A stretch of DNA of 53,835 bases. Origin: a virus (taxonomy: Duplodnaviria; Caudoviricetes). The translations under genes and the position numbers were made by a program. This document shows, in pieces, positions 1 to 53,835 of this stretch. Within the stretch, counting starts at the first letter, position 1. Each line of letters begins with the position of its first letter. The DNA lies in the IMG/VR virus record IMGVR_UViG_3300048599_000781, positions 1 to 53,835 of that record; one strand, given 5' to 3'. The notes under the pieces were generated by a model. That model had not been told where the DNA came from and made no database searches. It saw only the letters and a program-made list of their open reading frames with translations.

Positions 1-58
1 TTAGAGCGGTGGATTCATAACCCACAGGTCGGCGGTTCGATCCCGCCCCCAGCTACCA
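1..58 (+). tRNA. tRNA-Met(CAT), 3' part (5' end outside window); prophage integration target
   Basis: D-arm end TTAGAGC, anticodon arm GTGGA-TTCATAA-CCCAC with CAT at 16-18, T-arm GGCGG-TTCGATC-CCGCC, acceptor 3' strand CCCAGCT-A-CCA. Elongator Met rather than Ile2 or fMet is inferred from the acceptor stem. Confidence 0.9.
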
Positions 59-1653
59 ATCGTCCCCAACTTCGGCGCTGCGTGCTCGGCCGGGTCCTTG
101 AGGAAGCGGCTTAGGTCGCCGTGCAGGGTGATCTTCACCGGGCCGCCCTTGGCTTCGCTCAAAGGAGTGATGGCGATGTGGTCGACCAGGCCGCGCACGC
201 TCTCGATCAGGCCTCGATTGGCGGCGGCTTCTTCAGGATCGCGCTGGGCGTCGGCGAGGGTGGCCTGCAGCTTGGCGACCTGGACGGCGTAGGTCTCGGC
301 CGCGCGTGGGTGGAGGGCGACGACGGGCGTGGGCGGCATGTCGCCCTTCGCCAGGCGCTGCTCGATCTCCTCGCGCTCGGCCTCGAGGCTCACCAGGCGG
401 TCCCGCATGGCCTTGGTCGCCGAGCCGTCGCAGATCGCGTCCACCAGCCGCTCGATCGTGCGGCCCAGCTCGGCCGAGCGCTTCTCCAGCGGGCGGCGCT
501 CCTCGCGGTGGGCGCGGGCCTCGGCCTCATAGGCGTCGCGATAGGCGTTGACATAGGCCCGGACGGCCGCCGGCGACAGGAGGCGCGTGCGCAGGCCGTC
601 GAGGGCGCGCAGCTCGACCTCATTGCGGCGGACCGAGCGGTTGTTCGTGCAGAAGGCGGCGCCACGCTCCTTGTTGCCAGCGCAGTAGAGCACGCCGGCC
701 CGATGGGCGGTGTAGGACGATCCGCAGCGGCCGCATTTGAGCAGGCCGCTGAACAGGGAGGGTGAGCGCTTGTGCGTGAGGTCGGTCGCGCGCTGTTGCG
801 ATTCGGCCTGCCGCCGCGCGCGGACCTGCGCCCAGAGCGCCTCGGGCACGATCCGCAGGTGCGGAACCGGGGTCTGGCGCCACTCGCTTTCCGGCTTCAT
901 GACCGGCGTGCGCTTGCCGGTCATGGGGTCCTTCTTCACGACCATGCGGTTCCACACCTTCACGCCGGCATAGAGTTCGGTGTTGAGGACGCCGTTGCCG
1001 CGCTGACGGGAGCCGAGGATGGAGCTGGCGTTCCACCAGCCGCCGCGCGGTCCCTTGATCCCGGCGCGGTTGAGGCCGTCGGCGATCTCGCGGCCGCTAT
1101 GGCCGTCCACATAGTCCTGGCAGATGCGGACGATGATCGCCGCCTCCTCGGGCACGATCACCATGTCGCCGCCTGGGGCGGAGCGGTAGCCGAACAGGCG
1201 CGAGCCGGTGGCCAGGCCCTTCTCGGCGTTGGAGCGCATGCCGCGGCTGGTCTTCTGGCCCAGGTCGATCAGGTACTGCTGGGAGATCAGGCCTTTGAAC
1301 GCGACCTCCATCAGGCCGACCTTGTCGGTGGAGAGCGTGGCGATCGAGACGCCGGCGGCCGAGAGGCGATTGTAGAGGTGCGCCTGGTGTTCGAGGTTGC
1401 GGGCCAATCGGTCCATGTCCTCGGTCAGCAGCACGTCGTAGGCGCCGGCCTCGGCCGAGGCGAGGGCGGCGTTGACGCCTGGCCGGTTGGCCATGGCGAA
1501 GCCCGAGATCGCCGCGTCGGTGAAACTGGCGACGACGGACCAGCCCTGGCGTTCGGCGTGGGCCATGCAGACGGCGACCTGATCGGCGATCGAGCGCTCA
1601 TTCTGCCGTTCGTCGGAATATCGGGCGTAGATGGCGGCGCGCACGCGTGTCAC
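1..1653 (-). CDS. int: Large serine recombinase (integrase)
   Basis: N-terminal YARYS catalytic motif, DRLAR motif, recombinase domain, Zn-ribbon (LKCGRCG...YC...C) and coiled coil; last codons run antisense through the tRNA. Confidence 0.95.
   Translation of the reverse strand: MTRVRAAIYARYSDERQNERSIADQVAVCMAHAERQGWSVVASFTDAAISGFAMANRPGVNAALASAEAGAYDVLLTEDMDRLARNLEHQAHLYNRLSAAGVSIATLSTDKVGLMEVAFKGLISQQYLIDLGQKTSRGMRSNAEKGLATGSRLFGYRSAPGGDMVIVPEEAAIIVRICQDYVDGHSGREIADGLNRAGIKGPRGGWWNASSILGSRQRGNGVLNTELYAGVKVWNRMVVKKDPMTGKRTPVMKPESEWRQTPVPHLRIVPEALWAQVRARRQAESQQRATDLTHKRSPSLFSGLLKCGRCGSSYTAHRAGVLYCAGNKERGAAFCTNNRSVRRNEVELRALDGLRTRLLSPAAVRAYVNAYRDAYEAEARAHREERRPLEKRSAELGRTIERLVDAICDGSATKAMRDRLVSLEAEREEIEQRLAKGDMPPTPVVALHPRAAETYAVQVAKLQATLADAQRDPEEAAANRGLIESVRGLVDHIAITPLSEAKGGPVKITLHGDLSRFLKDPAEHAAPKLGTIGSWGRDRTADLWVMNPPL
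45..59 (+). repeat. attL core GCCCCCAGCTACCAA
   Basis: Identical to 52309-52323; overlaps the tRNA 3' end and the integrase 3' end. Confidence 0.9.
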
Positions 1654-1805
1654 GCGGCGTCGGGCCGCGGCTCCTGGCTGGCTTGTTGCTGGGCGGCATA
1701 GTCCCGGCGGGCGTTCATCCGCGCAAGGCCTTGGATGATGCGCAGCAGTTCGGGCGGCGGATCTTCTTCAGCCGGCGCCGGTGGCGGCGCAGGGTGGAGG
1801 CTCAC
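1650..1805 (-). CDS. Small 51-aa protein coupled to int (possible directionality factor)
   Basis: Not in the ORF track. GTG at 1805 overlaps the upstream stop and its TGA overlaps the int GTG; translates MSLHPAPPPAPAEEDPPPELLRIIQGLARMNARRDYAAQQQASQEPRPDAA. Confidence 0.6.
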   Translation of the reverse strand: MSLHPAPPPAPAEEDPPPELLRIIQGLARMNARRDYAAQQQASQEPRPDAA

Positions 1806-2056
1806 GTTGCGTCGCTCGCGGCGCCGCCTCCGCGATCCAGTGTGCGGCGCACGGCGCGCACCCGATCCTGGGCGTGGTCGGCGATCTCCTGGATGACCCA
1901 GGCTTGCCGGCGCGGGTCGCTCGGGTAGTTGAACATGCCGCTGCCGACCAGGAGGCTTTCGGCCAGGATGTTCAATGCGACGGGATCTCGCCCGGCGCTC
2001 TCGATCATCGCCTGGAGCGGGCGGGGGGCCGCCTCATTGTGGCGGTCAGCCGGCAT
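1802..2056 (-). CDS. Hypothetical early protein
   Basis: ATG 2056 with upstream GGAGG; part of a chain of overlapping minus-strand ORFs. Confidence 0.6.
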   Translation of the reverse strand: MPADRHNEAAPRPLQAMIESAGRDPVALNILAESLLVGSGMFNYPSDPRRQAWVIQEIADHAQDRVRAVRRTLDRGGGAASDAT

Positions 2057-2270
2057 CGCGGGCCTCCTGCGCCGCGGCGCGGCGCGCTTCGCGGTAGGCG
2101 CGGCCCGCAGAGATCGCCCGCCGTGCGCAGGCGATGAACACGGCGCGCTTGACGTGCGACGTCGTCGCCCAGCGCTCGGGCAATTCAGCCGTTTCCCAGA
2201 ACCCATCGCAAATCGCGTGCGCGATGGTCAGTTCGAGGGTGGCCTCGATCACGGTGGCGGGCGCCTTCAT
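2046..2270 (-). CDS. Hypothetical early protein
   Basis: ATG with RBS; abuts neighbours in the leftward operon. Confidence 0.6.
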   Translation of the reverse strand: MKAPATVIEATLELTIAHAICDGFWETAELPERWATTSHVKRAVFIACARRAISAGRAYREARRAAAQEARDAG

Positions 2271-2271
2271 G

Positions 2272-2547
2272 TCAGGCCTCCCCGCGGGTGCGGCCGAGCA
2301 GGTCGGCGATCACATCGGCGTTGCCGGCCTCGATGTTGCTGGAGACGACCGCCATCACCTGTTCGGCGGTGAAGCGTGTCTGGTCCTGCAGGGCGACGAG
2401 CTGGCCGAGCGTGTAGGCGACGACGGCGCACAGCTCGATCGGGTCGAGGGCGGCGTGCTGGCGCAGCGCCGCCTCCAGCGTCCTGCGGGCGGCGAGCTGC
2501 GCCGGGGTTGGCGGCTTCGAGGTCAGGGAGCGCTGGTCAGCGGGCAC
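2272..2547 (-). CDS. Hypothetical early protein
   Basis: GGAGG upstream of GTG; helical 91-aa product; coupled to neighbours. Confidence 0.65.
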   Translation of the reverse strand: MPADQRSLTSKPPTPAQLAARRTLEAALRQHAALDPIELCAVVAYTLGQLVALQDQTRFTAEQVMAVVSSNIEAGNADVIADLLGRTRGEA

Positions 2548-2830
2548 GGCTGCGGGCCTCCGAAATGGCGCGGAGCCGCGGGGCGTCCGGGGTGAAGTCG
2601 GCCAGCGCGCCTTCGCGGTCGGCGGTCAGGCGGATCGCTTCGTCGCAGGCGGCGACGTAGTCGATGAAGAGCGGGCGGGCGTCATCGCCGTCGTGGGCGC
2701 GATAGGCGCGCCATTTGGCGTTGATGTCCCGGCGCAGGGGGATGGGGAGGCCGTACCAGTGGTCGCGGCAGAGGAAGCCGCTTCCACCTCGGCGCGCCGT
2801 GCAACCCACGGCCTTGCAGGCGGCGCTCAT
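2537..2830 (-). CDS. Small Zn-finger-like phage protein
   Basis: CxxxxC...CxxHW motif (CKAVGC...LCRDHW); ATGA overlap with the upstream gene. Confidence 0.7.
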   Translation of the reverse strand: MSAACKAVGCTARRGGSGFLCRDHWYGLPIPLRRDINAKWRAYRAHDGDDARPLFIDYVAACDEAIRLTADREGALADFTPDAPRLRAISEARSRAR

Positions 2831-3078
2831 AGCCAGGTCTCCAGGATGACGGGGTCGTCGTCGGGCGTCCGCGCGATGCGGACGACGCCGACGCCGAGCC
2901 GCGCGGCCGAGGCGCGGACCTGCTCGCGCAGGGCGTCGAGGTCCGGATCGGCGAGGACGTGCTGCGTGGCGCGCGGCCCTTCCGGACCGCAGAGCCAGAG
3001 GCGGGCGACATAGTTCTGCGGATTGTCCAGCGGGTGGTCGTAGACGGTCCACATCGGCAGGTGGGTCGCGAAGTTCAT
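2827..3078 (-). CDS. Hypothetical phage protein
   Basis: MNFATHLPMWTVYDHPLDNP...DDDPVILETWL; ATGA coupling at both ends. Confidence 0.7.
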   Translation of the reverse strand: MNFATHLPMWTVYDHPLDNPQNYVARLWLCGPEGPRATQHVLADPDLDALREQVRASAARLGVGVVRIARTPDDDPVILETWL

Positions 3079-3365
3079 GCGGCGTCGTCCAGGGCCTGGC
3101 CGGTCGCCTCCAGGCCGCCCAGGCGGGCCTGTTCGCGCACGCCGTGCGTGGTCAGGCAAAAGCCCGCCGCGTCCTTGCGGAGCAGGCCGACCCGCGACAT
3201 GGCGCGGAGCGCATGCTGAAAACGGGCCTTCTCCTCGGACCTCGGCCGGGCGCGGGCGCGGGTCGCGCGGAACAGGTCGCCGAAGCGGCGCGGGCCGGCC
3301 GCCAGTTCGGCGGCGATGCGCCACCACAGGCCGCCATGGCGGAACGGGTGCTGGTCGGGGCGCAT
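3075..3365 (-). CDS. Winged-helix-like hypothetical protein
   Basis: GPRRFGDL...LRAMSRVGLL...FCLTTHG resembles a wHTH; coupled ORF. Confidence 0.55.
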   Translation of the reverse strand: MRPDQHPFRHGGLWWRIAAELAAGPRRFGDLFRATRARARPRSEEKARFQHALRAMSRVGLLRKDAAGFCLTTHGVREQARLGGLEATGQALDDAA

Positions 3366-3697
3366 CAGTGGAGCGCTCCGGCTGCGGCCGCCTCGCCGGT
3401 CGCCGCCGGCTCGCCGAGCAGGTCGAGGAGCTGCTCCAGCATGTCGAGGCGGGCCGTGCAGGCGGCGCAGTCGCAGGCGTGCTGCGCTTCGATGTTGCGC
3501 GTGGCGACAAGCAGGTGCCGGACCACGGAAATGGTCGCGTAGGTGGAGAGGCGGCTGGCCGCCGCAGTCGTCGTGGTCTCGCTCTGGCCGGCCTCGCGCG
3601 TTTCGTCGGCTGCGACGATCACCACGCCCCGGCCGGTCTTGGACGCCAGGTCGTTGGCCTTGGCCTGCAGCATCATCTGGAGGGCGCGGCGGTTCAT
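3365..3697 (-). CDS. Hypothetical protein with CxCxxC motif
   Basis: HACDCAAC; coupled to the ParB-fusion gene. Confidence 0.6.
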   Translation of the reverse strand: MNRRALQMMLQAKANDLASKTGRGVVIVAADETREAGQSETTTTAAASRLSTYATISVVRHLLVATRNIEAQHACDCAACTARLDMLEQLLDLLGEPAATGEAAAAGALH

Positions 3698-5748
3698 TGC
3701 GCGGCCTCGTCGATATGCGGGCGGGCGGCGTCGTGCGCGGCCTCCAGCAGGGCGACCACCTTGTCGGCCTCGGTCGAGGTCAGCTTGCGGCTGACGGCGC
3801 TGCGGATCAGGCGGACGGCTTCGCGATTGGCGGCGGCGAGGCCCTGGATGACGCGCCCCTCGGCCGACACCCGGCGGACCTGGTCGGCGAAGGTCGCGGC
3901 GGACGGCGGCGGCGAGAGGACCTCGATGGCGGCGGCCGGCGGAAGGTTGCTGTCGCTGGGCTGAGACGCATCGGCTTCGGTCCCGGTCGGGGTTCCGGCG
4001 CCTGGCGCGGCGGCCTCCGGCGCCTCGGCCTTGGCGGGGCGTTCGGGATTGAGCCAGGCGATGGAGTAGGGGCCGGGGCCGACCGGCTCGGCGTCGTGTT
4101 CGAGCTGGCGATAGAGCAGCAGCTCGTCGCCGATAGCGGCGCGGCCGTCCTCGATGTGCGCGCCCTGCGATCCAAGCCAGTCCAGCGACCTGTCGGTCAG
4201 GGACATCAGGGTGCGCGCGCCCATGGGGGCGACGCGGATCAGCTTGGCGAAGATCATCGGCTGGGCGCGTCGGTCGAGGTGCCAGCCCTGGGCGACTTCG
4301 GCCCCCCAGTCGCCCGGCGTGCGGGCTTGGCCCGCATGCCAGATCTTGTGCGCCAGTTCGAGGATGACGAGCTGGTGCGCCTCGTCAGGGGCCGGTTCGG
4401 GTTCGGGCTCCTGACGAGGCGCTGGCGAGGCCTGGGGCGAGGCCTCGCCGCCGTCGGCCGCAGGGTCCGGGGGGGCGGGGTCCGCTGCGACGTTCGGATT
4501 GGGGGCGTTCGGATCGGGGGCGGCGGCGAGCGGGACGGCCGGTTCGGGCGGCGGGTTCAGCTCGGGCGTGGCGTATTCGCCCCTGCTGACCGTCGTGGCC
4601 TGGAGATCGCCCATGGCGGCCCGGCGCGCGGCCAGCAGGGCGGCCTGACGCTCCGGCGAGAAATCCTCGCCGAACGCCTTCTGCTCCAGGAAGCGATGCA
4701 GGTCCTCGGTGATGCGGACCTTGGCGACCACGTCGGGACCGGCGAAGGCCCAAGCCAGCAGCTTGCGGTCGGCCAGGGCGACCAGCGGCCCGCCGACCGG
4801 GGCGGCGTAGAGGCGGACCTGGTGTTCGTCGCCCTGCTTCAGGGGGCCGACCTCGGGCCGGGCGTCCAGCAGCTCCAGCAGGGCGAGGGTCAGGCGCGGA
4901 TTGATGTCCAGGGCCGGCCGCTCCTTCTTCTCGCCGACCATGGCCCGGCACTGGTCGACGGTCAGGCGCTGAGGATCGCCGTCGGGAAGGCGGGTGCGGG
5001 CCTTGTCGGCGTCGGACAATTCGCGGGCGAACTGGATGCGCTCCTGGATCGAGCGCTTCTTGCGCACGCCCGAGCCGATCAGCCGCTCGATCTGGGCGGC
5101 CGAGCGGCCGCGATCGGCGAGGCCCTTGTAGAACTCGGCCTCGTCCATCCAGTGCAGGTCCTCGCGCTGGAGGTTCTCGACGCCCATGATCTCGAAGGCC
5201 TCGTCGTCGGTGACCTCGCGCACCTGGCAGGGGACGGCGTAGTCCTCGGCCACCCAGCGCAGGTCGCGGGCGCGCTGGGCGCCGCGCAGGCGCCGCTCGC
5301 CGATGATCAGCTCGAAGCGGTCCTGGCCGAATTCGTCCCGGCGGGCGCGGACCATGAGCGGCTGCAGCACGCCCTTGTCGGCGATGGACTGGGCCATCTC
5401 CGGGATGGCGAACATGTCGTAGGTCTTGCGCGGGTTGTCGGGATTGAAATCGATCCGGTCGATGGGGATCATCACCACGTCGCCGGCCGGGGCCGCGCCG
5501 GTCTCGTAGAGGTCGAGGGCGGCCAGCACCCGCTCGCCGGCCTCGGTGACGGCGGCGACGTGCTTGGGGCCGGTCGTGGCGCGGAAGATGAAGCCCTCCG
5601 CTTCCAGGGAGTCCAGCTTGCGGTGGATGTGGTTGGGCAGGACGCCGGCGCGGTCGGCGAGGTCCGACGGCGAGGTCGCCTCGCCGGACCGGATGGCGCG
5701 CAGCAGCGGGCCGTTCTGGGCGGCGGTCGGGGAAAAGGGGACGGTCAT
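3694..5748 (-). CDS. wHTH-ParB/Spo0J-family fusion protein with long C-terminal extension
   Basis: N-terminal wHTH; ParB motifs NPRK, GVLQPL, GERRLR, ENLQREDL; HTH; Pro-rich linker. Confidence 0.85.
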   Translation of the reverse strand: MTVPFSPTAAQNGPLLRAIRSGEATSPSDLADRAGVLPNHIHRKLDSLEAEGFIFRATTGPKHVAAVTEAGERVLAALDLYETGAAPAGDVVMIPIDRIDFNPDNPRKTYDMFAIPEMAQSIADKGVLQPLMVRARRDEFGQDRFELIIGERRLRGAQRARDLRWVAEDYAVPCQVREVTDDEAFEIMGVENLQREDLHWMDEAEFYKGLADRGRSAAQIERLIGSGVRKKRSIQERIQFARELSDADKARTRLPDGDPQRLTVDQCRAMVGEKKERPALDINPRLTLALLELLDARPEVGPLKQGDEHQVRLYAAPVGGPLVALADRKLLAWAFAGPDVVAKVRITEDLHRFLEQKAFGEDFSPERQAALLAARRAAMGDLQATTVSRGEYATPELNPPPEPAVPLAAAPDPNAPNPNVAADPAPPDPAADGGEASPQASPAPRQEPEPEPAPDEAHQLVILELAHKIWHAGQARTPGDWGAEVAQGWHLDRRAQPMIFAKLIRVAPMGARTLMSLTDRSLDWLGSQGAHIEDGRAAIGDELLLYRQLEHDAEPVGPGPYSIAWLNPERPAKAEAPEAAAPGAGTPTGTEADASQPSDSNLPPAAAIEVLSPPPSAATFADQVRRVSAEGRVIQGLAAANREAVRLIRSAVSRKLTSTEADKVVALLEAAHDAARPHIDEAAQ

Positions 5749-5759
5749 GGAGCCTCGCG

Positions 5760-6389
5760 CTATTGCGGCCAGCCCAAAGCGCTCGCGATGCAGGCGCGGG
5801 CGATCTTGAGGGCGAAGCCGAGGATGAAGATCTGCAGCATGAACACCGCGCAGCGGCGCCAGGTCGGGGGGCCGCGCCGCTCGCGCGGCGGGCGTTCGTC
5901 CTCGCCGGGGTCTGCGGCCTCGCCGGCGTCCGGCGCCTCGGGGGCGGGGTTGCGGACGAGGTTGGGGGCCAGATAGTCTGGCGCGCCGATGACGCTGAAA
6001 GGCGGGACGTCCATGGCGAAGGACGAGACGGAGGCGGCCGGAGGGCCGGTAACGGGGCCGGATCGGGGCGGCGGCGGGCGGACCGGGCGGCCGATGGCCG
6101 CGCGGATGGCGGTGAAGTCGTAGATCGTGACGCCTTGAAAAGGCGCCTGGAGGTGGGCGACGGCCAGGCGCAGTTCCACCAGGTCGAGCAGGCCGGCGAA
6201 GGTCCCGGCCCGCAGCGCGTCGTCGGCGTCGAGTTCGATCTCGAACGCGACCTCGAGGGCGACGAGCATGGCGGCGATGCGAACGGCCGGCAGGTCGGCC
6301 AGCACGGCCTCGAGCGCGGGGCGGTAGCCGAGGGCGGCGGCGACGACCTGATGGGCCTGGGCCGCCGGGGTGAGGCGGGGGGCGGTCAT
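5760..6389 (-). CDS. Acyl-carrier-protein-like domain + Pro-rich linker + C-terminal hydrophobic helix
   Basis: MLVALEVAFEIELDADDALRAGTFAGLLDLV aligns by eye with ACP helices II-IV; DSL motif replaced by PAV; ATG 6389 overlaps the upstream stop. Confidence 0.6.
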   Translation of the reverse strand: MTAPRLTPAAQAHQVVAAALGYRPALEAVLADLPAVRIAAMLVALEVAFEIELDADDALRAGTFAGLLDLVELRLAVAHLQAPFQGVTIYDFTAIRAAIGRPVRPPPPRSGPVTGPPAASVSSFAMDVPPFSVIGAPDYLAPNLVRNPAPEAPDAGEAADPGEDERPPRERRGPPTWRRCAVFMLQIFILGFALKIARACIASALGWPQ

Positions 6390-6733
6390 CGGCTGCTCCC
6401 GAAGCGGGCGCGCCGGACCAGGCCGACGCTCCGCTCCACGAGGCCGGATATGTCCGCCCGATCGCCGGGCGGCAGATAGACCGTCGCGCCGGAGGCCTTG
6501 CACGCCAGATCCGCGAGGGTTTCGATCAGCTCGGGCAGGACGAGGAGGACGGCGGCGTTGGTGACGTCCTGTTCGGTCAGACCCTCCTCGGGGCAGCCGA
6601 GAACGCAGACCACATGGCCGTCGGCGGCCAGGATGGTTCCGTCATCCAATGCTCGATAGGGGCCGGGGGAGAGCTTCAGCCCCGGCGTGGGCTTCAACGG
6701 GACGCATTCACGCTGGGCGGCAGTCGCGGTCAC
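6386..6733 (-). CDS. Hypothetical protein, first gene of leftward early operon
   Basis: SPGPY...NAAVL...PEL pattern typical of small phage early proteins. Confidence 0.65.
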   Translation of the reverse strand: MTATAAQRECVPLKPTPGLKLSPGPYRALDDGTILAADGHVVCVLGCPEEGLTEQDVTNAAVLLVLPELIETLADLACKASGATVYLPPGDRADISGLVERSVGLVRRARFGSSR

Positions 6734-6846
6734 GAGGTGTTCCCCCGTTCCGCGTCGCCGATCCCCCTAACGCAGGGCGCGCAGTACGCCTCTCACAGGA
6801 CCTCGGGCCACCATTGGCTTGCCGGTCGGGCGCGGAACGGGGTTAG

Positions 6847-6901
6847 AAACCAACCAGTTTGGTGCTGATGTCAACCGAAAACCAAACTAAATGGTGCTGA
6901 T
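6847..6901. promoter_or_regulatory. Putative OL operators, two ACCA-N7-TGGT sites
   Basis: AAACCAACCAGTTTGGTGCTGAT (6847-6869) and AAACCAAACTAAATGGTGCTGAT (6879-6901), 32 bp apart, in an AT-rich gap upstream of the leftward operon. Confidence 0.65.
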
Positions 6902-6907
6902 CCTTGC

Positions 6908-7741
6908 TCAGTACCGTCGGGTTACGCCCGCGACCAGGGCGCGAATTCGCGGGGCCGTCGAGGAGCTGGCGTCCTCGCTCGTAACGACGATTGGGTCCTT
7001 CCAGCGCGGGTTCGGTGATCGCGCCCATAGGATGATGGCGGTCGGAGTAACTTCGACTTGGCGAATGCTGAGTTCGCGTTCGGAGCTATCGAAACGGGTT
7101 CGTTCGACCTCCACAACATCGCCGGAAATCGGATTGTAGCGAATGGCTTCTGCATCGACGAGGTGGACGAGGTCTCCATCGAAAATTCGCAGGTCTTGTG
7201 CGGAATCTCCGACCGCCTCCGCCAGCCATTGGCTGGCCTGGTTGTAGCGCGGGTCCGGCGCGATGGTTGATTGGCGCCTAATCGCCTCATCCGCGGAAAT
7301 CCACGCACCTGCTTGAACCCTCTCGGAAATCTCAAGGTATTGTGGGTTGCTGTCCTTGCTGGGGGATGTGTGGCCCCTCGCTCCGGCGAGCCCTTGCGCG
7401 ATGTCTTCCTTTACGCTCCGCAGGTAGTCCGCAGGGACGCCGAGCGCGAACGCGATACGGCGCTGCGTGCCGGGCCTGAAGATGCCCGGAGCGACGCCCG
7501 CCTCGTATTTGCGCCAGCCTTGACCGCTGATGCCAAACCGGGCTCCGGCTACTTCTTGGCTGAGATCCCGTTTGGAGCGGACGATGCGGATCGTCTCGGC
7601 CCAAAGCTGAAGTTCCGCTTCGTCCTCATCCTCCGCGGCGGCGATCGCTGCCTTGATCGCGTCGTCATCGGTGGCGGCGTCATATCGTTGGGTCATCCAA
7701 CGATACTGTCGGGCGCCATTGACGGTCGCGAGCGATAGCAT
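6908..7741 (-). CDS. cI: CI-like repressor (XRE HTH + S24-like C-terminal domain)
   Basis: HTH LSQEVAGARFGISGQGWRKYEAG; VQAGAW cleavage-site motif; GDS motif; divergent from a cro-like gene. The start may be 7696. Confidence 0.85.
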   Translation of the reverse strand: MLSLATVNGARQYRWMTQRYDAATDDDAIKAAIAAAEDEDEAELQLWAETIRIVRSKRDLSQEVAGARFGISGQGWRKYEAGVAPGIFRPGTQRRIAFALGVPADYLRSVKEDIAQGLAGARGHTSPSKDSNPQYLEISERVQAGAWISADEAIRRQSTIAPDPRYNQASQWLAEAVGDSAQDLRIFDGDLVHLVDAEAIRYNPISGDVVEVERTRFDSSERELSIRQVEVTPTAIILWARSPNPRWKDPIVVTSEDASSSTAPRIRALVAGVTRRY

Positions 7742-7752
7742 GGCGCTATATA

Positions 7753-7792
7753 GCCAAACTATATGGTTGTGAAAACGACCAAATCAGTTTCC
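7753..7792. promoter_or_regulatory. Putative OR operators in the cI-cro gap
   Basis: GCCAAACTATATGGT (7753-7767) matches the OL motif; weaker ACCAAATCAGTTTCC at 7778. Confidence 0.55.
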
Positions 7793-7823
7793 GTATCCCT
7801 GGCGTCACCGAATGGGACGCTTC

Positions 7824-8132
7824 ATGGACACCGAAAACACCATTCCGCGATTGCGCCTGGTCGGGCGCACGCCCTTCGACCGCTGGCTGTGGGACCGCGA
7901 CGTCTCGAACGTCGAGGCGGCCCGTCTCCTCGGCCGCCATCCGATGACTATCGCCCGATGGCGGCTTCCGTTTTCAGATGATCGGCGGCGGACGCCGGAT
8001 CGGAACGCGGTCAGGGACATCATCAGTCTCACTGACGGAGAAATCGGGCGAAGGCATTTCGATCCGCCAGTGGATTTTAGCTGCGCCTACCCCGGCGGCC
8101 GCGTCGCAGTGGCGGGGGGGCGTCGGCAATGA
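7824..8132 (+). CDS. cro: Cro-like HTH protein
   Basis: Divergent from cI; HTH SNVEAARLLGRHPMTIARW followed by R-T-P. Confidence 0.7.
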   Translation: MDTENTIPRLRLVGRTPFDRWLWDRDVSNVEAARLLGRHPMTIARWRLPFSDDRRRTPDRNAVRDIISLTDGEIGRRHFDPPVDFSCAYPGGRVAVAGGRRQ

Positions 8133-8346
8133 CGCCTTCCAAGAATGCGACGTGCTCGGTCGCAAGCGCGAGCGTGTCCCTGCTGATCTTGAGTGCGTCC
8201 TTGAGATTGGCGAAGGCCATTGCGCTCTCGCGATCCATGGCGATGAAGCCTCTCGGGCGCGCCGGTTGTCGCTGTTCTAGAATTTGGACCAGCAACTGGG
8301 CAAGTTCGCGCTCTCTTGCGGTGAGGCCGGGTGTTCCCTCCGACAT
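8077..8346 (-). CDS. Antisense accessory gene, 89-aa helical protein
   Basis: ATG with upstream GGGGGA; plausible amphipathic helices; own upstream gap 8347-8518. Confidence 0.5.
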   Translation of the reverse strand: MSEGTPGLTARERELAQLLVQILEQRQPARPRGFIAMDRESAMAFANLKDALKISRDTLALATEHVAFLEGVIADAPPPLRRGRRGRRS

Positions 8347-9868
8347 CGTTACTTTTCCCCCCAGCGGCTTGACCTGCCGCTACTTGAGCTGCGCCCACAA
8401 TGGGAGCGCGAGTCCCTCAGAAGACTACACGTATGGGGAGTCCAGCAACCTGGCGCCCCCTGCGAGGCGACTCCGAGTCGCGTCTGGCGAGATTGGAGCG
8501 GCGTCGTGGGGCGGGGATCTACTCGCCTTCGCCCGTCACGATCCGGCGGGCCTGGTCGTAGAGGGCCCCGAGCTCTTCCGGCGAAAGGCCGGGCGCGTCC
8601 GCGCCCAGCGCGTAGACCGCGAACTCCCTGATCTCGCGGTCGGTCTCGCGGTCCAGCCGCGCCTCAATGAAGGCGGCGATCTCGGCCGCTGCGAGCTGCT
8701 CGCTCACGTGCAGCAAGCCATCAGCGTCGACCAGCCGGCGTTTGGCCCTTCGGAAGGCGGCGAGACGTTCGGGGCGGCCGGCGATGCGTGTCACGGCCGC
8801 CTCGATGTCCGTCGCGGAGGCGGCCGGTGTAAGGCGGCGCACGTGTGCGGCGACCCGGTCGCGGTCGATCTCGGCCTCGGTCGCCATCATGACCAGGTCG
8901 ATCGCCACCTCGACCTCGTCGGGATCGAGCGCTCCATCTGCGTGGGCGAGGTAAGCCAGTACGCTCAATTCATCCCGGCATTTGCGAATGGCGGCCGCCG
9001 TTGGATCGCCCTGGCGAGCTGGATCGAACAGCGCGTGGGCCTGGAGCCAAGCCAGCGGCTCGTCTGGAACTTCACCAGTCGCCAGGCAGGTAAGTTCGAT
9101 CACCCGGTCGGCGCGGAACGATCGCAGCTCTCCGCGCAGGTGGCAGAACCCGCGGAAATAGACTTTGCCGCCTTCGCGCCAGACCGACTGCAATGTGACG
9201 GCTCGCTCGCTGTCGTCGCCTGCCGCCGTCTCGTAGAGGATGTGAATGACCGTTGGCATGACCGCGCTGCGGTCGATGTCCTCGACGGCTTCGCTGAGCG
9301 GACGAGCCGGGCTCTCGTTGGGTCCCGCCGCAAACAGCGGGTGAGAAAGCAGCCAGGTCTGAGGGTTATGAGCGATCTGGCCAGTGGTCAGGTCGGTCAG
9401 TTGGAGCGTCCCGTCTGCGCGGAACGCGCGCGCTACCCGGCGCAGATGGCATATGCCCCGGAAATAGACCTTCCCGCTCTCGCGCCACACCTTCTCAAGT
9501 GTGATGTCCCGTTCGCTTTGCTCGCCGGCCGTATCGTAGCGGATACGGATGTCAGGCGGCGGCAGGTCCTCAGTGGGCTCGTTGGTCACCAGGCCGTCGG
9601 CGACTTCCTCCGCCAGTTCGGAGAGCGCCAAGGCCGGCGCAGCGCCCATCTCAGGCGGGTCTTCCCCCGCCGGGGCGCGCTGACGGCGGCCCAATCGATC
9701 CAGCAGGCGCGCCACGCCCCGTCTTGCGACGTCGACATAGGCCGACGCCTTCGGCGCCTCGTGCATTGCCGCCATGGGCCGCTCCCCCTTCACCCGATCC
9801 CCGCGCCACGCTCGCATGAGTCCCGAGCCGCGCCACAACCGATGGAGGCCAGCCATGGCTTTCGGTAA
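8129..9868 (+). other. Sense-strand bridge ORF 1 spanning the antisense cassette
   Basis: ATG 8129 overlaps the cro TGA (ATGA); open for 579 codons; stop overlaps the next gene (ATG 9855); no recognisable domain. Confidence 0.5.
8519..9775 (-). CDS. Tandem WYL-domain + TerB-like protein (antisense moron)
   Basis: Two ~75-aa repeats (Y...SER..TL..VWRE.GKVYFRG.CHLR...R.FRAD) followed by TerB-like LAHADGALDPDE...VDADGLLHVSE; RBS GGGGAG before ATG 9775. Confidence 0.8.
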   Translation of the reverse strand: MAAMHEAPKASAYVDVARRGVARLLDRLGRRQRAPAGEDPPEMGAAPALALSELAEEVADGLVTNEPTEDLPPPDIRIRYDTAGEQSERDITLEKVWRESGKVYFRGICHLRRVARAFRADGTLQLTDLTTGQIAHNPQTWLLSHPLFAAGPNESPARPLSEAVEDIDRSAVMPTVIHILYETAAGDDSERAVTLQSVWREGGKVYFRGFCHLRGELRSFRADRVIELTCLATGEVPDEPLAWLQAHALFDPARQGDPTAAAIRKCRDELSVLAYLAHADGALDPDEVEVAIDLVMMATEAEIDRDRVAAHVRRLTPAASATDIEAAVTRIAGRPERLAAFRRAKRRLVDADGLLHVSEQLAAAEIAAFIEARLDRETDREIREFAVYALGADAPGLSPEELGALYDQARRIVTGEGE

Positions 9869-10286
9869 GCCACGCGCGCCAGGCGCGTTCGCCCCGCGCG
9901 CCCCCAAGCCCGCCGCCGCGGTCCGCGCCGAATGGACCGCGGCCATCGCCTATGCCGGCGACATCTGCCTGCACGCCGAACTGGTGGACGGGGGCGCGGA
10001 CGAGGCGACCCTGCGCCAGCCGGGGCAGGCGCTCTCGCGGCTGATGGTGGCGCTGCGCGACCTCGCGCCCGAGAACTTCCCGGTCGGGTCGAGCGCCTGC
10101 CGGACCATGGCCGGGGCGTTCCTGCACCTGGCGCGCTACCTGGTGCTGCCGACGACCGGGCCGATGGCGCGCACGGCGTGCGCCGCCTTCCTGGCGCCGG
10201 GGGTCCGCCAGCTCGACGCGGCCCTGCACCAGCTCCGCGCCGAAGAGGCCTCGGCCTGGCGCGCGCAGACGGGGCGGGACGAATGA
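9855..10286 (+). CDS. Hypothetical early protein
   Basis: GGAGG RBS at 9844; high-GC codon usage; coupled to the next ORF. Confidence 0.65.
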   Translation: MAFGKPRAPGAFAPRAPKPAAAVRAEWTAAIAYAGDICLHAELVDGGADEATLRQPGQALSRLMVALRDLAPENFPVGSSACRTMAGAFLHLARYLVLPTTGPMARTACAAFLAPGVRQLDAALHQLRAEEASAWRAQTGRDE

Positions 10287-10450
10287 GCCCGGCCCTGCGT
10301 CCGCACCGCGACCCGATGCAGCGCGACCGCCGCCAGGCCGCCTACAGCGCCTATCGCGCCCGCTGGGCGGCCGAGTTCGGCCTGTGGATCGCCCAGCCGG
10401 CGGCCGCCCGCACCGAGGACCGGCCCCCGAGCCGGCCGGAGGGGGCATGA
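10283..10450 (+). CDS. Small hypothetical protein
   Basis: ATGA overlaps at both ends. Confidence 0.5.
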   Translation: MSPALRPHRDPMQRDRRQAAYSAYRARWAAEFGLWIAQPAAARTEDRPPSRPEGA

Positions 10451-10914
10451 GCGGCCAGCCCGGATCATCGCCGCGCCGGCGGCTGGACCCCTACCATATC
10501 GCGTTCGCCCGCGCCCGGCGTCCGCGGACGGGCTGGCAGACCCTGGCGCAGATGCTGGGGGTGAACGCCGAGGACCTGCGCCGCGCCTGCGAGGACACCG
10601 CGGTCTATTCCGCGCCCGAGCCTGAAGCGCCGATCTTCGTGCATCCGCCCAAGCCGACGCCGAAGGACCGGCAGCGGCCGCGCAGCGTCCAGGCCGGAAC
10701 CATGGAGGCGGCGGTGCTGGCCGCCCTGGCCGGCGGCGCGCGGCGGCGGGTCCGGCCGCTCGCCTGGGGCGCGGGCCTGACCGAGAAGCAGACGCGCTCG
10801 CTGCTGGTCACCCTGACGACCAAGGGCATGGTCGAGGGGCGCGGCGAGGTCGGCTGGCGGCTGACCGCGGCCGGCAAGGCGGCGCTGGCCGGCTTCGGGG
10901 GCGGCCATGGCTGA
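10447..10914 (+). CDS. HTH/wHTH DNA-binding protein
   Basis: GWQTLAQMLGVNAEDLRR and C-terminal wHTH-like LTTKGMV...WRLTAAG. Confidence 0.65.
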   Translation: MSGQPGSSPRRRLDPYHIAFARARRPRTGWQTLAQMLGVNAEDLRRACEDTAVYSAPEPEAPIFVHPPKPTPKDRQRPRSVQAGTMEAAVLAALAGGARRRVRPLAWGAGLTEKQTRSLLVTLTTKGMVEGRGEVGWRLTAAGKAALAGFGGGHG

Positions 10915-13141
10915 CGGAAGCTGGCCGCTGCATCCGGCAAGGCGGCCGATCCATGCCGGCGCGCCCGGCAAGCTGAAGGTGGTGGGGTTCGCCGGCGGGG
11001 GCGGCTCGTCCGAGGCGGTGCGCGAGGCGCTGGGGGCCGACCCGGACCTGGCCATGAACCACTGGATGGTCGCGGTGCTGGCGCACCAGCGGCATTTCCC
11101 GCGCACCGAACACCGCTGCGCGGACATCTGGCAGGAAGATCCGCGCGCCTGGCGGCCGGGGGAGCCGATTGGCTTCGCCTGGTTCTCGCCCGACTGCACC
11201 GACTTCTCGAAGGCCAAGGGCAAGGCCCCGCGGTCCGAACGCATCCGCGGGCTGGCCTGGTCGATCATCCCCTGGGCCGTGTTCCGGACGATCGACACGA
11301 TCATGATCGAGAACGTCGAGGAGTTCGTGAAGTGGGGGCCGGTCTATCGCAGCGGCCTCAAGGCGGGCGAACCGATCCCGAAGCGACGGGGCGAGACCTT
11401 CCAGCGGTTCGTGCGGCGGCTGAAGCAGGTCGGCTACTGGGTCGAGCATCGCTTCCTGAACGCCGCGGACTATGGCGCGCCGACCACGCGCAAGCGGTTC
11501 TACGCCATCGCGAAACATGTCGGCGTCATCCGGGTGGGCCGGATCGAGGCCGGGCTGGAGGCCTCGCCGATCGTCTGGCCCGAGCCGAGCCACGCGCCGC
11601 GGCATCTGGCCGAGAAGCTGGGCCGCAAGCCCTGGGTCGGGGCCTGCGAGATCATCGACTGGAATGAGCGCTGCCCGTCGATCTTCCTGACGCCGGAGGA
11701 GGCTAAGGCCGAGGGGCTGAAGGTCAAGCGGCCGCTGGTCGGCGCTACGCACAGCCGGATCGCCCGCGGGCTGGAGCGGTTCGTGATCGGCTCGGCCGAG
11801 CCGTTTGTGGTTCCGTTGACCCACCAGGGCGACCTGCGGACGCACGCCGCGCGCGATCCCTTGCGGACGGTGACCGGCGCGCAGCGAGGGGAGCTGGCTG
11901 CGGTCGACGTCGGGATGATCTCCAACGCCTACGGTTCGAACACCCGCGGCGGGCGTGGCGATCCGCGCGATCCTGCCAAGACGTTGACCGGCGCGCATCA
12001 TAGCGGCCTGGTCGTCGGCTCCTTGGTGCGGACTGACATGCACCAGTCGAACGCCAGGTGCGCCTACGATGCTGCGGACCCGCTGCGGACCGTGACCTCG
12101 GCGGGCGGGCACGCCGCAATGTCGGCGACCATAGTGGGCGTGGGCGGGCGGCGCGGGTCCAGTCCGCCGACGAGCGCGGCGCGGCCCTTCCCGACCGTGA
12201 CGGGAAAGGCGGACGCCGCTCTGGCCACGGGCTACCTCGTCCCGCGCTATGGTGAGCGCGATGGCCAGGCGCCTCGCGCCCTGCCGGTGACCGGGCCATA
12301 TCCCGCCGTCGTGCCGGACCAGAACGGCGGCTCGCTGGCCGCCGTCAGCCTGCACCGCCAGTTCGGGCGCAGCATCGGCGGCCCGGCCAACGATCCCGCA
12401 CCGACGCCGATGCCGGGTGGCGGCGGCAAGACCGCGGTCCAGATCGCCTGGCTGGGCCGACAGTTCGGGTCGAATGTCAGCGGCCGCCCGATCGGCGACC
12501 CAGCGCCGACGGTGATGTCCGGAGGGGGCGGCGGCAAGACCCAGCTCGTGGTCGGGTCTCTCGCCTCCTACTACGCGACCGGAGAGGGGTCCGGCCTGGC
12601 CGATCCGATGCGGTCGGCGACCGGGCGGGCGCGGCACGGCCTGACCCTGGCGCATGTGCTCCAGGCCAATACCGGCCTGATCGGGCGGGCGGCGACCGAC
12701 CCGCTGTCGACCATCGTGCAGCTCGGCTCGACCCAGCAACTGATCGAGACGGCCCTGGCCCTCGAGGGCGGGCCGGTCGGCCGCCGCGCGCAGGTGCTGG
12801 AATTCCTGTGGCGCCACTTTGGGCCTCCGACGCCGGACGAATGGCGCGATCCGGCGGCGACGCTGCAGGGCCGGCTGAAGTTCGGCCTGGTGGTCATCGA
12901 CGAGCTGATCTGGATGATCGTCGATATCGGCCTGCGGATGCTCAAGCCGAGCGAGCTGGCGGCGGCCATGGGCCTGCGGCCCGGCTTCGACCTTTCGGTC
13001 AACGCCCTGGGCGAGCCGGTCAGCAAGACCCACCAGATCCAGATGATCGGCAACATGGTCAGTCCGCCGCCGGCCATCGCGATGATCCGGGCCAACTGCC
13101 CGGACCTGATCGAACCCCAGGATTGGAAGGAGGCGGCATGA
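10907..13141 (+). CDS. C5-cytosine DNA methyltransferase with repeat-rich insertion
   Basis: Motif I FAGGGG, catalytic SPDC, motif VI ENV, motif VIII YGAPTTRKR, motif X IGNMV. Confidence 0.9.
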   Translation: MADGSWPLHPARRPIHAGAPGKLKVVGFAGGGGSSEAVREALGADPDLAMNHWMVAVLAHQRHFPRTEHRCADIWQEDPRAWRPGEPIGFAWFSPDCTDFSKAKGKAPRSERIRGLAWSIIPWAVFRTIDTIMIENVEEFVKWGPVYRSGLKAGEPIPKRRGETFQRFVRRLKQVGYWVEHRFLNAADYGAPTTRKRFYAIAKHVGVIRVGRIEAGLEASPIVWPEPSHAPRHLAEKLGRKPWVGACEIIDWNERCPSIFLTPEEAKAEGLKVKRPLVGATHSRIARGLERFVIGSAEPFVVPLTHQGDLRTHAARDPLRTVTGAQRGELAAVDVGMISNAYGSNTRGGRGDPRDPAKTLTGAHHSGLVVGSLVRTDMHQSNARCAYDAADPLRTVTSAGGHAAMSATIVGVGGRRGSSPPTSAARPFPTVTGKADAALATGYLVPRYGERDGQAPRALPVTGPYPAVVPDQNGGSLAAVSLHRQFGRSIGGPANDPAPTPMPGGGGKTAVQIAWLGRQFGSNVSGRPIGDPAPTVMSGGGGGKTQLVVGSLASYYATGEGSGLADPMRSATGRARHGLTLAHVLQANTGLIGRAATDPLSTIVQLGSTQQLIETALALEGGPVGRRAQVLEFLWRHFGPPTPDEWRDPAATLQGRLKFGLVVIDELIWMIVDIGLRMLKPSELAAAMGLRPGFDLSVNALGEPVSKTHQIQMIGNMVSPPPAIAMIRANCPDLIEPQDWKEAA

Positions 13142-13473
13142 AGGACGCCGGGACGCCCGTCGGGCTGACGACGGAGGAGCGCCGCGCGGCCGTGGCCATG
13201 GCCAGGGCGCTGTCGGACATCCGCGAGGCGCGGGTGCGGCAGGTGCGGGAGAAGGGCTACAGCCCCGATCACGACGACCAGTATCGCAGCGATGAGCTGG
13301 AGCGCGCCGCGGCGACCTATGCGCTGGCGCGGACCTATCCGCAGGGGCGGCTGTGGCCCTGGCACCCGAGGTACTGGAAGCCCCGCAGCCATCGCGAGAA
13401 CCTGGTGCGGGCCGGAGCGCTGATCGTGGCGGCGATCGAGAAGATCGACCGGGACGAGGGGCGGGCGAGATGA
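13138..13473 (+). CDS. Conserved-type phage hypothetical protein
   Basis: RxRQ...HDD.Y...EL..AA...WPW...WKP...LVRAGALI pattern common in temperate phages. Confidence 0.75.
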   Translation: MKDAGTPVGLTTEERRAAVAMARALSDIREARVRQVREKGYSPDHDDQYRSDELERAAATYALARTYPQGRLWPWHPRYWKPRSHRENLVRAGALIVAAIEKIDRDEGRAR

Positions 13474-13640
13474 GCGCGGCCCAACACCGGGGGGGGGGTG
13501 AACGCCCCGTCCAGCTTCGCGCCTGGCTGGAATATGTGGCGCAGCAGGCCATCGACTGGCTCGACGAACTCGACGCCGCGACCGAGGACCTGGAGGACGA
13601 CGAGCGCGAGGTCGTCACGGTCGAGGAGGCTTGGCCATGA
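13470..13640 (+). CDS. Small acidic protein containing a G10 tract
   Basis: ATGA coupling at both ends; IDWLDELDAATEDLEDD. Confidence 0.55.
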   Translation: MSAAQHRGGGERPVQLRAWLEYVAQQAIDWLDELDAATEDLEDDEREVVTVEEAWP

Positions 13641-13987
13641 CTGAGGTTCGCGCCAACAAGCGCACCTACGCCATCGGCCTCTACCTGCTGAGCGGCTGGC
13701 TGCCGTGGGGCGTCGACCTGGATCGCCGGCGCGGTCGGCCGGAGGCTGCGACGCCCTCGATCCCCTTGTGCGCTCCGCTGTTTTCCCGCGGTCAGGCGCG
13801 GTGGATCGTATGTTGCGGCCACACCCTGTCGACAGCCGAGGTCGAGCGCTGGAAGGCGGCGGGCCTGATGGTCGACGGCGAGCCGGATGCGCGCGGCCGG
13901 CCCTGCGTGGTGGCCGGCCCAGGCCTGGAGCGGTGGCTGGGGGCGGCGTTCAATGGCCTGCATGCCCGGCGTTGGGGGCGCGCATGA
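13637..13987 (+). CDS. Hypothetical protein
   Basis: GGAGG RBS; ATGA coupling. Confidence 0.55.
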   Translation: MTEVRANKRTYAIGLYLLSGWLPWGVDLDRRRGRPEAATPSIPLCAPLFSRGQARWIVCCGHTLSTAEVERWKAAGLMVDGEPDARGRPCVVAGPGLERWLGAAFNGLHARRWGRA

Positions 13988-14145
13988 GCCTCATCCAGAT
14001 CGTGGGCGCCGTCGTGGCCGGATGTGTCGTGCTCGATCTCGCCAAGCCGCGGGACCGCCGCGCCGCGCGCGGCTACCTCACCGGAGCGGGCGTCGTGACG
14101 CTGTTCTGGCTGCTGGTCGAGCTGGCGAGGCTCGCCCATGCTTAA
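13984..14145 (+). CDS. Small two-TM membrane protein
   Basis: Two hydrophobic segments; ATGA coupling. Confidence 0.55.
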   Translation: MSLIQIVGAVVAGCVVLDLAKPRDRRAARGYLTGAGVVTLFWLLVELARLAHA

Positions 14146-14398
14146 GCGGTCGCTCACCGAGGAGGAATTGACGGTCGCGAAGGTCGGCGGGCCGCCCTGG
14201 GGCTGGATGTGCCTGGAGGTCGTGGACCTAGTCAGCGGCGAGCCGATCGACCGGGTCCTGGAAGTCGACGCCGTCGGCGGGTGGCTGGTCCGCTACGTGC
14301 TCGGCCGAGATGGGCGGATTTTGCTGGTCCATGGGACGCCCGTGCTCGAACGGATCGAGGGGCGGTTCGTGATCCGGCGGAAGTCCGCCCATGCGTAG
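14138..14398 (+). CDS. Hypothetical protein
   Basis: Coupled ORF with beta-rich composition. Confidence 0.6.
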   Translation: MLKRSLTEEELTVAKVGGPPWGWMCLEVVDLVSGEPIDRVLEVDAVGGWLVRYVLGRDGRILLVHGTPVLERIEGRFVIRRKSAHA

Positions 14399-16988
14399 GC
14401 GCGAGGACTACGAGGCCTTCCTCAAGGCCAAGGTTCGGCTGGCCGACCCGTCGGGGTTCGACCTGCCGGAGCGGGCGCTGCATCCCTGGCTGAAGCCGCA
14501 TGCCGGGAAGGCGGTGCGCTGGATGCTGCGGGGCGGCCGGCGGGCGGTGTTCGCCAAGTTCGGCCTGGCCAAGACCTCCATGCAGCTCGAAGCCGGCCGG
14601 CGGACGCTGGAGCACCTGGGCGGCCGGGCGCGGGGCCTGATCGTCGCGCCGCTGGGCGTGCGCCAGGAGTTCATGCGCGACGCCGCCAGCCTGGGCGTGG
14701 CGATCCGGTTCGTGCAGTCGCTGGTCGAGTGCTGGGGGCCGGGCCTTTACCTGACCAACTACGAGAGCGTGGTGGGCGGCAAGGTCGACCCGTCCGGCTT
14801 CCAGTTCGTCAGCCTGGACGAGGCGGCGTGCCTGCGCGGCATGGGCGGGACCAAGACTTTCCGCGAGATGATGCGGCTGCTGGAGGGCGTGGCCTATCGG
14901 TTCGTGGCCACGGCGACGCCATCGCCCAACGATTTCGTCGAGCTGTTGGCCTATGCGGCGATCCTGGGGATCATGGATATCGGCCAGGCCAAGACGCGGT
15001 TCTTCCAGCGCAATTCCGAGCAGGCCGACAAGCTGACCCTGCATCCGCACAAGGAGCGGGAGTTCTGGCTGTGGGTGTCGAGCTGGGCGCTGTTCATCTC
15101 GCGGCCGTCGGATCTCGGCTGTTCGGACGACGGCTACGAGCTGCCGCCCATGCAGGTGCGCTGGCATGAGGTGAAGGTCGATCACCGCGACGCCGCGCCC
15201 GAGAAGGGCGGGCAGGGGGTGCTGTTCCGCGATGCGGCGATCGGGGTGGTGGAGAGCGCGCGGGAGAAGCGCGCCACCCTGGTCGCGCGCGTCGCCAAGC
15301 TGGCGCAGATCGTGGCCGGCGACCCGGCCGCGCACCGCATCCTCTGGCACGACCTGGAGGACGAGCGGACCTTGATCGAGCAGGCCGTGCCGGGCGCGTT
15401 CTCGGTCTACGGCGCCCAGGACGGGGCGGTGAACACCGAGCGGATCATCCAGTTCTCGGACGGGCTGTTCCCGTACCTGGCGGCCAAGCCGGTGATGGCG
15501 GGCGCCGGGTGCAATTTCCAGCGGCATTGCCACAAGGCGGTGTTCGTCGGGGTGGGCTTCAAGTTCCACGACTTCATCCAGGCCATCCACCGCATCCAGC
15601 GGTTCGGCCAGACGCAGCCGGTCGAGATCGACGTGATCTACGCCGAGAGCGAGCGGCGGGTGCGGCGCGACCTGGAGCGCAAGTGGGCTCAACACAATCT
15701 GATGGTGGAGAAGATGGCGGGGATCATCCGCGAGTTCGGGCTGTCGAACCTCGACATGGCCCAGGCGCTGACGCGCTCGCTTGGGGTCGAGCGGGTGGAG
15801 GTGGCGGGCGAGGGGTATTCGATCGTCAACAATGATTGCGTGGCCGAATGCATGGGCATGGCCGACGACAGCGTCGACCTGATCGTCACCTCGATCCCGT
15901 TCTCGACGCAGTACGAGTATTCGCCGCGCTACGAGGACTTCGGCCACACCGACGACAACGGCCACTTCTTCGAGCAGATGGGGTTCCTGGCGCCCGAACT
16001 GCTGCGCATCCTCAAGCCCGGCCGGGACGCCTGCATCCATGTGAAGGACCGGATCGTGCCGGGCGCGCTGACCCGCCTGGGCTTCCAGACGGTCTATCCG
16101 TTCGCCGACGACACCCGCGCGGCCTTCATGCGGGCCGGGTTCGCCTATATCGGCAAGATCACGAACACGACCGACGTCGTGCGTGAGAACAACCAGACCT
16201 ATCGGCTGGGGTGGAGCGAGCAGCTCAAGGACGGGACGCGGCAGGGGACCGGTATCCCGGAGGAAATTCTGATCTTTCGCAAGCCGCCGTCGGACCGCAG
16301 CGACGGCTATGCGGACACGCCGGTCGCCAAGGCGCGGCCGGACTATAGGAACGAAGCCGGCGAGCCGGTCAGCTACGAGACGCCGGGAAAGATTCCTGTG
16401 AGCGGCACCGGCTATTCGCGCGGGCGCTGGCAGCTCGACGCGCACGGCTACTGGAAGTCGAGCGGCGACCGGCTGATGCGGGTCGAGGAATGGGCGAGCT
16501 GGGACCGGCTGGACGAGGTCTATCGGCTCTGGCGGCAGTTCAACCTCAACGAGGTCTACGACTACGAGCAGCACGTCCGGATCGGCGAGGCGCTGGACGT
16601 GATGGGCAAGCTGCCGCCCACCTTCATGCTGCTGCCGCCCCATAGCTGGCATCCCGACGTCTGGACCGACGTGGCGCAGATGCTGTCGATGAACACGTTG
16701 CAGTCGGCGGCCGGGGCGGAAAAGCACATCTGCCCCTTGCCCTTCGACATCGTCGACCGGCTGATCCGCCAGCGCTCCATGCCCGGAGAGCTGGTGTTCG
16801 ATCCGTTCGGCGGCTTGGGGACCGTGCCCTATCGCGCCCTGAAGCTCGGCCGGCGCGGGGCCTGCGTGGAGCTGAACGCCGACTATTTCCTGGCGGCCTG
16901 CAAGTATGTCGAGGCCATGGCGCGGGAAAAGGCCATGCCGACCCTGTTCGACCTGACGGGCGAGCGTCAGTCGGAGGCGGCGGCGTGA
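14391..16988 (+). CDS. SNF2-like helicase fused to amino (N4/N6) DNA methyltransferase
   Basis: Degenerate Walker A FGLAKT, LDEA, TATP, QAIHRIQRFGQ; MTase motif IV TSIPF followed by motif I DPFGGLGT (beta order). Confidence 0.9.
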   Translation: MRRREDYEAFLKAKVRLADPSGFDLPERALHPWLKPHAGKAVRWMLRGGRRAVFAKFGLAKTSMQLEAGRRTLEHLGGRARGLIVAPLGVRQEFMRDAASLGVAIRFVQSLVECWGPGLYLTNYESVVGGKVDPSGFQFVSLDEAACLRGMGGTKTFREMMRLLEGVAYRFVATATPSPNDFVELLAYAAILGIMDIGQAKTRFFQRNSEQADKLTLHPHKEREFWLWVSSWALFISRPSDLGCSDDGYELPPMQVRWHEVKVDHRDAAPEKGGQGVLFRDAAIGVVESAREKRATLVARVAKLAQIVAGDPAAHRILWHDLEDERTLIEQAVPGAFSVYGAQDGAVNTERIIQFSDGLFPYLAAKPVMAGAGCNFQRHCHKAVFVGVGFKFHDFIQAIHRIQRFGQTQPVEIDVIYAESERRVRRDLERKWAQHNLMVEKMAGIIREFGLSNLDMAQALTRSLGVERVEVAGEGYSIVNNDCVAECMGMADDSVDLIVTSIPFSTQYEYSPRYEDFGHTDDNGHFFEQMGFLAPELLRILKPGRDACIHVKDRIVPGALTRLGFQTVYPFADDTRAAFMRAGFAYIGKITNTTDVVRENNQTYRLGWSEQLKDGTRQGTGIPEEILIFRKPPSDRSDGYADTPVAKARPDYRNEAGEPVSYETPGKIPVSGTGYSRGRWQLDAHGYWKSSGDRLMRVEEWASWDRLDEVYRLWRQFNLNEVYDYEQHVRIGEALDVMGKLPPTFMLLPPHSWHPDVWTDVAQMLSMNTLQSAAGAEKHICPLPFDIVDRLIRQRSMPGELVFDPFGGLGTVPYRALKLGRRGACVELNADYFLAACKYVEAMAREKAMPTLFDLTGERQSEAAA

Positions 16989-17563
16989 GGGCGGCTCCTG
17001 TATTTTTCTGGGATGCTGTAGGGCTTGCTGCCTTCAGGGGCGTTGTAGTCCAACAACCACAACGCATGGTCGATCGCGCTAACGATGGCGTTCGCTGCGC
17101 GGATGGCAGGCTTTGCATTGCGAAATCTTACCGCCCAGCGCGCTGTTCTGAGGGCGGCTGTGATCTCTGCTTCAACTCGCCGGGCCACTTCGCGATCGTA
17201 GAGGTCGTCGAGTGCTGTGCGCTGAGCGGCGAGTTCCTTTTGGGCGGCGACAAGGCCTCGGAACTGGAAGTTCAGGGATCTCAAATTTCCCGCCGAGGCC
17301 ACCGTTCGGAGCGAGCCGGCGTAAAATCTCGCGCCTCGGAGTGTGCGTGCGTAGTTTTCCACCTTTCGAAGGCTGGACTTTCGTTCTCTGCGGCGCTGCT
17401 CCAAGATTGGCATTCGGCCGACGACGAACGCCGCGACGATGGCGATTATGCCGCCAACCGCCTGAGCCCAGCCGGCAAGACCAGAGTGGGCCTCGACCCA
17501 GCACAGGATCGCCGGATCGGTGCAGGCGCGAGCGATGTCCGGGGTGAGGGCAGGCTCCACCAT
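16967..17563 (-). CDS. Antisense membrane-anchored moron A
   Basis: TM WAQAVGGIIAIVAAFVVG then basic coiled coil; visibly more AT-rich than its flanks. Confidence 0.7.
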   Translation of the reverse strand: MVEPALTPDIARACTDPAILCWVEAHSGLAGWAQAVGGIIAIVAAFVVGRMPILEQRRRERKSSLRKVENYARTLRGARFYAGSLRTVASAGNLRSLNFQFRGLVAAQKELAAQRTALDDLYDREVARRVEAEITAALRTARWAVRFRNAKPAIRAANAIVSAIDHALWLLDYNAPEGSKPYSIPEKYRSRPHAAASD

Positions 17564-17602
17564 GGCTGCATCCTGACCTGCGCAGAGGAGGGAGATCAAT
17601 GA
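16985..17602 (+). other. Sense-strand bridge ORF 2
   Basis: GTG 16985 overlaps the MTase TGA (GTGA; GGAGG at 16973); TGA 17600-17602 overlaps ATG 17599 (ATGA). Confidence 0.5.
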
Positions 17603-17991
17603 CGATCTCCCTGCGCACGGCGTGCGTCCCGGTCACGCTGCAATCTGTGCATGACCTGCTGGCGGCGGGGCGGTTCGACCTCTCCACCGAAGCGCGGACC
17701 CAGGCCGATATCGACACCCTGTTCGCCGGCAGCTTCGGGCCGGGCGCCTATGCCCGCGAGCATAGGCTGGGGCCCAAGGACCGGCCCGACTTCCTGGTCG
17801 GCGGCGCGATCGTGGTCGAGGTGAAGCATTTCCGCGCCTCGCCGCTGCCGACCCTGCGCCAGCTCGCGCGCTACGCCGCCTATCCGCAGGTCGAGGCGGT
17901 GATCCTGGCGTCGGGGCGGACCGTGGCCGCGCCGCCGGACCTGCGGGGCAAGCCGCTGGTCGTGGTCAGCCTGGGGAGCGCCTGGCTGTGA
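17599..17991 (+). CDS. PD-(D/E)xK-type nuclease
   Basis: RPDFLV...VVEVK...QLARY motifs; strong RBS. Confidence 0.75.
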   Translation: MTISLRTACVPVTLQSVHDLLAAGRFDLSTEARTQADIDTLFAGSFGPGAYAREHRLGPKDRPDFLVGGAIVVEVKHFRASPLPTLRQLARYAAYPQVEAVILASGRTVAAPPDLRGKPLVVVSLGSAWL

Positions 17992-18623
17992 GGTGGTTAG
18001 TCGGGAATACCGAGAAGCATGTGTCGCACAAGGTGGGCATGGTGCCAGTAATCGTCGGCGGCATCCTGCAGCGGTTTCCAGTCGATCTGTTGCGCTTCGA
18101 GACTTTGCTGTTCTTTGAACCGGATCGCGGCGGACAAGAAGCTGCTCATCGCTCCACGAAGAGCTTCGCAGCGGGCGTAGAGCGATACGCTTGGCCAGCG
18201 GATCAAGGGTTCGCCGAGAAGACGGTCGAACGGGGCCGTCACCTTGTGTTCCTCGGCTGTCCGAAGATAGGTGGCGAGGCTGCGGGCGTTTTTCTCGCTC
18301 ACCCTGTAGTAGATCTGGTCGAACGATCCGCAGGCGTACTTCACGCTATGCTCGATCGCGCGCTCGAAATCGAGTCTGGCAGCCTCTCTTTGTTGCTCGG
18401 CGACTTCGAAGGGCGCTCGGGCCGCCTTGATGGCGACCCAGATGGCGACAACCGTTCCGATCCCTTGAACCCAGGTCGCCATAGTCGCGCTGAAGACGCC
18501 GAAAGCCGAGGCGGTGACGGCGATGATGGCGCAGCCGACCATGAGGCCGACGCCGAACAGCAATTGGGTGGTCGTTTCTTTCATGCGGTGAAGCTTCCCA
18601 CAGCCGGGAGGCGCGCGCCATGA
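17988..18623 (+). other. Sense-strand bridge ORF 3
   Basis: GTG 17988 overlaps the nuclease TGA (GTGA); TGA 18621-18623 overlaps ATG 18620 (ATGA). Confidence 0.5.
17997..18584 (-). CDS. Antisense membrane-anchored moron B
   Basis: Two N-terminal TMs, the second WVQGIGTVVAIWVAIKAA, then a helical domain; more AT-rich than its flanks. Confidence 0.75.
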   Translation of the reverse strand: MKETTTQLLFGVGLMVGCAIIAVTASAFGVFSATMATWVQGIGTVVAIWVAIKAARAPFEVAEQQREAARLDFERAIEHSVKYACGSFDQIYYRVSEKNARSLATYLRTAEEHKVTAPFDRLLGEPLIRWPSVSLYARCEALRGAMSSFLSAAIRFKEQQSLEAQQIDWKPLQDAADDYWHHAHLVRHMLLGIPD

Positions 18624-20263
18624 CCCGTACCTATGGCGCGTTGGCGCGGGCGGGCGACGGCTGGGTGATCCGGGACCTGGAGCCGCATGTGGCGATCCGG
18701 TTCAAGGCGTTCTTTCCGCGGGTCCCGAAGGCTTCGGCCGGGCCGTTCAAGCTGCATGGCGACCACGCCACGGCGGCCGACCTGCACTGGTTCATGCAGC
18801 GCTATCCGCTGCGGGCCGAGGACGCGGTGCTGGCCGCCCTGACGCGGGACAAGACCGGGTACGAGGCCGCCCAGGCCGAGGTCGGGCGGATCATGGCGCC
18901 GGACTATGCGCCGCCGGGCTATGCCGGCCTGCAGCCAGGCCAATCGGTGCGGCTGCACCAGGCGCGGACCGTGGAGCTGATGCAGCGGTTCCGCGGCGTG
19001 CTGTGCGGCGACGACATGGGCGAGGGCAAGACCTACACCGGCGGGGCCTGCTGCCTGGTTCCCGGCGCCCTGCCGGCGACCATCGTCTGCCCGCCGAACC
19101 TACGCGGCCAGTGGGTGGACAAGCTGCGGGCGTTCACGACGCTCGACGTCCATGCGGTGATCGGGACCAAGCCCTACAACCTGCCGCCCAGCGACGTGCG
19201 GATCATCGGCTACACCCAGCTCGAAGGCTGGGTCGACCTGTTCGAGATGATGGGCGCCGGCTTCCTCGGCTTCGACGAGATCCACGAGCTGCGCCATGGC
19301 GAGGAGACGGCCAAGGGGCAGGCGGCGGCGCGGTTGGCCAGCCTGGCGCGCTATGTCGTCGGCTTCAGCGGCACGCCGATCTTCAACTACGGCGAGGAAA
19401 TCTGGAACATCATGGCGCTGATCCGCCCGGACCTGCTGGGGCCGCGGGAGGATTTTCAGCGCGAGTGGTGCCGGGGACGCGAGGTGAAGGACCCGGAGGC
19501 GCTCGGCTCCTACCTGCGCGAGCAGCACGCCCTGGTGCGCAAGAAGGGCTCCGGCCCGCCGCCGAACGTGATCGTGGAGACCATCGGCCACGACGTGCAG
19601 GTGCTGGAGAGCGTGGAGCTGCTCGCCCACCGGCTGGCCCACAAGGCGGTCAGCGGGGCGTTCATGGAGCGCGGGCAGGCGGTCCGTGAACTGGACCTGA
19701 TGATGCGGATGCAGACCGGGATCGCCAAGGCGAAGGCGGTGGCGGCGTTCGTCCGCATCCTGGTCGAGGGCGGCGAGCCGGTGATCCTCTTCGGGTGGCA
19801 TCGCGAGGTCTACGAGATCTGGATGGCCGAGCTGAACGACCTCGGCGTGGTCATGTACACCGGTAGCGAGACGCCCACGCAGAAGGACGCGGCCAAGCGG
19901 GCCTTCCTGGAGGGGGGGGCGCAGGTCTTCATCATGTCGCTGCGGTCGGGCGCCGGCGTCGACGGGCTGCAGGCGCGCTGCAAGACCGTGGTGTTCGGCG
20001 AGCTGGACTGGTCGCCGGCCATGCACGGCCAGTGCATCGGGCGTGTGAACCGGGAGGGCCAGGCCTGCTGGCCCGAGCCGGTGACGGCGATCTACCTGGT
20101 CGCCGACGACGGGAGCGATCCGCCCATGCAGGACACGCTCGGGATCAAGGCCAGCCAGGCCCATTCGATCGTCGACCCCGGCATGGGGCCGCAAAGGGTG
20201 GAGCGCGACACACGCCCGATCGAGGCGCTGATCGCACGCTATCTGGAGCGTAGGGCGGCATGA
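18620..20263 (+). CDS. SNF2-family (DEAD/H) helicase
   Basis: DDMGEGKT, DEIH, SGTP, GVDGLQ, QCIGRVNREGQ. Confidence 0.9.
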   Translation: MTRTYGALARAGDGWVIRDLEPHVAIRFKAFFPRVPKASAGPFKLHGDHATAADLHWFMQRYPLRAEDAVLAALTRDKTGYEAAQAEVGRIMAPDYAPPGYAGLQPGQSVRLHQARTVELMQRFRGVLCGDDMGEGKTYTGGACCLVPGALPATIVCPPNLRGQWVDKLRAFTTLDVHAVIGTKPYNLPPSDVRIIGYTQLEGWVDLFEMMGAGFLGFDEIHELRHGEETAKGQAAARLASLARYVVGFSGTPIFNYGEEIWNIMALIRPDLLGPREDFQREWCRGREVKDPEALGSYLREQHALVRKKGSGPPPNVIVETIGHDVQVLESVELLAHRLAHKAVSGAFMERGQAVRELDLMMRMQTGIAKAKAVAAFVRILVEGGEPVILFGWHREVYEIWMAELNDLGVVMYTGSETPTQKDAAKRAFLEGGAQVFIMSLRSGAGVDGLQARCKTVVFGELDWSPAMHGQCIGRVNREGQACWPEPVTAIYLVADDGSDPPMQDTLGIKASQAHSIVDPGMGPQRVERDTRPIEALIARYLERRAA

Positions 20264-21258
20264 AGAACAAGCTGCTCACCTGGGTCGACGATCGCATCGA
20301 GCTGGACGGCACGTCCACGCTGATCCTGCTGCGGCTGGCCTCGTTCGCCGACGCCGAGAACGTCGGGTGGTCGGCGGTCAAGACCCTGGCGAAGCTCGCG
20401 CGGTGCTCGGAGCGGACCGTGCAGAGCCGCCTGCGCATGCTGGAGGCGAGCGGGTATATCGAGGCCACCGGGCGGTTCCATACGACCGACGGAAAGCATC
20501 CGCGCGAGATCCCCACCTACCGGATCGGGCCGCCGCATCTGAGGGCGGATGCAGAGGAAATCTCGGGTGCAAATTTTGCACCCGAGCCGGATCTCGGGTG
20601 CAAATCCGAGCCATCTGGGGTGCAACTGTTTTCACCCCTTAAGGAACCTATAGAACCTACTTCGGAAGCTAACGCTTCCTCAGAGCGCGTGCGCGAGCGC
20701 GAAGCGCAGTTCGGGGCGCTCGAAGCGGCGGTGCCGCGGGGCATGCTGGCCACGACCGACCGCCATCGGGCATGGCGGGTGTTCAACCGGCTCGCCGACG
20801 AGGGGTTGGACCTCGCCAAACTGGTCGAGGCGGGGGCGCGGCTGGCCGCCGACCCGAAGACGCGGAAGCGGGACTATCCGCTGATCGGGCTGGATCGCTG
20901 GCTCGACCAGGGGCGCTATCGCGGCCACTGGCCCGATGAGCGGCCGGCGGCGCGCACGGCGAGCGCCTTCGCCGCCCCGGCCGGGCGGAGGGCGGGGGCC
21001 GACGACCAGGCGCTCTGGGAGCAGGTCGCGGCGAAGCTGCGCGGTGAGCTGGGGGCCGGCGCCTACGCCTCGTGGATCGGCCCGGCCTATCTCGGCGTGC
21101 AGGAGGGCGCGGTGGCGCTGGTCGCCGCGACCACCACGGCCAGGGACTGGATTTTCGCCCATGCCTGGGACCAGGCGCTGGCGCTTTGGGCGGAAGCCGC
21201 TCCGGAGGGGCGCACGCTGCGCCTCGTGTCGAAGCGAGAGTTCGAGGTGGCGCGATGA
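20260..21258 (+). CDS. Replication initiator: N-terminal HTH, C-terminal DnaA domain-I-like module
   Basis: LLRLASFAD...SVKTLA...SERTVQ..LR.LE..GYI-type HTH; C-terminus LWEQVAAKLRGELGAGAYASWIGP...ARDWI resembles the DnaA N-terminus; internal iterons. Confidence 0.8.
   Translation: MKNKLLTWVDDRIELDGTSTLILLRLASFADAENVGWSAVKTLAKLARCSERTVQSRLRMLEASGYIEATGRFHTTDGKHPREIPTYRIGPPHLRADAEEISGANFAPEPDLGCKSEPSGVQLFSPLKEPIEPTSEANASSERVREREAQFGALEAAVPRGMLATTDRHRAWRVFNRLADEGLDLAKLVEAGARLAADPKTRKRDYPLIGLDRWLDQGRYRGHWPDERPAARTASAFAAPAGRRAGADDQALWEQVAAKLRGELGAGAYASWIGPAYLGVQEGAVALVAATTTARDWIFAHAWDQALALWAEAAPEGRTLRLVSKREFEVAR
20560..20638. repeat. Putative replication origin iterons
   Basis: Perfect inverted repeat CTCGGGTGCAAA-T-TTTGCACCCGAG (20562-20586), direct copy ATCTCGGGTGCAAAT (20591-20605), variant ATCTGGGGTGCAA (20613). 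Confidence 0.75.
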
Positions 21259-21848
21259 GCGTCTGGACCGAGGAGATGGACGCCGAGCTGCTGCGCCGGC
21301 GGCGTGAGCGCAGGCTGCCCTGGCGGGCGGTGTTCCCGATCGGCGGGATGGGCAAGACCGCGTGCCAGAAGCGGTTCGAGTACCTGACCTCGGACGTCGA
21401 GCGGCCGGGCGTGAAGGTGGCGGCGCGCACGCCGAAGCCGTCGCCCGACGGGCTGGTCTGGCTGCAGGGCCGCAAGCGGCTGTCGGCGGCGCAGCTCCTG
21501 GAGGCCTGGGAGTATCGCAGGCTGTTCCGGGACGCCGGCGACCTGTCGATGAAGTCGCAGATCGGGGCGCTGCTGGACGCCAGGGGCGGGGGAGCCGGCG
21601 GCGCGGACCTTCAGACCTCCATCGTCGGTACGACGGCGGCGCGGCGGCGTCTGTTCATCCTGCGTCACCAGGTGCTGCGCACCCAGACCGACATGCTGAC
21701 CGTGATGGACGGGGTCTGCGGCGTGGGCCACACGCTGCGCGACCTGGCCGGCGGCGACAAGCACCGGGCGCGCGACCTGGAGGTCATCCTCGGCGTCGCC
21801 CTCGACCTGCTGGCCGCCCATCGCACGGCGGCGAAATCATCGGCTTGA
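21255..21848 (+). CDS. Late-gene regulator candidate (N-terminal HTH + DUF6456-like domain)
   Basis: Lambda Q position; WTEE N-terminus; C-terminal VCG.G..L.DL...LGVALDLLAAH. Confidence 0.6.
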   Translation: MSVWTEEMDAELLRRRRERRLPWRAVFPIGGMGKTACQKRFEYLTSDVERPGVKVAARTPKPSPDGLVWLQGRKRLSAAQLLEAWEYRRLFRDAGDLSMKSQIGALLDARGGGAGGADLQTSIVGTTAARRRLFILRHQVLRTQTDMLTVMDGVCGVGHTLRDLAGGDKHRARDLEVILGVALDLLAAHRTAAKSSA

Positions 21849-21899
21849 CGAATGGCGCCGAATAGGGCGATCAAAGTCCCAGCTCTTGGATTGCGTCTG

Positions 21900-21929
21900 A
21901 AACCCGCCGGCCTCCCCGGCGGGTTTTTT
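21900..21929 (+). terminator. Intrinsic terminator ahead of the late operon (tR'-like)
   Basis: AAACCCGCCGG-CCTCC-CCGGCGGGTTTTTT. Confidence 0.85.
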
Positions 21930-22011
21930 CGTGGCCGGGAGCCGCCAGTACCTTTCCTCGTCTGGCGCGGCGGCGTTCGGACAATGACGGGCGCCGCCGC
22001 GGTCGGCCCGC

Positions 22012-22125
22012 GGGTCCTTCCCCCTCGGCCACCCCCTATACGGCGGATCGAGGCGTCGAACTTTGGTAGTGAGCGTGGTTGCGGGCGGTGCAACGCTCGT
22101 TGCGCGCGCAACATCGGGGCGCAAC
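22012..22125 (+). other. Putative cos region (cosQ/cosN/cosB-like)
   Basis: GGGTCCT (lambda cosQ sequence) at 22012, TACG 21 nt later, then GTTGC/GCAAC repeats up to the terS start. Confidence 0.6.
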
Positions 22126-22707
22126 ATGGAAACTCGGTGGGTTTCAGTGTCGGATGCGGCTGCGTTGGAGACGCAGGCGGGCCGGCCGCTGAACAAGTCC
22201 AGCGTCTCGCGCTTCCTGAGCCGCAACGAAGATGTGCCGGTGAAGCGGGACGCGGGCGGCCGGGTCCAGTTCGTCGACTACGACGCGCTGGTGAAGGCGC
22301 GGAGCGGGTCGCTGGCGGTGCAGGACAGCCGGGCGGTGCGCGGGGAACCGGCGCCGGCCGCGCAGAGCGTGGCGACGCCTTCGGAGGAGGTCACGGCGGC
22401 CAGCCGGAAGCGGGCGGCCGAGGCCGAAATGGCCGAGATCGGGCTGGCGGAGAAGAAGGGGCTGCTGATTTCGCGTCAGGCGGTGCAGTTGGCGATCCAG
22501 TCGGCCGGCGTCGCCTTCCAGCAGGGGCTGGAGCGCCAGCGGCGCGCCACCGCGCAGGCTGTGGCCGGCGAAGAGGACGTGCGGAAGGTCGAGCTGGTGC
22601 TAAAACGGCGCGATCGGGAGGTGCTGGCGGCCCTGGTCGAGGACCTGGGCAAGGCGGCGGAGGGGCTTTCCGTCACCCTGGCCGCCGATGAGGGCCAGCC
22701 GGCCTAG
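22126..22707 (+). CDS. Terminase small subunit
   Basis: N-terminal HTH plus coiled coil, immediately upstream of a GpA-type TerL. Confidence 0.75.
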   Translation: METRWVSVSDAAALETQAGRPLNKSSVSRFLSRNEDVPVKRDAGGRVQFVDYDALVKARSGSLAVQDSRAVRGEPAPAAQSVATPSEEVTAASRKRAAEAEMAEIGLAEKKGLLISRQAVQLAIQSAGVAFQQGLERQRRATAQAVAGEEDVRKVELVLKRRDREVLAALVEDLGKAAEGLSVTLAADEGQPA

Positions 22708-22709
22708 TC

Positions 22710-24812
22710 ATGGAGCTTTTTTCGGCGGCCACGGTCGCCGCGGATGCGGGCGAGCTGCTGATCGGCCTGGCGCTGGTCATCACGCCGGCCCCGGAGGAGC
22801 GGATCAGCGAGTGGGCCGAGGGCCTGATCGTGGTTCCGGGGGAAACCGGCACCGATCGGCCCGGACCGCTGTCCTGGGACGGGTTCGAGCTGCTGATCGA
22901 GCCGCTGGACCGGCTGCATCCGGACGATCCGGCGCGCGATGTGACCTTCAAGGGCTCGGCGCAGATCGCCAAGACCTTCATCGGCCAGGTGGGGACCTAC
23001 TACTATTCCGCGGTGACGCCTCGACCGTGGGGCGTAGCGTTGCCGTCGACCGACGAGGTGCTGAAGTACAACCGGACGAAGTGGCAGCCTGTGGTCGACG
23101 CGACGCCGGAGCTGCGTCGCAAGGTCCGGCCGGTGGCGACCCGGGACGAACAGGGGTCGACCAACACCTACAAGCGCTTCGCGGGCGGCTTCGGGCAAAT
23201 CTTCCCGGTCGGCTCGCCCAAGGCGCTGCAGATGATCAGCCTGTGCCTGGTCGTCTACGAGGAGACGCCGAACTGGGAGCGGGAAGTCGGCGGGCGCGGC
23301 GAGACGCGCGGCCAAATCCGCAAACGCCAGCTCCGCTGGGAAATGGCCGGCGCCAAGACGTTCCACAACTCCACGCCCGGCGTGAAGCGGAAGAAGGAGG
23401 ACGGAGAGGGCTACGAGGGTTGCCCTGTCACCGAGGATTTCGACGCTGGCGACCAGCGGCGGCCCTATCTGCCTTGCCCCCATTGCGGCGACGACGAGGA
23501 TGGCGTCCTGCTGCAGCTCCACCGGGACGACTTTCTGGGATGGCGGGAAGGCGAGACCCCGCATTTCGTTTGCCCAGGCTGCGGCGGCGTCATCGAACAT
23601 CGTCACAAGGCCGACATGGTGCGTAGGTGCCACCCGTACCGGCGGGAGCCCGGGCGTCAGCACGGCGGCTGGCTGCCGACCTTCGAGTCGAAGGACCCAG
23701 GCAATCCGGCGCCGGCGCGATGGATCAGGGCGCGGGACTTCGAACGGTGGCGCGCGCGGCCGGTGGAGGGGCGGCAGCCGAGCTATACGGCCTGGCAGAT
23801 CGTCTCCAGCGCCGTGGACTGGCACTACGTCGCCAGCGAGCGCCGGAAGGCCGAGACCGGGAGCGAGGGCGACAAGATCGTCTACTCGCAGCAGATCGAG
23901 GGCGAGGCCTACGAGCAGGTCGCCCAGCAGGCCGATGTCGACGTGATGCTGGAGAAGCGGTCGGACCGCTACCGCCGCGGCGTGGTTCCGGAGGGCTACG
24001 AGCAGCTTACCTGCGCCGTCGACCTGAACGGGGACTGGGCGCAATGGACGGTCTACGGCTGGGGGCCGATGGCCGAGCATGTCCCGGTCGACAAGGGCCG
24101 CATCGACGGATCGCCCTCGGAGGGGCGGCTATGGGCCGAGATCTCGGCGCTTATGAACCGGGTCTGGCCGCACGAGGACGGGGGTTCGCTGCCGCTGGCC
24201 GCGGCCGGGATCGATAGCGGTTACGGGACCTACTACGTCTATGCGTTCTGCCGCCGCTTCGCCCGGGTCAAGGCCCTGGACGGTGCGAAAGGTTGGGGCC
24301 TGATGCCGCTGCGGCGCGGGCCGATCCAGAAGCTGGAGGGGCCGGACGGCAGCGTCGTGAAGTGCCGTACCTGGCGGGTCGGCACCTGGGACCTGAAGCG
24401 GACCCTGCTGAACGAGGCGATCCCGCTGGGATGTGACGGCGAGGCCTCGGCCAGCGTCGCCGGTAAGTCGCACTGGCCCATGTGGCTGGAGAAGGACTTC
24501 TTCGAGGAGCTTACCGCCGAGGTCCTGGTCGACGTGCAGGAGCGGAAGACCGGCGTCGTGAAGGCCGAAGCCTGGGTTCGCGCCCGACGCCGGAACGAGG
24601 AGATGGACCTCTGGGTCTACAACGCGGCCCTGGCCCGCAGCCTGGGGATCGGGGTGCCAGGGGCTGAACCGGACTGGCTCGAATTGGCCCGCCTGCGGCG
24701 CGGCGGCCAGCTCGACCTGGATGATCTTTGGGACCGACCTGCGCACGCGGTGCGCGAGGTCGCCAGCGACCCGTCGGCGGACTGGGGCTGGAAGAAACGC
24801 GAGACGGCCTGA
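22710..24812 (+). CDS. Terminase large subunit, lambda GpA family
   Basis: KGSAQIAKT Walker A, STP, CPHC/CPGC Zn motifs, AVD, IDSG, RNE..D..VY. Confidence 0.95.
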   Translation: MELFSAATVAADAGELLIGLALVITPAPEERISEWAEGLIVVPGETGTDRPGPLSWDGFELLIEPLDRLHPDDPARDVTFKGSAQIAKTFIGQVGTYYYSAVTPRPWGVALPSTDEVLKYNRTKWQPVVDATPELRRKVRPVATRDEQGSTNTYKRFAGGFGQIFPVGSPKALQMISLCLVVYEETPNWEREVGGRGETRGQIRKRQLRWEMAGAKTFHNSTPGVKRKKEDGEGYEGCPVTEDFDAGDQRRPYLPCPHCGDDEDGVLLQLHRDDFLGWREGETPHFVCPGCGGVIEHRHKADMVRRCHPYRREPGRQHGGWLPTFESKDPGNPAPARWIRARDFERWRARPVEGRQPSYTAWQIVSSAVDWHYVASERRKAETGSEGDKIVYSQQIEGEAYEQVAQQADVDVMLEKRSDRYRRGVVPEGYEQLTCAVDLNGDWAQWTVYGWGPMAEHVPVDKGRIDGSPSEGRLWAEISALMNRVWPHEDGGSLPLAAAGIDSGYGTYYVYAFCRRFARVKALDGAKGWGLMPLRRGPIQKLEGPDGSVVKCRTWRVGTWDLKRTLLNEAIPLGCDGEASASVAGKSHWPMWLEKDFFEELTAEVLVDVQERKTGVVKAEAWVRARRRNEEMDLWVYNAALARSLGIGVPGAEPDWLELARLRRGGQLDLDDLWDRPAHAVREVASDPSADWGWKKRETA

Positions 24813-24813
24813 C

Positions 24814-25026
24814 ATGCCCTTGAATTCAGACGAAGCGGCCGAACTGGCCCGGCTGCGCGCCCAGCAGACCTCTCCGACCGCGACGCGAGTCACCAGCGGC
24901 GGGCGCACGGTCGAGCATCGCCCAGCCGACCCGGCCGCCGTGCAACGCCGTATCGACGAGCTGGAGGCCAAGGCGGGCGCCGGCTCCCAGTACCGCCGCC
25001 GCGGCGGCATCCGTTTCCGCGTCTGA
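24814..25026 (+). CDS. gpW-like head-tail joining protein
   Basis: Between terL and portal; VTSGGRTVEH...RRIDELE. Confidence 0.75.
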   Translation: MPLNSDEAAELARLRAQQTSPTATRVTSGGRTVEHRPADPAAVQRRIDELEAKAGAGSQYRRRGGIRFRV

Positions 25027-25053
25027 CCACGTTTCCACAGGACTGGACCCCAC

Positions 25054-25455
25054 ATGAGCAAGACCAGAACACCGCCCGCGGCCGACGCCGCCGGCGCGAC
25101 GCCGCATGTCTCGGCGGGCGCTCCGCCCACAAGCCAGAAGGCGTTGCTGCTGAAGGCGTTGCACGCCGTCGCCGCGGCGGTGAAGTTCCCCTTCACGCCC
25201 GTCCCGCCGTCCGTGGTCCGGTCGATGGACGACGCCATCGGCGCGCTGGCGGCGACGGCGGACGAGGCGTCCGCCGATCCGGTCGCGGGCGATGACGTCG
25301 CCCAGCGCCTCGCGGCCCTGGAGGCCTTCGCCGACAAGCTCTCGGCCGACCTGCCGCCGCGCCTGGCGGCCCTGGAAGAGGCGTCGGCCAAGCTGCAGGC
25401 GGCGGCCGGCGCCGGCGAGAAGGGGCAGGGCGACCTGCTCGGCGAGCAGAAGTAG
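25054..25455 (+). CDS. Hypothetical Ala-rich protein
   Basis: RLAALE repeated twice; between gpW and portal. Confidence 0.55.
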   Translation: MSKTRTPPAADAAGATPHVSAGAPPTSQKALLLKALHAVAAAVKFPFTPVPPSVVRSMDDAIGALAATADEASADPVAGDDVAQRLAALEAFADKLSADLPPRLAALEEASAKLQAAAGAGEKGQGDLLGEQK

Positions 25456-25460
25456 ACGCC

Positions 25461-27104
25461 ATGCGCGCGCCCCTCGCGCCATCCGGCCTGATCGACGCTT
25501 CCGGCCGGTCGATCTCGCGCTTCGAAGTCGCCCGGGCTCGGGCGAAGGCGAGCATGGACGGGCCGGACGGCTTTGCGCCAGCCTATGAGGGCGCGACGTC
25601 TCGCGGCACGTTCCTGGCCGAATGGCCGGCCATGCTGCGGTCGGCCGACAAGGAATGGCTGCCCGCGCAACGCACGGCGACGGCGCGGGTCCGCGACCTG
25701 GTGCGCAATGAGCCGGTCGCGGCCTCCGGCGTCGCCCGGCGCGTCAACGCCGCAGTCGGCCGAGGCTGGCAGGTCAAGTTCCGACCGAACGCGCGGGCCC
25801 TGGGCATTTCGCTGGAGGCCGCGCGCGAGCTGGGGGGCCAGCTCTCGACCGAGTACAAGCTGTACGCCTACAGCCACGCTTTCCTGAGCGACGCTCAGCG
25901 TCGGATGACCTTCGGCCAGCAACTCCGGCTGGCGGCGCGCCATATCGTCCGGGACGGCGAAGCGCTCGGCCTGGCCGAATGGGCCGAGGGCGAAGAGACG
26001 CGCTATCGCACGCGGCTGAACATCGTCGACCCCGATCGGCTCTGCAATCCGAACGGCCGTCCGGACGGCGAGGTGATCCGGGGCGGGATCGAGCATCGCG
26101 GCGAGGTGCCGCTGAAATACTGGGTTCGCGAACGCCATCCGTCCGACATCGGGGTCGGCAAGGGGTTCCGCTGGACCGGCTTCGATCGCTGGACGCCGTG
26201 GGGCCGGCCGCAGGTCTTCCACTGTTTCGAGGTGGAGCGGGCCGGACAGACCCGCGGGATCTCGCGGTTCGTGTCGTCGCTCAAGAGCTTCCGGGCGCTG
26301 TCGCGGTTCACGAACGCGACCCTGGAGTCCGCGACGATCAACGCGCTGATCGTCGGGTTCCTGAAGTCGAACGCCGGGCCATCGGCCGCGGCCGAGAACT
26401 TCGAGGTCCAGGACGTCAAGAATTTCGAGCGCTGGCGCCAGGAGCACTACGAGACCAATCCGGTCAGCCTGGCCAACGGGGCGACGCTGCCCGTCCTGCC
26501 CTATGGCGACGAAATCCAGCTCCAGACGGCCTCGCGCGAGGTCGACAGCTTCGACGGCTTCGTCCGGTCGATCATCCGGCTGATCGCCGCCTCGCTCGGC
26601 GTCACCTACGAAGAGCTGTCGATGGACTATTCGCAGACGAACTATTCGTCTGCGCGCGCGGCCCTGATCCACGCCTGGGCGGAGACCCGGGCGCTGATGG
26701 GGCTGATGGAAGACCAGCTCGTGCGGCCGTTCTGCGTGGCATGGGCGGAGGAGGCCTTCGACCGCGGCTATGTGTCGATGCCGGCCGGCGCGCCGGACTT
26801 CTACGACGCGGTCGACGCCTATGTGCAGGTTCACTGCATCGGGCCGGGCCGCGGTTACATCGACCCGACCAAGGAGATCGACGCCGCCGCCGCCCGGATC
26901 GAGGCCGGGGTCTCCACCCTGGAAGACGAGTGCGACGACCAGGGCAAGGACTGGGAAGAGGTGCTCGAACAGGCGGCCCGCGAGGCCGCCAAGCGGGAGG
27001 AGCTGGGCTTGCCGCCGGCCGCGGGCGCGCTGTCGCTCGCCGCGCAGACCGCCCGCGATCCGGCCCATTCGGCCTTTCTCGACGCGCGGCCCCGGGCCGC
27101 CTGA
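25461..27104 (+). CDS. Portal protein, lambda family
   Basis: RDLVRN, GQTRGIS, NYSSARA, IDPTKE motifs. Confidence 0.95.
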   Translation: MRAPLAPSGLIDASGRSISRFEVARARAKASMDGPDGFAPAYEGATSRGTFLAEWPAMLRSADKEWLPAQRTATARVRDLVRNEPVAASGVARRVNAAVGRGWQVKFRPNARALGISLEAARELGGQLSTEYKLYAYSHAFLSDAQRRMTFGQQLRLAARHIVRDGEALGLAEWAEGEETRYRTRLNIVDPDRLCNPNGRPDGEVIRGGIEHRGEVPLKYWVRERHPSDIGVGKGFRWTGFDRWTPWGRPQVFHCFEVERAGQTRGISRFVSSLKSFRALSRFTNATLESATINALIVGFLKSNAGPSAAAENFEVQDVKNFERWRQEHYETNPVSLANGATLPVLPYGDEIQLQTASREVDSFDGFVRSIIRLIAASLGVTYEELSMDYSQTNYSSARAALIHAWAETRALMGLMEDQLVRPFCVAWAEEAFDRGYVSMPAGAPDFYDAVDAYVQVHCIGPGRGYIDPTKEIDAAAARIEAGVSTLEDECDDQGKDWEEVLEQAAREAAKREELGLPPAAGALSLAAQTARDPAHSAFLDARPRAA

Positions 27105-27115
27105 AGGACACCGAC

Positions 27116-28618
27116 ATGACGAACATCGCCAATCTGGCGTCCCGCTATGCGGGCCGTCCGCTGCTGCTCACCCCCTCGGCCGCCGCGGACCTGGCGCATC
27201 GGCTGCGCTCGCTCGACCCCCGCGCCTTCGAGCGGCCCGGCCGTCTGTCGGCCTTCCTTCGCCGGGTCGGCCTGGCCCCGGGCGGCGGCCAGGGCCTGCG
27301 CGCCTGGGACGATGACGGCGACTGGGCGGCCCCGCCGCCCCTCGAGGAACGCCTGGCCTATGCGCCGCGCTGGGCGGGCGAGATCGAGGACCAGGGCTAT
27401 GCCTGGAGCCTCAAGTCCGGGGTGGCGCTGATCGGCTGCGATACGCCGCTGGTCGAGCGCGGCGAGGAGTTCTGCGGCGTCGTCTATCACGGCTATGACA
27501 CCCTGCTGCTGGCCCTGCGCGAGGCCCTGGCGGACGAGCGCGTGGGCGGGGTGTTCCTGCGGCTCGACTGTCCGGGCGGCGTGGTCGGCGGCGGCCTGAA
27601 CAAGCTGGCGGCGTTCATCCGCGACCATCGCGCCTCGGCCGGCGGCAAGCCCATCTGGGTGTTCGCCGACATGGCGTGCTCGGCGGCCTATTGGATCGCC
27701 GCCCAGGCCGACCGCATCCTGGCGCCTTCGGTCGGCTATGTCGGCTCGATCGGGGCGGTGATCGTCCACGAAAGCCGGGCGGCGATGCTGTCGGAAGCCG
27801 GCGTCGAGATCACCGCCATCCAGTTTGGCGAGCTGAAGACGGACGGCGCCTGGTGGGCGAAACTGTCCGAGACGGCCCGGGCGTCGTTCCAGTCCGACGT
27901 GGATGAATGCGGCCGGGCGTTCCTGGCCGCCGTCACGGCGGGCCGGCCGGCGCTGACCGCAGACGCCCTGATGGCGACCAAGGCCCAGGCCTTCATGGCC
28001 GAGCATGCCGACCCCGAACGGTCGGGCCTGGCGCTCGGCTTCGTCGACGAAATCACCGACGAGGAGGCCGCCTTCGAGGCGCTGGCCGCCCTCGTCGCCG
28101 ATCCTACTCCCGGACCAGGACAACACTCGCCCGCTGCGGACGGGAGCCGCACGGCCGCCACTCCCAAGGAGGCTCCCATGGCCGTACGGCCGACCAACAA
28201 GGCGCAGATCGCGGCCCGCCGCGCCAAGCTGCAGGAAGAACTCGACCAACTCGACGAGGAGGAAGCCGCGACCGGCGGCGATCCCGGCGAGGGCGAGGAA
28301 ACCGACGAAGACGCCGACGCCGAGGACGCTGCTCCGGCCTCGGGCGAGGCGGCGGCGATCGCGGCGAGCAAGGAGGCCAAGGCGCATCCGGCCCTGGCCC
28401 TGGCGGCGATCCAGTCGGGCCAGACCCTGGCGCAGTTCAAGGCTTCGGCCTCGGCGGCCGCGGCTGGCGGCGGCGCGCGGATGTCGCGGCTGGACGCGGT
28501 GATGCGCGGTTCGGCCCGGCTCGGCGCCGACGGCGTGCGCGTCGAGGGCGGCCGCAGCGGCCACGCCTCGGCGATCAGCGCTCGCGCCGAGCGCAACCGC
28601 GAGAAAGCCGGCGCCTGA
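27116..28618 (+). CDS. S49 head maturation protease (gpC-like) with C-terminal scaffold
   Basis: DCPGG, ACSAAYWIA, GSIG; acidic C-terminal region. Confidence 0.9.
   Translation: MTNIANLASRYAGRPLLLTPSAAADLAHRLRSLDPRAFERPGRLSAFLRRVGLAPGGGQGLRAWDDDGDWAAPPPLEERLAYAPRWAGEIEDQGYAWSLKSGVALIGCDTPLVERGEEFCGVVYHGYDTLLLALREALADERVGGVFLRLDCPGGVVGGGLNKLAAFIRDHRASAGGKPIWVFADMACSAAYWIAAQADRILAPSVGYVGSIGAVIVHESRAAMLSEAGVEITAIQFGELKTDGAWWAKLSETARASFQSDVDECGRAFLAAVTAGRPALTADALMATKAQAFMAEHADPERSGLALGFVDEITDEEAAFEALAALVADPTPGPGQHSPAADGSRTAATPKEAPMAVRPTNKAQIAARRAKLQEELDQLDEEEAATGGDPGEGEETDEDADAEDAAPASGEAAAIAASKEAKAHPALALAAIQSGQTLAQFKASASAAAAGGGARMSRLDAVMRGSARLGADGVRVEGGRSGHASAISARAERNREKAGA
28178..28618 (+). CDS. 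Nested in-frame scaffolding protein (Nu3-like)
   Basis: AAGGAGG RBS before in-frame ATG 28178 inside the protease gene. Confidence 0.65.
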   Translation: MAVRPTNKAQIAARRAKLQEELDQLDEEEAATGGDPGEGEETDEDADAEDAAPASGEAAAIAASKEAKAHPALALAAIQSGQTLAQFKASASAAAAGGGARMSRLDAVMRGSARLGADGVRVEGGRSGHASAISARAERNREKAGA

Positions 28619-28660
28619 GCGCCGGCCTGATCTCTCTCAACCGAAACACAGGAGGCCAAC

Positions 28661-29350
28661 ATGAAGGCCTATTCGTTCAGGACGGGCCTTTCGGGCCTGT
28701 CGGACCTCATCCATTCGGAGTGGGACCCGACCCACTCCACCGATCGCGAGATCCTGGCGGCCGGGGTCGGCGGGGCGCGCAAGCTTGAGCAGTTCGCCCT
28801 GGTGGCGGGCGTGATCGCCGGCGTCGCGACCCTGACCCCGGCGGCGCCGGTCGGGGCGGGCAACGGCGTCCTCGCCGACCTGACGGCCGACGCCGGCGCG
28901 CCGGAAGGCGAGTACGTCATCGTCTTCACCGAACCCGCGGCCAATGGCGGCGCGTTCAACGTGCTCCGCCCGGGCGGGGCGTTCGACGGGGCCGGGACGG
29001 TCGGGGTCGCCTACAACGGTGCGATCAACTTCAACCTCGGCGACGGCGCCGTGGACTGGGGCGTCGGGACCTACATCAAGGTCGCCCTGAGCTACGCGCC
29101 CGGGATGAAGACCAAGTATGTCCGCTGGGACCCGGCCGCGACCAACGGCGCGCAGCACCTGCTGGGCGTCAACCTGTTCGACGCTGAGGCCGCCGAGGAC
29201 GAAGACGGCGAGCTGGTGGTGCTCAAGCGTGGGCCGGCCGTGATCCGCAAGGAGGCGGTCAGCTTCCACGCCGGCGCCACCGACGCCCAGAAAGCGGTCG
29301 CCTTCGCCACCCTGCTCGCCCTGGGCATCAAACCCGCGGAGACCGGCTGA
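28661..29350 (+). CDS. Head decoration protein (gpD-like) with inserted domain
   Basis: Directly before the MCP; SRE-like start, C-terminal LxxLGI; strong RBS. Confidence 0.8.
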   Translation: MKAYSFRTGLSGLSDLIHSEWDPTHSTDREILAAGVGGARKLEQFALVAGVIAGVATLTPAAPVGAGNGVLADLTADAGAPEGEYVIVFTEPAANGGAFNVLRPGGAFDGAGTVGVAYNGAINFNLGDGAVDWGVGTYIKVALSYAPGMKTKYVRWDPAATNGAQHLLGVNLFDAEAAEDEDGELVVLKRGPAVIRKEAVSFHAGATDAQKAVAFATLLALGIKPAETG

Positions 29351-29420
29351 GCCGGCCGCGCAAGCCCGCCTCCCGCGCCAGACAGGCGCCTTCCACCTCA
29401 ACTGAACCAAGGAGGGTCAC

Positions 29421-30500
29421 ATGGACCCGGAAGAACTGCTCGACCACGGGTCGACGCTGCCCTACCTCGCGTCCGAACACGTCGCGCTGATCAACAGCAT
29501 CCGCCCGACCTTCGGCCAATTGAACGCCGACGGCCTGTTCCCGACCGACGGCCTCGATACGCCGTTCGTGCGGATCGACATGGTCAACGGCGTGATCCGC
29601 GCCCTGCCGGTCACCCCGGAGGGTCGGCCGTCGACCATCGCCGGCCGCCAAACCAGCGAAGGCCGGATCGTGGAGATCCCGAACGTCAGCCATGAGGACT
29701 CGGTGCTGGCTGGCGATATCCGCAAATGGCTCGCCCTGGCCAGGCGGTCGCGCCATCCGGAAGAGACGCTGGTCAATCAGGTGGAGACGCGGCACCGCAG
29801 GAACCGCCTGAAGTTCGAAATCACCCAGGAGGTGATGAAGATCAGCGCGCTGAAGGGCCGGATCGTCGATGGCGCGGGCGAGCTGCTCTATGACCTCTAC
29901 GACCTGTTCGGCCTTCAGGAGCGAGTGGTCTATTTCGACCTCGCCGATCCGAACACCGATGTCCCGGGCAAGATCGAGGAGGTGATCGGCTCGACCGAGG
30001 ACGCCCTGGTCGACGAGGTGATGGATGGTGTGGAGGTGCGGGTCGGACCGGACTTCTATAACGCGCTGATCCGTCACCCTTCGGTGGAAAAATACTATCA
30101 GGGCACCCCGGCGATGCTGGCGCAGCTCCTCAACCAGCAGCGCGAGAAGGTCAACGGCCACTTCCGCCGTACGATCGAGATCGCGGGCCTCGTGTTCAAG
30201 GAGTACCGGCCGAAGGTCACGCTCTGGGGCAGCGAGGTCCCGGTACGGCTGGTGGCGGCCGGCGAAGGGCACGCCTATCCGACCGGCACGCTGGACACCC
30301 ACGCCACCTATGCCGCGCCGCCGCTCGACATCCGGGTTCTGGACGAGGGCGGGTCCGGGGATGTGGACGACCTGATCCACATGACGATGGAGCCGAAGAA
30401 GCACGGCGAGGGCGAGGAGTGGAAGTACCAGATGAACGCCCTGCCCATCTGGAAGCGTCCGGCGCTGCTGACGCGCCTCAGCGCGGCCGAAGGCCCGTAA
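29421..30500 (+). CDS. Major capsid protein (gpE-like)
   Basis: ALKG.I.D, DL...FG, N.LP...RP motifs; strong RBS. Confidence 0.9.
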   Translation: MDPEELLDHGSTLPYLASEHVALINSIRPTFGQLNADGLFPTDGLDTPFVRIDMVNGVIRALPVTPEGRPSTIAGRQTSEGRIVEIPNVSHEDSVLAGDIRKWLALARRSRHPEETLVNQVETRHRRNRLKFEITQEVMKISALKGRIVDGAGELLYDLYDLFGLQERVVYFDLADPNTDVPGKIEEVIGSTEDALVDEVMDGVEVRVGPDFYNALIRHPSVEKYYQGTPAMLAQLLNQQREKVNGHFRRTIEIAGLVFKEYRPKVTLWGSEVPVRLVAAGEGHAYPTGTLDTHATYAAPPLDIRVLDEGGSGDVDDLIHMTMEPKKHGEGEEWKYQMNALPIWKRPALLTRLSAAEGP

Positions 30501-30536
30501 GCGGGGGAGGGGACCGGCCTGGCCGGTCCCCCAGCC

Positions 30537-30851
30537 ATGAATTTCTCGGACATGCTTGCGACCCTGGACGGGGCCGTGGCCGACCAGCTCTGCGATGATG
30601 CGACCTGGTCCGGCGTTGCGCACGTCGTGCGCGTGCTGCTGCGCGAAGAGGATGAGACGCTCGAATGGGGCGGCTCCAGCTCCGTCGCGAGCAGCGTCAT
30701 TCTCGAAGTGCGGGTTTCCGAGGTCGCCGCGCCGCGCCCCGGCGACCAGGTGCAGATCGGGCTGCGCAGGTTCCGCCTTCTTCGGGATGAGCCGCGCAAG
30801 TCGACGGACGGCTCATGGTGGGTCTGCGAAGCCGAAGAGATTTCGGCATGA
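30537..30851 (+). CDS. Head-tail joining protein (FII-like)
   Basis: Synteny; P.PGD.V.I motif. Confidence 0.7.
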   Translation: MNFSDMLATLDGAVADQLCDDATWSGVAHVVRVLLREEDETLEWGGSSSVASSVILEVRVSEVAAPRPGDQVQIGLRRFRLLRDEPRKSTDGSWWVCEAEEISA

Positions 30852-31510
30852 GGCCCTCGGTGCGGATGTCCGGCCTGCGCGAGGGGCTCGCAGGCGCCGA
30901 ACGGGACGTCGAGGTCTCGGTGACCTCCGCGATGCGCGAAGCATCGGGGCTCATGAAGGACGATGCGCGCGCGCAGGTCGTGGCCGCCGGCTTGGGTCCG
31001 CGCCTCGGGCGGACTTGGCGCAACCGAACCTATCCGAGCGGCGGACGGACCAGCATCGACGCCGCAGGCTGGGTTTGGACCAAGGCGCCCAAGTTGATCG
31101 ATGCGTTCGACCGCGGCGTGACGATCCGGTCGCAACATGGGTTCTGGCTGGCGATCCCGACCGAGGCGGCGGGCGGCGGCCTGAAGCGGACCGCCGGCCG
31201 CGAAGCCCGCGTGACGCCGGGCGGGTTCGAGCGCCGCACTGGCATTCGCCTCCGTTTCATCTATCGCCGCGGCAAGCCCTCGCTGCTGGTCGCCGACAAC
31301 GCCCGCCTGAACGCGCGCGGGTTCGCCCAGGCGAACACCGGCCGTAGCCGTCGCGGCGGAACCTATACGCGCCTGCAGGGGCGGACGACCGTGGTGGTCT
31401 TCATCCTCGTCCCGCAGGTCAAGCTGCGGAAGCGGCTCGACCTGGTCGCCCTGGAGGCGCGGGCCGCGGTGCGCTGGCCTGGCTTGCTCACCAAGCACTG
31501 GAGAGCCTGA
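30848..31510 (+). CDS. Neck/tail completion protein (DUF6441-like)
   Basis: AGLG.RL, WLAIPT, F.LVPQVKL.KRL motifs; basic protein. Confidence 0.75.
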   Translation: MRPSVRMSGLREGLAGAERDVEVSVTSAMREASGLMKDDARAQVVAAGLGPRLGRTWRNRTYPSGGRTSIDAAGWVWTKAPKLIDAFDRGVTIRSQHGFWLAIPTEAAGGGLKRTAGREARVTPGGFERRTGIRLRFIYRRGKPSLLVADNARLNARGFAQANTGRSRRGGTYTRLQGRTTVVVFILVPQVKLRKRLDLVALEARAAVRWPGLLTKHWRA

Positions 31511-31941
31511 TGGAAAGCCATCGGGCGAAGGTGCTGAACGCCTTGAAGGCGCTGTTCGTCGGCGCGCTGCCAAACGCGGACGTCGCTCGCAACGGCCCAG
31601 AGGATCGGGTCGGGCCGGGCGGTTCGGTCAATATCCACGACGGCGATCCCGGCGAGCCGGACATCCTGCTGTCGCCGCTCAGCTACACCTACGATCACCG
31701 CATCCCGGTGGACGTCGCCGCCTACGCCAGCGCGACGAAAACCCGCGAGGCGGTGCTGGACGAGATGCTTGGTGCGCTCGGCCGGGCCATCGAGGCGGAT
31801 CGCACGCTCGGCGGCCTCTGCGAGTGGCTGGACGCCGAAGCCCCCATCACCGACGACGCCGACCCGTTCGGCTCAGAGCCGCTGCGCTGGGCGCCGCTGG
31901 TGGTCGTCGCCGTCTACACCACGCCCAACCCCCTGACCTGA
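31510..31941 (+). CDS. Tail terminator-like protein
   Basis: DGDPGEP..LLSP, ADRTLGGLC; precedes the tail tube gene. Confidence 0.75.
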   Translation: MESHRAKVLNALKALFVGALPNADVARNGPEDRVGPGGSVNIHDGDPGEPDILLSPLSYTYDHRIPVDVAAYASATKTREAVLDEMLGALGRAIEADRTLGGLCEWLDAEAPITDDADPFGSEPLRWAPLVVVAVYTTPNPLT

Positions 31942-31953
31942 CGGAGAACTGCA

Positions 31954-33243
31954 ATGGCTCGCGCACGCGGCGCCAACGCCATCATGGCGCTGGCGTTCAA
32001 TACTTCGGGCGCTTACGGCGCCATTCCCGGCGCCGGGTGGCGCAAGGTCCCGTTCATCTCGTCCAACCTGGGCGAGGAGCAGGCGCTGATCGAGAGCGAC
32101 CTGCTGGGCTATGGCCGAGCGCCGCTCGCGCCCAGCAAGGACGTGATCAACAATGACGGCGACGTGCGCGTGCCGGTCGACCTCAACAATTTCGGTTATT
32201 GGCTGAAGCTGCTGCTGGGGGCGCCGCAGACCGAGGCCGGCCTGCCGGCCTCGGGGTCGATCACCTTCAGCGCCCAGCCGGAGCCGGATGCGACGATCAC
32301 GCTCTCCGGCCAGGCCTTCACCTTCGTCGCCGGCGCACCGGCCGCGAACCAGATCAGGATCGGCGCGAACCTGCCCGCGACCGTCGAGGCCGCCGTTCGG
32401 GCGCTCAACGCCAGCGCCGTCGCCGGCGTGGCGGCGGCGAGCTACCGGGCCAGCGCCGACGGCTTTGCGATCCTCGTCGAGCATGATGCGCTCGGCCTGG
32501 GCGGCAACGCCTTCACCCTGGCGGCGAGCGTTGACGCCCATGCCGTGCTCTCCGGCGCGACCCTGGGCGGAGGGGCCGCGGCGGGGGCGTTCCGCAACGT
32601 GTACGAGTCCGGGGCGCTCACCCTGCCCGACGCCGGCATCGAGATCGGCCTGCCCGACGCCAGTTCCTACGGCGTGAACTTCGGCGTCATGGCCAACACC
32701 CTGGCGATCGATCTGCAGCGCAGCGGTCACCTGTCGGCGACCATCGGCCTGATCGCCCAGGGCGAACAGCGCGAGGCGGTATCGGCCGCCGCCGGCGCGG
32801 CCGAGCAGGTCATCGAGCGGTTCAGCCAGTTCTCGGGGCTCATCGAGCGGCAGGGCGTCCCGCTCGGCGACGTGGTGTCCAGCACGTTCAACTACTCGAA
32901 CGGCCTCGACAAGGTGGAGGTCATCAGGCCCGATGGCCGGATCGCGGGCGCCGATCCGGGGATGATGTCGGCGACCGGCAATCTGGTCGTCCGGTTCAAG
33001 GACAACAGCCTGATCGACATCGCCCTGAATGGGGAGCCGATCGACGTGACCTGGTCGTGGCGGATCTCGGCGGCCAAGCAGCTTCGACTCACCCTGCACA
33101 GCGTCTTCCTGCCCAAGCCGCGCTTCGCCATCAGCGGGCCGGGCGGCGTCCAGGGGACGTTCGCCTATCAGTCCTCGGCCAAGGCCGGGACCACGAAATT
33201 CCTGACCGCGACGCTGATTAGCGGTCTCGACCACTCGGCCTGA
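31954..33243 (+). CDS. Major tail tube protein
   Basis: MARARGAN start, LLGYGR.P, ISGPGGVQ..F; inserted Ala-rich domain. Confidence 0.85.
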   Translation: MARARGANAIMALAFNTSGAYGAIPGAGWRKVPFISSNLGEEQALIESDLLGYGRAPLAPSKDVINNDGDVRVPVDLNNFGYWLKLLLGAPQTEAGLPASGSITFSAQPEPDATITLSGQAFTFVAGAPAANQIRIGANLPATVEAAVRALNASAVAGVAAASYRASADGFAILVEHDALGLGGNAFTLAASVDAHAVLSGATLGGGAAAGAFRNVYESGALTLPDAGIEIGLPDASSYGVNFGVMANTLAIDLQRSGHLSATIGLIAQGEQREAVSAAAGAAEQVIERFSQFSGLIERQGVPLGDVVSSTFNYSNGLDKVEVIRPDGRIAGADPGMMSATGNLVVRFKDNSLIDIALNGEPIDVTWSWRISAAKQLRLTLHSVFLPKPRFAISGPGGVQGTFAYQSSAKAGTTKFLTATLISGLDHSA

Positions 33244-33271
33244 CGGCCCCAAACCCTCCGAAGGACATTTG

Positions 33272-33832
33272 ATGCCCAGACTCATGAGGGGCCGCGAGCC
33301 GGCCTGGATCACGCTCACCGAGGCGACGGCCGAAGACCCGGCCTGCCAGGTGCTGGTCAGGCCTTACACGCGGCTCGGCCGCGCCGCCGGCGTCGATATG
33401 GCGGTGGCGGCGTCGGAAGCCGGCGGCGGGGCTCGGGAGGCTAATGTCGCCTGGGTGGTCGGGCTGGCGGGCTGGGCGGTCATCGACTGGAAGGGGGTAG
33501 GCGACGAGACCGGGACGCCGATCCCCTGCACGCCGGAGGACGTCCGCGAGCTGATGCTGCAGCATGACGCGGCCTACGAGGCGTTCGACCGGCTCTACGC
33601 CACGCCCGGCCTGGAGCGCGACCTTGAGCGAGACCAGGAAAAAAACGGATCCTCGCCCTCGCCGCGTGGCACTTCGCCGGCCGGGGCGGCTCCGAAAGCG
33701 GCGAGGAAGAAGACGAAGGTGTCCCCTGGGGCGGACGCAGCTACTGCGCCGGCTGCGCCTGCCAAAGCGGCGAATGCGCGTACCGCCGCCATCGGCCGCT
33801 CACCGAGGCCGGCCGCGCCGTCTGGGACCTGA
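33272..33832 (+). CDS. Tail assembly chaperone (G-like)
   Basis: I.DW.GVGD..G motif; EKN slippery site at 33640-33646. Confidence 0.8.
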   Translation: MPRLMRGREPAWITLTEATAEDPACQVLVRPYTRLGRAAGVDMAVAASEAGGGAREANVAWVVGLAGWAVIDWKGVGDETGTPIPCTPEDVRELMLQHDAAYEAFDRLYATPGLERDLERDQEKNGSSPSPRGTSPAGAAPKAARKKTKVSPGADAATAPAAPAKAANARTAAIGRSPRPAAPSGT

Positions 33833-34008
33833 TCTCGGCCTGTCATCGGCAGGTGCGCGCCTCTGACGGCGTGATCTTCGGCCTCGACTTCCCGGCGGTG
33901 CTGTCGCTCGCCGAGCACCTCGACCTCGATATGGCGCTGGTCGCCGAGGTCCTGCCCTTCATCGAACCCCACGTCGTCACCGCCTGGAGGCGGGAGGAGG
34001 ACCCATGA
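33640..34008 (+). CDS. -1 frameshift extension (GT-like chaperone)
   Basis: A AAA AAC heptamer; -1 frame reads RILALAAWHF...YCAGC...AVWDLI...GLDF...AEVLPFIE to a TGA overlapping the TMP ATG. Confidence 0.8.
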   Translation, partial: KKRILALAAWHFAGRGGSESGEEEDEGVPWGGRSYCAGCACQSGECAYRRHRPLTEAGRAVWDLISACHRQVRASDGVIFGLDFPAVLSLAEHLDLDMALVAEVLPFIEPHVVTAWRREEDP

Positions 34009-36494
34009 GCGCTGTTCGTCAGGTCGCCTTCCGCCTCAAAAGCGACGGCAAGGCCGAGGTTCAGCGGGACTTCAAGGACGTCGGGGATTCCGGCGCCAAG
34101 GCCTACGCCCATATCGAACAGGCCGCCATCGAAGCGAGCCACGCCGCCGACCGCCAAATGGCGAAGTATCGCGAGATGGCCAAGGCCGCGGAGGCTGCCG
34201 GCCGCGCCGCCGATGTCCAGCGTCGCTACAACACGCTGCTAGGCGTTGACGCCACGGTCGGCAAGTCGGCCAGGTCGAGCGCCGAGGCGTTCATGCAGGG
34301 TCCGGGGCGCGGCCTCTCCGCCATGCAGCGGAACACCCTGGTCTATACGGTCTCGGACGTCTTCGCGTCCGCGGCCTCGGGCATGAACCCGGCGATGATC
34401 GCCATGCAGCAGGGGCCGCAGGTGTTGCAGGCCTTCATCGTGGAGGGCGGCAAGGCGGCGGCGACCATGATGCGCCTGGGCGTGGCGATCGGCGTGCCGG
34501 CTGCGGCGGTCGGCTTACTGACGGGGGCGTATCTCAGCCATCGCGAAGCCTCGCGCCAGCTCGAAATCTCGGTGAGCGGGATCGGGGCGGCGAGCGGCGA
34601 GAGCGCCGACAGCCTGCGCGCCCTGGCCGACGCCAATCGCGACGCCGGCCAGCTCACGGCGGGCGCTGCGCGGGACATGGCGGGCGCCTATGCCGAGACC
34701 GGCCGGATCGGCGGCGAGGTGATCGGGCGGCTGATCGCCGAAACCCGCAGCTATGCCACCGTGACGCGCCAGGACGCCAAGGGCGCCACGGCCGAGCTGG
34801 CCAAGGCGTTCGCCGATCCCGCCAAGGGGGCCGAGGTGCTGAACGGCAAGCTCGGCCTGCTGGACGACGGCACGCTGCGCTACATCCAGACCCTGATCGA
34901 GCAGAACCGGACGACCGAAGCCCAGCTCGTCCTGGCCGACAGCCTGTCGCGCCGGCTGGAGACCGCCGCCGGCAACGTGTCGGTGCTGGGCGGGGCGTGG
35001 GACGTGGTCAAGCGCAAGGCCGCCGACGCCTGGGAGTGGATGGGCAAGGCGGTGGACCGGGCGCTGGGCGGCGGGCCGGCGCTGCAGCGCATCCAGGACC
35101 TGACGCTGGAGCGCGCGGTGCAGGCGCAGGTCCCGTTCGGCCTCGGCAATCGCCGCGTCCAGGAGATCGACGCCGAGCTGGCGAAAATCCGATCGGACGA
35201 GGCGGCGCGGGAACGTCAGGCCGCACAGACCCGAGCGAACCAGATCGCCGCCGATGCGCGCGCCGCTCAGGACCGCGTGAACCCGCTGCCCGGCCGCCTG
35301 CGCGAGCTGCGGGCGGATGAGGCCAAGATCAAGGGCGCGCTCGACATCGGCGCGCTGGTGGACACCGTCCAGGCGCAAAAGGACCTGGAGGCGCTGCGCA
35401 AGGAGATCAAGGCGGTCGAGGCCGGCTATTCCAGCGCCAGCGCGCAGGCCAGCGCGCTCGGCCGTCAGAGCCGCAGCGCTGCGAGCGACGCTCGCAAGGC
35501 CGCGCGGGAAGCCGAGCGGGATGCGAAGGAGGCTGAGCGCCAGGCCAAGCGCCTGCTGGACCTGCAGACGCGCGACCAGATCGCGCTGGCCAGGGCGCAG
35601 GACAACAAATTCCTGGTCGAGGAGCTGGAGCGCGAGGCCCGCCTGCGTAGCCTGACGAACGACTACGAGTCGGCCGGGCTTTCGCTCACCCGGGCGCGCT
35701 TGGTCGCCCAGCAGCAGGTTTCCCTGGAGACCAAGGCCGAGTTCGAGACGCGCCGGAAGCTGTTGACCGAGGTTCCGCGGGACTTCGTCTCGACGCAGGA
35801 CGCCCTGAAGCGCCATGAGGCGATCCTGGCCGGCGCGAACGACAATGTCGATGCGGCGAAGGCCATGCAGGGCGCCTATGAGTCCGCGTTCGACCGCATC
35901 GGCGACATGCTCGCCTCTGGCGAGACCGACTGGTCGAGCTATCGCGACGCCGGCAAGGCCGCGATCAACGACATCATCGGGGAGATGTTGCGCCTGGCGG
36001 CGATCAACCCGCTGAAGAACGCGCTGTTCGGCCAGGCCAACCCCACGCTCGGCAGCGGCGGCCTGCTCGGCGCGCTGTTCGGAAAGGGCGGGTCGAAGGC
36101 CGGCATCCTGCCCGGCGACCAACCGGCGATGCAGCTTCCCGAGCGGTGGAACCTCGGGGGCGGCTCAATCCTCGGATCGATCTTCGGCGCCCTGCGCATC
36201 CCCGGCTTCGCGGCCGGGACGGACTATGCGCCGGGCGGCTGGGCCGAGGTCGGGGAGCATGGCCGCGAGCTGGTCCGGCTGCCGCGCGGCTCGCAGGTGT
36301 TCAATGCCCAACGAACCGCCGCGATGTCCAAGGGCGGCGACGTGACCGTGCCGATCTCGATCCATGTCGATGCGCAGGGCGCGGGCCCGCGCGAGGTCGA
36401 TGCGATCGTCGCGCGCCTCGACCAGTTCGAGCGGGACTTCCCGGGGCGGGTGGTCGCGGTCGTGACCGACGCGCGCGAGCGGCGGTGGATGTAG
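34005..36494 (+). CDS. Tape measure protein
   Basis: Ala-rich coiled coil; QQGPQ, LAKAFADP, VGE.G.EL motifs. Confidence 0.9.
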   Translation: MSAVRQVAFRLKSDGKAEVQRDFKDVGDSGAKAYAHIEQAAIEASHAADRQMAKYREMAKAAEAAGRAADVQRRYNTLLGVDATVGKSARSSAEAFMQGPGRGLSAMQRNTLVYTVSDVFASAASGMNPAMIAMQQGPQVLQAFIVEGGKAAATMMRLGVAIGVPAAAVGLLTGAYLSHREASRQLEISVSGIGAASGESADSLRALADANRDAGQLTAGAARDMAGAYAETGRIGGEVIGRLIAETRSYATVTRQDAKGATAELAKAFADPAKGAEVLNGKLGLLDDGTLRYIQTLIEQNRTTEAQLVLADSLSRRLETAAGNVSVLGGAWDVVKRKAADAWEWMGKAVDRALGGGPALQRIQDLTLERAVQAQVPFGLGNRRVQEIDAELAKIRSDEAARERQAAQTRANQIAADARAAQDRVNPLPGRLRELRADEAKIKGALDIGALVDTVQAQKDLEALRKEIKAVEAGYSSASAQASALGRQSRSAASDARKAAREAERDAKEAERQAKRLLDLQTRDQIALARAQDNKFLVEELEREARLRSLTNDYESAGLSLTRARLVAQQQVSLETKAEFETRRKLLTEVPRDFVSTQDALKRHEAILAGANDNVDAAKAMQGAYESAFDRIGDMLASGETDWSSYRDAGKAAINDIIGEMLRLAAINPLKNALFGQANPTLGSGGLLGALFGKGGSKAGILPGDQPAMQLPERWNLGGGSILGSIFGALRIPGFAAGTDYAPGGWAEVGEHGRELVRLPRGSQVFNAQRTAAMSKGGDVTVPISIHVDAQGAGPREVDAIVARLDQFERDFPGRVVAVVTDARERRWM

Positions 36495-36498
36495 GCCG

Positions 36499-37176
36499 AT
36501 GATCCTTTTCCCTCGCGACATGCCGGAGATCGGGCCGGCGCAGCAATCGTTCGAGATCGACCGCGTCGACCTGTTGTCGCGCGACGCCTCGGGCCGCGCG
36601 GGCGGCATGGCGGTCGGTCAGCCGCTCTGGTCGGCCGAATGGACCTTGGGCGCTCAGTTCGGCGACGCCCTGTCCGACGAGTGGCGGGCCTGGGTCGCCT
36701 CCCTCGAGGGCGCCAGCCGGCCGTTCATCGGCCGCGATATCGAGCGGCCCTATCCGAAGCTGCATGCGGGCGGGTTCGGCGGCATGGTCCGGGTTGGCGG
36801 CGGGGCGTTCGACGGGTCGGCGTCCTGGTCCTTCAGCCTGGGGTTCGGCGGTCTGCCGCAACTGCAGCTCGGCGGGCTGCCGGCGGGCCTGACGATATCG
36901 GTCGGCGACTATGTCGATTTCCGCTGGCAGACGCTCGGCGAGGCCCGGCGCTCGCTGGTCCGCAGCCTGGAGCGGGTGAGCGCCAGCGGCGCAGGCGTCG
37001 CGGTCTTCGCGGTCACGCCGGCCGTGCCGACCCTGACGCCGGTGGGCGCTGTCGCCCATCTCGACCGGCCGGGCTGCCTCATGCGCCTGGTCCCCCAGCA
37101 GACCCGGCTGACCGCCATGGATCGCCGGCGGGCGGTGGGCGGGCGGATCGTGGCGCTGCAGGACCTGCGGCCATGA
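36499..37176 (+). CDS. Distal tail protein-like
   Basis: Directly after the TMP; coupled. Confidence 0.65.
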   Translation: MILFPRDMPEIGPAQQSFEIDRVDLLSRDASGRAGGMAVGQPLWSAEWTLGAQFGDALSDEWRAWVASLEGASRPFIGRDIERPYPKLHAGGFGGMVRVGGGAFDGSASWSFSLGFGGLPQLQLGGLPAGLTISVGDYVDFRWQTLGEARRSLVRSLERVSASGAGVAVFAVTPAVPTLTPVGAVAHLDRPGCLMRLVPQQTRLTAMDRRRAVGGRIVALQDLRP

Positions 37177-37811
37177 AGGACTTCGGGACGGCGGCGCGGG
37201 AGGCGATCGCGGCGGGCGCGGCGATGAGCGTCGGCGCCGTCTATATCGCCGTGCCGGGCGAGCCCTTCGCGGTGTGGGGCGGCTATGGCGAGATCGAGAT
37301 CGAGGGCGTGACCTATGTCGGGATCGGGGATCGCGGGCTGGTCAGCACCTCGACCGCCGCGGTCGGGTCCGGCGATCAGGGGATCACGCTGGAGCTGTCG
37401 GGGATCGAGCCGCAGGTGCTGGAGCTGGCCGACACCCGGGCGGCGAACCGCGCCGAGGTGATGGTGCGGCGGCTGATCTTCGACGCCAGCGGCCGCAACC
37501 TGCTGGCCGCGCCGGTGTTCGCGCGCGGCCGGCTCGACCGGATCAAGACCAAGGACACGATCGGCGGGACGTCAATCATCACCGCCATGGTCGAGGGCGC
37601 GGTGCGCGGCCTCGGCCGGGCCGGCGGGCGGATGCGCAGCAACGCCGACCAGCGGATGTGCGACGCCGATGACGACGGCATGGCCAATGTCGCCCACGCC
37701 GGGGAGACCTCGATCTACTGGGGCGGCAAGCCGGCCCAGACCAGCCAGCAGGCGTTCAGCGGGACCAAGGTGGTCGCGGACGCGCTCTACAAGATCTTCG
37801 GCTCGAAATGA
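37173..37811 (+). CDS. Minor tail protein
   Basis: W.GYG...Y.G.G, L.LSGI, DQR...D.G, IYWG; synteny. Confidence 0.65.
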   Translation: MKDFGTAAREAIAAGAAMSVGAVYIAVPGEPFAVWGGYGEIEIEGVTYVGIGDRGLVSTSTAAVGSGDQGITLELSGIEPQVLELADTRAANRAEVMVRRLIFDASGRNLLAAPVFARGRLDRIKTKDTIGGTSIITAMVEGAVRGLGRAGGRMRSNADQRMCDADDDGMANVAHAGETSIYWGGKPAQTSQQAFSGTKVVADALYKIFGSK

Positions 37812-38209
37812 CCGCGCGGAATTACGAGGGGCTACTGCGCTACCTGGCGCAGCGTTCGCGCACGCCGTTCGCCTGGGGGCGGGATGCGAACGACTGCGTC
37901 AGCCACATGCTGGGGGCGCTGGAGGCGCAGGGGACGCCGCTCGACCCGGCGACCCTGCCGGCGTGGTCGAGCGAGCGGGGCGCGGCGCGGGTGCTGGCGC
38001 GGCTGGGCGGGCTGGAGGCGGCGCTGGGCGGCTGGCTGCGCCCGATCGCCCCGGCCATGGCTCAGCGCGGCGACATTGCGGGCGTGATCGGGCCGGACGG
38101 GACGATGGCGGTGCTGATCGTCGAGGGCGACACCCTGGTCGGGCCGAGCCCGGCCGGTCATCAGCGGCTGGCGCGCTCGCGCATGGTCCGGGCCTGGAGC
38201 GCGACGTGA
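37808..38209 (+). CDS. NlpC/P60-like tail-tip assembly protein (DUF6950-like)
   Basis: PFAWG..DC, AQRGD, C-terminal AW. Confidence 0.7.
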   Translation: MTARNYEGLLRYLAQRSRTPFAWGRDANDCVSHMLGALEAQGTPLDPATLPAWSSERGAARVLARLGGLEAALGGWLRPIAPAMAQRGDIAGVIGPDGTMAVLIVEGDTLVGPSPAGHQRLARSRMVRAWSAT

Positions 38210-41200
38210 TCCGGCTGGCGATCCTGATCGCGACGGCGCTGCTGTTCTCGGCTGCGCCGGCGCTGGCCCTGCCGGTCGCCGCGGTGGCGGCGTTCATCGG
38301 CGTATCGGCGACTGGCATCGTGGCGGCGGCGGCGACCTTCGTGGTCAACACCGTCATCTCGATGGGGCTGAGCGCGGTCGTCAACAAGCTGTTCGCGCCG
38401 AAGATGCCCAGCTCGGCCGAGGCCGCGCAGGAGCGGCAGGCCAGCATCACCCAGCTCAATGTCGGGGAGGTCGCGCGCGAGTTCGTGTTCGGCGAGACCG
38501 CCAACGCCGGCAGCCTGGCGGCCGCCTTCAACTATGGCGGCAAGTACGGGACCGACCATGTGGTCAAGATCGTGGTCGTCGCCGACCACAGGTGCGACGG
38601 GCTCAAGGGCTTCTATGTCAACGACACGGAGGTAGGGTTCGTCGCCGACGGGGCGGTGGCCGACTATGGGGGGCAGCTCAGCGTCTACTGGCGCGACGGC
38701 TCGGAGGGTCAGCAGTTCCCGGCCGACCTGCTGGCGGCCTGGAAGGCGTCGCCGCTGCACGGCCACACGGCGCCGGAGACCGGCGCGATCCTGACCGGCT
38801 GCGCCTATATCGTTTTCGACTACATCTGCGACGCGCCGGACGCGGAAAACCCGATCTGGGGCGGCAACCATCCGCAGTTCCTGCCGATCCTGCGGGGCGG
38901 GCGCTTCTACGACCCGCGCAAGGATTCGACGGTCCCAGGCGGGGACGGGCCGCACCGCTGGGCCGATCCCTCGACCTGGGCGTGGACGCGGAACCTGGCG
39001 ATCGTCCGCTACAACTGGCTGCGCGGCGCCTATTACCTGGACCGGGTGGCCGAGCCGCGCCACCTGCTGGTCGGGCGGGGCCTGTCGGCCCTGGAAGCGC
39101 CGCCGGAACGCGTCATCGCCGCGGCCAATGTCTGCGACGAGCTGGTGGACGACGGCCAGGGCGGGACCGAGCCGCGCTACCTGGCGGACGGGGTGATCCG
39201 CTCCTCGCAGCCGTTCGACCAGGTCGAGGCGATGTTCGAGGCCTGCTGCGGCGGCAAGATCGTCCAGCCCGAGGGCGGGGTGGAGCTGGAGCCGGGGCAG
39301 GCGCGCACGCCGATCGTCCAGATCACCGACGACGACCTGGTGGTCGGCCGCGAGGTGGAGTTCGACCATTTCGCGTCGGACGCCAGCCGCGTGAACACGG
39401 TCATTCCGCGCTATATCGAGCCGGCCCAGCGCTATGCCGACCATGCCGCGCCGGTGCTGCGCGACATCCTCGACGTGCTGGCCGAGGGGCCGCGCGAGGA
39501 GACCCTGCCGCTCTCGTTCGTGACCCGGGTCAGCCAGGCGATGCGGGTGGGCGAGATGCGCCGGCGCCAGGCGCGGCTGGAGCGCACCGCCAAGATCGTG
39601 CTGCCGCCGTGGTTCGCCGAGGTCGAGGAGGGCGACTGGATCGAATGGACCTCCCGGCGCCATACGGACGGCGAGCCGGTCGTGTTCCGGGTGGGGTCCT
39701 ACAGCCTGAGCGAGGGCTGGGAGAACACCCTGGTCCTGGCCGAGACCTCGTTCGCCGTCTACGGCCACGGCGGCCTGCCGCTGCCCTCGGCCGGCGGCCA
39801 TACCCCGACCCTGCCGCCCGGCGCGCTGGTGCTGGACGAGGTGACCGCCCAGGCGATCCAGATCGAGGGCGACGACACGCTGATCCCGGCCGTGCGCTTC
39901 ACCTGGGCGACGCCGGTCGACGCGGCGATCGGGCGCATCCGCGCCGAGGTGCGCAAGTTCGGGCAGACGGCCGCCGCGCCGACGACGACGGACAATGTCA
40001 ACGCCGGCGAGCTGATCGTGACCAACGGCGTGCCGATCCAGGCCGACATCGAGGTGCGCCTGGTCCCGCTGGGCGACGCCGACCGGCCCATCGTGCCGTC
40101 GCCCTGGATCGCCCTGACGACGGGCGAGCTGCGCGTGCCGGGGATCACGACCATCGGCGGGCTGACGCCCGAGCAATTGGTGGCCGAGCTGAAGGCGGCG
40201 TCGGCCCAGGGCGCGGCCCTGAACAAGGCGATGATGGAAGCGTTCCTGCGGCTGAGCGAGGAGCGCGCGCAGCTCTACCAGGAGACATTCTACAACGGCC
40301 AGCGCATCCGCTCGATCGTGCTGGACGAGATCGAGGAGCGCGGCCAGGGCGACGCCTTCATCCTCAGCCGGGTCAGCCTGATGGGGCTGGAGGTCGACGG
40401 CGGCGCGGCGTTCCGGCTCAGCGATACGACGCTGAAGGTCACCGACGCCATGACCTGGGGGCAGTATCGCGACAGCCTGCAGGCGAGCTTTGGCTCGGTG
40501 AACGCGGCGATCACGTCCGAGGCGACGGTGCGCGCCGGCGCCGACGAGGCGATGGCCAGTACGCTCTCGACGGTTTCGACGACGGTCGGGGGGCACACCG
40601 CCAGCATCTCCACCTTGGCGAGTTCGGTGGGCGGCCTCCAGGCGCAATATGTGCTCTCGGTCAGCGCCGGCAACCGCGTCGCCGGCATGAGGCTGGCCGC
40701 TGGCGGCGGGGTCTCGTCCATCGCTTTCAGCGCCTCGCAAATCGGGTTCACGAACGGGGTCACCGACAAGTACCCGTTCGCGATCGTCGACAACGAGGTT
40801 CATGCGACCAGCTTCCGGGTCGATCGGGTTCAGGCCAACTCCATCGTCACGAACAGCTTGGTCGGCGGGGCGGTCTCATCGATGCTCTATTCCGAGCAGT
40901 CGGCAGGCGGCGCGGCCATCGGTGCGTCCGACACGCAAATCTTCAGCATGTCCTTCACCTCGACGGGCGGGGCGCACGCGCTGCACCTGAACGTCCAGGC
41001 CTCCCACTCGGGCGGCGGCGAAGCCGGCGTGCTGGTGACGATCCGGCGCAACGGCGGCTTGATCGGGACACGGTCGTTCTGGCTGCGGCAGTCCTTCTCC
41101 TACACCGGCTCGTTCTCGGTCTTCGATCAGCCCGGCGCAGGAACCCACACCTACACGATCAGCGTCGCCGAAACGGCCGGCTCCGATCACCTGGGCGTCG

Positions 41201-41241
41201 CCCAGTCCTCCAACATGATCATCACGGAGCTGAAGCGGTGA
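38206..41241 (+). CDS. Tail tip / host specificity protein (J-like)
   Basis: YDPRKDS, AANVCDE, RY.ADG; C-terminal coiled coil and lambda-J-like AGM...PF region. Confidence 0.85.
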   Translation: MIRLAILIATALLFSAAPALALPVAAVAAFIGVSATGIVAAAATFVVNTVISMGLSAVVNKLFAPKMPSSAEAAQERQASITQLNVGEVAREFVFGETANAGSLAAAFNYGGKYGTDHVVKIVVVADHRCDGLKGFYVNDTEVGFVADGAVADYGGQLSVYWRDGSEGQQFPADLLAAWKASPLHGHTAPETGAILTGCAYIVFDYICDAPDAENPIWGGNHPQFLPILRGGRFYDPRKDSTVPGGDGPHRWADPSTWAWTRNLAIVRYNWLRGAYYLDRVAEPRHLLVGRGLSALEAPPERVIAAANVCDELVDDGQGGTEPRYLADGVIRSSQPFDQVEAMFEACCGGKIVQPEGGVELEPGQARTPIVQITDDDLVVGREVEFDHFASDASRVNTVIPRYIEPAQRYADHAAPVLRDILDVLAEGPREETLPLSFVTRVSQAMRVGEMRRRQARLERTAKIVLPPWFAEVEEGDWIEWTSRRHTDGEPVVFRVGSYSLSEGWENTLVLAETSFAVYGHGGLPLPSAGGHTPTLPPGALVLDEVTAQAIQIEGDDTLIPAVRFTWATPVDAAIGRIRAEVRKFGQTAAAPTTTDNVNAGELIVTNGVPIQADIEVRLVPLGDADRPIVPSPWIALTTGELRVPGITTIGGLTPEQLVAELKAASAQGAALNKAMMEAFLRLSEERAQLYQETFYNGQRIRSIVLDEIEERGQGDAFILSRVSLMGLEVDGGAAFRLSDTTLKVTDAMTWGQYRDSLQASFGSVNAAITSEATVRAGADEAMASTLSTVSTTVGGHTASISTLASSVGGLQAQYVLSVSAGNRVAGMRLAAGGGVSSIAFSASQIGFTNGVTDKYPFAIVDNEVHATSFRVDRVQANSIVTNSLVGGAVSSMLYSEQSAGGAAIGASDTQIFSMSFTSTGGAHALHLNVQASHSGGGEAGVLVTIRRNGGLIGTRSFWLRQSFSYTGSFSVFDQPGAGTHTYTISVAETAGSDHLGVAQSSNMIITELKR

Positions 41242-41483
41242 AACTTGCCGTGTTCGATGCCGGCGGTCAGGCGAGCCAGATCATCGCCGGGCCCGAGCTG
41301 CACCTGGTCGCGAACCTCTGGATGCTGCCCACCGATCAGCAGACCCGCGTCCTGGACGGCACGCCGTTCGAGGGCGTGGTGTCTCTGGTCGCCCTGCGCG
41401 AGACCGAGGCGGGCATCGAGCACTATCCGGCGATACCGTCCTTGGCCGAGTTCGACGCCATCGTGGCCGGGGGGCTGCAATGA
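41238..41483 (+). CDS. Small tail-associated protein
   Basis: GTGA/ATGA coupling between the J-like and fibre genes. Confidence 0.6.
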   Translation: MKLAVFDAGGQASQIIAGPELHLVANLWMLPTDQQTRVLDGTPFEGVVSLVALRETEAGIEHYPAIPSLAEFDAIVAGGLQ

Positions 41484-43648
41484 CCCTGACCACCACCCAA
41501 TTTGCGGTCAGCTTCGCCGACGAACTGACCGGGCAGGGCCTCGCCCTGGACGACAAGCCGGCGTTCGCCGCCGCCTTCGCCGGGATGCTGACGGCCTGGC
41601 TGGGCGGCGAGGACGCGCTGCCGGCGGACACCGCCTATCGGCTGATGCAGGTCATGGGGGCCTGGAACCTCGACCAGCTCCAGCGCCTGGACTGGTGGGC
41701 GGGGTCGGCGACCGGCGGCCCGAACGGCGATGGCCTCTATCCGATGACCAATGCGGCGGGGGTCGCCACGTCGTTCCCGTGCCTGGCCAAGCTGTTGCAG
41801 GTGACGGCCAAGGGCGATCCCGGCGGGCTGCCCTATGTGTTCTCGGCCGCCACGGCCGACGCCGATCCCGGCCCCGGCAAGCTGCGGTTCGACGCGGCCG
41901 CGCCGGCCGAGGTGGCCAGGCTCTATGTGGACGACGTCGGGGCGACCGGCGGGGATCTGAGCGGTTTGTTCGCCGGCATGGGCGCCTCGACCTCGGTGCA
42001 GAAGGGTCTGTTGGTAATCCAGGCGGGCAGCACGGCCGCGCCGCTGGTCTTCCGTCTGACCGGCGCGCCGACCGCGCAGGGGGGCTATCACGAGCTGCCG
42101 GTGGCGCACCTGGCGGGCGCGGCTGCGCCGGCGGACGGCGCCAGCCTGACCCTGCTGTTCGCGCCGAGCGGGGATCGCGGCGAGGGCGTGCTGAGCGGCG
42201 TCGGGGCGCCGGACCCGGGCCTTGGGATTGACGGCGACGCCTATCTGCGGCTCGACACCGGCGACTGGTACGCTCGGGCGGCCGGGGCCTGGGGCGGGCC
42301 GATCGTGCAGACCGAGGTCGCCTCGCTGCTGGCGCAGGCGGTGGCGGCCCGCAACGCGGCGATCGCGGCCGAGGGGGTTACGGTCCCGGCGGCGCAGACC
42401 GCGAGCGATGCGGCGGAGGCCGCGCTCGACGCGCGCGATGTGGCGATCGAAAAGGCGGGGGACGCGAACGACGATCGCGTGGCGGTCGGCCAGGACAAGG
42501 CCGATATCGGCCTCTGGCTGATGGCGTTCGCCGACGAAAAGGCCGAGGTCGAGGGCTGGCTCGACCAGTTCGCCCTGGACAAGGCCGCCGCCGAGGCGGC
42601 GGCGGTGACCGCGACCACCAAGGCCGGCGAGGCCGCCGCGTCGGCCGCCTCGGTCGACGGGCCGCTGATCGACAGCCGGTTGAACGCCCTCGAGGCCGGA
42701 CAGGCGTCGGTCGAGGCGAGCCTGCGGTCCGACGTGCTGCGGCTGATGCTGTCGCTCGCCGAGTTGCGCCTCGACCAGGTCGGCACGCCGCACGGATGGG
42801 CCGACACGTTCGAGAGCCAGGACGGCGTGGACTTGGCGGCGTCGAGCGGCGAGTTCTATGATGGCGTCGGCAAATCCTATAACGGCCTGGCCGAACTGCC
42901 GCGGATGACGGCGAACAATGCCCCGGCCGGGCATGAGGTCGCCGCGGACGCAGAGGATGTCGGCCAGGGCGCCTGGCGGGCGGCGGACGGTTCCAACAGC
43001 ACAGGTTTCGTCACGCCGACCGGAGGGTCTGCGCCGCATTGGTGGCGTCGGAAAATGCCGGCTGGCTACATCGTCGGTACGTATCGCTTCCGATGGGGGA
43101 ACTACGGCTATCCGATGAGCTGGAAATTGCAGGGGGCCGCTTCGGCCGCCGGGCCGTGGAGCGACCTGGATGTTGCAAGCGGCTCACCAACGCCCGGCCA
43201 GTGGACGTCAACGCGCATCATCGTCGCCCCGACCTACTACGAGTACGTGAGGATCTACGTCTCGGACTACCACACGGCTCAGAATGGCCAGATGATGATC
43301 AGCGAGGTCGAGTTCACCAACAGCTCGCCCCCGGCGGACATGGACCTGCGCAGCGTGGCCCTGGGCGCGTACTCGGTCCCGACCCGCGCCTCGCTGATCG
43401 TCGCGGCGGCGTCGAGCGGCGTCATCACGCCCGGGGCCAATCTCACGGGCCATGTTAGCCGCGACGATGGCGTGACCTGGAGCGAGGCGACCTTGCAGGC
43501 CCGCGACACGGCGGGCGGCTTCACCATGTACGAGGCGCTCGGCGTCGACATCAGCGGGCAGCCGCCCGGCTCAGACATGCGCTGGCGCGTGGAGACCATC
43601 GCGCCCGAGATCATCGACATCGGCGCTGTCGCCCTAGCCTGGAACTGA
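41480..43648 (+). CDS. Tail fibre with coiled coil and discoidin/F5-8C-like domain
   Basis: G.G.P...G.DGD.Y motif; Ala-rich coil; AWRAADG...P.SWKLQG...W..LD...ISEVEF. Confidence 0.75.
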   Translation: MTLTTTQFAVSFADELTGQGLALDDKPAFAAAFAGMLTAWLGGEDALPADTAYRLMQVMGAWNLDQLQRLDWWAGSATGGPNGDGLYPMTNAAGVATSFPCLAKLLQVTAKGDPGGLPYVFSAATADADPGPGKLRFDAAAPAEVARLYVDDVGATGGDLSGLFAGMGASTSVQKGLLVIQAGSTAAPLVFRLTGAPTAQGGYHELPVAHLAGAAAPADGASLTLLFAPSGDRGEGVLSGVGAPDPGLGIDGDAYLRLDTGDWYARAAGAWGGPIVQTEVASLLAQAVAARNAAIAAEGVTVPAAQTASDAAEAALDARDVAIEKAGDANDDRVAVGQDKADIGLWLMAFADEKAEVEGWLDQFALDKAAAEAAAVTATTKAGEAAASAASVDGPLIDSRLNALEAGQASVEASLRSDVLRLMLSLAELRLDQVGTPHGWADTFESQDGVDLAASSGEFYDGVGKSYNGLAELPRMTANNAPAGHEVAADAEDVGQGAWRAADGSNSTGFVTPTGGSAPHWWRRKMPAGYIVGTYRFRWGNYGYPMSWKLQGAASAAGPWSDLDVASGSPTPGQWTSTRIIVAPTYYEYVRIYVSDYHTAQNGQMMISEVEFTNSSPPADMDLRSVALGAYSVPTRASLIVAAASSGVITPGANLTGHVSRDDGVTWSEATLQARDTAGGFTMYEALGVDISGQPPGSDMRWRVETIAPEIIDIGAVALAWN

Positions 43649-43653
43649 CGATC

Positions 43654-43947
43654 ATGGTTCGCATCATGGGGAGCGTCCGGCTCCCGACCGACGATCCCGA
43701 GGCCGTTCCGCCTGTGCCGCTCAAGGTGTCACGGATGCAGGCTCGGCGCGCGCTTCAGGCGGAAGGACTGCTTGAGGGATTCGAGGCTGCTATCGCAGCG
43801 AGCGGCGATGAGGACCTGAAAATCTACTACGCCGATAGTTCGGATTTCTATCGCAACCATCCGACGCTGACGGCCTTCATGACGGCTCGTGGGCTTACGG
43901 ACGCCCAGATCGACAACCTGTTCCGGGCCGCCGCACTTCTCGCCTGA
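43654..43947 (+). CDS. Tail fibre assembly-like protein
   Basis: VS..QAR.AL...GLTDAQID.LF motif; follows the fibre gene. Confidence 0.7.
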   Translation: MVRIMGSVRLPTDDPEAVPPVPLKVSRMQARRALQAEGLLEGFEAAIAASGDEDLKIYYADSSDFYRNHPTLTAFMTARGLTDAQIDNLFRAAALLA

Positions 43948-44008
43948 CGCGCACGACGTGCGCGACCCCGGCGAGCCCTCGCGCTCGCCGCTTTCCTGGA
44001 GAAAATCG

Positions 44009-45016
44009 ATGAAGATCTTCGCCCGCGCGGCCATCTGGCCGATCGCGATTGCGCTTGCGTGCGCCTCCAGCGCCTGGGCCGCGCCGCCCAAGCCGGTGGC
44101 GACCCCGTCCGGATATGTGCCGCAGAGCGCGGTGGCGTACGGGGAGCCGGGCCAGCCGGCGACGCCGGTCACGCCCGACACTCCTCTGCCGATCATCTGC
44201 ATCACCGGGTGCTCGGGCTCCGGGGGCGGCGGCTCGGGTGGGCCGACCAGCATCGCAGACGGCGCGGACCAGGCGCTGGGAGCTAAGTCGGATTCGGCGT
44301 GGTCCGGGACCGGCAACGCCTCGCTGATCGCGATCATGAAGGCGGTGCGCGGACAGCTCGCCGCGCCGCTCTCGGTGACGGGTACGTTCTGGCCGGCGAC
44401 GCAGCCGGTCTCGGCCGCGGCCCTGCCGCTGCCCAGCGGGGCGGCGACGGCGGCGGCGCAGGCGACGGGGAATGGGTCGCTGGCGGCGATCTATGCCGGT
44501 CTCGGCGCGGCGGCGGACGCGAGCTGCGCAACCGACGCCGGCGCCTGCTCGCAGATCGCCCTGCTGAAGCGCCAGAACGAGCGGCTGACGGCGGCGGTGA
44601 GCGCGCTGACGACGGCCAACGGCCATCTGGCGACGATCGCCGAGACCGCTGGATCAACCGAGCCGGCGGAAACCCAACTCTCGCCCTCAACGCCCTATTT
44701 CAACGCTGCGGCCGGCGAGACGAAATATCTCGTAGCGAGCGGCGCCGTCGTCCTGACCGACTATTTCGTCGAGAACCCGGACCCCGCGGCCAAAGCATAC
44801 CTTCAGTTTTTCAACGCGGCGTCCGCTGGGGCCGTGACCCTGGGGACCACGACGCCGGTTCGGTCCATCGGCCTTTCCGCGGGTGAGAAGGCGAACCTCT
44901 CGGGCCTGGCGCTCGTCTTTCCGCTTGGCCTGGTCGTGGCCGGCACGACGACGGCGACCGGCGCGAGCGCGCCGGCCACCGGCCTCGTCGTCAATCTTGG
45001 ATATCGGGGGAACTGA
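44009..45016 (+). CDS. Signal-peptide-bearing Ala/Gly/Thr-rich protein
   Basis: MKIFARAAIWPIAIALACASSAWA then APPK (AxA site); coiled coil; beta-rich C-terminus. Confidence 0.75.
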   Translation: MKIFARAAIWPIAIALACASSAWAAPPKPVATPSGYVPQSAVAYGEPGQPATPVTPDTPLPIICITGCSGSGGGGSGGPTSIADGADQALGAKSDSAWSGTGNASLIAIMKAVRGQLAAPLSVTGTFWPATQPVSAAALPLPSGAATAAAQATGNGSLAAIYAGLGAAADASCATDAGACSQIALLKRQNERLTAAVSALTTANGHLATIAETAGSTEPAETQLSPSTPYFNAAAGETKYLVASGAVVLTDYFVENPDPAAKAYLQFFNAASAGAVTLGTTTPVRSIGLSAGEKANLSGLALVFPLGLVVAGTTTATGASAPATGLVVNLGYRGN

Positions 45017-45723
45017 TGGGCCTCCTTCTGACGGGCGTGGGCGGCAAGTCGCAGCCGGCGCCCCAATCGCCGCCGTTCTTCCTGGCGGCCAAGGCCCTGT
45101 CCGTTGGGGCTCAGGTGCTCGAAGAGGCCACAGTCGCGTCAGCGCCGGCCGGCTCGCGGCTCTACGTCTACTTCGACACCCATTCCGCCATCGAGCCGAT
45201 CGGCATCGCCAACGGGCCTTCGGCGGGGCTTTCCTGGCAGTCCGCAGCCTCCATCAACCAGGGCGGCCGAAAGAAACTGTTCTGGGCCGATCTCGCCGCC
45301 GAGCTGGAGGCCGGCGAACTGCTCACCGCGACGGCGGGTCAGTCGGGTCGCCACGCCTTGCTGGCCTTCTGCGCCCCCGGCGGGGCGGGGTGGGTGTTGG
45401 ACGTGCGTCACGCGACTGGCCTGGCCGGGACGTTCACCGCGCCCTCAACCAATCAGCCGTCGATCACTTCCCCAGCTCTGACCGAGGCCAAAGCGAAGTT
45501 CGTCATCGGCATGGTCGAACTCGCCGGCGCCGCCGCCGCTTCGGAAATCACCGAGCCTGCGGGGTGGACCGGCATCGGCTCGACCCCGACCAGCACCCAC
45601 TGGCTGCTGCACCTGGCCTACCAGGTGGTCCCGGCCGGCGACGCCGCGCCGCGCACCTACAACCCGACCCTGTCGACCAACCGCAACTGGGTCACCGACA
45701 TCCTCGTGTTCCGGGAGCCCTGA
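45016..45723 (+). CDS. Beta-rich fibre/spike-like protein
   Basis: TGATG coupling; MGLLLTGVGG N-terminus; P.GWT motif. Confidence 0.65.
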   Translation: MGLLLTGVGGKSQPAPQSPPFFLAAKALSVGAQVLEEATVASAPAGSRLYVYFDTHSAIEPIGIANGPSAGLSWQSAASINQGGRKKLFWADLAAELEAGELLTATAGQSGRHALLAFCAPGGAGWVLDVRHATGLAGTFTAPSTNQPSITSPALTEAKAKFVIGMVELAGAAAASEITEPAGWTGIGSTPTSTHWLLHLAYQVVPAGDAAPRTYNPTLSTNRNWVTDILVFREP

Positions 45724-47981
45724 TGATGGCTGGCGCCAAGTTCAAGTTGGATCTCAAGAAGCGCCGAGGCGGCAGCGGCGCCGGGCCGGGAACGCCCGTC
45801 GCATCGCCAATGCCAGGGCCGCTATTTGCCGGCGCGTTCGGTCAAGGCTTCGCGAGCGGCATCCCTGCGGAGACGGTACGTGTCGAGGGCCAAGCATGCT
45901 GCGGCTTGTGGTCCCTCGACCCGGACTTCGAAACCATCTTCCAGCACCGCGAGATGATGTTCTGGGCGCGCGCCAAGGGGGGCATAGACCGGATCGAGCT
46001 GGTTCTGGAGGGCGGCGAAGCGGTCGTGGTTCGTGATCGAGTGACGCGGACCTGGACTGACGTGCTGGGGAATACGCGGACCGACAAGGTCTATGTGGTC
46101 CCGTTCGACCCAGCTCCGATCCTGGCGCTAGGGTTCGCCAACGTCGCGATGGCGTTGTCGGTCACGGCTTTCGCGAAGAACTCAGCGATCACGTCTCGGA
46201 CGCTCTATCGTCGGACCGTCTACGTCAGCGCGCAGGAGTACGCGCGGACGGTCAGTTGCGCTCTCACGCCAGGGTTTCCCGGCGCCGACTACATCGGCCT
46301 TGGCGCCGCGATGAACTTCATTTCACAAGCCGGCAACCGCGGAAGCCGTTCGCGTATCCTGCTCATTGAAGACGGCGAATACGCCTACGGCCCGATCGCG
46401 TCGATCTGGGATGATCCGGGTGAGTGGCCGACGATCCAGGTGGCGCAGGGTGTGAACGCCGTCATCGGCGGCGGACTTGTCGGCGGTGTCCCTTCGCGCT
46501 CGAACCTTGGGGCGACCTGGTTCAAGGGCAACATCGGTACGCCTCTGGTCATTGATCGCAGCCGGCTCGGCTACACCGGCGGCACGCCATTCACCCTTCG
46601 CCAGCAGTCGGAAGGCCGACTTGCCTTTGAGGGCTGCCGGTTCATCGCCTCGGAGTTGGGCGGGCCTGATGTGGGCGGCGTGCCGCAGGTCGGGTCGGGT
46701 GTGGGCAAGTATGCCTTGATCAACGGTCGCCAGACGACGCCGCAATGGATTTTCACGGACGCTTCGGCCGCCGACAACCACAAGCGCAACACCTACTTCA
46801 TGGAGTGCGACGGCGACCCCGTGAACGGACTGCCGGCTGGCGCGATCAGCCGCTACAGCCTGGCGCGCTACTGCGACATGCCGGACGTCTCCGGCTCGGC
46901 CTACGAGTGTTCACAGCGCCATGCGATGACGTGGCGCTGCCGCAGTCGAGGCGCCGGCGGCTATACCTCTGGACTGCGCCTCAAGAACCCCGCTTTCACC
47001 GTGACCTATACTGGAACGGGGGCGGCGCAGTTCGCGGTGGCGGGCGCCAATGGTGGGGTGACGTCAATCAGCTTGATCGTCGACGGCGTGGCGTCGACCT
47101 ATACGGTCTACCACTCTGCGGCCAACCGCAGTTGGAGCGTCTCGGCGTTCGTCGCCTGGGCGAACACCCAGCCGGGCTGGCAGTTGATCGAGCCGGAGAC
47201 GCCGTGCCGCCTGTCTATCGAGTTCCTGTCGCGCCCGGAGTTGGTGCCGGCCAGCCCCTTCGGGACGGTGAACATGACACGGAACGTGCCTGTTGAATGC
47301 ATCAGCCGGATGGACATCCACGCCGTTTCGCTTCCGATGTCATGGTCGGGAGTGGGCGGCCAGGGCGCGGGCGTGGAGAATGTTTGCGTCTTCGGCTTTG
47401 ACGGCAAAATGATCGGAGCTGCGCCGATCGCCTGCGGCGACGGCCACCGCCGCGACGTCTTCATTGAGAACTCGTCCTGGGTTGACTGTGGCCTGGGGTG
47501 GGTCGATCCGCTCACCGGCCTAGCCGATCCGATCCAGCCTCAAAGCGGCTACCTGAAGGCCATCCAGGATGAACATGTCGTCCAGCGGGCGGTGTCATTC
47601 GTCAACTCCGACTGGAACGCCGGTTCGGGCTACTCGAGCCTGGGCCATAACGTCGTTGATCGCGTCATCGGGTTGAACATCAGCCCGCAGGGGGCGGCTC
47701 TAACAGCTCCGGGCGTGGGCCGGACGCATGCGAACTGCGTCTCGTTCAAACAAACGGACGGCTGGTTTGCGACGCTCGGGGCGGTCAACTCGAAGGGCTA
47801 TGGCTCGGGCGTGACCGGCGTCAGCACGATCACCGTCGAGGATGTGTTCGACGATCCGTACGGCGACGACGCCCGGCCGAAGGCGCAAAGCTCAACGGCC
47901 GGAGCGAGGTTGCCTGATGGGACCTACAGCGGAAGGTATCGGCCCGACGGCTCGGAGTTGTTCGAAGAGTATTTCGCGTAA
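45723..47981 (+). CDS. Large fibre/depolymerase-like protein (possible beta-helix)
   Basis: TGATG coupling; ILLIEDGEY motif typical of pectin-lyase-fold starts; Gly/Ser/Asn-rich. Confidence 0.6.
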   Translation: MMAGAKFKLDLKKRRGGSGAGPGTPVASPMPGPLFAGAFGQGFASGIPAETVRVEGQACCGLWSLDPDFETIFQHREMMFWARAKGGIDRIELVLEGGEAVVVRDRVTRTWTDVLGNTRTDKVYVVPFDPAPILALGFANVAMALSVTAFAKNSAITSRTLYRRTVYVSAQEYARTVSCALTPGFPGADYIGLGAAMNFISQAGNRGSRSRILLIEDGEYAYGPIASIWDDPGEWPTIQVAQGVNAVIGGGLVGGVPSRSNLGATWFKGNIGTPLVIDRSRLGYTGGTPFTLRQQSEGRLAFEGCRFIASELGGPDVGGVPQVGSGVGKYALINGRQTTPQWIFTDASAADNHKRNTYFMECDGDPVNGLPAGAISRYSLARYCDMPDVSGSAYECSQRHAMTWRCRSRGAGGYTSGLRLKNPAFTVTYTGTGAAQFAVAGANGGVTSISLIVDGVASTYTVYHSAANRSWSVSAFVAWANTQPGWQLIEPETPCRLSIEFLSRPELVPASPFGTVNMTRNVPVECISRMDIHAVSLPMSWSGVGGQGAGVENVCVFGFDGKMIGAAPIACGDGHRRDVFIENSSWVDCGLGWVDPLTGLADPIQPQSGYLKAIQDEHVVQRAVSFVNSDWNAGSGYSSLGHNVVDRVIGLNISPQGAALTAPGVGRTHANCVSFKQTDGWFATLGAVNSKGYGSGVTGVSTITVEDVFDDPYGDDARPKAQSSTAGARLPDGTYSGRYRPDGSELFEEYFA

Positions 47982-48505
47982 CGGCGGCGCAGGGTGCTCC
48001 CCGCCAGCCCGAAACCGATGATCATCATCGCCCAGGTCGCGGGTTCAGGAACGGGCGCGGGAGCGGGGCCGGGGCTAAGTCCGTCGATCGTGATGCAGCC
48101 GCGGCATCTAATCCAGTTTGGGCCATCGGAGATGGATACGTTGCGCAGAGACTCAATGTTTCCGTCGCCGATCGGACCGCCAAAGAACGAGAGCCAGAAG
48201 TAGCTGGGCTGATCGTCGGCGTTGAAGTGGGCACCGGAATACTCGTTGAGGTCGGCCAGGGTCCAGGACTTGGTTCCCGTGACCATGGTGAAGGCTACGA
48301 ACGGGTTCGCCGCCTCGCTATCGAGAGTCAGCGAGCCTGTGAAGCTCGGCTGGTCAGTCATTCCGAACGGGCTCTGCGTTCCCGCCGCCTGATCCCACAA
48401 GCCCCCGGTGACAGTGAAATTGACGATGGTCGTGAGGGCGAGCGCTGGGGAACCTGTCCCCATCATCAAGGCGGCGACGGCCACCGTGGCCAGATGTTTG
48501 ATCAT
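47924..48505 (-). CDS. Prophage-borne PEPxxWA-CTERM surface protein
   Basis: Signal peptide ending PALA; C-terminal VPEPATWAMMIIGFGLAGSTLRRR; TTGACA upstream (48552-48557, minus strand). Confidence 0.9.
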   Translation of the reverse strand: MIKHLATVAVAALMMGTGSPALALTTIVNFTVTGGLWDQAAGTQSPFGMTDQPSFTGSLTLDSEAANPFVAFTMVTGTKSWTLADLNEYSGAHFNADDQPSYFWLSFFGGPIGDGNIESLRNVSISDGPNWIRCRGCITIDGLSPGPAPAPVPEPATWAMMIIGFGLAGSTLRRRYAKYSSNNSEPSGRYLPL

Positions 48506-48629
48506 CGTTAACCCTCCGAGCTGAGGGCAGGTGAGTCCTGCAAGTTGCAGTTGTCAAGCGCTCGCCCGCGCGCGGCGAGCGGCGCTCGCTGCGCGCATTC
48601 GACATTTCTTTGAGAAAAGGGGACTTCAA

Positions 48630-48971
48630 ATGGGGCTCGATCCCGAGCGCCTGACCGCGGCGCTGTCGGCGCTGGCGGGCGGGGCGTTCTATGGCCTGGT
48701 CAATGCGGCCGGGCTGCTGATGGCCGGCCAGCCGATCGGCCGGCAGGACCTGTTGCGGGCGGCGCTGAACGCGGCGTGCGCGATGATCGGCGGCCTGCTG
48801 GTCGCCTATTTCCTGCAGCCGAACATCGCCGCTTTCGTGCCGTGGGAGAGCCTGCGCGACGCCCATGGCCTCGGATTCGTGATCGGGGCGTTCGCCTGGG
48901 TGCTGGCGCCGGCCGCCTACAAGCTGGTGCGGGCCTGGGGCGAGCGCCAGGTGCGGGAGCGGGCGAAATGA
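48630..48971 (+). CDS. Putative holin
   Basis: Three hydrophobic segments, basic tail, upstream of the endolysin. Confidence 0.65.
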   Translation: MGLDPERLTAALSALAGGAFYGLVNAAGLLMAGQPIGRQDLLRAALNAACAMIGGLLVAYFLQPNIAAFVPWESLRDAHGLGFVIGAFAWVLAPAAYKLVRAWGERQVRERAK

Positions 48972-49273
48972 CCGCGCTCGGCCTTCCCCTGGTCGACGTC
49001 TGGGCGGCGACGGCGGCGGCCGTGGCGGCTGTGGCGCTCGGCCTGCGCGCGGACCTGCTCAAGCCGGAGCGCGAGGCGTTCTTCAGCGGTCCGGCGCTCG
49101 TGCGGCTGTCGATCATGCTGGTGTCGATCACCCTGGGCGGCCGGGTGGTCAGCATCGTCAAGAGCGCGGCCCATGCCAGCGCGCCCGAGGCGCTGGTCTA
49201 CTCGGCCCTGGCGCTGGCTTCGGTCGCCCTGCTGGTCAACCTGCAGCGCCAGCGGCCGGAGGCGGAGCGATGA
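48968..49273 (+). CDS. Second membrane lysis protein (holin/antiholin candidate)
   Basis: Three hydrophobic segments; ATGA coupling. Confidence 0.6.
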   Translation: MTALGLPLVDVWAATAAAVAAVALGLRADLLKPEREAFFSGPALVRLSIMLVSITLGGRVVSIVKSAAHASAPEALVYSALALASVALLVNLQRQRPEAER

Positions 49274-49884
49274 CGGGCGCGCTGATCACGGCGGCCCAGC
49301 TCCAGCGCTTCGCCCCGCGCTGCGATGTCCTGGCCATGGCGCCGGCGCTGGATGCGGCGTGCCGGCGGTTCGAGATCACGACGCCGCGGCGGCTGCGCCA
49401 TTTCCTCGGCCAGGTGCATCACGAGAGCATGGGGCTGACGCGGCTGGAGGAGGCGTTGAGCTACAGCGCCGACCGGCTGTGTGAGGTCTGGCCTGGGCGC
49501 TTTCCGAGCGTGGCCAGCGCCGCGCCCTACGCCCGCAATCCGCGCGCCCTGGCGAACAAGGTCTATGGCGGGCGCCTGGGCAATGTCGGCCCCGATGACG
49601 GCTGGCGCTATCGCGGCCGGGGCCTGCTGATGACGACGGGTCGCCAGAACTATTTCGACTCGAGCATCTGGACCGGGCTCGACCTGGTGGCGCAGCCCGA
49701 GCTGCTGGGCGAGCCGAAGGCGGCGGCCCAGGCCGCGGCGGCCTATTGGAACCGCAGGGGCTGCAACGCCCTGGCTGACCGTGACGACATCGAGCTGATC
49801 ACCCGGCGGATCAATGGTGGGCTGATCGGCCTGGCCGACCGCCGGACCCAGACGCAGCGCGCCGGGCTGATCTGGCGCGAGTGA
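49270..49884 (+). CDS. Endolysin, glycoside hydrolase family 19
   Basis: HES...EE, YRGRG...TG..NY, RRINGG..GL.DR. Confidence 0.92.
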   Translation: MTGALITAAQLQRFAPRCDVLAMAPALDAACRRFEITTPRRLRHFLGQVHHESMGLTRLEEALSYSADRLCEVWPGRFPSVASAAPYARNPRALANKVYGGRLGNVGPDDGWRYRGRGLLMTTGRQNYFDSSIWTGLDLVAQPELLGEPKAAAQAAAAYWNRRGCNALADRDDIELITRRINGGLIGLADRRTQTQRAGLIWRE

Positions 49885-49940
49885 CGATCCGCCCGTTCGG
49901 GCGCCCCGCCGGCGGGCCTGCCGGACCCTAAGAGGACAAT

Positions 49941-50198
49941 ATGAGACTCTCTGTGATCGCGGCGTGCTGCGCCGCGCTGAGCCTTGGCGCATGTGCGTCG
50001 AGCCCGGCCGCCCTGGTCGAGGGCGTGCGCGCGCTGAACGACGGCTGCGACCGGGAGGTCGAGGCCATGATGACGTTCGCCTCGCCCATGCCGCCCAGCG
50101 GGACGGTGAAGATCGTGAAGACCTGCCGGGCGGCGGCCTCGGCCGAGGCGGTTGCGTCGTCCCCGGCGGCCGAGATCCCGGCCGCGTCCGAGCCGTGA
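49941..50198 (+). CDS. Lipoprotein (o-spanin candidate)
   Basis: Lipobox LGAC; follows the endolysin. Confidence 0.6.
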   Translation: MRLSVIAACCAALSLGACASSPAALVEGVRALNDGCDREVEAMMTFASPMPPSGTVKIVKTCRAAASAEAVASSPAAEIPAASEP

Positions 50199-50629
50199 GC
50201 AGCTTCACCGAGGCGCGCTGGGAGCGGGTCTATCTGCCGGACGGCCGGCCGAAGACCCGCGGCGGCCGGCCGGTCTTCGCGATCCGCGGCGCGGGTCGCG
50301 ACGGCTTCCGGTACGAGATCGGCTTCGTGGGCTCGGGCCTCAGCGTGCATGTGCCCGAGGGGTTCGAGACCGACGTGGTGAGCGATCCGACCGGCGTGCT
50401 GGCGCTGGTCGGGGCCACGCGGCGGATGATCAAGTCCAGCGCCGTCCACGACTGCCTGCGCGAGGACCTGCGGTTCACCAAGTTGCAGAGCGACGCGGTG
50501 TTCCTGATGGCGATGGAGACCGAGGGGACCGACCCGCTCTGGCGGGAGGTGGCGTTCAACGCGGTGCGGCTCAATCAGAGCCGAACGCAGCACCAGGAGG
50601 GGCCGGCGGTCGATTGGCCGCCGTACTGA
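50195..50629 (+). CDS. DUF1353-like protein
   Basis: VPEGFETD..S.P, AVHD.L, D.VF..AM, AVR. Confidence 0.75.
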   Translation: MSSFTEARWERVYLPDGRPKTRGGRPVFAIRGAGRDGFRYEIGFVGSGLSVHVPEGFETDVVSDPTGVLALVGATRRMIKSSAVHDCLREDLRFTKLQSDAVFLMAMETEGTDPLWREVAFNAVRLNQSRTQHQEGPAVDWPPY

Positions 50630-50664
50630 TCTTGCAGACGCGCCGCATCGGCGTTCTCAGCTAT

Positions 50665-50696
50665 GGCCCCGCTGGCTCCGGCCGGCGGGGCCTTTT
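50665..50696 (+). terminator. Late-operon intrinsic terminator
   Basis: GGCCCCGCTGGC-TCCG-GCCGGCGGGGCC-TTTT. Confidence 0.8.
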
Positions 50697-50782
50697 GTCA
50701 TTGAAGCTCCGAAAATCGCCGCCTGTCGAACAAATCCGATACGTCAGAAAGTGGCGGATTTCCTTCCACGTCCGAGCGGCCA

Positions 50783-51085
50783 TCAACTCCGATCAAAACC
50801 GCTGTCCGGCCAGGGCCGCCGAACGAGCCCATACCGTTTGCTGCTCTCACGATCCGCGAGCACGTAGGGCAGGAAGTGCTGGGTGAAGTCGTCGCCGGTC
50901 ATCACCTTGATCGTGTACGCGGTCCCCTCGTAGGCGCCTGTGTGGGCGAACATCAGATAGCCCCACCAGCGCGCTTCGTGCTCCGTGATTTGGTGCTCGG
51001 CGTGCGCCGCCTTCAGGCTCTCGATCACCTCGGCCGGCATGTCGGTCATGATCGAGCGAATTTCGGAGCCGGTGTGCTGTTTCAT
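50783..51085 (-). CDS. Hypothetical protein
   Basis: 100-aa ORF with protein-like composition. Confidence 0.5.
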   Translation of the reverse strand: MKQHTGSEIRSIMTDMPAEVIESLKAAHAEHQITEHEARWWGYLMFAHTGAYEGTAYTIKVMTGDDFTQHFLPYVLADRESSKRYGLVRRPWPDSGFDRS

Positions 51086-51215
51086 GGGCCGAGGTCATAG
51101 CCGCGCCGCTCCGTGATTCGCGAGCCGGCCCCATCTCTCTTTGGGACCGGGAAGCGCGCAGGGGCCGCGACGATATTCACAGCCAGCGACCAACACTGAT
51201 ATGGTGTCGAAACGG

Positions 51216-51318
51216 GCCTGCCACCCTGAGGTCTTGCGATACTCGCGAGGCCGTTTGAGGGGTGGCGGGCGCGGCGTTTAAGGGGTGTCGATCCCACCCT
51301 CGACACCCCACGCGCCGC
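51216..51318 (+). ncRNA. Candidate structured RNA or REP-like element
   Basis: Two adjacent long hairpins; G-U pairs form on the + strand. Confidence 0.35.
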
Positions 51319-51352
51319 AGGATTGGGCTTTCTCGGCTGGGGGCGCCCCCGA

Positions 51353-51553
51353 TCAGATCGAAACCTCGACCTGGCCGATCTCGGAGCAGGCGCTGCACCG
51401 CAGGCGCCGCTTGATATCCTCGAGGGTCGCGTCATCGCCGAACACCTGCGCCACTTCGGCCTGGCTGAACGAGCCTTGGTGTCCGCAGCGGCATTTGACC
51501 TGCAGGCGGTCATGGTAGCGCATCACTGCAATCGGGGTGTCTGACCTGGCCAT
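51353..51553 (-). CDS. 66-aa Zn-ribbon protein
   Basis: VKCRCGH...RRLRCSAC; ATG 2 nt after the upstream stop. Confidence 0.75.
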   Translation of the reverse strand: MARSDTPIAVMRYHDRLQVKCRCGHQGSFSQAEVAQVFGDDATLEDIKRRLRCSACSEIGQVEVSI

Positions 51554-51555
51554 GA

Positions 51556-52152
51556 TCAGGCGACCAGCCCGCGATCGAGATCTCGGCGGCGCTGGGCGTC
51601 CGCGATGCGTTGGTCCAGTTCCTTGCGCCAGTGGGGGAATGGGTTCTGGGCCGGATCGTGCCAGGGGAACATGACGTCCCACCTGCTGGCGTTGCATTTG
51701 GCGCAGGGGCCGGTGATCAGTTTTCCGATGTTCTTGATGGATGTCGCCGCATCGGCCTTGCCATGCTCGACGAGCTGGCGCAGCAACGCCGCCGGCGTTG
51801 TCATCCGCTTTCCTCCGCACCCCATACATCTGACCAGGGCGCCCACATTGGCCATGCCGGCGAGCTGGCCGAGCGTGATCGTCAGGCTAGGTTCCTCTCT
51901 GAACTCCATCGCGCAGCCGTCGAGCTTGTTGCAGCGGAGCGCCCGCATGATCTGGGCGGCCGAGACGTCGGCCAGGCCCTGCTTGAGGAGCCGGTCGTAC
52001 TCGAAACGATAGGTGCGCCTGCATTCCTGTGTCTGGCATCGGCCGACGACGTTGCAGCGCCGCTGATAGTAGCCGAGCACTGTCGACACCTCGGCGATGT
52101 AGCCGGCGTCGATCGTCCAGCCCTTCGGCGGGAATTGTCCGCTTCCGCTCAT
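51556..52152 (-). CDS. Tandem Zn-ribbon protein, LexA-boxed
   Basis: CQTQEC...LRCNKLDGC and CMGC...GPCAKC pairs. Confidence 0.8.
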   Translation of the reverse strand: MSGSGQFPPKGWTIDAGYIAEVSTVLGYYQRRCNVVGRCQTQECRRTYRFEYDRLLKQGLADVSAAQIMRALRCNKLDGCAMEFREEPSLTITLGQLAGMANVGALVRCMGCGGKRMTTPAALLRQLVEHGKADAATSIKNIGKLITGPCAKCNASRWDVMFPWHDPAQNPFPHWRKELDQRIADAQRRRDLDRGLVA

Positions 52153-52163
52153 GTGGCGGACGT

Positions 52164-52189
52164 GAACAAATTTGGAACATCGGAGTCAA
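52164..52189 (-). promoter_or_regulatory. Alphaproteobacterial SOS box GTTC-N7-GTTC within a promoter
   Basis: GAAC-AAATTTG-GAAC at 52164-52178 (+ strand); minus-strand TTGACT -35 at 52184-52189; ATG at 52152. Confidence 0.85.
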
Positions 52190-52308
52190 GCGGCGCAGCG
52201 CCACGAACGGCGTTCGCGGCGGCGCATCCGTTGCGGCGCCAGGGCTGGCTCGTGTTGTCGCAGGCCCGATCTAACAGGCGATCGCCAAGGTGGGGACAGC
52301 TTGAAGCA

Positions 52309-52323
52309 GCCCCCAGCTACCAA
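52309..52323 (+). repeat. attR core GCCCCCAGCTACCAA
   Basis: Identical to 45-59; phage-like genes end here. Confidence 0.9.
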
Positions 52324-52516
52324 CGCTCTGCATGTTGCGTTCGCAGGCTGTTTCTCTTCTTCGATGAGCCGAGCCAGGGCGCCGTGGACCACACGCCGAC
52401 AGGCCCGCCCCAGCTTCGTTGCGAAGCCAGCCGAACCTCTGGAGCTGATCCTGATTGACCCCGGTCAATCGGTGCGACGGCCGACTCGCCGACTATGCGC
52501 CGGAGAGGGCGCGCTG

Positions 52517-53029
52517 ATGGCATGGCTATCGACCAAGACTTACGCATCCGAACGCGGCCTCTCGTGCGCCATGCGCCAGTGGGCGGCCGATAGCCACTGT
52601 GCGGTTCTGCATGGCTACTCCCTCGGCTTCAGGTTCGTCTTCGCGGCCGAGCAGTTGGATGCGCGCGGCTGGGTCGTGGATTTCGGTCGATCCGGGTTTG
52701 GTCGGATCCGGACGTGGCTGCACGAGACCTTCGATCATTCCTTGTTGGTCGCGGAGGACGATCCCTTCCGCGCTGACCTTGTCCGGTTGGGCGAACTCGG
52801 TCTGGCCAACGTGCGCCTCGTTCCAGGTACGAGTTGCGAGCGGCTCGCGCAGTTCGTGTTCGAGACCGCCCAGCCGATGATCGCCGCGGCCACGAAGGAG
52901 AGATGCTGGATCGCCGAGGTCGAGTGTTCCGAACACGGTGCGAACAGCGGTGTCTTCAGAAATCCCGACGCCGTATTGCGCGAGATATCGGCGGATGCCC
53001 TGGCGAGATTGGCGGCGGCGCTGACGTAA
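52517..53029 (+). CDS. queD: 6-carboxytetrahydropterin synthase / PTPS family (outside prophage)
   Basis: SHCAVLHGYS, VVDFG, FDH, SCE, EH..NS motifs; RBS GGAGAGGG. Confidence 0.8.
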   Translation: MAWLSTKTYASERGLSCAMRQWAADSHCAVLHGYSLGFRFVFAAEQLDARGWVVDFGRSGFGRIRTWLHETFDHSLLVAEDDPFRADLVRLGELGLANVRLVPGTSCERLAQFVFETAQPMIAAATKERCWIAEVECSEHGANSGVFRNPDAVLREISADALARLAAALT

Positions 53030-53199
53030 TTGGCATCCGGCGATAATGTGGGACGCCCATAGCCGAGCCTCTCCCAAGGCCGGCCTCCAATCGCGGCAGG
53101 CATCGGCGCGCCGCGATTTCCGGTTGACACATTATTAATAATTAACACAAGTGGCGGGATTGCGTTCGTTGAACGCTGTCTTTTTAGGTGGGGTATCCT

Positions 53200-53835
53200 A
53201 TGCGAAAGGCTATCATGGCTGGCGTCGCTGCGGCGGCGCTCGCGGTCGCCGGTTCGGCTTCGGCTGCGACGATCATTCTGCAATCCGACTTCGAAAGCGT
53301 AGCGGTCGCCCCGGGCAGCTATGTGATCGTCAATTCGGCGGACGGCTGGACCAAGGGTGCGGGAACCGCCGGCATCGAAGTCCAGAACAATGTCGCCGGC
53401 GCTCCGGCGCCCGACGGCGGCGCCAAGTTCGTCGAACTCGACAGCAATTCCAACAGCTCCATGTATTACACCCTCGCCGCCGGCGGGTCGTACACCATGA
53501 GCTTCCTCTATTCGCCGCGTCCGAACGTGGGCTCGGGCAGCAACGGCATCACGCTGTTCGTGGGCGGCAACATGCTCAACCCGCCGGGCGAGATCACCGG
53601 CGACGGTGGTTCGACCACCGACTGGGTGCTGCATACGGTGAACTTCACGGCCAACGCCGGCGATCAGGTGCTGTTCGCGGCTACCGGCGCGTCGGACTCG
53701 CTGGGCGGCTATCTCGACAACATCACCATCTCGGCGGTTCCGGAACCGGCGACATGGGCGATGATGATCGCCGGCTTCGGCATGGCCGGCGTGGCCATCC
53801 GTCGTCGCCACGCGATCAAGGCGATTGCGGCGTAG
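53200..53835 (+). CDS. Host PEPxxWA-CTERM protein with carbohydrate-binding-like domain
   Basis: Signal peptide ending SASA; FVELD...YSPRP...SLGGYLDNI; VPEPATWAMMIAGFGMAGVAIRRR. Confidence 0.9.
   Translation: MRKAIMAGVAAAALAVAGSASAATIILQSDFESVAVAPGSYVIVNSADGWTKGAGTAGIEVQNNVAGAPAPDGGAKFVELDSNSNSSMYYTLAAGGSYTMSFLYSPRPNVGSGSNGITLFVGGNMLNPPGEITGDGGSTTDWVLHTVNFTANAGDQVLFAATGASDSLGGYLDNITISAVPEPATWAMMIAGFGMAGVAIRRRHAIKAIAA

Follow-up and report, generated by a model that had tools for sequence, protein, structure and literature searches.

The integrase gene (int) of a lambda-like Phenylobacterium prophage contains the core of its own attachment site, and the two prophage ends indicate that integration into, and excision from, a host tRNA-Met gene exchange the C-terminus of the enzyme. 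The window that we analysed is the whole stretch of 53,835 nucleotides that makes up positions 1 to 53,835 of a Caudoviricetes record, IMGVR_UViG_3300048599_000781, in IMG/VR. An initial annotation of this DNA had placed the att core inside int and proposed the swap of its C-terminus; the core repeat, an empty host site and the reading frames on both sides of the core all agree with that proposal, and its coordinates and both of its peptide tails proved correct in the window sequence and at a scripted junction. We regard the architecture, namely a core repeat inside int, an exchanged tail and an attP within the end of int, as very nearly certain.

The prophage ends lie in a tRNA-Met gene

The prophage body extends from 60 to 52308, and a Pfam scan of 39 ORFs identified it as that of a lambda-like siphovirus. 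Structural and packaging genes encode TerL gpA, portal, gpD, gpE, tail tube and tape measure proteins, and others match ParB-like, WYL and SNF2 helicase families, two DNA methylases and a DnaA_N/HTH protein. The body is bounded by two exact copies of a 15-mer, GCCCCCAGCTACCAA, at 45-59 (attL) and 52309-52323 (attR). None of 100 shuffles gave any such match, and a chance origin of the repeat was rejected.

Over its first 58 nucleotides, on the plus strand, the window has without any difference the sequence that forms the 3' part of a tRNA-Met (CAT) gene in L009, a locus from a near-identical Phenylobacterium MAG; the CCA of the tRNA is at 56-58. The window thus starts inside the tRNA gene, whose 3' part is regenerated by the phage core; ARAGORN called no complete tRNA there, since the 5' part of the gene falls outside the window. 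In L009 the same program called a whole tRNA-Met at 1897-1973, and directly after it comes the sequence that forms the right flank of the window (52324..53835, plus strand). This host flank, collinear in the two, encodes a QueD/PTPS-like protein (52517-53029, plus strand; PF01242), which is 99% identical between L009 and the window, and a PEP-CTERM protein (53188-53835, plus strand; PF07589). L009 therefore represents the empty attB, since its whole tRNA-Met directly adjoins the window's right flank. Taken together, the sequences place a lambda-like Phenylobacterium prophage in the 3' end of tRNA-Met, with both its attL and its attR contained in the window.

The 15-bp core of the initial annotation stands as an exact repeat in the window, but the part derived from the tRNA is perhaps 14 bp long. 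After ACCA, L009 reads CAGCTCTG and the window attR reads ACGCTCTG; because of this difference, chance may account for the 15th base that the two copies share. Among 17 listed runs of public reads, none contained more than 0.09 of the sampled phage words, which reflects at best the conserved parts of relatives; no attP junction of this phage was seen in them, an outcome that counts neither for nor against its existence.

The int reading frame is re-routed at the core

The prophage copy of int is an intact minus-strand ORF (1653..1; 550 aa) that crosses the core, ends ...IGSWG-RDRTADLWVMNPPL with a TAA stop at 1-3, and includes all three domains of the enzyme. The last 14 codons (RDRTADLWVMNPPL; 4..45, minus strand) are read antisense from the tRNA gene, and the same tail occurs in the homologues P0028, P0060 and P0065 and at locus L067. 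When the window ends were joined by script, the rebuilt junction gave a 548-aa integrase ending ...IGSWG-LLQAVPTLAIAC, with its tail codons and TAG stop at 52271..52309 on the minus strand (stop at 52271-52273). This phage-coded tail of 12 residues, with the ending LAIAC, is readable only from an excised or circular genome. Recombination at the central CC of the 15-bp core would thus keep the tRNA intact and re-route the int frame, such that the free phage would make a 548-aa integrase with 12 phage-coded residues and the prophage a 550-aa integrase with 14 residues from antisense tRNA.

The rebuilt attP is an imperfect palindrome of about 50 bp, centred on the CC at 47-48 inside the core, in which 17 of 26 arm positions match; none of 500 shuffles scored as high. 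We infer that these two bases, CC on the tRNA strand and GG in the sense of int, are the crossover dinucleotide. The P' half-site (49..74) would lie in the int coding sequence and encode ..PKLGTIGSW, and the P half-site (52285..52310) would encode, on the minus strand, the tail residues GLLQAVPT; within the latter, GTCCCCAC mirrors TTGGGGAC at 63-70. Overall, attP falls within the last ~25 codons of int. The dyad exceeded shuffles in 8 of 11 attP sequences, with one common centre, and did not in the other three (L061, L062 and L064).

An ORF at 51556-52152 (minus strand), which would lie 3' of int in the circular form, was compared by tblastn with the attP-form loci and matched none of them. 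Its absent synteny across the rebuilt junction speaks neither for nor against that junction.

Int belongs to the large serine recombinases

The prophage isoform (1..1653, minus strand) matches the Pfam families Resolvase (PF00239, 5.2e-23, residues 6-146), Recombinase (PF07508, 1.1e-19) and Zn_ribbon_recom (PF13408, 1.5e-9). Among 35 sequences, S13, R11, Q17, D81 and R82/R85 vary little or not at all, and the zinc-ribbon cysteines C307, C310, C324 and C335 are invariant. AlphaFold2 (AF2) modelled the prophage form with a mean pLDDT of 88.2 and long helices at 361-408 and 414-436, and the model of a homologue matched best, by fold, the integrases of SPbeta, PhiC31 and Bxb1 (Foldseek E 2e-18 to 1e-13; VIA Z 13-18). 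Int of the window is thus a large serine recombinase, not a tyrosine recombinase. A tyrosine integrase elsewhere in the element was considered and rejected: PF00589 had no match in the record, although each of 14 control genomes gave one in that search. The assignment to the serine family was absent from the initial annotation, as were the clade-wide layout and Mx8 IntP as the nearest precedent, both described below.

The exchanged tail lies at the edge of this fold. Solved serine integrases align only to about residue 517, and residues 526-550 of the prophage form have pLDDT values below 50, the tail itself being at 34-36 with no structure. In the phage-form homologue P0001, pLDDT is below 50 at 521-543, and the last residues are drawn by AF2 as a paired strand (E547-550; block pLDDT 58). 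The att-coded stretch is thus predicted to be a disordered extension past the recombinase fold.

The layout is kept across a clade of serine integrases

Relatives were gathered by alignment-based scans, single-protein scans being insufficient: the latter returned no close relatives from viral contigs and only one real relative, L005 (41% identity), from genomes. Among 307 full-length homologues, 152 have antisense-tRNA tails and 130 have phage-type tails, with 25 unclassified. At metagenome loci, a tRNA-Met overlaps the end of int in all 21 tRNA-tailed cases and in none of the 8 others; at 18 genome loci, the overlapping gene is tRNA-Met in 14 and tRNA-Phe in one. A natural pair of loci captures both states. 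L076, in the attP form, and L082, in the attL form, share 97.4% DNA identity over int, show no difference up to the core and diverge after it.

The attR ends of two other proviruses code for phage-type tails ending ..ARVRL and ..VKLAV, the second of which matches L076. Two att copies were present in only 2 of 10 provirus records (G002 and G010), the remaining records ending before attR. Phage-type tails also occur in isolated phages, as ..GRFVA in RR1-A and ..GVIAA in Mae-JY30. Members of the clade occur in Caulobacterales and, at greater distance, in phages of Rhizobium and Microcystis. These sequence comparisons show that the att-in-int layout is shared by a large clade of serine integrases.

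Phage-coded tails share a C-terminal motif

Phage-type tails share the C-terminus phi-R-phi-A-A/V/C, that is, hydrophobic-Arg-hydrophobic-Ala-Ala/Val/Cys. The initial annotation had asked whether homologues keep a non-polar, attP-coded tail, and they do: among 119 unique phage-type tails, 100 end in A, V, C, L or G and 72 have L, I, V, F or M at position -3, counts that shuffles of the same tails never reached. Ala is the last residue in 58 of the 119 (shuffle mean 14, maximum 26), Ala-Ala in 32 (mean 1.4, maximum 6), and 36 end in [LIVFMA][AV][AVC] (mean 1.7, maximum 7); because the tail sequences are related, none of these motif counts represents independent events. Of 162 ORFs taken as background, Ala-Ala terminates 8, and none has the loose pentapeptide, which is present in 29 of 110 tails. 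The motif occurs in both reading frames through the core, as LAIAC, LKIAC and TVRAA in the GSWG frame and as RIAC, IRIAV and others in the VAGG frame.

These counts bear on the simplest view of the swap, that it is a neutral by-product: in a compact genome, attP would overlap a part of int that the enzyme can spare, and the tails would serve no purpose of their own. Several features are consistent with it. The tail region is predicted to be disordered, and it varies in sequence and in length, from 13 to 34 residues from the core motif. The tail also lacks the codon bias of int, because its GC3 is 0.65-0.72 (0.72 in its distal part, over 120 codons) as compared with 0.88 for the int body (5800 codons); as a test of tail translation, GC3 was not raised and gave no support for coding selection, which also weighs against the tag role considered below. 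Moreover, the tRNA alone determines the prophage tail, and the isoform that bears this tail must nevertheless work in excision. However, the last five positions are strongly non-random relative to both tail shuffles and background C-termini, the motif holds down to ~31% identity, in both core frames and in the Rhizobium and Microcystis phages, and bacterial proteins are reported generally to avoid hydrophobic C-termini (PMC10862746). We therefore consider a functionless tail improbable.

Conservation at the end of the ORF could instead reflect a DNA element, either an outer binding site for the integrase or RDF or a transcription signal. The proximal tail residues (GY..PT/PP) are indeed clearly DNA-driven, because they and the G-rich codons upstream of the core, which they mirror, form the two arms of the attP palindrome, and the low GC3 of the tail fits added constraints on the DNA. 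The terminal motif, however, lies outside the 26-nt arm compared, survives a change of core reading frame, and is spelled with different codons, A-V being encoded as GCC GTA, GCG GTT and GCC GTC in L062, L064 and L076. Nor was a transcription signal seen at the junction: no promoter-like site was found around either junction and no terminator-like site at the right one, and the single terminator-like site near the left junction (plus strand, 1668-1680) was not above shuffles (mean 1.0). An explanation at the DNA level is thus very unlikely.

Possible roles of the phage-coded ending

The ending resembles an ssrA tag, and this motif is present on phage-form tails, not on antisense-tRNA tails. 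The likeliest reading, to which we give a little less than an even chance, is that the phage-coded end tags Int, in the manner of ssrA, for a cytoplasmic AAA+ protease of the ClpXP type. Tsp, which the initial annotation had offered as a second possible reader, is a periplasmic protease and an unlikely reader of Int, because the integrase is cytoplasmic. According to a random-tag screen in E. coli, potent C-terminal degrons are ClpXP-dependent and follow the consensus [L/F/Y/W]-[L/A/R]-L-A-A; for a ClpXP degron, Ala-Ala at the end is critical, position -3 is hydrophobic, and the tag is five or more residues long (PMC10862746). Arg at position 2 is described there as favourable, and FKLVA as degraded in vitro (PMC10862746). 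The window tail, L-A-I-A-C, agrees with this consensus at -5, -4 and -2; at -3 it has Ile in place of Leu, a near match, and the Cys at -1 does not fit. Ala-Ala ends 32 of 110 tails, leaving 78 without it, and the strict consensus is present in one and the loose pattern in 29 of the 110; this consensus is that of E. coli, and its rules may not transfer to Caulobacterales. The position of the tail in P0001, after a disordered linker, fits an exposed tag, although the paired terminal strand that AF2 draws for that phage form (547-550, low confidence) argues against a free one.

If the phage-coded end is a tag, it would mark Int for degradation of the ClpXP type. Integrase made from an infecting or excised phage would be short-lived. 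Integration into the tRNA gene would delete the tag, and integrase made by the prophage would persist until a directionality factor triggered excision. The recombination event itself would record the integration state in Int. A broader proposal, which we put forward tentatively and with considerable doubt, is that the clade, with attP in a disordered extension of Int, is a lineage dedicated to tRNA genes in which tagged Int exists only before integration and a protease reads the tail as a lifetime switch.

The same terminal strand can be read differently. It might dock on the body of the integrase, in cis or between subunits, and tune activity or directionality, the phage form being suited to attP x attB and the prophage form to RDF-dependent attL x attR; the arrangement would then be a serine-integrase counterpart of Mx8 IntP/IntX. 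In this regard, the paired strand at 547-550 of the phage-form homologue (pLDDT 58) is set against an unstructured prophage tail (34-36), and the hydrophobic alternation at -1, -3 and -5 suits a beta-strand. A complex prediction for a chain cut in two, tail against body, scored 0.35, with the best control at 0.01. Of 80 solved complexes, 58 attain this mark, as do 2 of 110 mismatches; with scores of 0.60 or less, only 7 of the 80 do, together with both of the passing mismatches. The runs agreed in at least 53% of contacts with a partner pLDDT of at least 37, the partners being pieces of one chain; the outcome points weakly to docking rather than to a free tag. Integration of Mx8 is also reported to alter the 3' end of int and to change specificity without inactivation (PMC6070905). 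On the other hand, the strand is of low confidence, and the AF2 output gave neither partner surface nor contacts. It also has no structural precedent, because solved serine integrases stop aligning at about residue 517. Finally, both isoforms must be catalytically competent, and the tail is thus not essential for catalysis, since integration needs one isoform and excision the other. We consider docking unlikely.

Comparison with known integration systems

Among integrases that are altered when their own element integrates, IntP of Mx8, whose target is also a tRNA gene, is the closest precedent. In the Mx8 IntP/IntX system, and in Mx9, attP likewise lies in int and integration gives the gene a new 3' end (PMC6070905; PMC4383910); the altered Mx8 enzyme is described as active with changed properties (PMC6070905). 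Mx8 Int, however, is a tyrosine recombinase, whereas Int of the window belongs to the serine family, exchanges only its last 12 residues, and has a phage-coded ending with a conserved ssrA-like motif.

The comparison with BPs drawn in the initial annotation is apt, and extends further than it had said, in that the BPs integrase is also reported to carry a C-terminal proteolysis signal (PMC4557955). In BPs and in clusters G, I, N and P, attP likewise lies in coding sequence, and integration of BPs removes a C-terminal ssrA-like degradation tag to give a stable prophage-form protein (PMC4557955). There the split gene is the repressor and the integrase is of the tyrosine type, whereas in the window the ORF that crosses the core is int itself and the tag is a putative one. 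Archaeal integrases of the SSV type also contain the recombination site within the integrase ORF (PMC7253208; PMC4383910). SSV int, however, is of the tyrosine type and is split in two, whereas Int of the window stays full-length and only its extreme tail changes.

Int shares with the integrases of PhiC31, Bxb1, SPbeta and Listeria A118/LI the three-domain fold with a coiled-coil, a short palindromic attP and a central dinucleotide. In canonical large serine integrases attP is intergenic, whereas here it is contained in the C-terminal extension that Int has past residue ~517. The canonical enzymes have protein-coding or intergenic targets, in contrast to the tRNA gene used here, and serine integrases were not known to target tRNA genes according to a database paper of 2015 (PMC4383910). 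Use of the tRNA 3' end, with the phage copy regenerating the gene, is instead shared with tRNA-targeting tyrosine integrases such as those of P4 and lambda-like islands (PMC4383910). Those islands differ in having an attP of ~250 bp (PMC4383910), as compared with a dyad of ~50 bp here, and in their recombinase family. In the literature searched, we found no serine integrase with attP inside int or with a tRNA target.

If the ending controls stability or activity, these phages would control Int by means of the very DNA rearrangement that it catalyses, and would need no extra regulator. The idea of an altered integrase, from Mx8, would be joined with that of a removed tag, from BPs, in an unrelated enzyme family, and a serine-integrase lineage would exist for tRNA genes, a class of target said to be known only for tyrosine integrases. 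Serine integrases are standard tools of genome engineering. The clade could offer new orthogonal enzymes with predictable tRNA targets; their att sites could be read off the 3' end of the gene itself, and the two natural isoforms could serve as a built-in reporter of state. The layout also explains an oddity of annotation: 'recombinase family proteins' that end in ..GGIEPPTCGL or ..GFEPTTFRL are prophage-form integrases running into a tRNA gene.

Integration exchanges the C-terminus of the phage integrase

The initial annotation placed the att core inside the integrase gene, with integration exchanging the C-terminus of its product, and each detail of that claim proved correct. In the prophage, int (minus strand, 1653..1) encodes a 550-amino acid protein whose reading frame crosses the core (..I-G-S-W-G) and then takes in 14 further codons read antisense from the host tRNA (RDRTADLWVMNPPL) before a TAA at window 1-3. 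When the window ends were joined by scripted slicing, the frame became a 548-amino acid ORF ending ..GSWG-LLQAVPTLAIAC, with a TAG at 52271-52273. The core 15-mer, GCCCCCAGCTACCAA, lies at 45-59 and 52309-52323, with no third copy in the window and matches in 0/100 shuffles. Positions 1-58 are the 3' portion of a tRNA whose anticodon is CAT; its 5' portion lies outside the window, so ARAGORN calls no complete tRNA there.

Right of the second core copy, Pfam identified a QueD/PTPS-like gene and a gene for a PEP-CTERM protein. A scan with the window's QueD-like protein revealed a 99% identical protein in L009, a locus from a Phenylobacterium MAG, where a complete tRNA-Met (1897-1973) is followed at once by the window's right flank. 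Thus, L009 shows attB in its empty state, and the element bounded by the repeats has been inserted. Just past the tRNA CCA, L009 reads CA where the window attR reads AC (L009 1973-1980 versus window 52322-52330), so the identity derived from the tRNA may span 14 bp, not 15 bp; this and a second difference, an A/G change nine bases further out, represent polymorphism between strains along the outer margin of attB. The record begins exactly at the int stop codon (1-3) and extends 1.5 kb into host DNA at the right (52324-53835); its left boundary therefore appears to be the gene end rather than an att site. The record boundaries differ from the att sites, and the true element runs from 45/60 to 52308/52323.

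The 53,835-bp IMG/VR provirus window has a G+C content of 69.6%, and by Pfam the element is otherwise a lambda-like siphovirus. Its early region (proteins at 3694-5748, 8519-9946, 10907-13141, 14391-16988 and 18620-20263) encodes a ParB-N/HTH protein (684 aa), a WYL-domain protein, a C5 cytosine methylase, an N6/N4 methylase fused in an 865-aa protein, and a SNF2-type helicase. The excised form of the phage was not seen in the public sequencing runs covered.

The enzyme is a large serine integrase

The window Int is a large serine integrase, with Resolvase, Recombinase and Zn_ribbon_recom domains in Pfam; no tyrosine integrase (PF00589) was found in the record by a search that was positive in 14/14 control genomes. 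AlphaFold modelled both the window protein and a homologue 64% identical to it with confidence (mean pLDDT 88.2 and 89.4, respectively). The best structural matches, the SPbeta, PhiC31 and Bxb1 integrases, align only to about residue 517, and all att-encoded and later residues lie in a C-terminal extension, which AlphaFold predicts to be disordered. Integrase genes that span attP are known in Mx8 and the SSV viruses (PMC4383910); these share with the window an attP within int, but all are of the tyrosine type. The same 2015 database paper gives tyrosine integrases as the only ones known to target tRNA genes, and a 2026 survey describes RNA loci as preferred targets of tyrosine integrases (PMC13626063).

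The rebuilt attP is an imperfect palindrome

In the rebuilt attP, TTGGGGAC before the core is mirrored by GTCCCCAC after it, and 17/26 positions of the arms pair about a GG centre (CC on the tRNA strand, window 47-48), a level equalled by 0/500 shuffles. The dyad exceeded shuffles in 8/11 sequences (the window and ten relatives), all eight with one common centre, and did not in the homologue loci L061, L062 and L064. Judged from its sequence, attP resembles the site of a serine integrase. The P arm of attP dictates roughly the first eight residues of the tail (GY..PT/PP in most relatives, GLLQAVPT in the window), which mirror G-rich codons located upstream of the core. Only the residues that follow (five in the window, 8-14 in relatives) lend themselves to a reading as a peptide feature.

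A separate palindrome of the type GCGAAC..GTTCGC lies just beyond the phage-form stop (window 52195-52225) and also downstream of the int stop in L062, followed in both by TTGACT in the int sense; a similar palindrome occurs 3' of int in another homologue locus, L063. The palindrome and TTGACT may be operator and promoter for the next gene of the circular genome.

Both C-terminal forms occur across the family

Endings were of two kinds in the 120 top homologues (50-64% identity) and in 148 sequences representing clusters at 50% identity. The tRNA-type ending is an antisense translation of the tRNA T-arm and acceptor stem. At the DNA level its commonest form, ..VAGGGIEPPTCGL, is the window's tRNA-Met 3' end shifted one base in register, and the TGA stop that follows is the antisense of the anticodon loop. 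The window's own ..GSWGRDRTADLWVMNPPL is found in homologues too, and distant members end in ..GFEPTTFRL, ..GLEPPTRGL or ..RFELTTFRL. Tails were tRNA-type in 152, phage-type in 130 (119 unique) and unclassed in 25 of 307 full-length sequences, a set that pools database matches with ORFs of fetched loci and includes some duplicates.

The int end overlaps tRNA-Met in 21/21 tRNA-tailed metagenome loci versus 0/8 others, and in 14/18 genome loci from Phenylobacterium, Caulobacter, Brevundimonas and other Caulobacteraceae; the overlap is seen in L005, L046 and L049. In another of the 18 genome loci, L123 from a Phenylobacterium MAG, a 52%-identical integrase reads instead into tRNA-Phe (int end ca. 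3089-3164). Together with the antisense tails of other tRNAs in distant representatives, this suggests that the clade has switched tRNA targets repeatedly. Locus L121, from a Phenylobacterium MAG, has, beside tRNA-Met, a homologue whose frame is lost before its end, likely a decayed prophage integrase.

Both forms occur in nature. The int DNA of L076 (phage-type tail) and L082 (tRNA tail) is 97.4% identical, without a difference up to the core and diverging right after it. In two provirus records with both core copies, G002 and G010, the far copy adjoins an in-frame phage-type tail (..ARVRL and ..TVKLAV, respectively), the latter matching the natural tail of L076. Phage-type tails also occur in the isolated phages RR1-A (Rhizobium; ..VVAGERFEQSPQIILGRFVA, ending ..GRFVA) and Mae-JY30 (Microcystis; ..VVAEVRSNPSPPFRFGVIAA, ending ..GVIAA), whose integrases are 35-37% identical to the window's. 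Because the proximal tails of both mimic an antisense tRNA T-arm, tRNA attB sites are predicted for them. Tandem elements seem to be present in some provirus records: in G010 (L054/L134), int runs into a mere partial tRNA 3' fragment (ca. 45 nt) with more DNA past it, and G006 (L053 and L064) has two different integrases of the family, the inner one phage-tailed, as expected at a phage-phage junction.

Phage-coded tails share a C-terminal motif

Homologues do keep a non-polar, attP-encoded tail. Counting from the C-terminus of the 119 unique phage-type tails, position -1 is A/V/C/L/G in 100/119 (Ala in 58). Ala (57 tails), Arg (26) and Val (12) occur at position -2, position -3 has one of L/I/V/F/M in 72 tails and position -4 has Arg in 42, and position -5 is hydrophobic in most. 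When each tail was shuffled 2000 times, terminal Ala averaged 14 (maximum 26) against 58 observed, and Ala-Ala ends 1.4 (maximum 6) against 32. The commonest ending is IAC (9/119), as in the window. After nine doubtful tails were dropped, the pentapeptide [LFYWIVM]-x-[LIVFM]-[AV]-[AVC] was present in 29/110 tails versus 0/162 background ORFs, drawn from host loci and from the window; 8/162 of these ORFs end in Ala-Ala.

The motif is present in either frame through the core, Ala-Val is written by three different codon pairs in three relatives, and the motif is retained in homologues merely 31-39% identical; these features favour selection acting on the peptide over selection at the DNA level. 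GC3, which falls from 0.88 in the gene body to 0.72 in the distal tail, counts against peptide selection, as does the common ancestry of the sequences counted. Conservation of the phage-coded end as peptide makes it less likely that the tail swap is a neutral by-product, or that the conserved end is a DNA-level element.

Possible roles of the exchanged tail

In an E. coli screen of random C-terminal tags (PMC10862746), strong degrons were nearly all ClpXP-dependent and ssrA-like, with the consensus [L/F/Y/W]-[L/A/R]-L-A-A, in which Arg is favourable at the second position; an FKLVA tag led to degradation in vitro, and bacterial proteins otherwise avoid hydrophobic C-termini. As a sequence, the family consensus phi-R-phi-A-A (phi, hydrophobic) appears very close to this degron, and the window's L-A-I-A-C departs from it at two positions, -3 (Ile) and -1 (Cys). 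The preferred reading, at somewhat short of even odds, is that the phage form of Int carries a tag for rapid turnover that the prophage form lacks: Int made from the unintegrated phage genome would be turned over fast via its C-terminal tag, and prophage Int would lack the tag after integration. Mycobacteriophage BPs (PMC4557955) is similar in that integration removes an ssrA-like tag, there from the repressor, whereas here the int tail changes and its role as a tag is inferred; the BPs integrase also has a C-terminal proteolysis signal. A serine integrase whose gene contains its attP, or one dedicated to tRNA genes, was not described in the literature searched, although supplementary tables of large surveys may list cases.

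Instead of a degron, the tail end could be a docking or regulatory strand, like the role reported for Mx8, where the altered integrase is still active with changed specificity (PMC6070905). Structure prediction keeps this alternative alive: AlphaFold draws the last residues of the phage-form homologue as a paired strand (547-550, block pLDDT 58) and leaves the window's tRNA-coded tail unstructured (pLDDT 34-36). Complex prediction with body (1-520) and tail (521-551) as two pieces of one chain lends weak support, with a score of 0.35 against 0.01 for the best control, contact agreement of at least 53% and partner pLDDT of at least 37. That mark is attained by 58/80 solved complexes and 2/110 mismatches, and at 0.60 or under by just 7/80 solved complexes and by both passing mismatches.

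Follow-up and report, generated by a model that had tools for sequence, protein, structure and literature searches.

The 53,835-nt window analyzed here, which is the whole stretch of viral DNA under study, carries three plus-strand ORFs, termed bridges, that span backward-facing cargo genes lying within the rightward early operon of a prophage. We put at about 0.6 the probability that these ORFs are selected relay frames, that is, that continuous translation across the insert is what is selected and that the product is functionless. As judged from homologous loci, this arrangement is met again and again in phages that are unrelated.

The first-pass annotation had described three stop-free ORFs that begin on the stop of one operon gene and run to the start of the next, and both their coordinates and their junctions were borne out (Table 1). 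Five of the six bridge ends overlap the neighboring gene by 4 nt and one by 14 nt, as is found in translationally coupled ORFs. Bridge 1 starts with an ATG that overlaps the cro-position gene's stop (ATGA), 8 nt downstream of a G-run, and ends with a TAA 14 nt within the 9855 gene, thus having no ATGA exit; bridges 2 and 3 start with GTG, preceded by GGAGG at 7 nt and by GGGGAG at 9 nt, respectively. The surrounding operon is itself tightly coupled, with a chain of five successive 4-nt overlaps that begins at the methylase and ends at the DnaA_N/HTH gene. Each bridge matches exactly the codon register of the main minus-strand gene beneath it, with the GC contents of codon positions 1 and 3 swapped. 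The products of bridges 1, 2 and 3 had been said to lack recognizable domains, and indeed none had a match in Pfam, PHROG or PADLOC.

Table 1. Features of the window discussed in the text, in order of position
Feature	Position	Strand	Description
HTH/S24 repressor	6908-7741	-	HTH_31 7.7e-07; Peptidase_S24 6e-04, below the curated cut-off
cro-position gene	7812-8132	+	106 aa; opens the rightward operon; faces the repressor; 'cro' by position only
Probable 89-aa gene	8077-8346	-	3' of the WYL gene; shares 56 nt with the 3' end of cro
Bridge 1	8129-9868	+	579 codons; ATGA with cro stop, TAA 14 nt inside the 9855 gene
WYL-domain cargo, cassette 1	8519-9775	-	418 aa from ATG at 9775; longest ORF to 9946
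Operon gene after cassette 1 (9855 gene)	9855-10286	+	143 aa; GC3 0.93; GGAGG 6 nt 5' of ATG
N6/N4 DNA methylase, upstream of bridge 2	14391-16988	+	865 aa; Pfam N6_N4_Mtase 1.9e-15
Cargo m2	16967-17563	-	198 aa (public call); membrane protein; its 3' end and that of the methylase overlap by 22 nt
Bridge 2	16985-17602	+	205 codons; GTGA with methylase stop, ATGA with 17599 start
Operon gene between cassettes 2 and 3 (17599 gene)	17599-17991	+	130 aa; phrog_5928, PHROG 3.8e-21
Bridge 3	17988-18623	+	211 codons; GTGA with 17599-gene stop, ATGA with SNF2 start
Cargo m3	17997-18584	-	195 aa; phrog_33632-family membrane protein
SNF2-family helicase, downstream of bridge 3	18620-20263	+	Pfam SNF2-rel_dom 1.8e-13, Helicase_C 6.1e-05
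PEP-CTERM antisense gene, late region	47924-48505	-	Pfam PEP-CTERM 8.6e-08

RNA structure at the junctions was weakly above shuffled sequences (z -0.4 to -0.6). At the cro/bridge 1 junction, a strong hairpin at 8100..8155 (+) holds the ATGA in its loop (-44.1 kcal/mol, z -3.1; 2 of 200 shuffled sequences were as stable). In an inverted repeat at 17579..17618 (+), the Shine-Dalgarno region base-pairs with the opening codons of the 17599 gene, again with the ATGA in the loop, though the fold there is only weakly supported (-33.6 kcal/mol over an 81-nt window, z -1.75; 13 of 200 shuffled sequences were as stable).

The cargo genes were characterized individually. The WYL gene matches Pfam WYL (PF13280) at 9.1e-12, its 45.3 bits exceeding the cut-off of 21.8, which places it in that family, and it matches the PADLOC WYL model in two stretches (1.4e-17); the public gene call likewise gives 418 aa, and 13 homologues share 48-66% identity with it. 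Cassette 1, described earlier as a single cassette crossed by a bridge, probably holds two minus-strand ORFs, the WYL gene and an 89-aa ORF, the latter showing a coding-like GC periodicity (0.68, 0.44 and 0.73 at positions 1, 2 and 3, over 8133-8330) and a G-rich ribosome-binding site, with no Pfam or PHROG match. Bridge 1 passes over this ORF out of register, then over a 172-nt spacer and finally over the WYL gene, the only one of the two with which it is in register. Neither the cro-position gene (in Pfam or PHROG) nor the 9855 gene gave a family match.

The products of m2 and m3 are, on profile comparison, distant paralogues in an uncharacterized membrane-protein family, phrog_33632. The m3 product consists of a transmembrane helix, a conserved W-x-Q-[AG]-x-G-[ST] helix and a four-helix bundle (AlphaFold2 pLDDT 91.9), a layout collinear among 53 representatives of about 190-200 aa collected at E<=1e-3. 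While m3 itself matches PHROG 33632 at only E 0.002, seven of the nine members of alignment A3 match it, the best at 4.9e-10. The m2 product alone has no PHROG match; it has a homologue, P0003 (42% identity over 125 aa, E 7.4e-15), and hhalign joins it to the m3-family profile at 96.1% (E 3.2e-09), in an alignment limited to 69 columns at the N-terminus. The earlier claim that the antisense products have recognizable domains thus holds for WYL and fails for m2 and m3, which have homologues but no Pfam domain. Among cargo homologues differences are greatest at codon position 3. Together with the WYL match, the homologue of m2 and the relatives and confident fold of m3, this pattern marks the cargo genes as genuine, each kept in its own frame by purifying selection of the usual kind.

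An antisense frame in codon register is open whenever the gene beneath it lacks TTA, CTA and TCA codons, and the three minus-strand genes of the window contain none, compared to 5.4-7.1 predicted from a calibration on the other genes of the window (joint P about 0.001-0.005). Chance, namely that GC-rich shadow ORFs happen to touch their neighbors, could be considered here, as the window is about 70% GC with long in-register antisense ORFs over many of its genes, the absence of stops opposite m3 alone has P about 0.3-0.4, and bridge 1 has no comparative support beyond this one locus because no DNA relatives of the WYL cassette were found. For bridges 2 and 3, however, chance is already disfavored by this joint probability and by the homologues. 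We surveyed 105 non-redundant genes of the phrog_33632 family from viral and metagenome contigs, and found the in-register antisense frame to be stop-free in 36, compared to about 2.5 expected under a Poisson model calibrated with 161 genes taken as controls from these loci; a codon-usage shadow was thereby rejected as the source of these frames. These 36 genes had naive expectations of 2.7-10.7 stops and a GC3 of 0.42-0.75, many of them of only 0.42-0.6. Where at least six stops were naively expected, zeros occurred in 31 of 91 family genes and in 0 of 21 controls. The effect was confined to one frame: against the 36 zeros of the in-register antisense frame, the two other antisense frames gave 1 and 0, and the sense +1 and +2 frames gave none.

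When neighboring ORFs of at least 60 aa were considered, 29 of the 36 spanning ORFs were found to begin with an NTGA that overlaps an upstream stop, 28 to terminate on a downstream start codon, and 23 to be coupled at both ends, whereas 58 stop-free shadow ORFs of other genes gave 5 such starts, 4 such ends and none with both. Coupling in two loci (L129 and L018) was re-checked in their ORF listings. In one pair of loci (L018 and L020), where the cargo is 45% and the flanking genes 27% identical, both frames are stop-free and ATGA-coupled at both ends. The prediction that homologous cargo would keep a coupled open frame above control frequency was therefore upheld, and the caveat that such frames are often open in GC-rich DNA was answered in favor of selection. 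This recurrence in relatives is, at the level of sequence comparison, the decisive evidence against chance, which we consider very improbable as an account of the bridges.

The junctions also bear on the possibility that the overlaps are relics of cassette insertion, for instance by recombination at ATGA junctions, with the open frame a by-product that has no role. In relatives the SNF2 start usually forms a 4-nt overlap with the stop of an upstream plus-strand gene, which makes the ATGA at 18620 an ancestral feature. An identical junction string precedes the ATGA in several cassettes, including those at two slots within a single phage, and the 'GTG' ahead of the stop at 17988 derives from a Leu codon that is terminal and conserved. 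Yet a scar cannot explain why a 200-codon frame, and no other frame, lacks the 3-11 stops expected of it, nor can it supply the Shine-Dalgarno-like motif present at 19 of 21 bridge starts (and at 24 of 28 downstream ATGs; background rate 0.14), and we regard this explanation as quite improbable.

Translation of the bridges may alternatively matter for another reason, blocking pairing and cleavage of the operon and cargo mRNAs or shutting the cargo off in lytic growth. This would draw on the same comparative evidence, which points to selection of the frame and not of its product. Among 252 real genes, however, such overlaps were found at 71 starts and 80 stops, so that the stop-on-start arrangement at the downstream end of the bridges (28/36) is commoner than in ordinary genes (80/252), and its exactness points to hand-over rather than mere ribosome coverage; an effect of this other kind is accordingly judged unlikely.

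The spanning ORFs could instead be true antisense overlapping genes whose products have functions of their own, for which gene 10/olg1 of Pseudomonas phage Fc02 (PMC9936078) is a precedent, and to which the open frames, Shine-Dalgarno motifs and gene-like coupling would be suited. At matched sense identity, however, the identity of the antisense product was no higher in bridged pairs (0.156, 0.167, 0.226) than in unbridged ones (0.152, 0.168, 0.200), and the pattern of substitutions is that of the cargo frame, in which position 3 is the most variable. Purifying selection acting separately on the second frame, as expected of a functional antisense gene, was not found in this comparison, the power of which is limited because all bridged pairs are below 50% identical. 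The lack of database matches for the three window products tells against such genes as well, as do the variable length and extent of the bridges, some of which continue in frame into the neighboring gene. Furthermore, the bridged state was gained and lost over the family tree: it requires 28 changes, compared to 30.3 +/- 2.0 when shuffled, at least 7 of them forced by well-supported branches, a scatter which indicates that it follows context and not descent. We hold functional overlapping genes to be unlikely too; an unconserved bridge product would fit a situation in which translation matters and the protein does not.

A bridge is not required for an insert to survive, since 53 of the 105 family genes have at least 3 antisense stops and many of these lie opposite both neighbors ('--': 14 in this class and 15 among the bridged, by a crude flank call in which flanking genes, like the controls, were called by a GC-periodicity heuristic with no gene finder). 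The median gap to the downstream gene was 23 nt for bridged and 80 nt for unbridged genes, with wide overlap. The 17599 gene has a 58% identical homologue in L001/L002. The occupancy of the slots differs between loci: in L004 the homologue of the 17599 gene directly follows the methylase, with two small plus-strand genes before SNF2. The late-region PEP-CTERM gene had been singled out as an antisense gene with no bridge, which is correct in that no coupled start exists, but its in-register plus frame is likewise stop-free (47918-48511), the gene having 0 TTA/CTA/TCA codons; the only in-frame starts, at 48227 and 48494, are uncoupled.

According to the relay-frame explanation, a ribosome that has finished an upstream operon gene would re-initiate on the overlapping NTGA, helped by the Shine-Dalgarno motif, read through the backward-facing cargo in exact codon register, and terminate at the ATGA of the next operon gene, to which it would be handed over. 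The resulting polypeptide would have no function of its own, and what would be selected is the unbroken translation of the operon mRNA over the insert, keeping translational coupling and leaving no long untranslated stretch. The selective force may be the loss of coupling or Rho-dependent polarity; a 2025 review (PMC12548453) links untranslated mRNA to Rho polarity, and the word 'antisense' is absent from its available text. As the first-pass annotation proposed, the cargo may be expressed in lysogens, and convergent transcription may silence it when the phage grows lytically. The cost to the cargo would be small, as only TTA, CTA and TCA would be avoided, each having synonymous alternatives.

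More tentatively, and with somewhat less than even confidence, we propose that this constitutes a portable cassette design by which backward-facing, probably lysogen-expressed genes of more than one family are placed into tightly coupled lytic operons. The cargo would be recoded so that the strand opposite it has no stops in register, and the cassette would bring a Shine-Dalgarno-plus-NTGA entry and a Shine-Dalgarno-plus-ATGA exit; since such a cassette would relay ribosomes across, the insert would be invisible to the operon. If so, the WYL cassette would count as an additional case, as would the 137-aa cargo of L112, and cassettes could be chained, as in L129 and this window.

Among known systems, the layout of cassette 1 resembles that of phage Fc02, in which, according to PMC9936078, a lytic-operon gene following ner, a cro/ner-type gene, overlaps along its full length the opposite-strand genes of a leftward, lysogen-expressed transcript towards the repressor; both are active, the products of both strands (gene 10/olg1) excluding superinfecting phages. 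The likeness is one of layout, as the Fc02 operon-strand gene is conserved and has exclusion activity, whereas here the frame has neither a family nor extra conservation. The shadow or long antisense ORFs of GC-rich genomes, such as those described for Pseudomonas aeruginosa in PMC8850804, also use the in-register frame. Unlike there, the excess in the present case is peculiar to one family, remains at low GC3 and is accompanied by coupling at both ends.

Morons are accessory genes inserted between phage genes, as known from HK97 and HK022, and a classical moron, placed in a gap between genes, carries a promoter and a terminator of its own. The cargo is moron-like in its foreign composition (GC3 0.71-0.80, compared to about 0.9 in the backbone) and in that relatives have different genes, or none, in its slots. 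It differs from a classical moron in that the flanks are only 5-40 nt, probably too short for a terminator, and that the opposite strand is recoded; a crude consensus scan found no sigma-70-like site for the minus-strand genes and no terminator between cargo and neighbors. Leader peptides and ORF-11 at the integron attI are short ORFs whose translation, rather than their product, drives the following expression, and they share with the bridges a product-independent translation that delivers ribosomes or keeps the mRNA covered; they are short, however, and lie in non-coding leaders, whereas the bridges run for 200-700 codons over functional opposite-strand genes. Ordinary ATGA translational coupling in operons has the same 4-nt stop/start overlaps, upstream Shine-Dalgarno motif and chains of junctions. 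The present case differs from it in that one link of the chain, the spanning ORF, is the reverse complement of another, functional gene, the cargo, and that its product appears unconstrained.

The window is a 53.8-kb provirus record of ~70% GC, whose features are collected in the table. An ORF listing, with the junctions read base by base, placed the three plus-strand ORFs that span minus-strand cassettes 1 to 3 (bridges 1 to 3) exactly where the first-pass annotation had put them, and bore out its account of how they are joined to their neighbors. Starting at the N6/N4 methylase, an unbroken series of five 4-nt overlaps reaches the DnaA_N/HTH gene. A GGAGG, GGGGAG or G-run lies 7-9 nt 5' of every bridge start, and the codon register between every bridge and the main minus-strand gene below it is exact. 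As had also been claimed, none of the three bridge products matched anything in Pfam, PHROGs or PADLOC. Two of the junctions can fold: the overlap of cro with an 89-aa minus-strand ORF is predicted to form a strong hairpin, and at the 17599 gene the Shine-Dalgarno region can pair with the gene's own first codons through an inverted repeat, with a modest gain in stability over shuffled sequences (z -1.75). A repeat search found no repeats bounding the cassettes, and a promoter and terminator scan gave one promoter-like site (1.1 expected) and eight terminator-like sites (5.4 expected).

Features of the provirus and spanning frames in loci from other contigs (L numbers)
Feature	Coordinates	Strand	Remarks
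Serine recombinase		-	left arm
ParB_N/HTH protein		-	left arm
Repressor	6908-7741	-	left arm; HTH + S24-like
cro-position gene	7812-8132	+	start of rightward operon
89-aa ORF	8077-8346	-	cassette 1, downstream of WYL gene
Hairpin	8100-8155		-44.1 kcal/mol, z -3.1; ATGA in loop
Bridge 1	8129-9868	+	ATGA on cro stop; ends 14 nt within 9855 gene
WYL gene	8519-9775	-	cargo of cassette 1
C5 methylase		+	rightward operon
Periodic stretch	13142-13630		strong codon periodicity, GC 0.91 every third base, no gene assigned; probably a plus-strand gene starting near the C5-methylase stop and ending at 13473
N6/N4 methylase		+	rightward operon
m2	16967-17563	-	cargo of cassette 2
Bridge 2	16985-17602	+	GTGA on upstream stop, ATGA on downstream start
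Inverted repeat	17579-17618		ATGA looped
17599 gene	17599-17991	+	rightward operon; phrog_5928
Bridge 3	17988-18623	+	GTGA on upstream stop, ATGA on downstream start
m3	17997-18584	-	cargo of cassette 3
SNF2 helicase	18620-20263	+	rightward operon
DnaA_N/HTH protein		+	rightward operon
Lambda-type terminase, portal			after rightward operon
Tail-fibre-like gene	45016-47981	+	GC3 0.67, unusually low; TCA is 33/113 TCN serine codons; both unlike remaining late region
Frame opposite PEP-CTERM gene	47918-48511	+	in register
PEP-CTERM gene	47924-48505	-
L112, candidate bridge	2870-3337	reverse	in register over 137-aa non-family ORF
L132, candidate bridge	2540-3499	+	in register over ParB-like gene
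L112, false positive	6175-6858		over ordinary gene
L128, false positive	2750-3244		over ordinary gene
L099, long spanning frame	843-3041	reverse

The main minus-strand genes of all three cassettes (the cargo) are real genes. The cassette 1 product contains two WYL stretches (Pfam 9.1e-12, PADLOC 1.4e-17), and a public gene call of 418 aa agrees with its inferred start at 9775. In cassette 2, m2 has a homologue at 42% identity (E 7.4e-15), and m3 in cassette 3 has 53 collinear relatives of ~190-200 aa (E<=1e-3; HMMER, full scan of 1.84 billion representatives). An AlphaFold2 model of m3 built with the relatives' alignment (pLDDT 91.9) predicts a transmembrane helix and a second, long helix ahead of a four-helix bundle; Foldseek found no match for it in the PDB at E<=0.001, the top rows being generic four-helix bundles, and the Atlas yielded unnamed clusters only. 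The N-terminal regions of m2 and m3 are homologous (hhalign 96.1%, E 3.2e-09), and both belong to phrog_33632, a family of unknown function matched by seven of the nine members tested. The two are distant paralogues of one family, and two family copies are also present in other phages, adjacent and chained in L129, in separate slots in L018, L020 and L103, with L074 in the same set. The alternative in which cassettes 2 and 3 have their true genes on the plus strand, with the minus-strand ORFs as shadows, was ruled out, since the minus-strand products have protein-level homologues and 69 of 105 family genes are closed in the antisense frame. The 89-aa ORF, seemingly unannotated, shows GC periodicity like that of coding sequence and is preceded by a ribosome-binding site; it overlaps the 3' end of cro by 56 nt and is crossed out of register by bridge 1. 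It matched no Pfam or PHROG family and is probably a second minus-strand gene of cassette 1.

Three sense codons, TTA, CTA and TCA, are the only ones that close the frame antisense to a gene and in register with it. The three cargo genes contain none of them, even though A is the third base at 10-21% of their four-fold sites. Calibration against the other 38 genes of the window puts the expected number at 5.4-7.1 for the three genes together, with P(0) ~0.001-0.005 (0.3-0.4 for m3 taken singly). Over the 386 nt that separate cro from the WYL gene, five of the six frames contain a stop and that of the bridge does not. As the window was chosen out of many, these window-internal statistics are suggestive, not decisive. 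The PEP-CTERM gene of the late region, which the first-pass annotation held to be unbridged, is so: the open frame opposite it is uncoupled, without a start near the tail-fibre stop. Naively, 4.2 TTA, CTA or TCA codons would be expected in the gene; it has none, and the frame is stop-free throughout.

Of the relatives found, L004 is the nearest, with an SNF2 that is 64% identical. Its 17599-gene homologue comes straight after the methylase, no minus-strand cargo is present, and two small plus-strand genes precede SNF2, joined to it by a 4-nt overlap. In most other relatives, too, SNF2 starts on the stop of an upstream plus-strand gene. The cassettes are therefore insertions into a chain that was coupled ancestrally. 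L014 was set aside as a relative (a 32-residue match, E 4e-4). Searches of viral, genome and metagenome contigs, using either the proteins singly or the pair A1, turned up no close DNA relatives of m3 or m2; with blastn, the 16500-18900 stretch hit phage records over the methylase part alone. For the WYL cassette, viral contigs searched with the single protein and with alignment A5 yielded no relatives; at the window locus, which supplies all the evidence on it, bridge 1 shares the design of the others.

We next turned to the family as a whole, for which profile-guided scanning yielded 138 loci with homologues (L015-L152). From these, a script kept complete plus-strand ORFs of 120-400 aa with the family motif; 126 loci had one motif hit, eight had two and four had none. 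Exclusion of ~11 hits that were incomplete or off the length range and addition of the window's two copies left 133 genes, and merging those that shared more than half of their 5-mers reduced them to 105. The number of in-register antisense stops in these was bimodal: 36 genes had none (bridged genes), at naive expectations of 2.7-10.7 and GC3 of 0.42-0.75, five had one, 11 had two, and 53 had three to 17, near expectation. The same loci supplied 161 control ORFs (non-family, 150-350 aa), whose observed/naive ratio was 0.52. At a naive expectation of at least 6, zero-stop genes made up 31 of 91 in the family and 0 of 21 among the controls (2 of 37 at 4-6), and a Poisson model scaled to the controls gives 2.5 zeros in the family against the 36 seen. 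The excess was confined to the in-register antisense frame: the other antisense frames were stop-free in one and no genes, the shifted sense frames in none. Avoidance of TTA, CTA and TCA for the sake of the cargo's own translation was ruled out on three grounds: other codons with a final A are in use, the stop counts fall into two modes, and the same-locus controls show no avoidance. Bridging is not obligatory, given the 53 genes with at least three stops, and many of these also lie opposite both neighbors by a crude flank call. We found no feature that separates bridged from unbridged embedded genes, the call of flank orientation being too crude.

We then assessed whether the 36 open frames are joined to their neighbors, counting as partner any ORF of 60 aa or longer on the upstream or downstream side. 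With the first start codon used, 21 start on the upstream stop, 28 stop on the downstream start and 16 do both; with any in-frame start allowed, the counts are 29, 28 and 23. Among 58 non-family stop-free shadow ORFs of the same loci, five were start-coupled, four end-coupled and none both. Real non-family genes have such overlaps at 71/252 starts and 80/252 stops, and the bridges are thus coupled more tightly than ordinary genes. The check proposed in the first-pass annotation, that related phages should carry an open, coupled frame above chance, was passed. Shine-Dalgarno-like motifs lie 5-16 nt 5' of 19 of 21 bridge starts and before 24 of 28 downstream ATGs (background 0.14 in random 12-mers), and RNA folding at the junctions is weakly more stable than in shuffles. 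An ORF listing bore out two cases independently: L129 has four minus-strand ORFs chained by 4-nt overlaps, two of them over its two family genes, and L018 has a single coupled bridge. The cargo of L018 and L020 is 45% identical, their flanking proteins just 27%, and both frames are stop-free with ATGA at both ends. Directly 5' of the exit ATGA, L018, L020 (both copies), L021 and L103 share a string of ~25 nt with a GGAAUC-YUAGC-like motif at its end, and L073, L077, L116 and L106 have similar strings. The shared string recurs even before differing downstream genes and might act as a portable signal for restart, or be the promoter or leader of the cargo gene, read on the opposite strand.

Some bridges extend 300-1500 nt past the family gene, or in frame into the neighbor gene, and spanning frames of 350-730 codons occur in L099, L146, L130, L074 and L056. 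Such long frames, entering the next operon gene or further flanking DNA, indicate that a bridge can be an extension of a neighbor gene. A scan for doubly coupled spanning ORFs that was blind to the family gave a few candidates, plus evident false positives, so that generality beyond the family is not established by it.

The product of the bridge appears not to be what is conserved. Cargo identity of bridged pairs is at most 48%, at which in-register antisense identity is 21-31%; at matched cargo identity, antisense identity was 0.156, 0.167 and 0.226 in bridged and 0.152, 0.168 and 0.200 in unbridged pairs, and cargo position 3 was the most divergent in both classes alike. The family tree is poorly resolved; on it, 28 changes are required to explain the bridged state, compared to 30.3 +/- 2.0 for shuffled labels (no more than 28 in 57 of 300 shuffles), with at least seven changes forced by well-supported branches. 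The state tracks context, not descent.

To summarize, with the relatives considered, the observation is confirmed far beyond chance. The core idea of the first-pass annotation, that selection keeps these frames open and joined at both ends, is upheld by the zero-stop excess in relatives, the coupling and the unconserved product. The most economical reading is that the frames stay open and doubly joined because they are translated, and that translating itself matters; this reading, which amounts to translational coupling through an ORF that is indifferent to its product and lies on the reverse of another gene, is supported in its core. The in-register frame would be the cheapest to open, with three codons to avoid, each having synonyms. 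Ribosomes would be handed over at the bridge exit to the next gene, to which the very high stop-on-start rate points. A plausible second benefit would be that no long untranslated stretch is left for Rho, which loads on such stretches of mRNA (excerpts of PMC12548453).

If true, this gives a concrete rule by which opposite-strand accessory genes could enter essential coupled operons of temperate phages without polar damage, and a class of long ORFs selected for translation, their product being irrelevant. In annotation, either the bridges would be dismissed as shadow ORFs or the cargo gene would be dropped; for the dispute over antisense overlapping genes, selection that keeps a frame open would not by itself imply that its protein functions. 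The design also suggests a route for putting payloads into operons in phage engineering, and phrog_33632 emerges as a widespread cargo family and a candidate for a lysogen-side function.

A full-text literature search found no description of an ORF relaying translation across antisense cargo, though supplements may hold related observations, and a 2025 review of translational coupling (PMC12548453) makes no mention of antisense genes. The closest report is that on phage Fc02, in which (PMC9936078) a lytic-operon gene after ner lies opposite lysogen-expressed genes transcribed repressor-ward, and products of both strands exclude phages. In contrast to Fc02, nothing suggests that the operon-strand frame in the window has its own function. 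Cassette 1 has the Fc02 layout, and a transcript running leftward through the WYL gene and the 89-aa ORF would be antisense to cro and head for the repressor, as in that phage.
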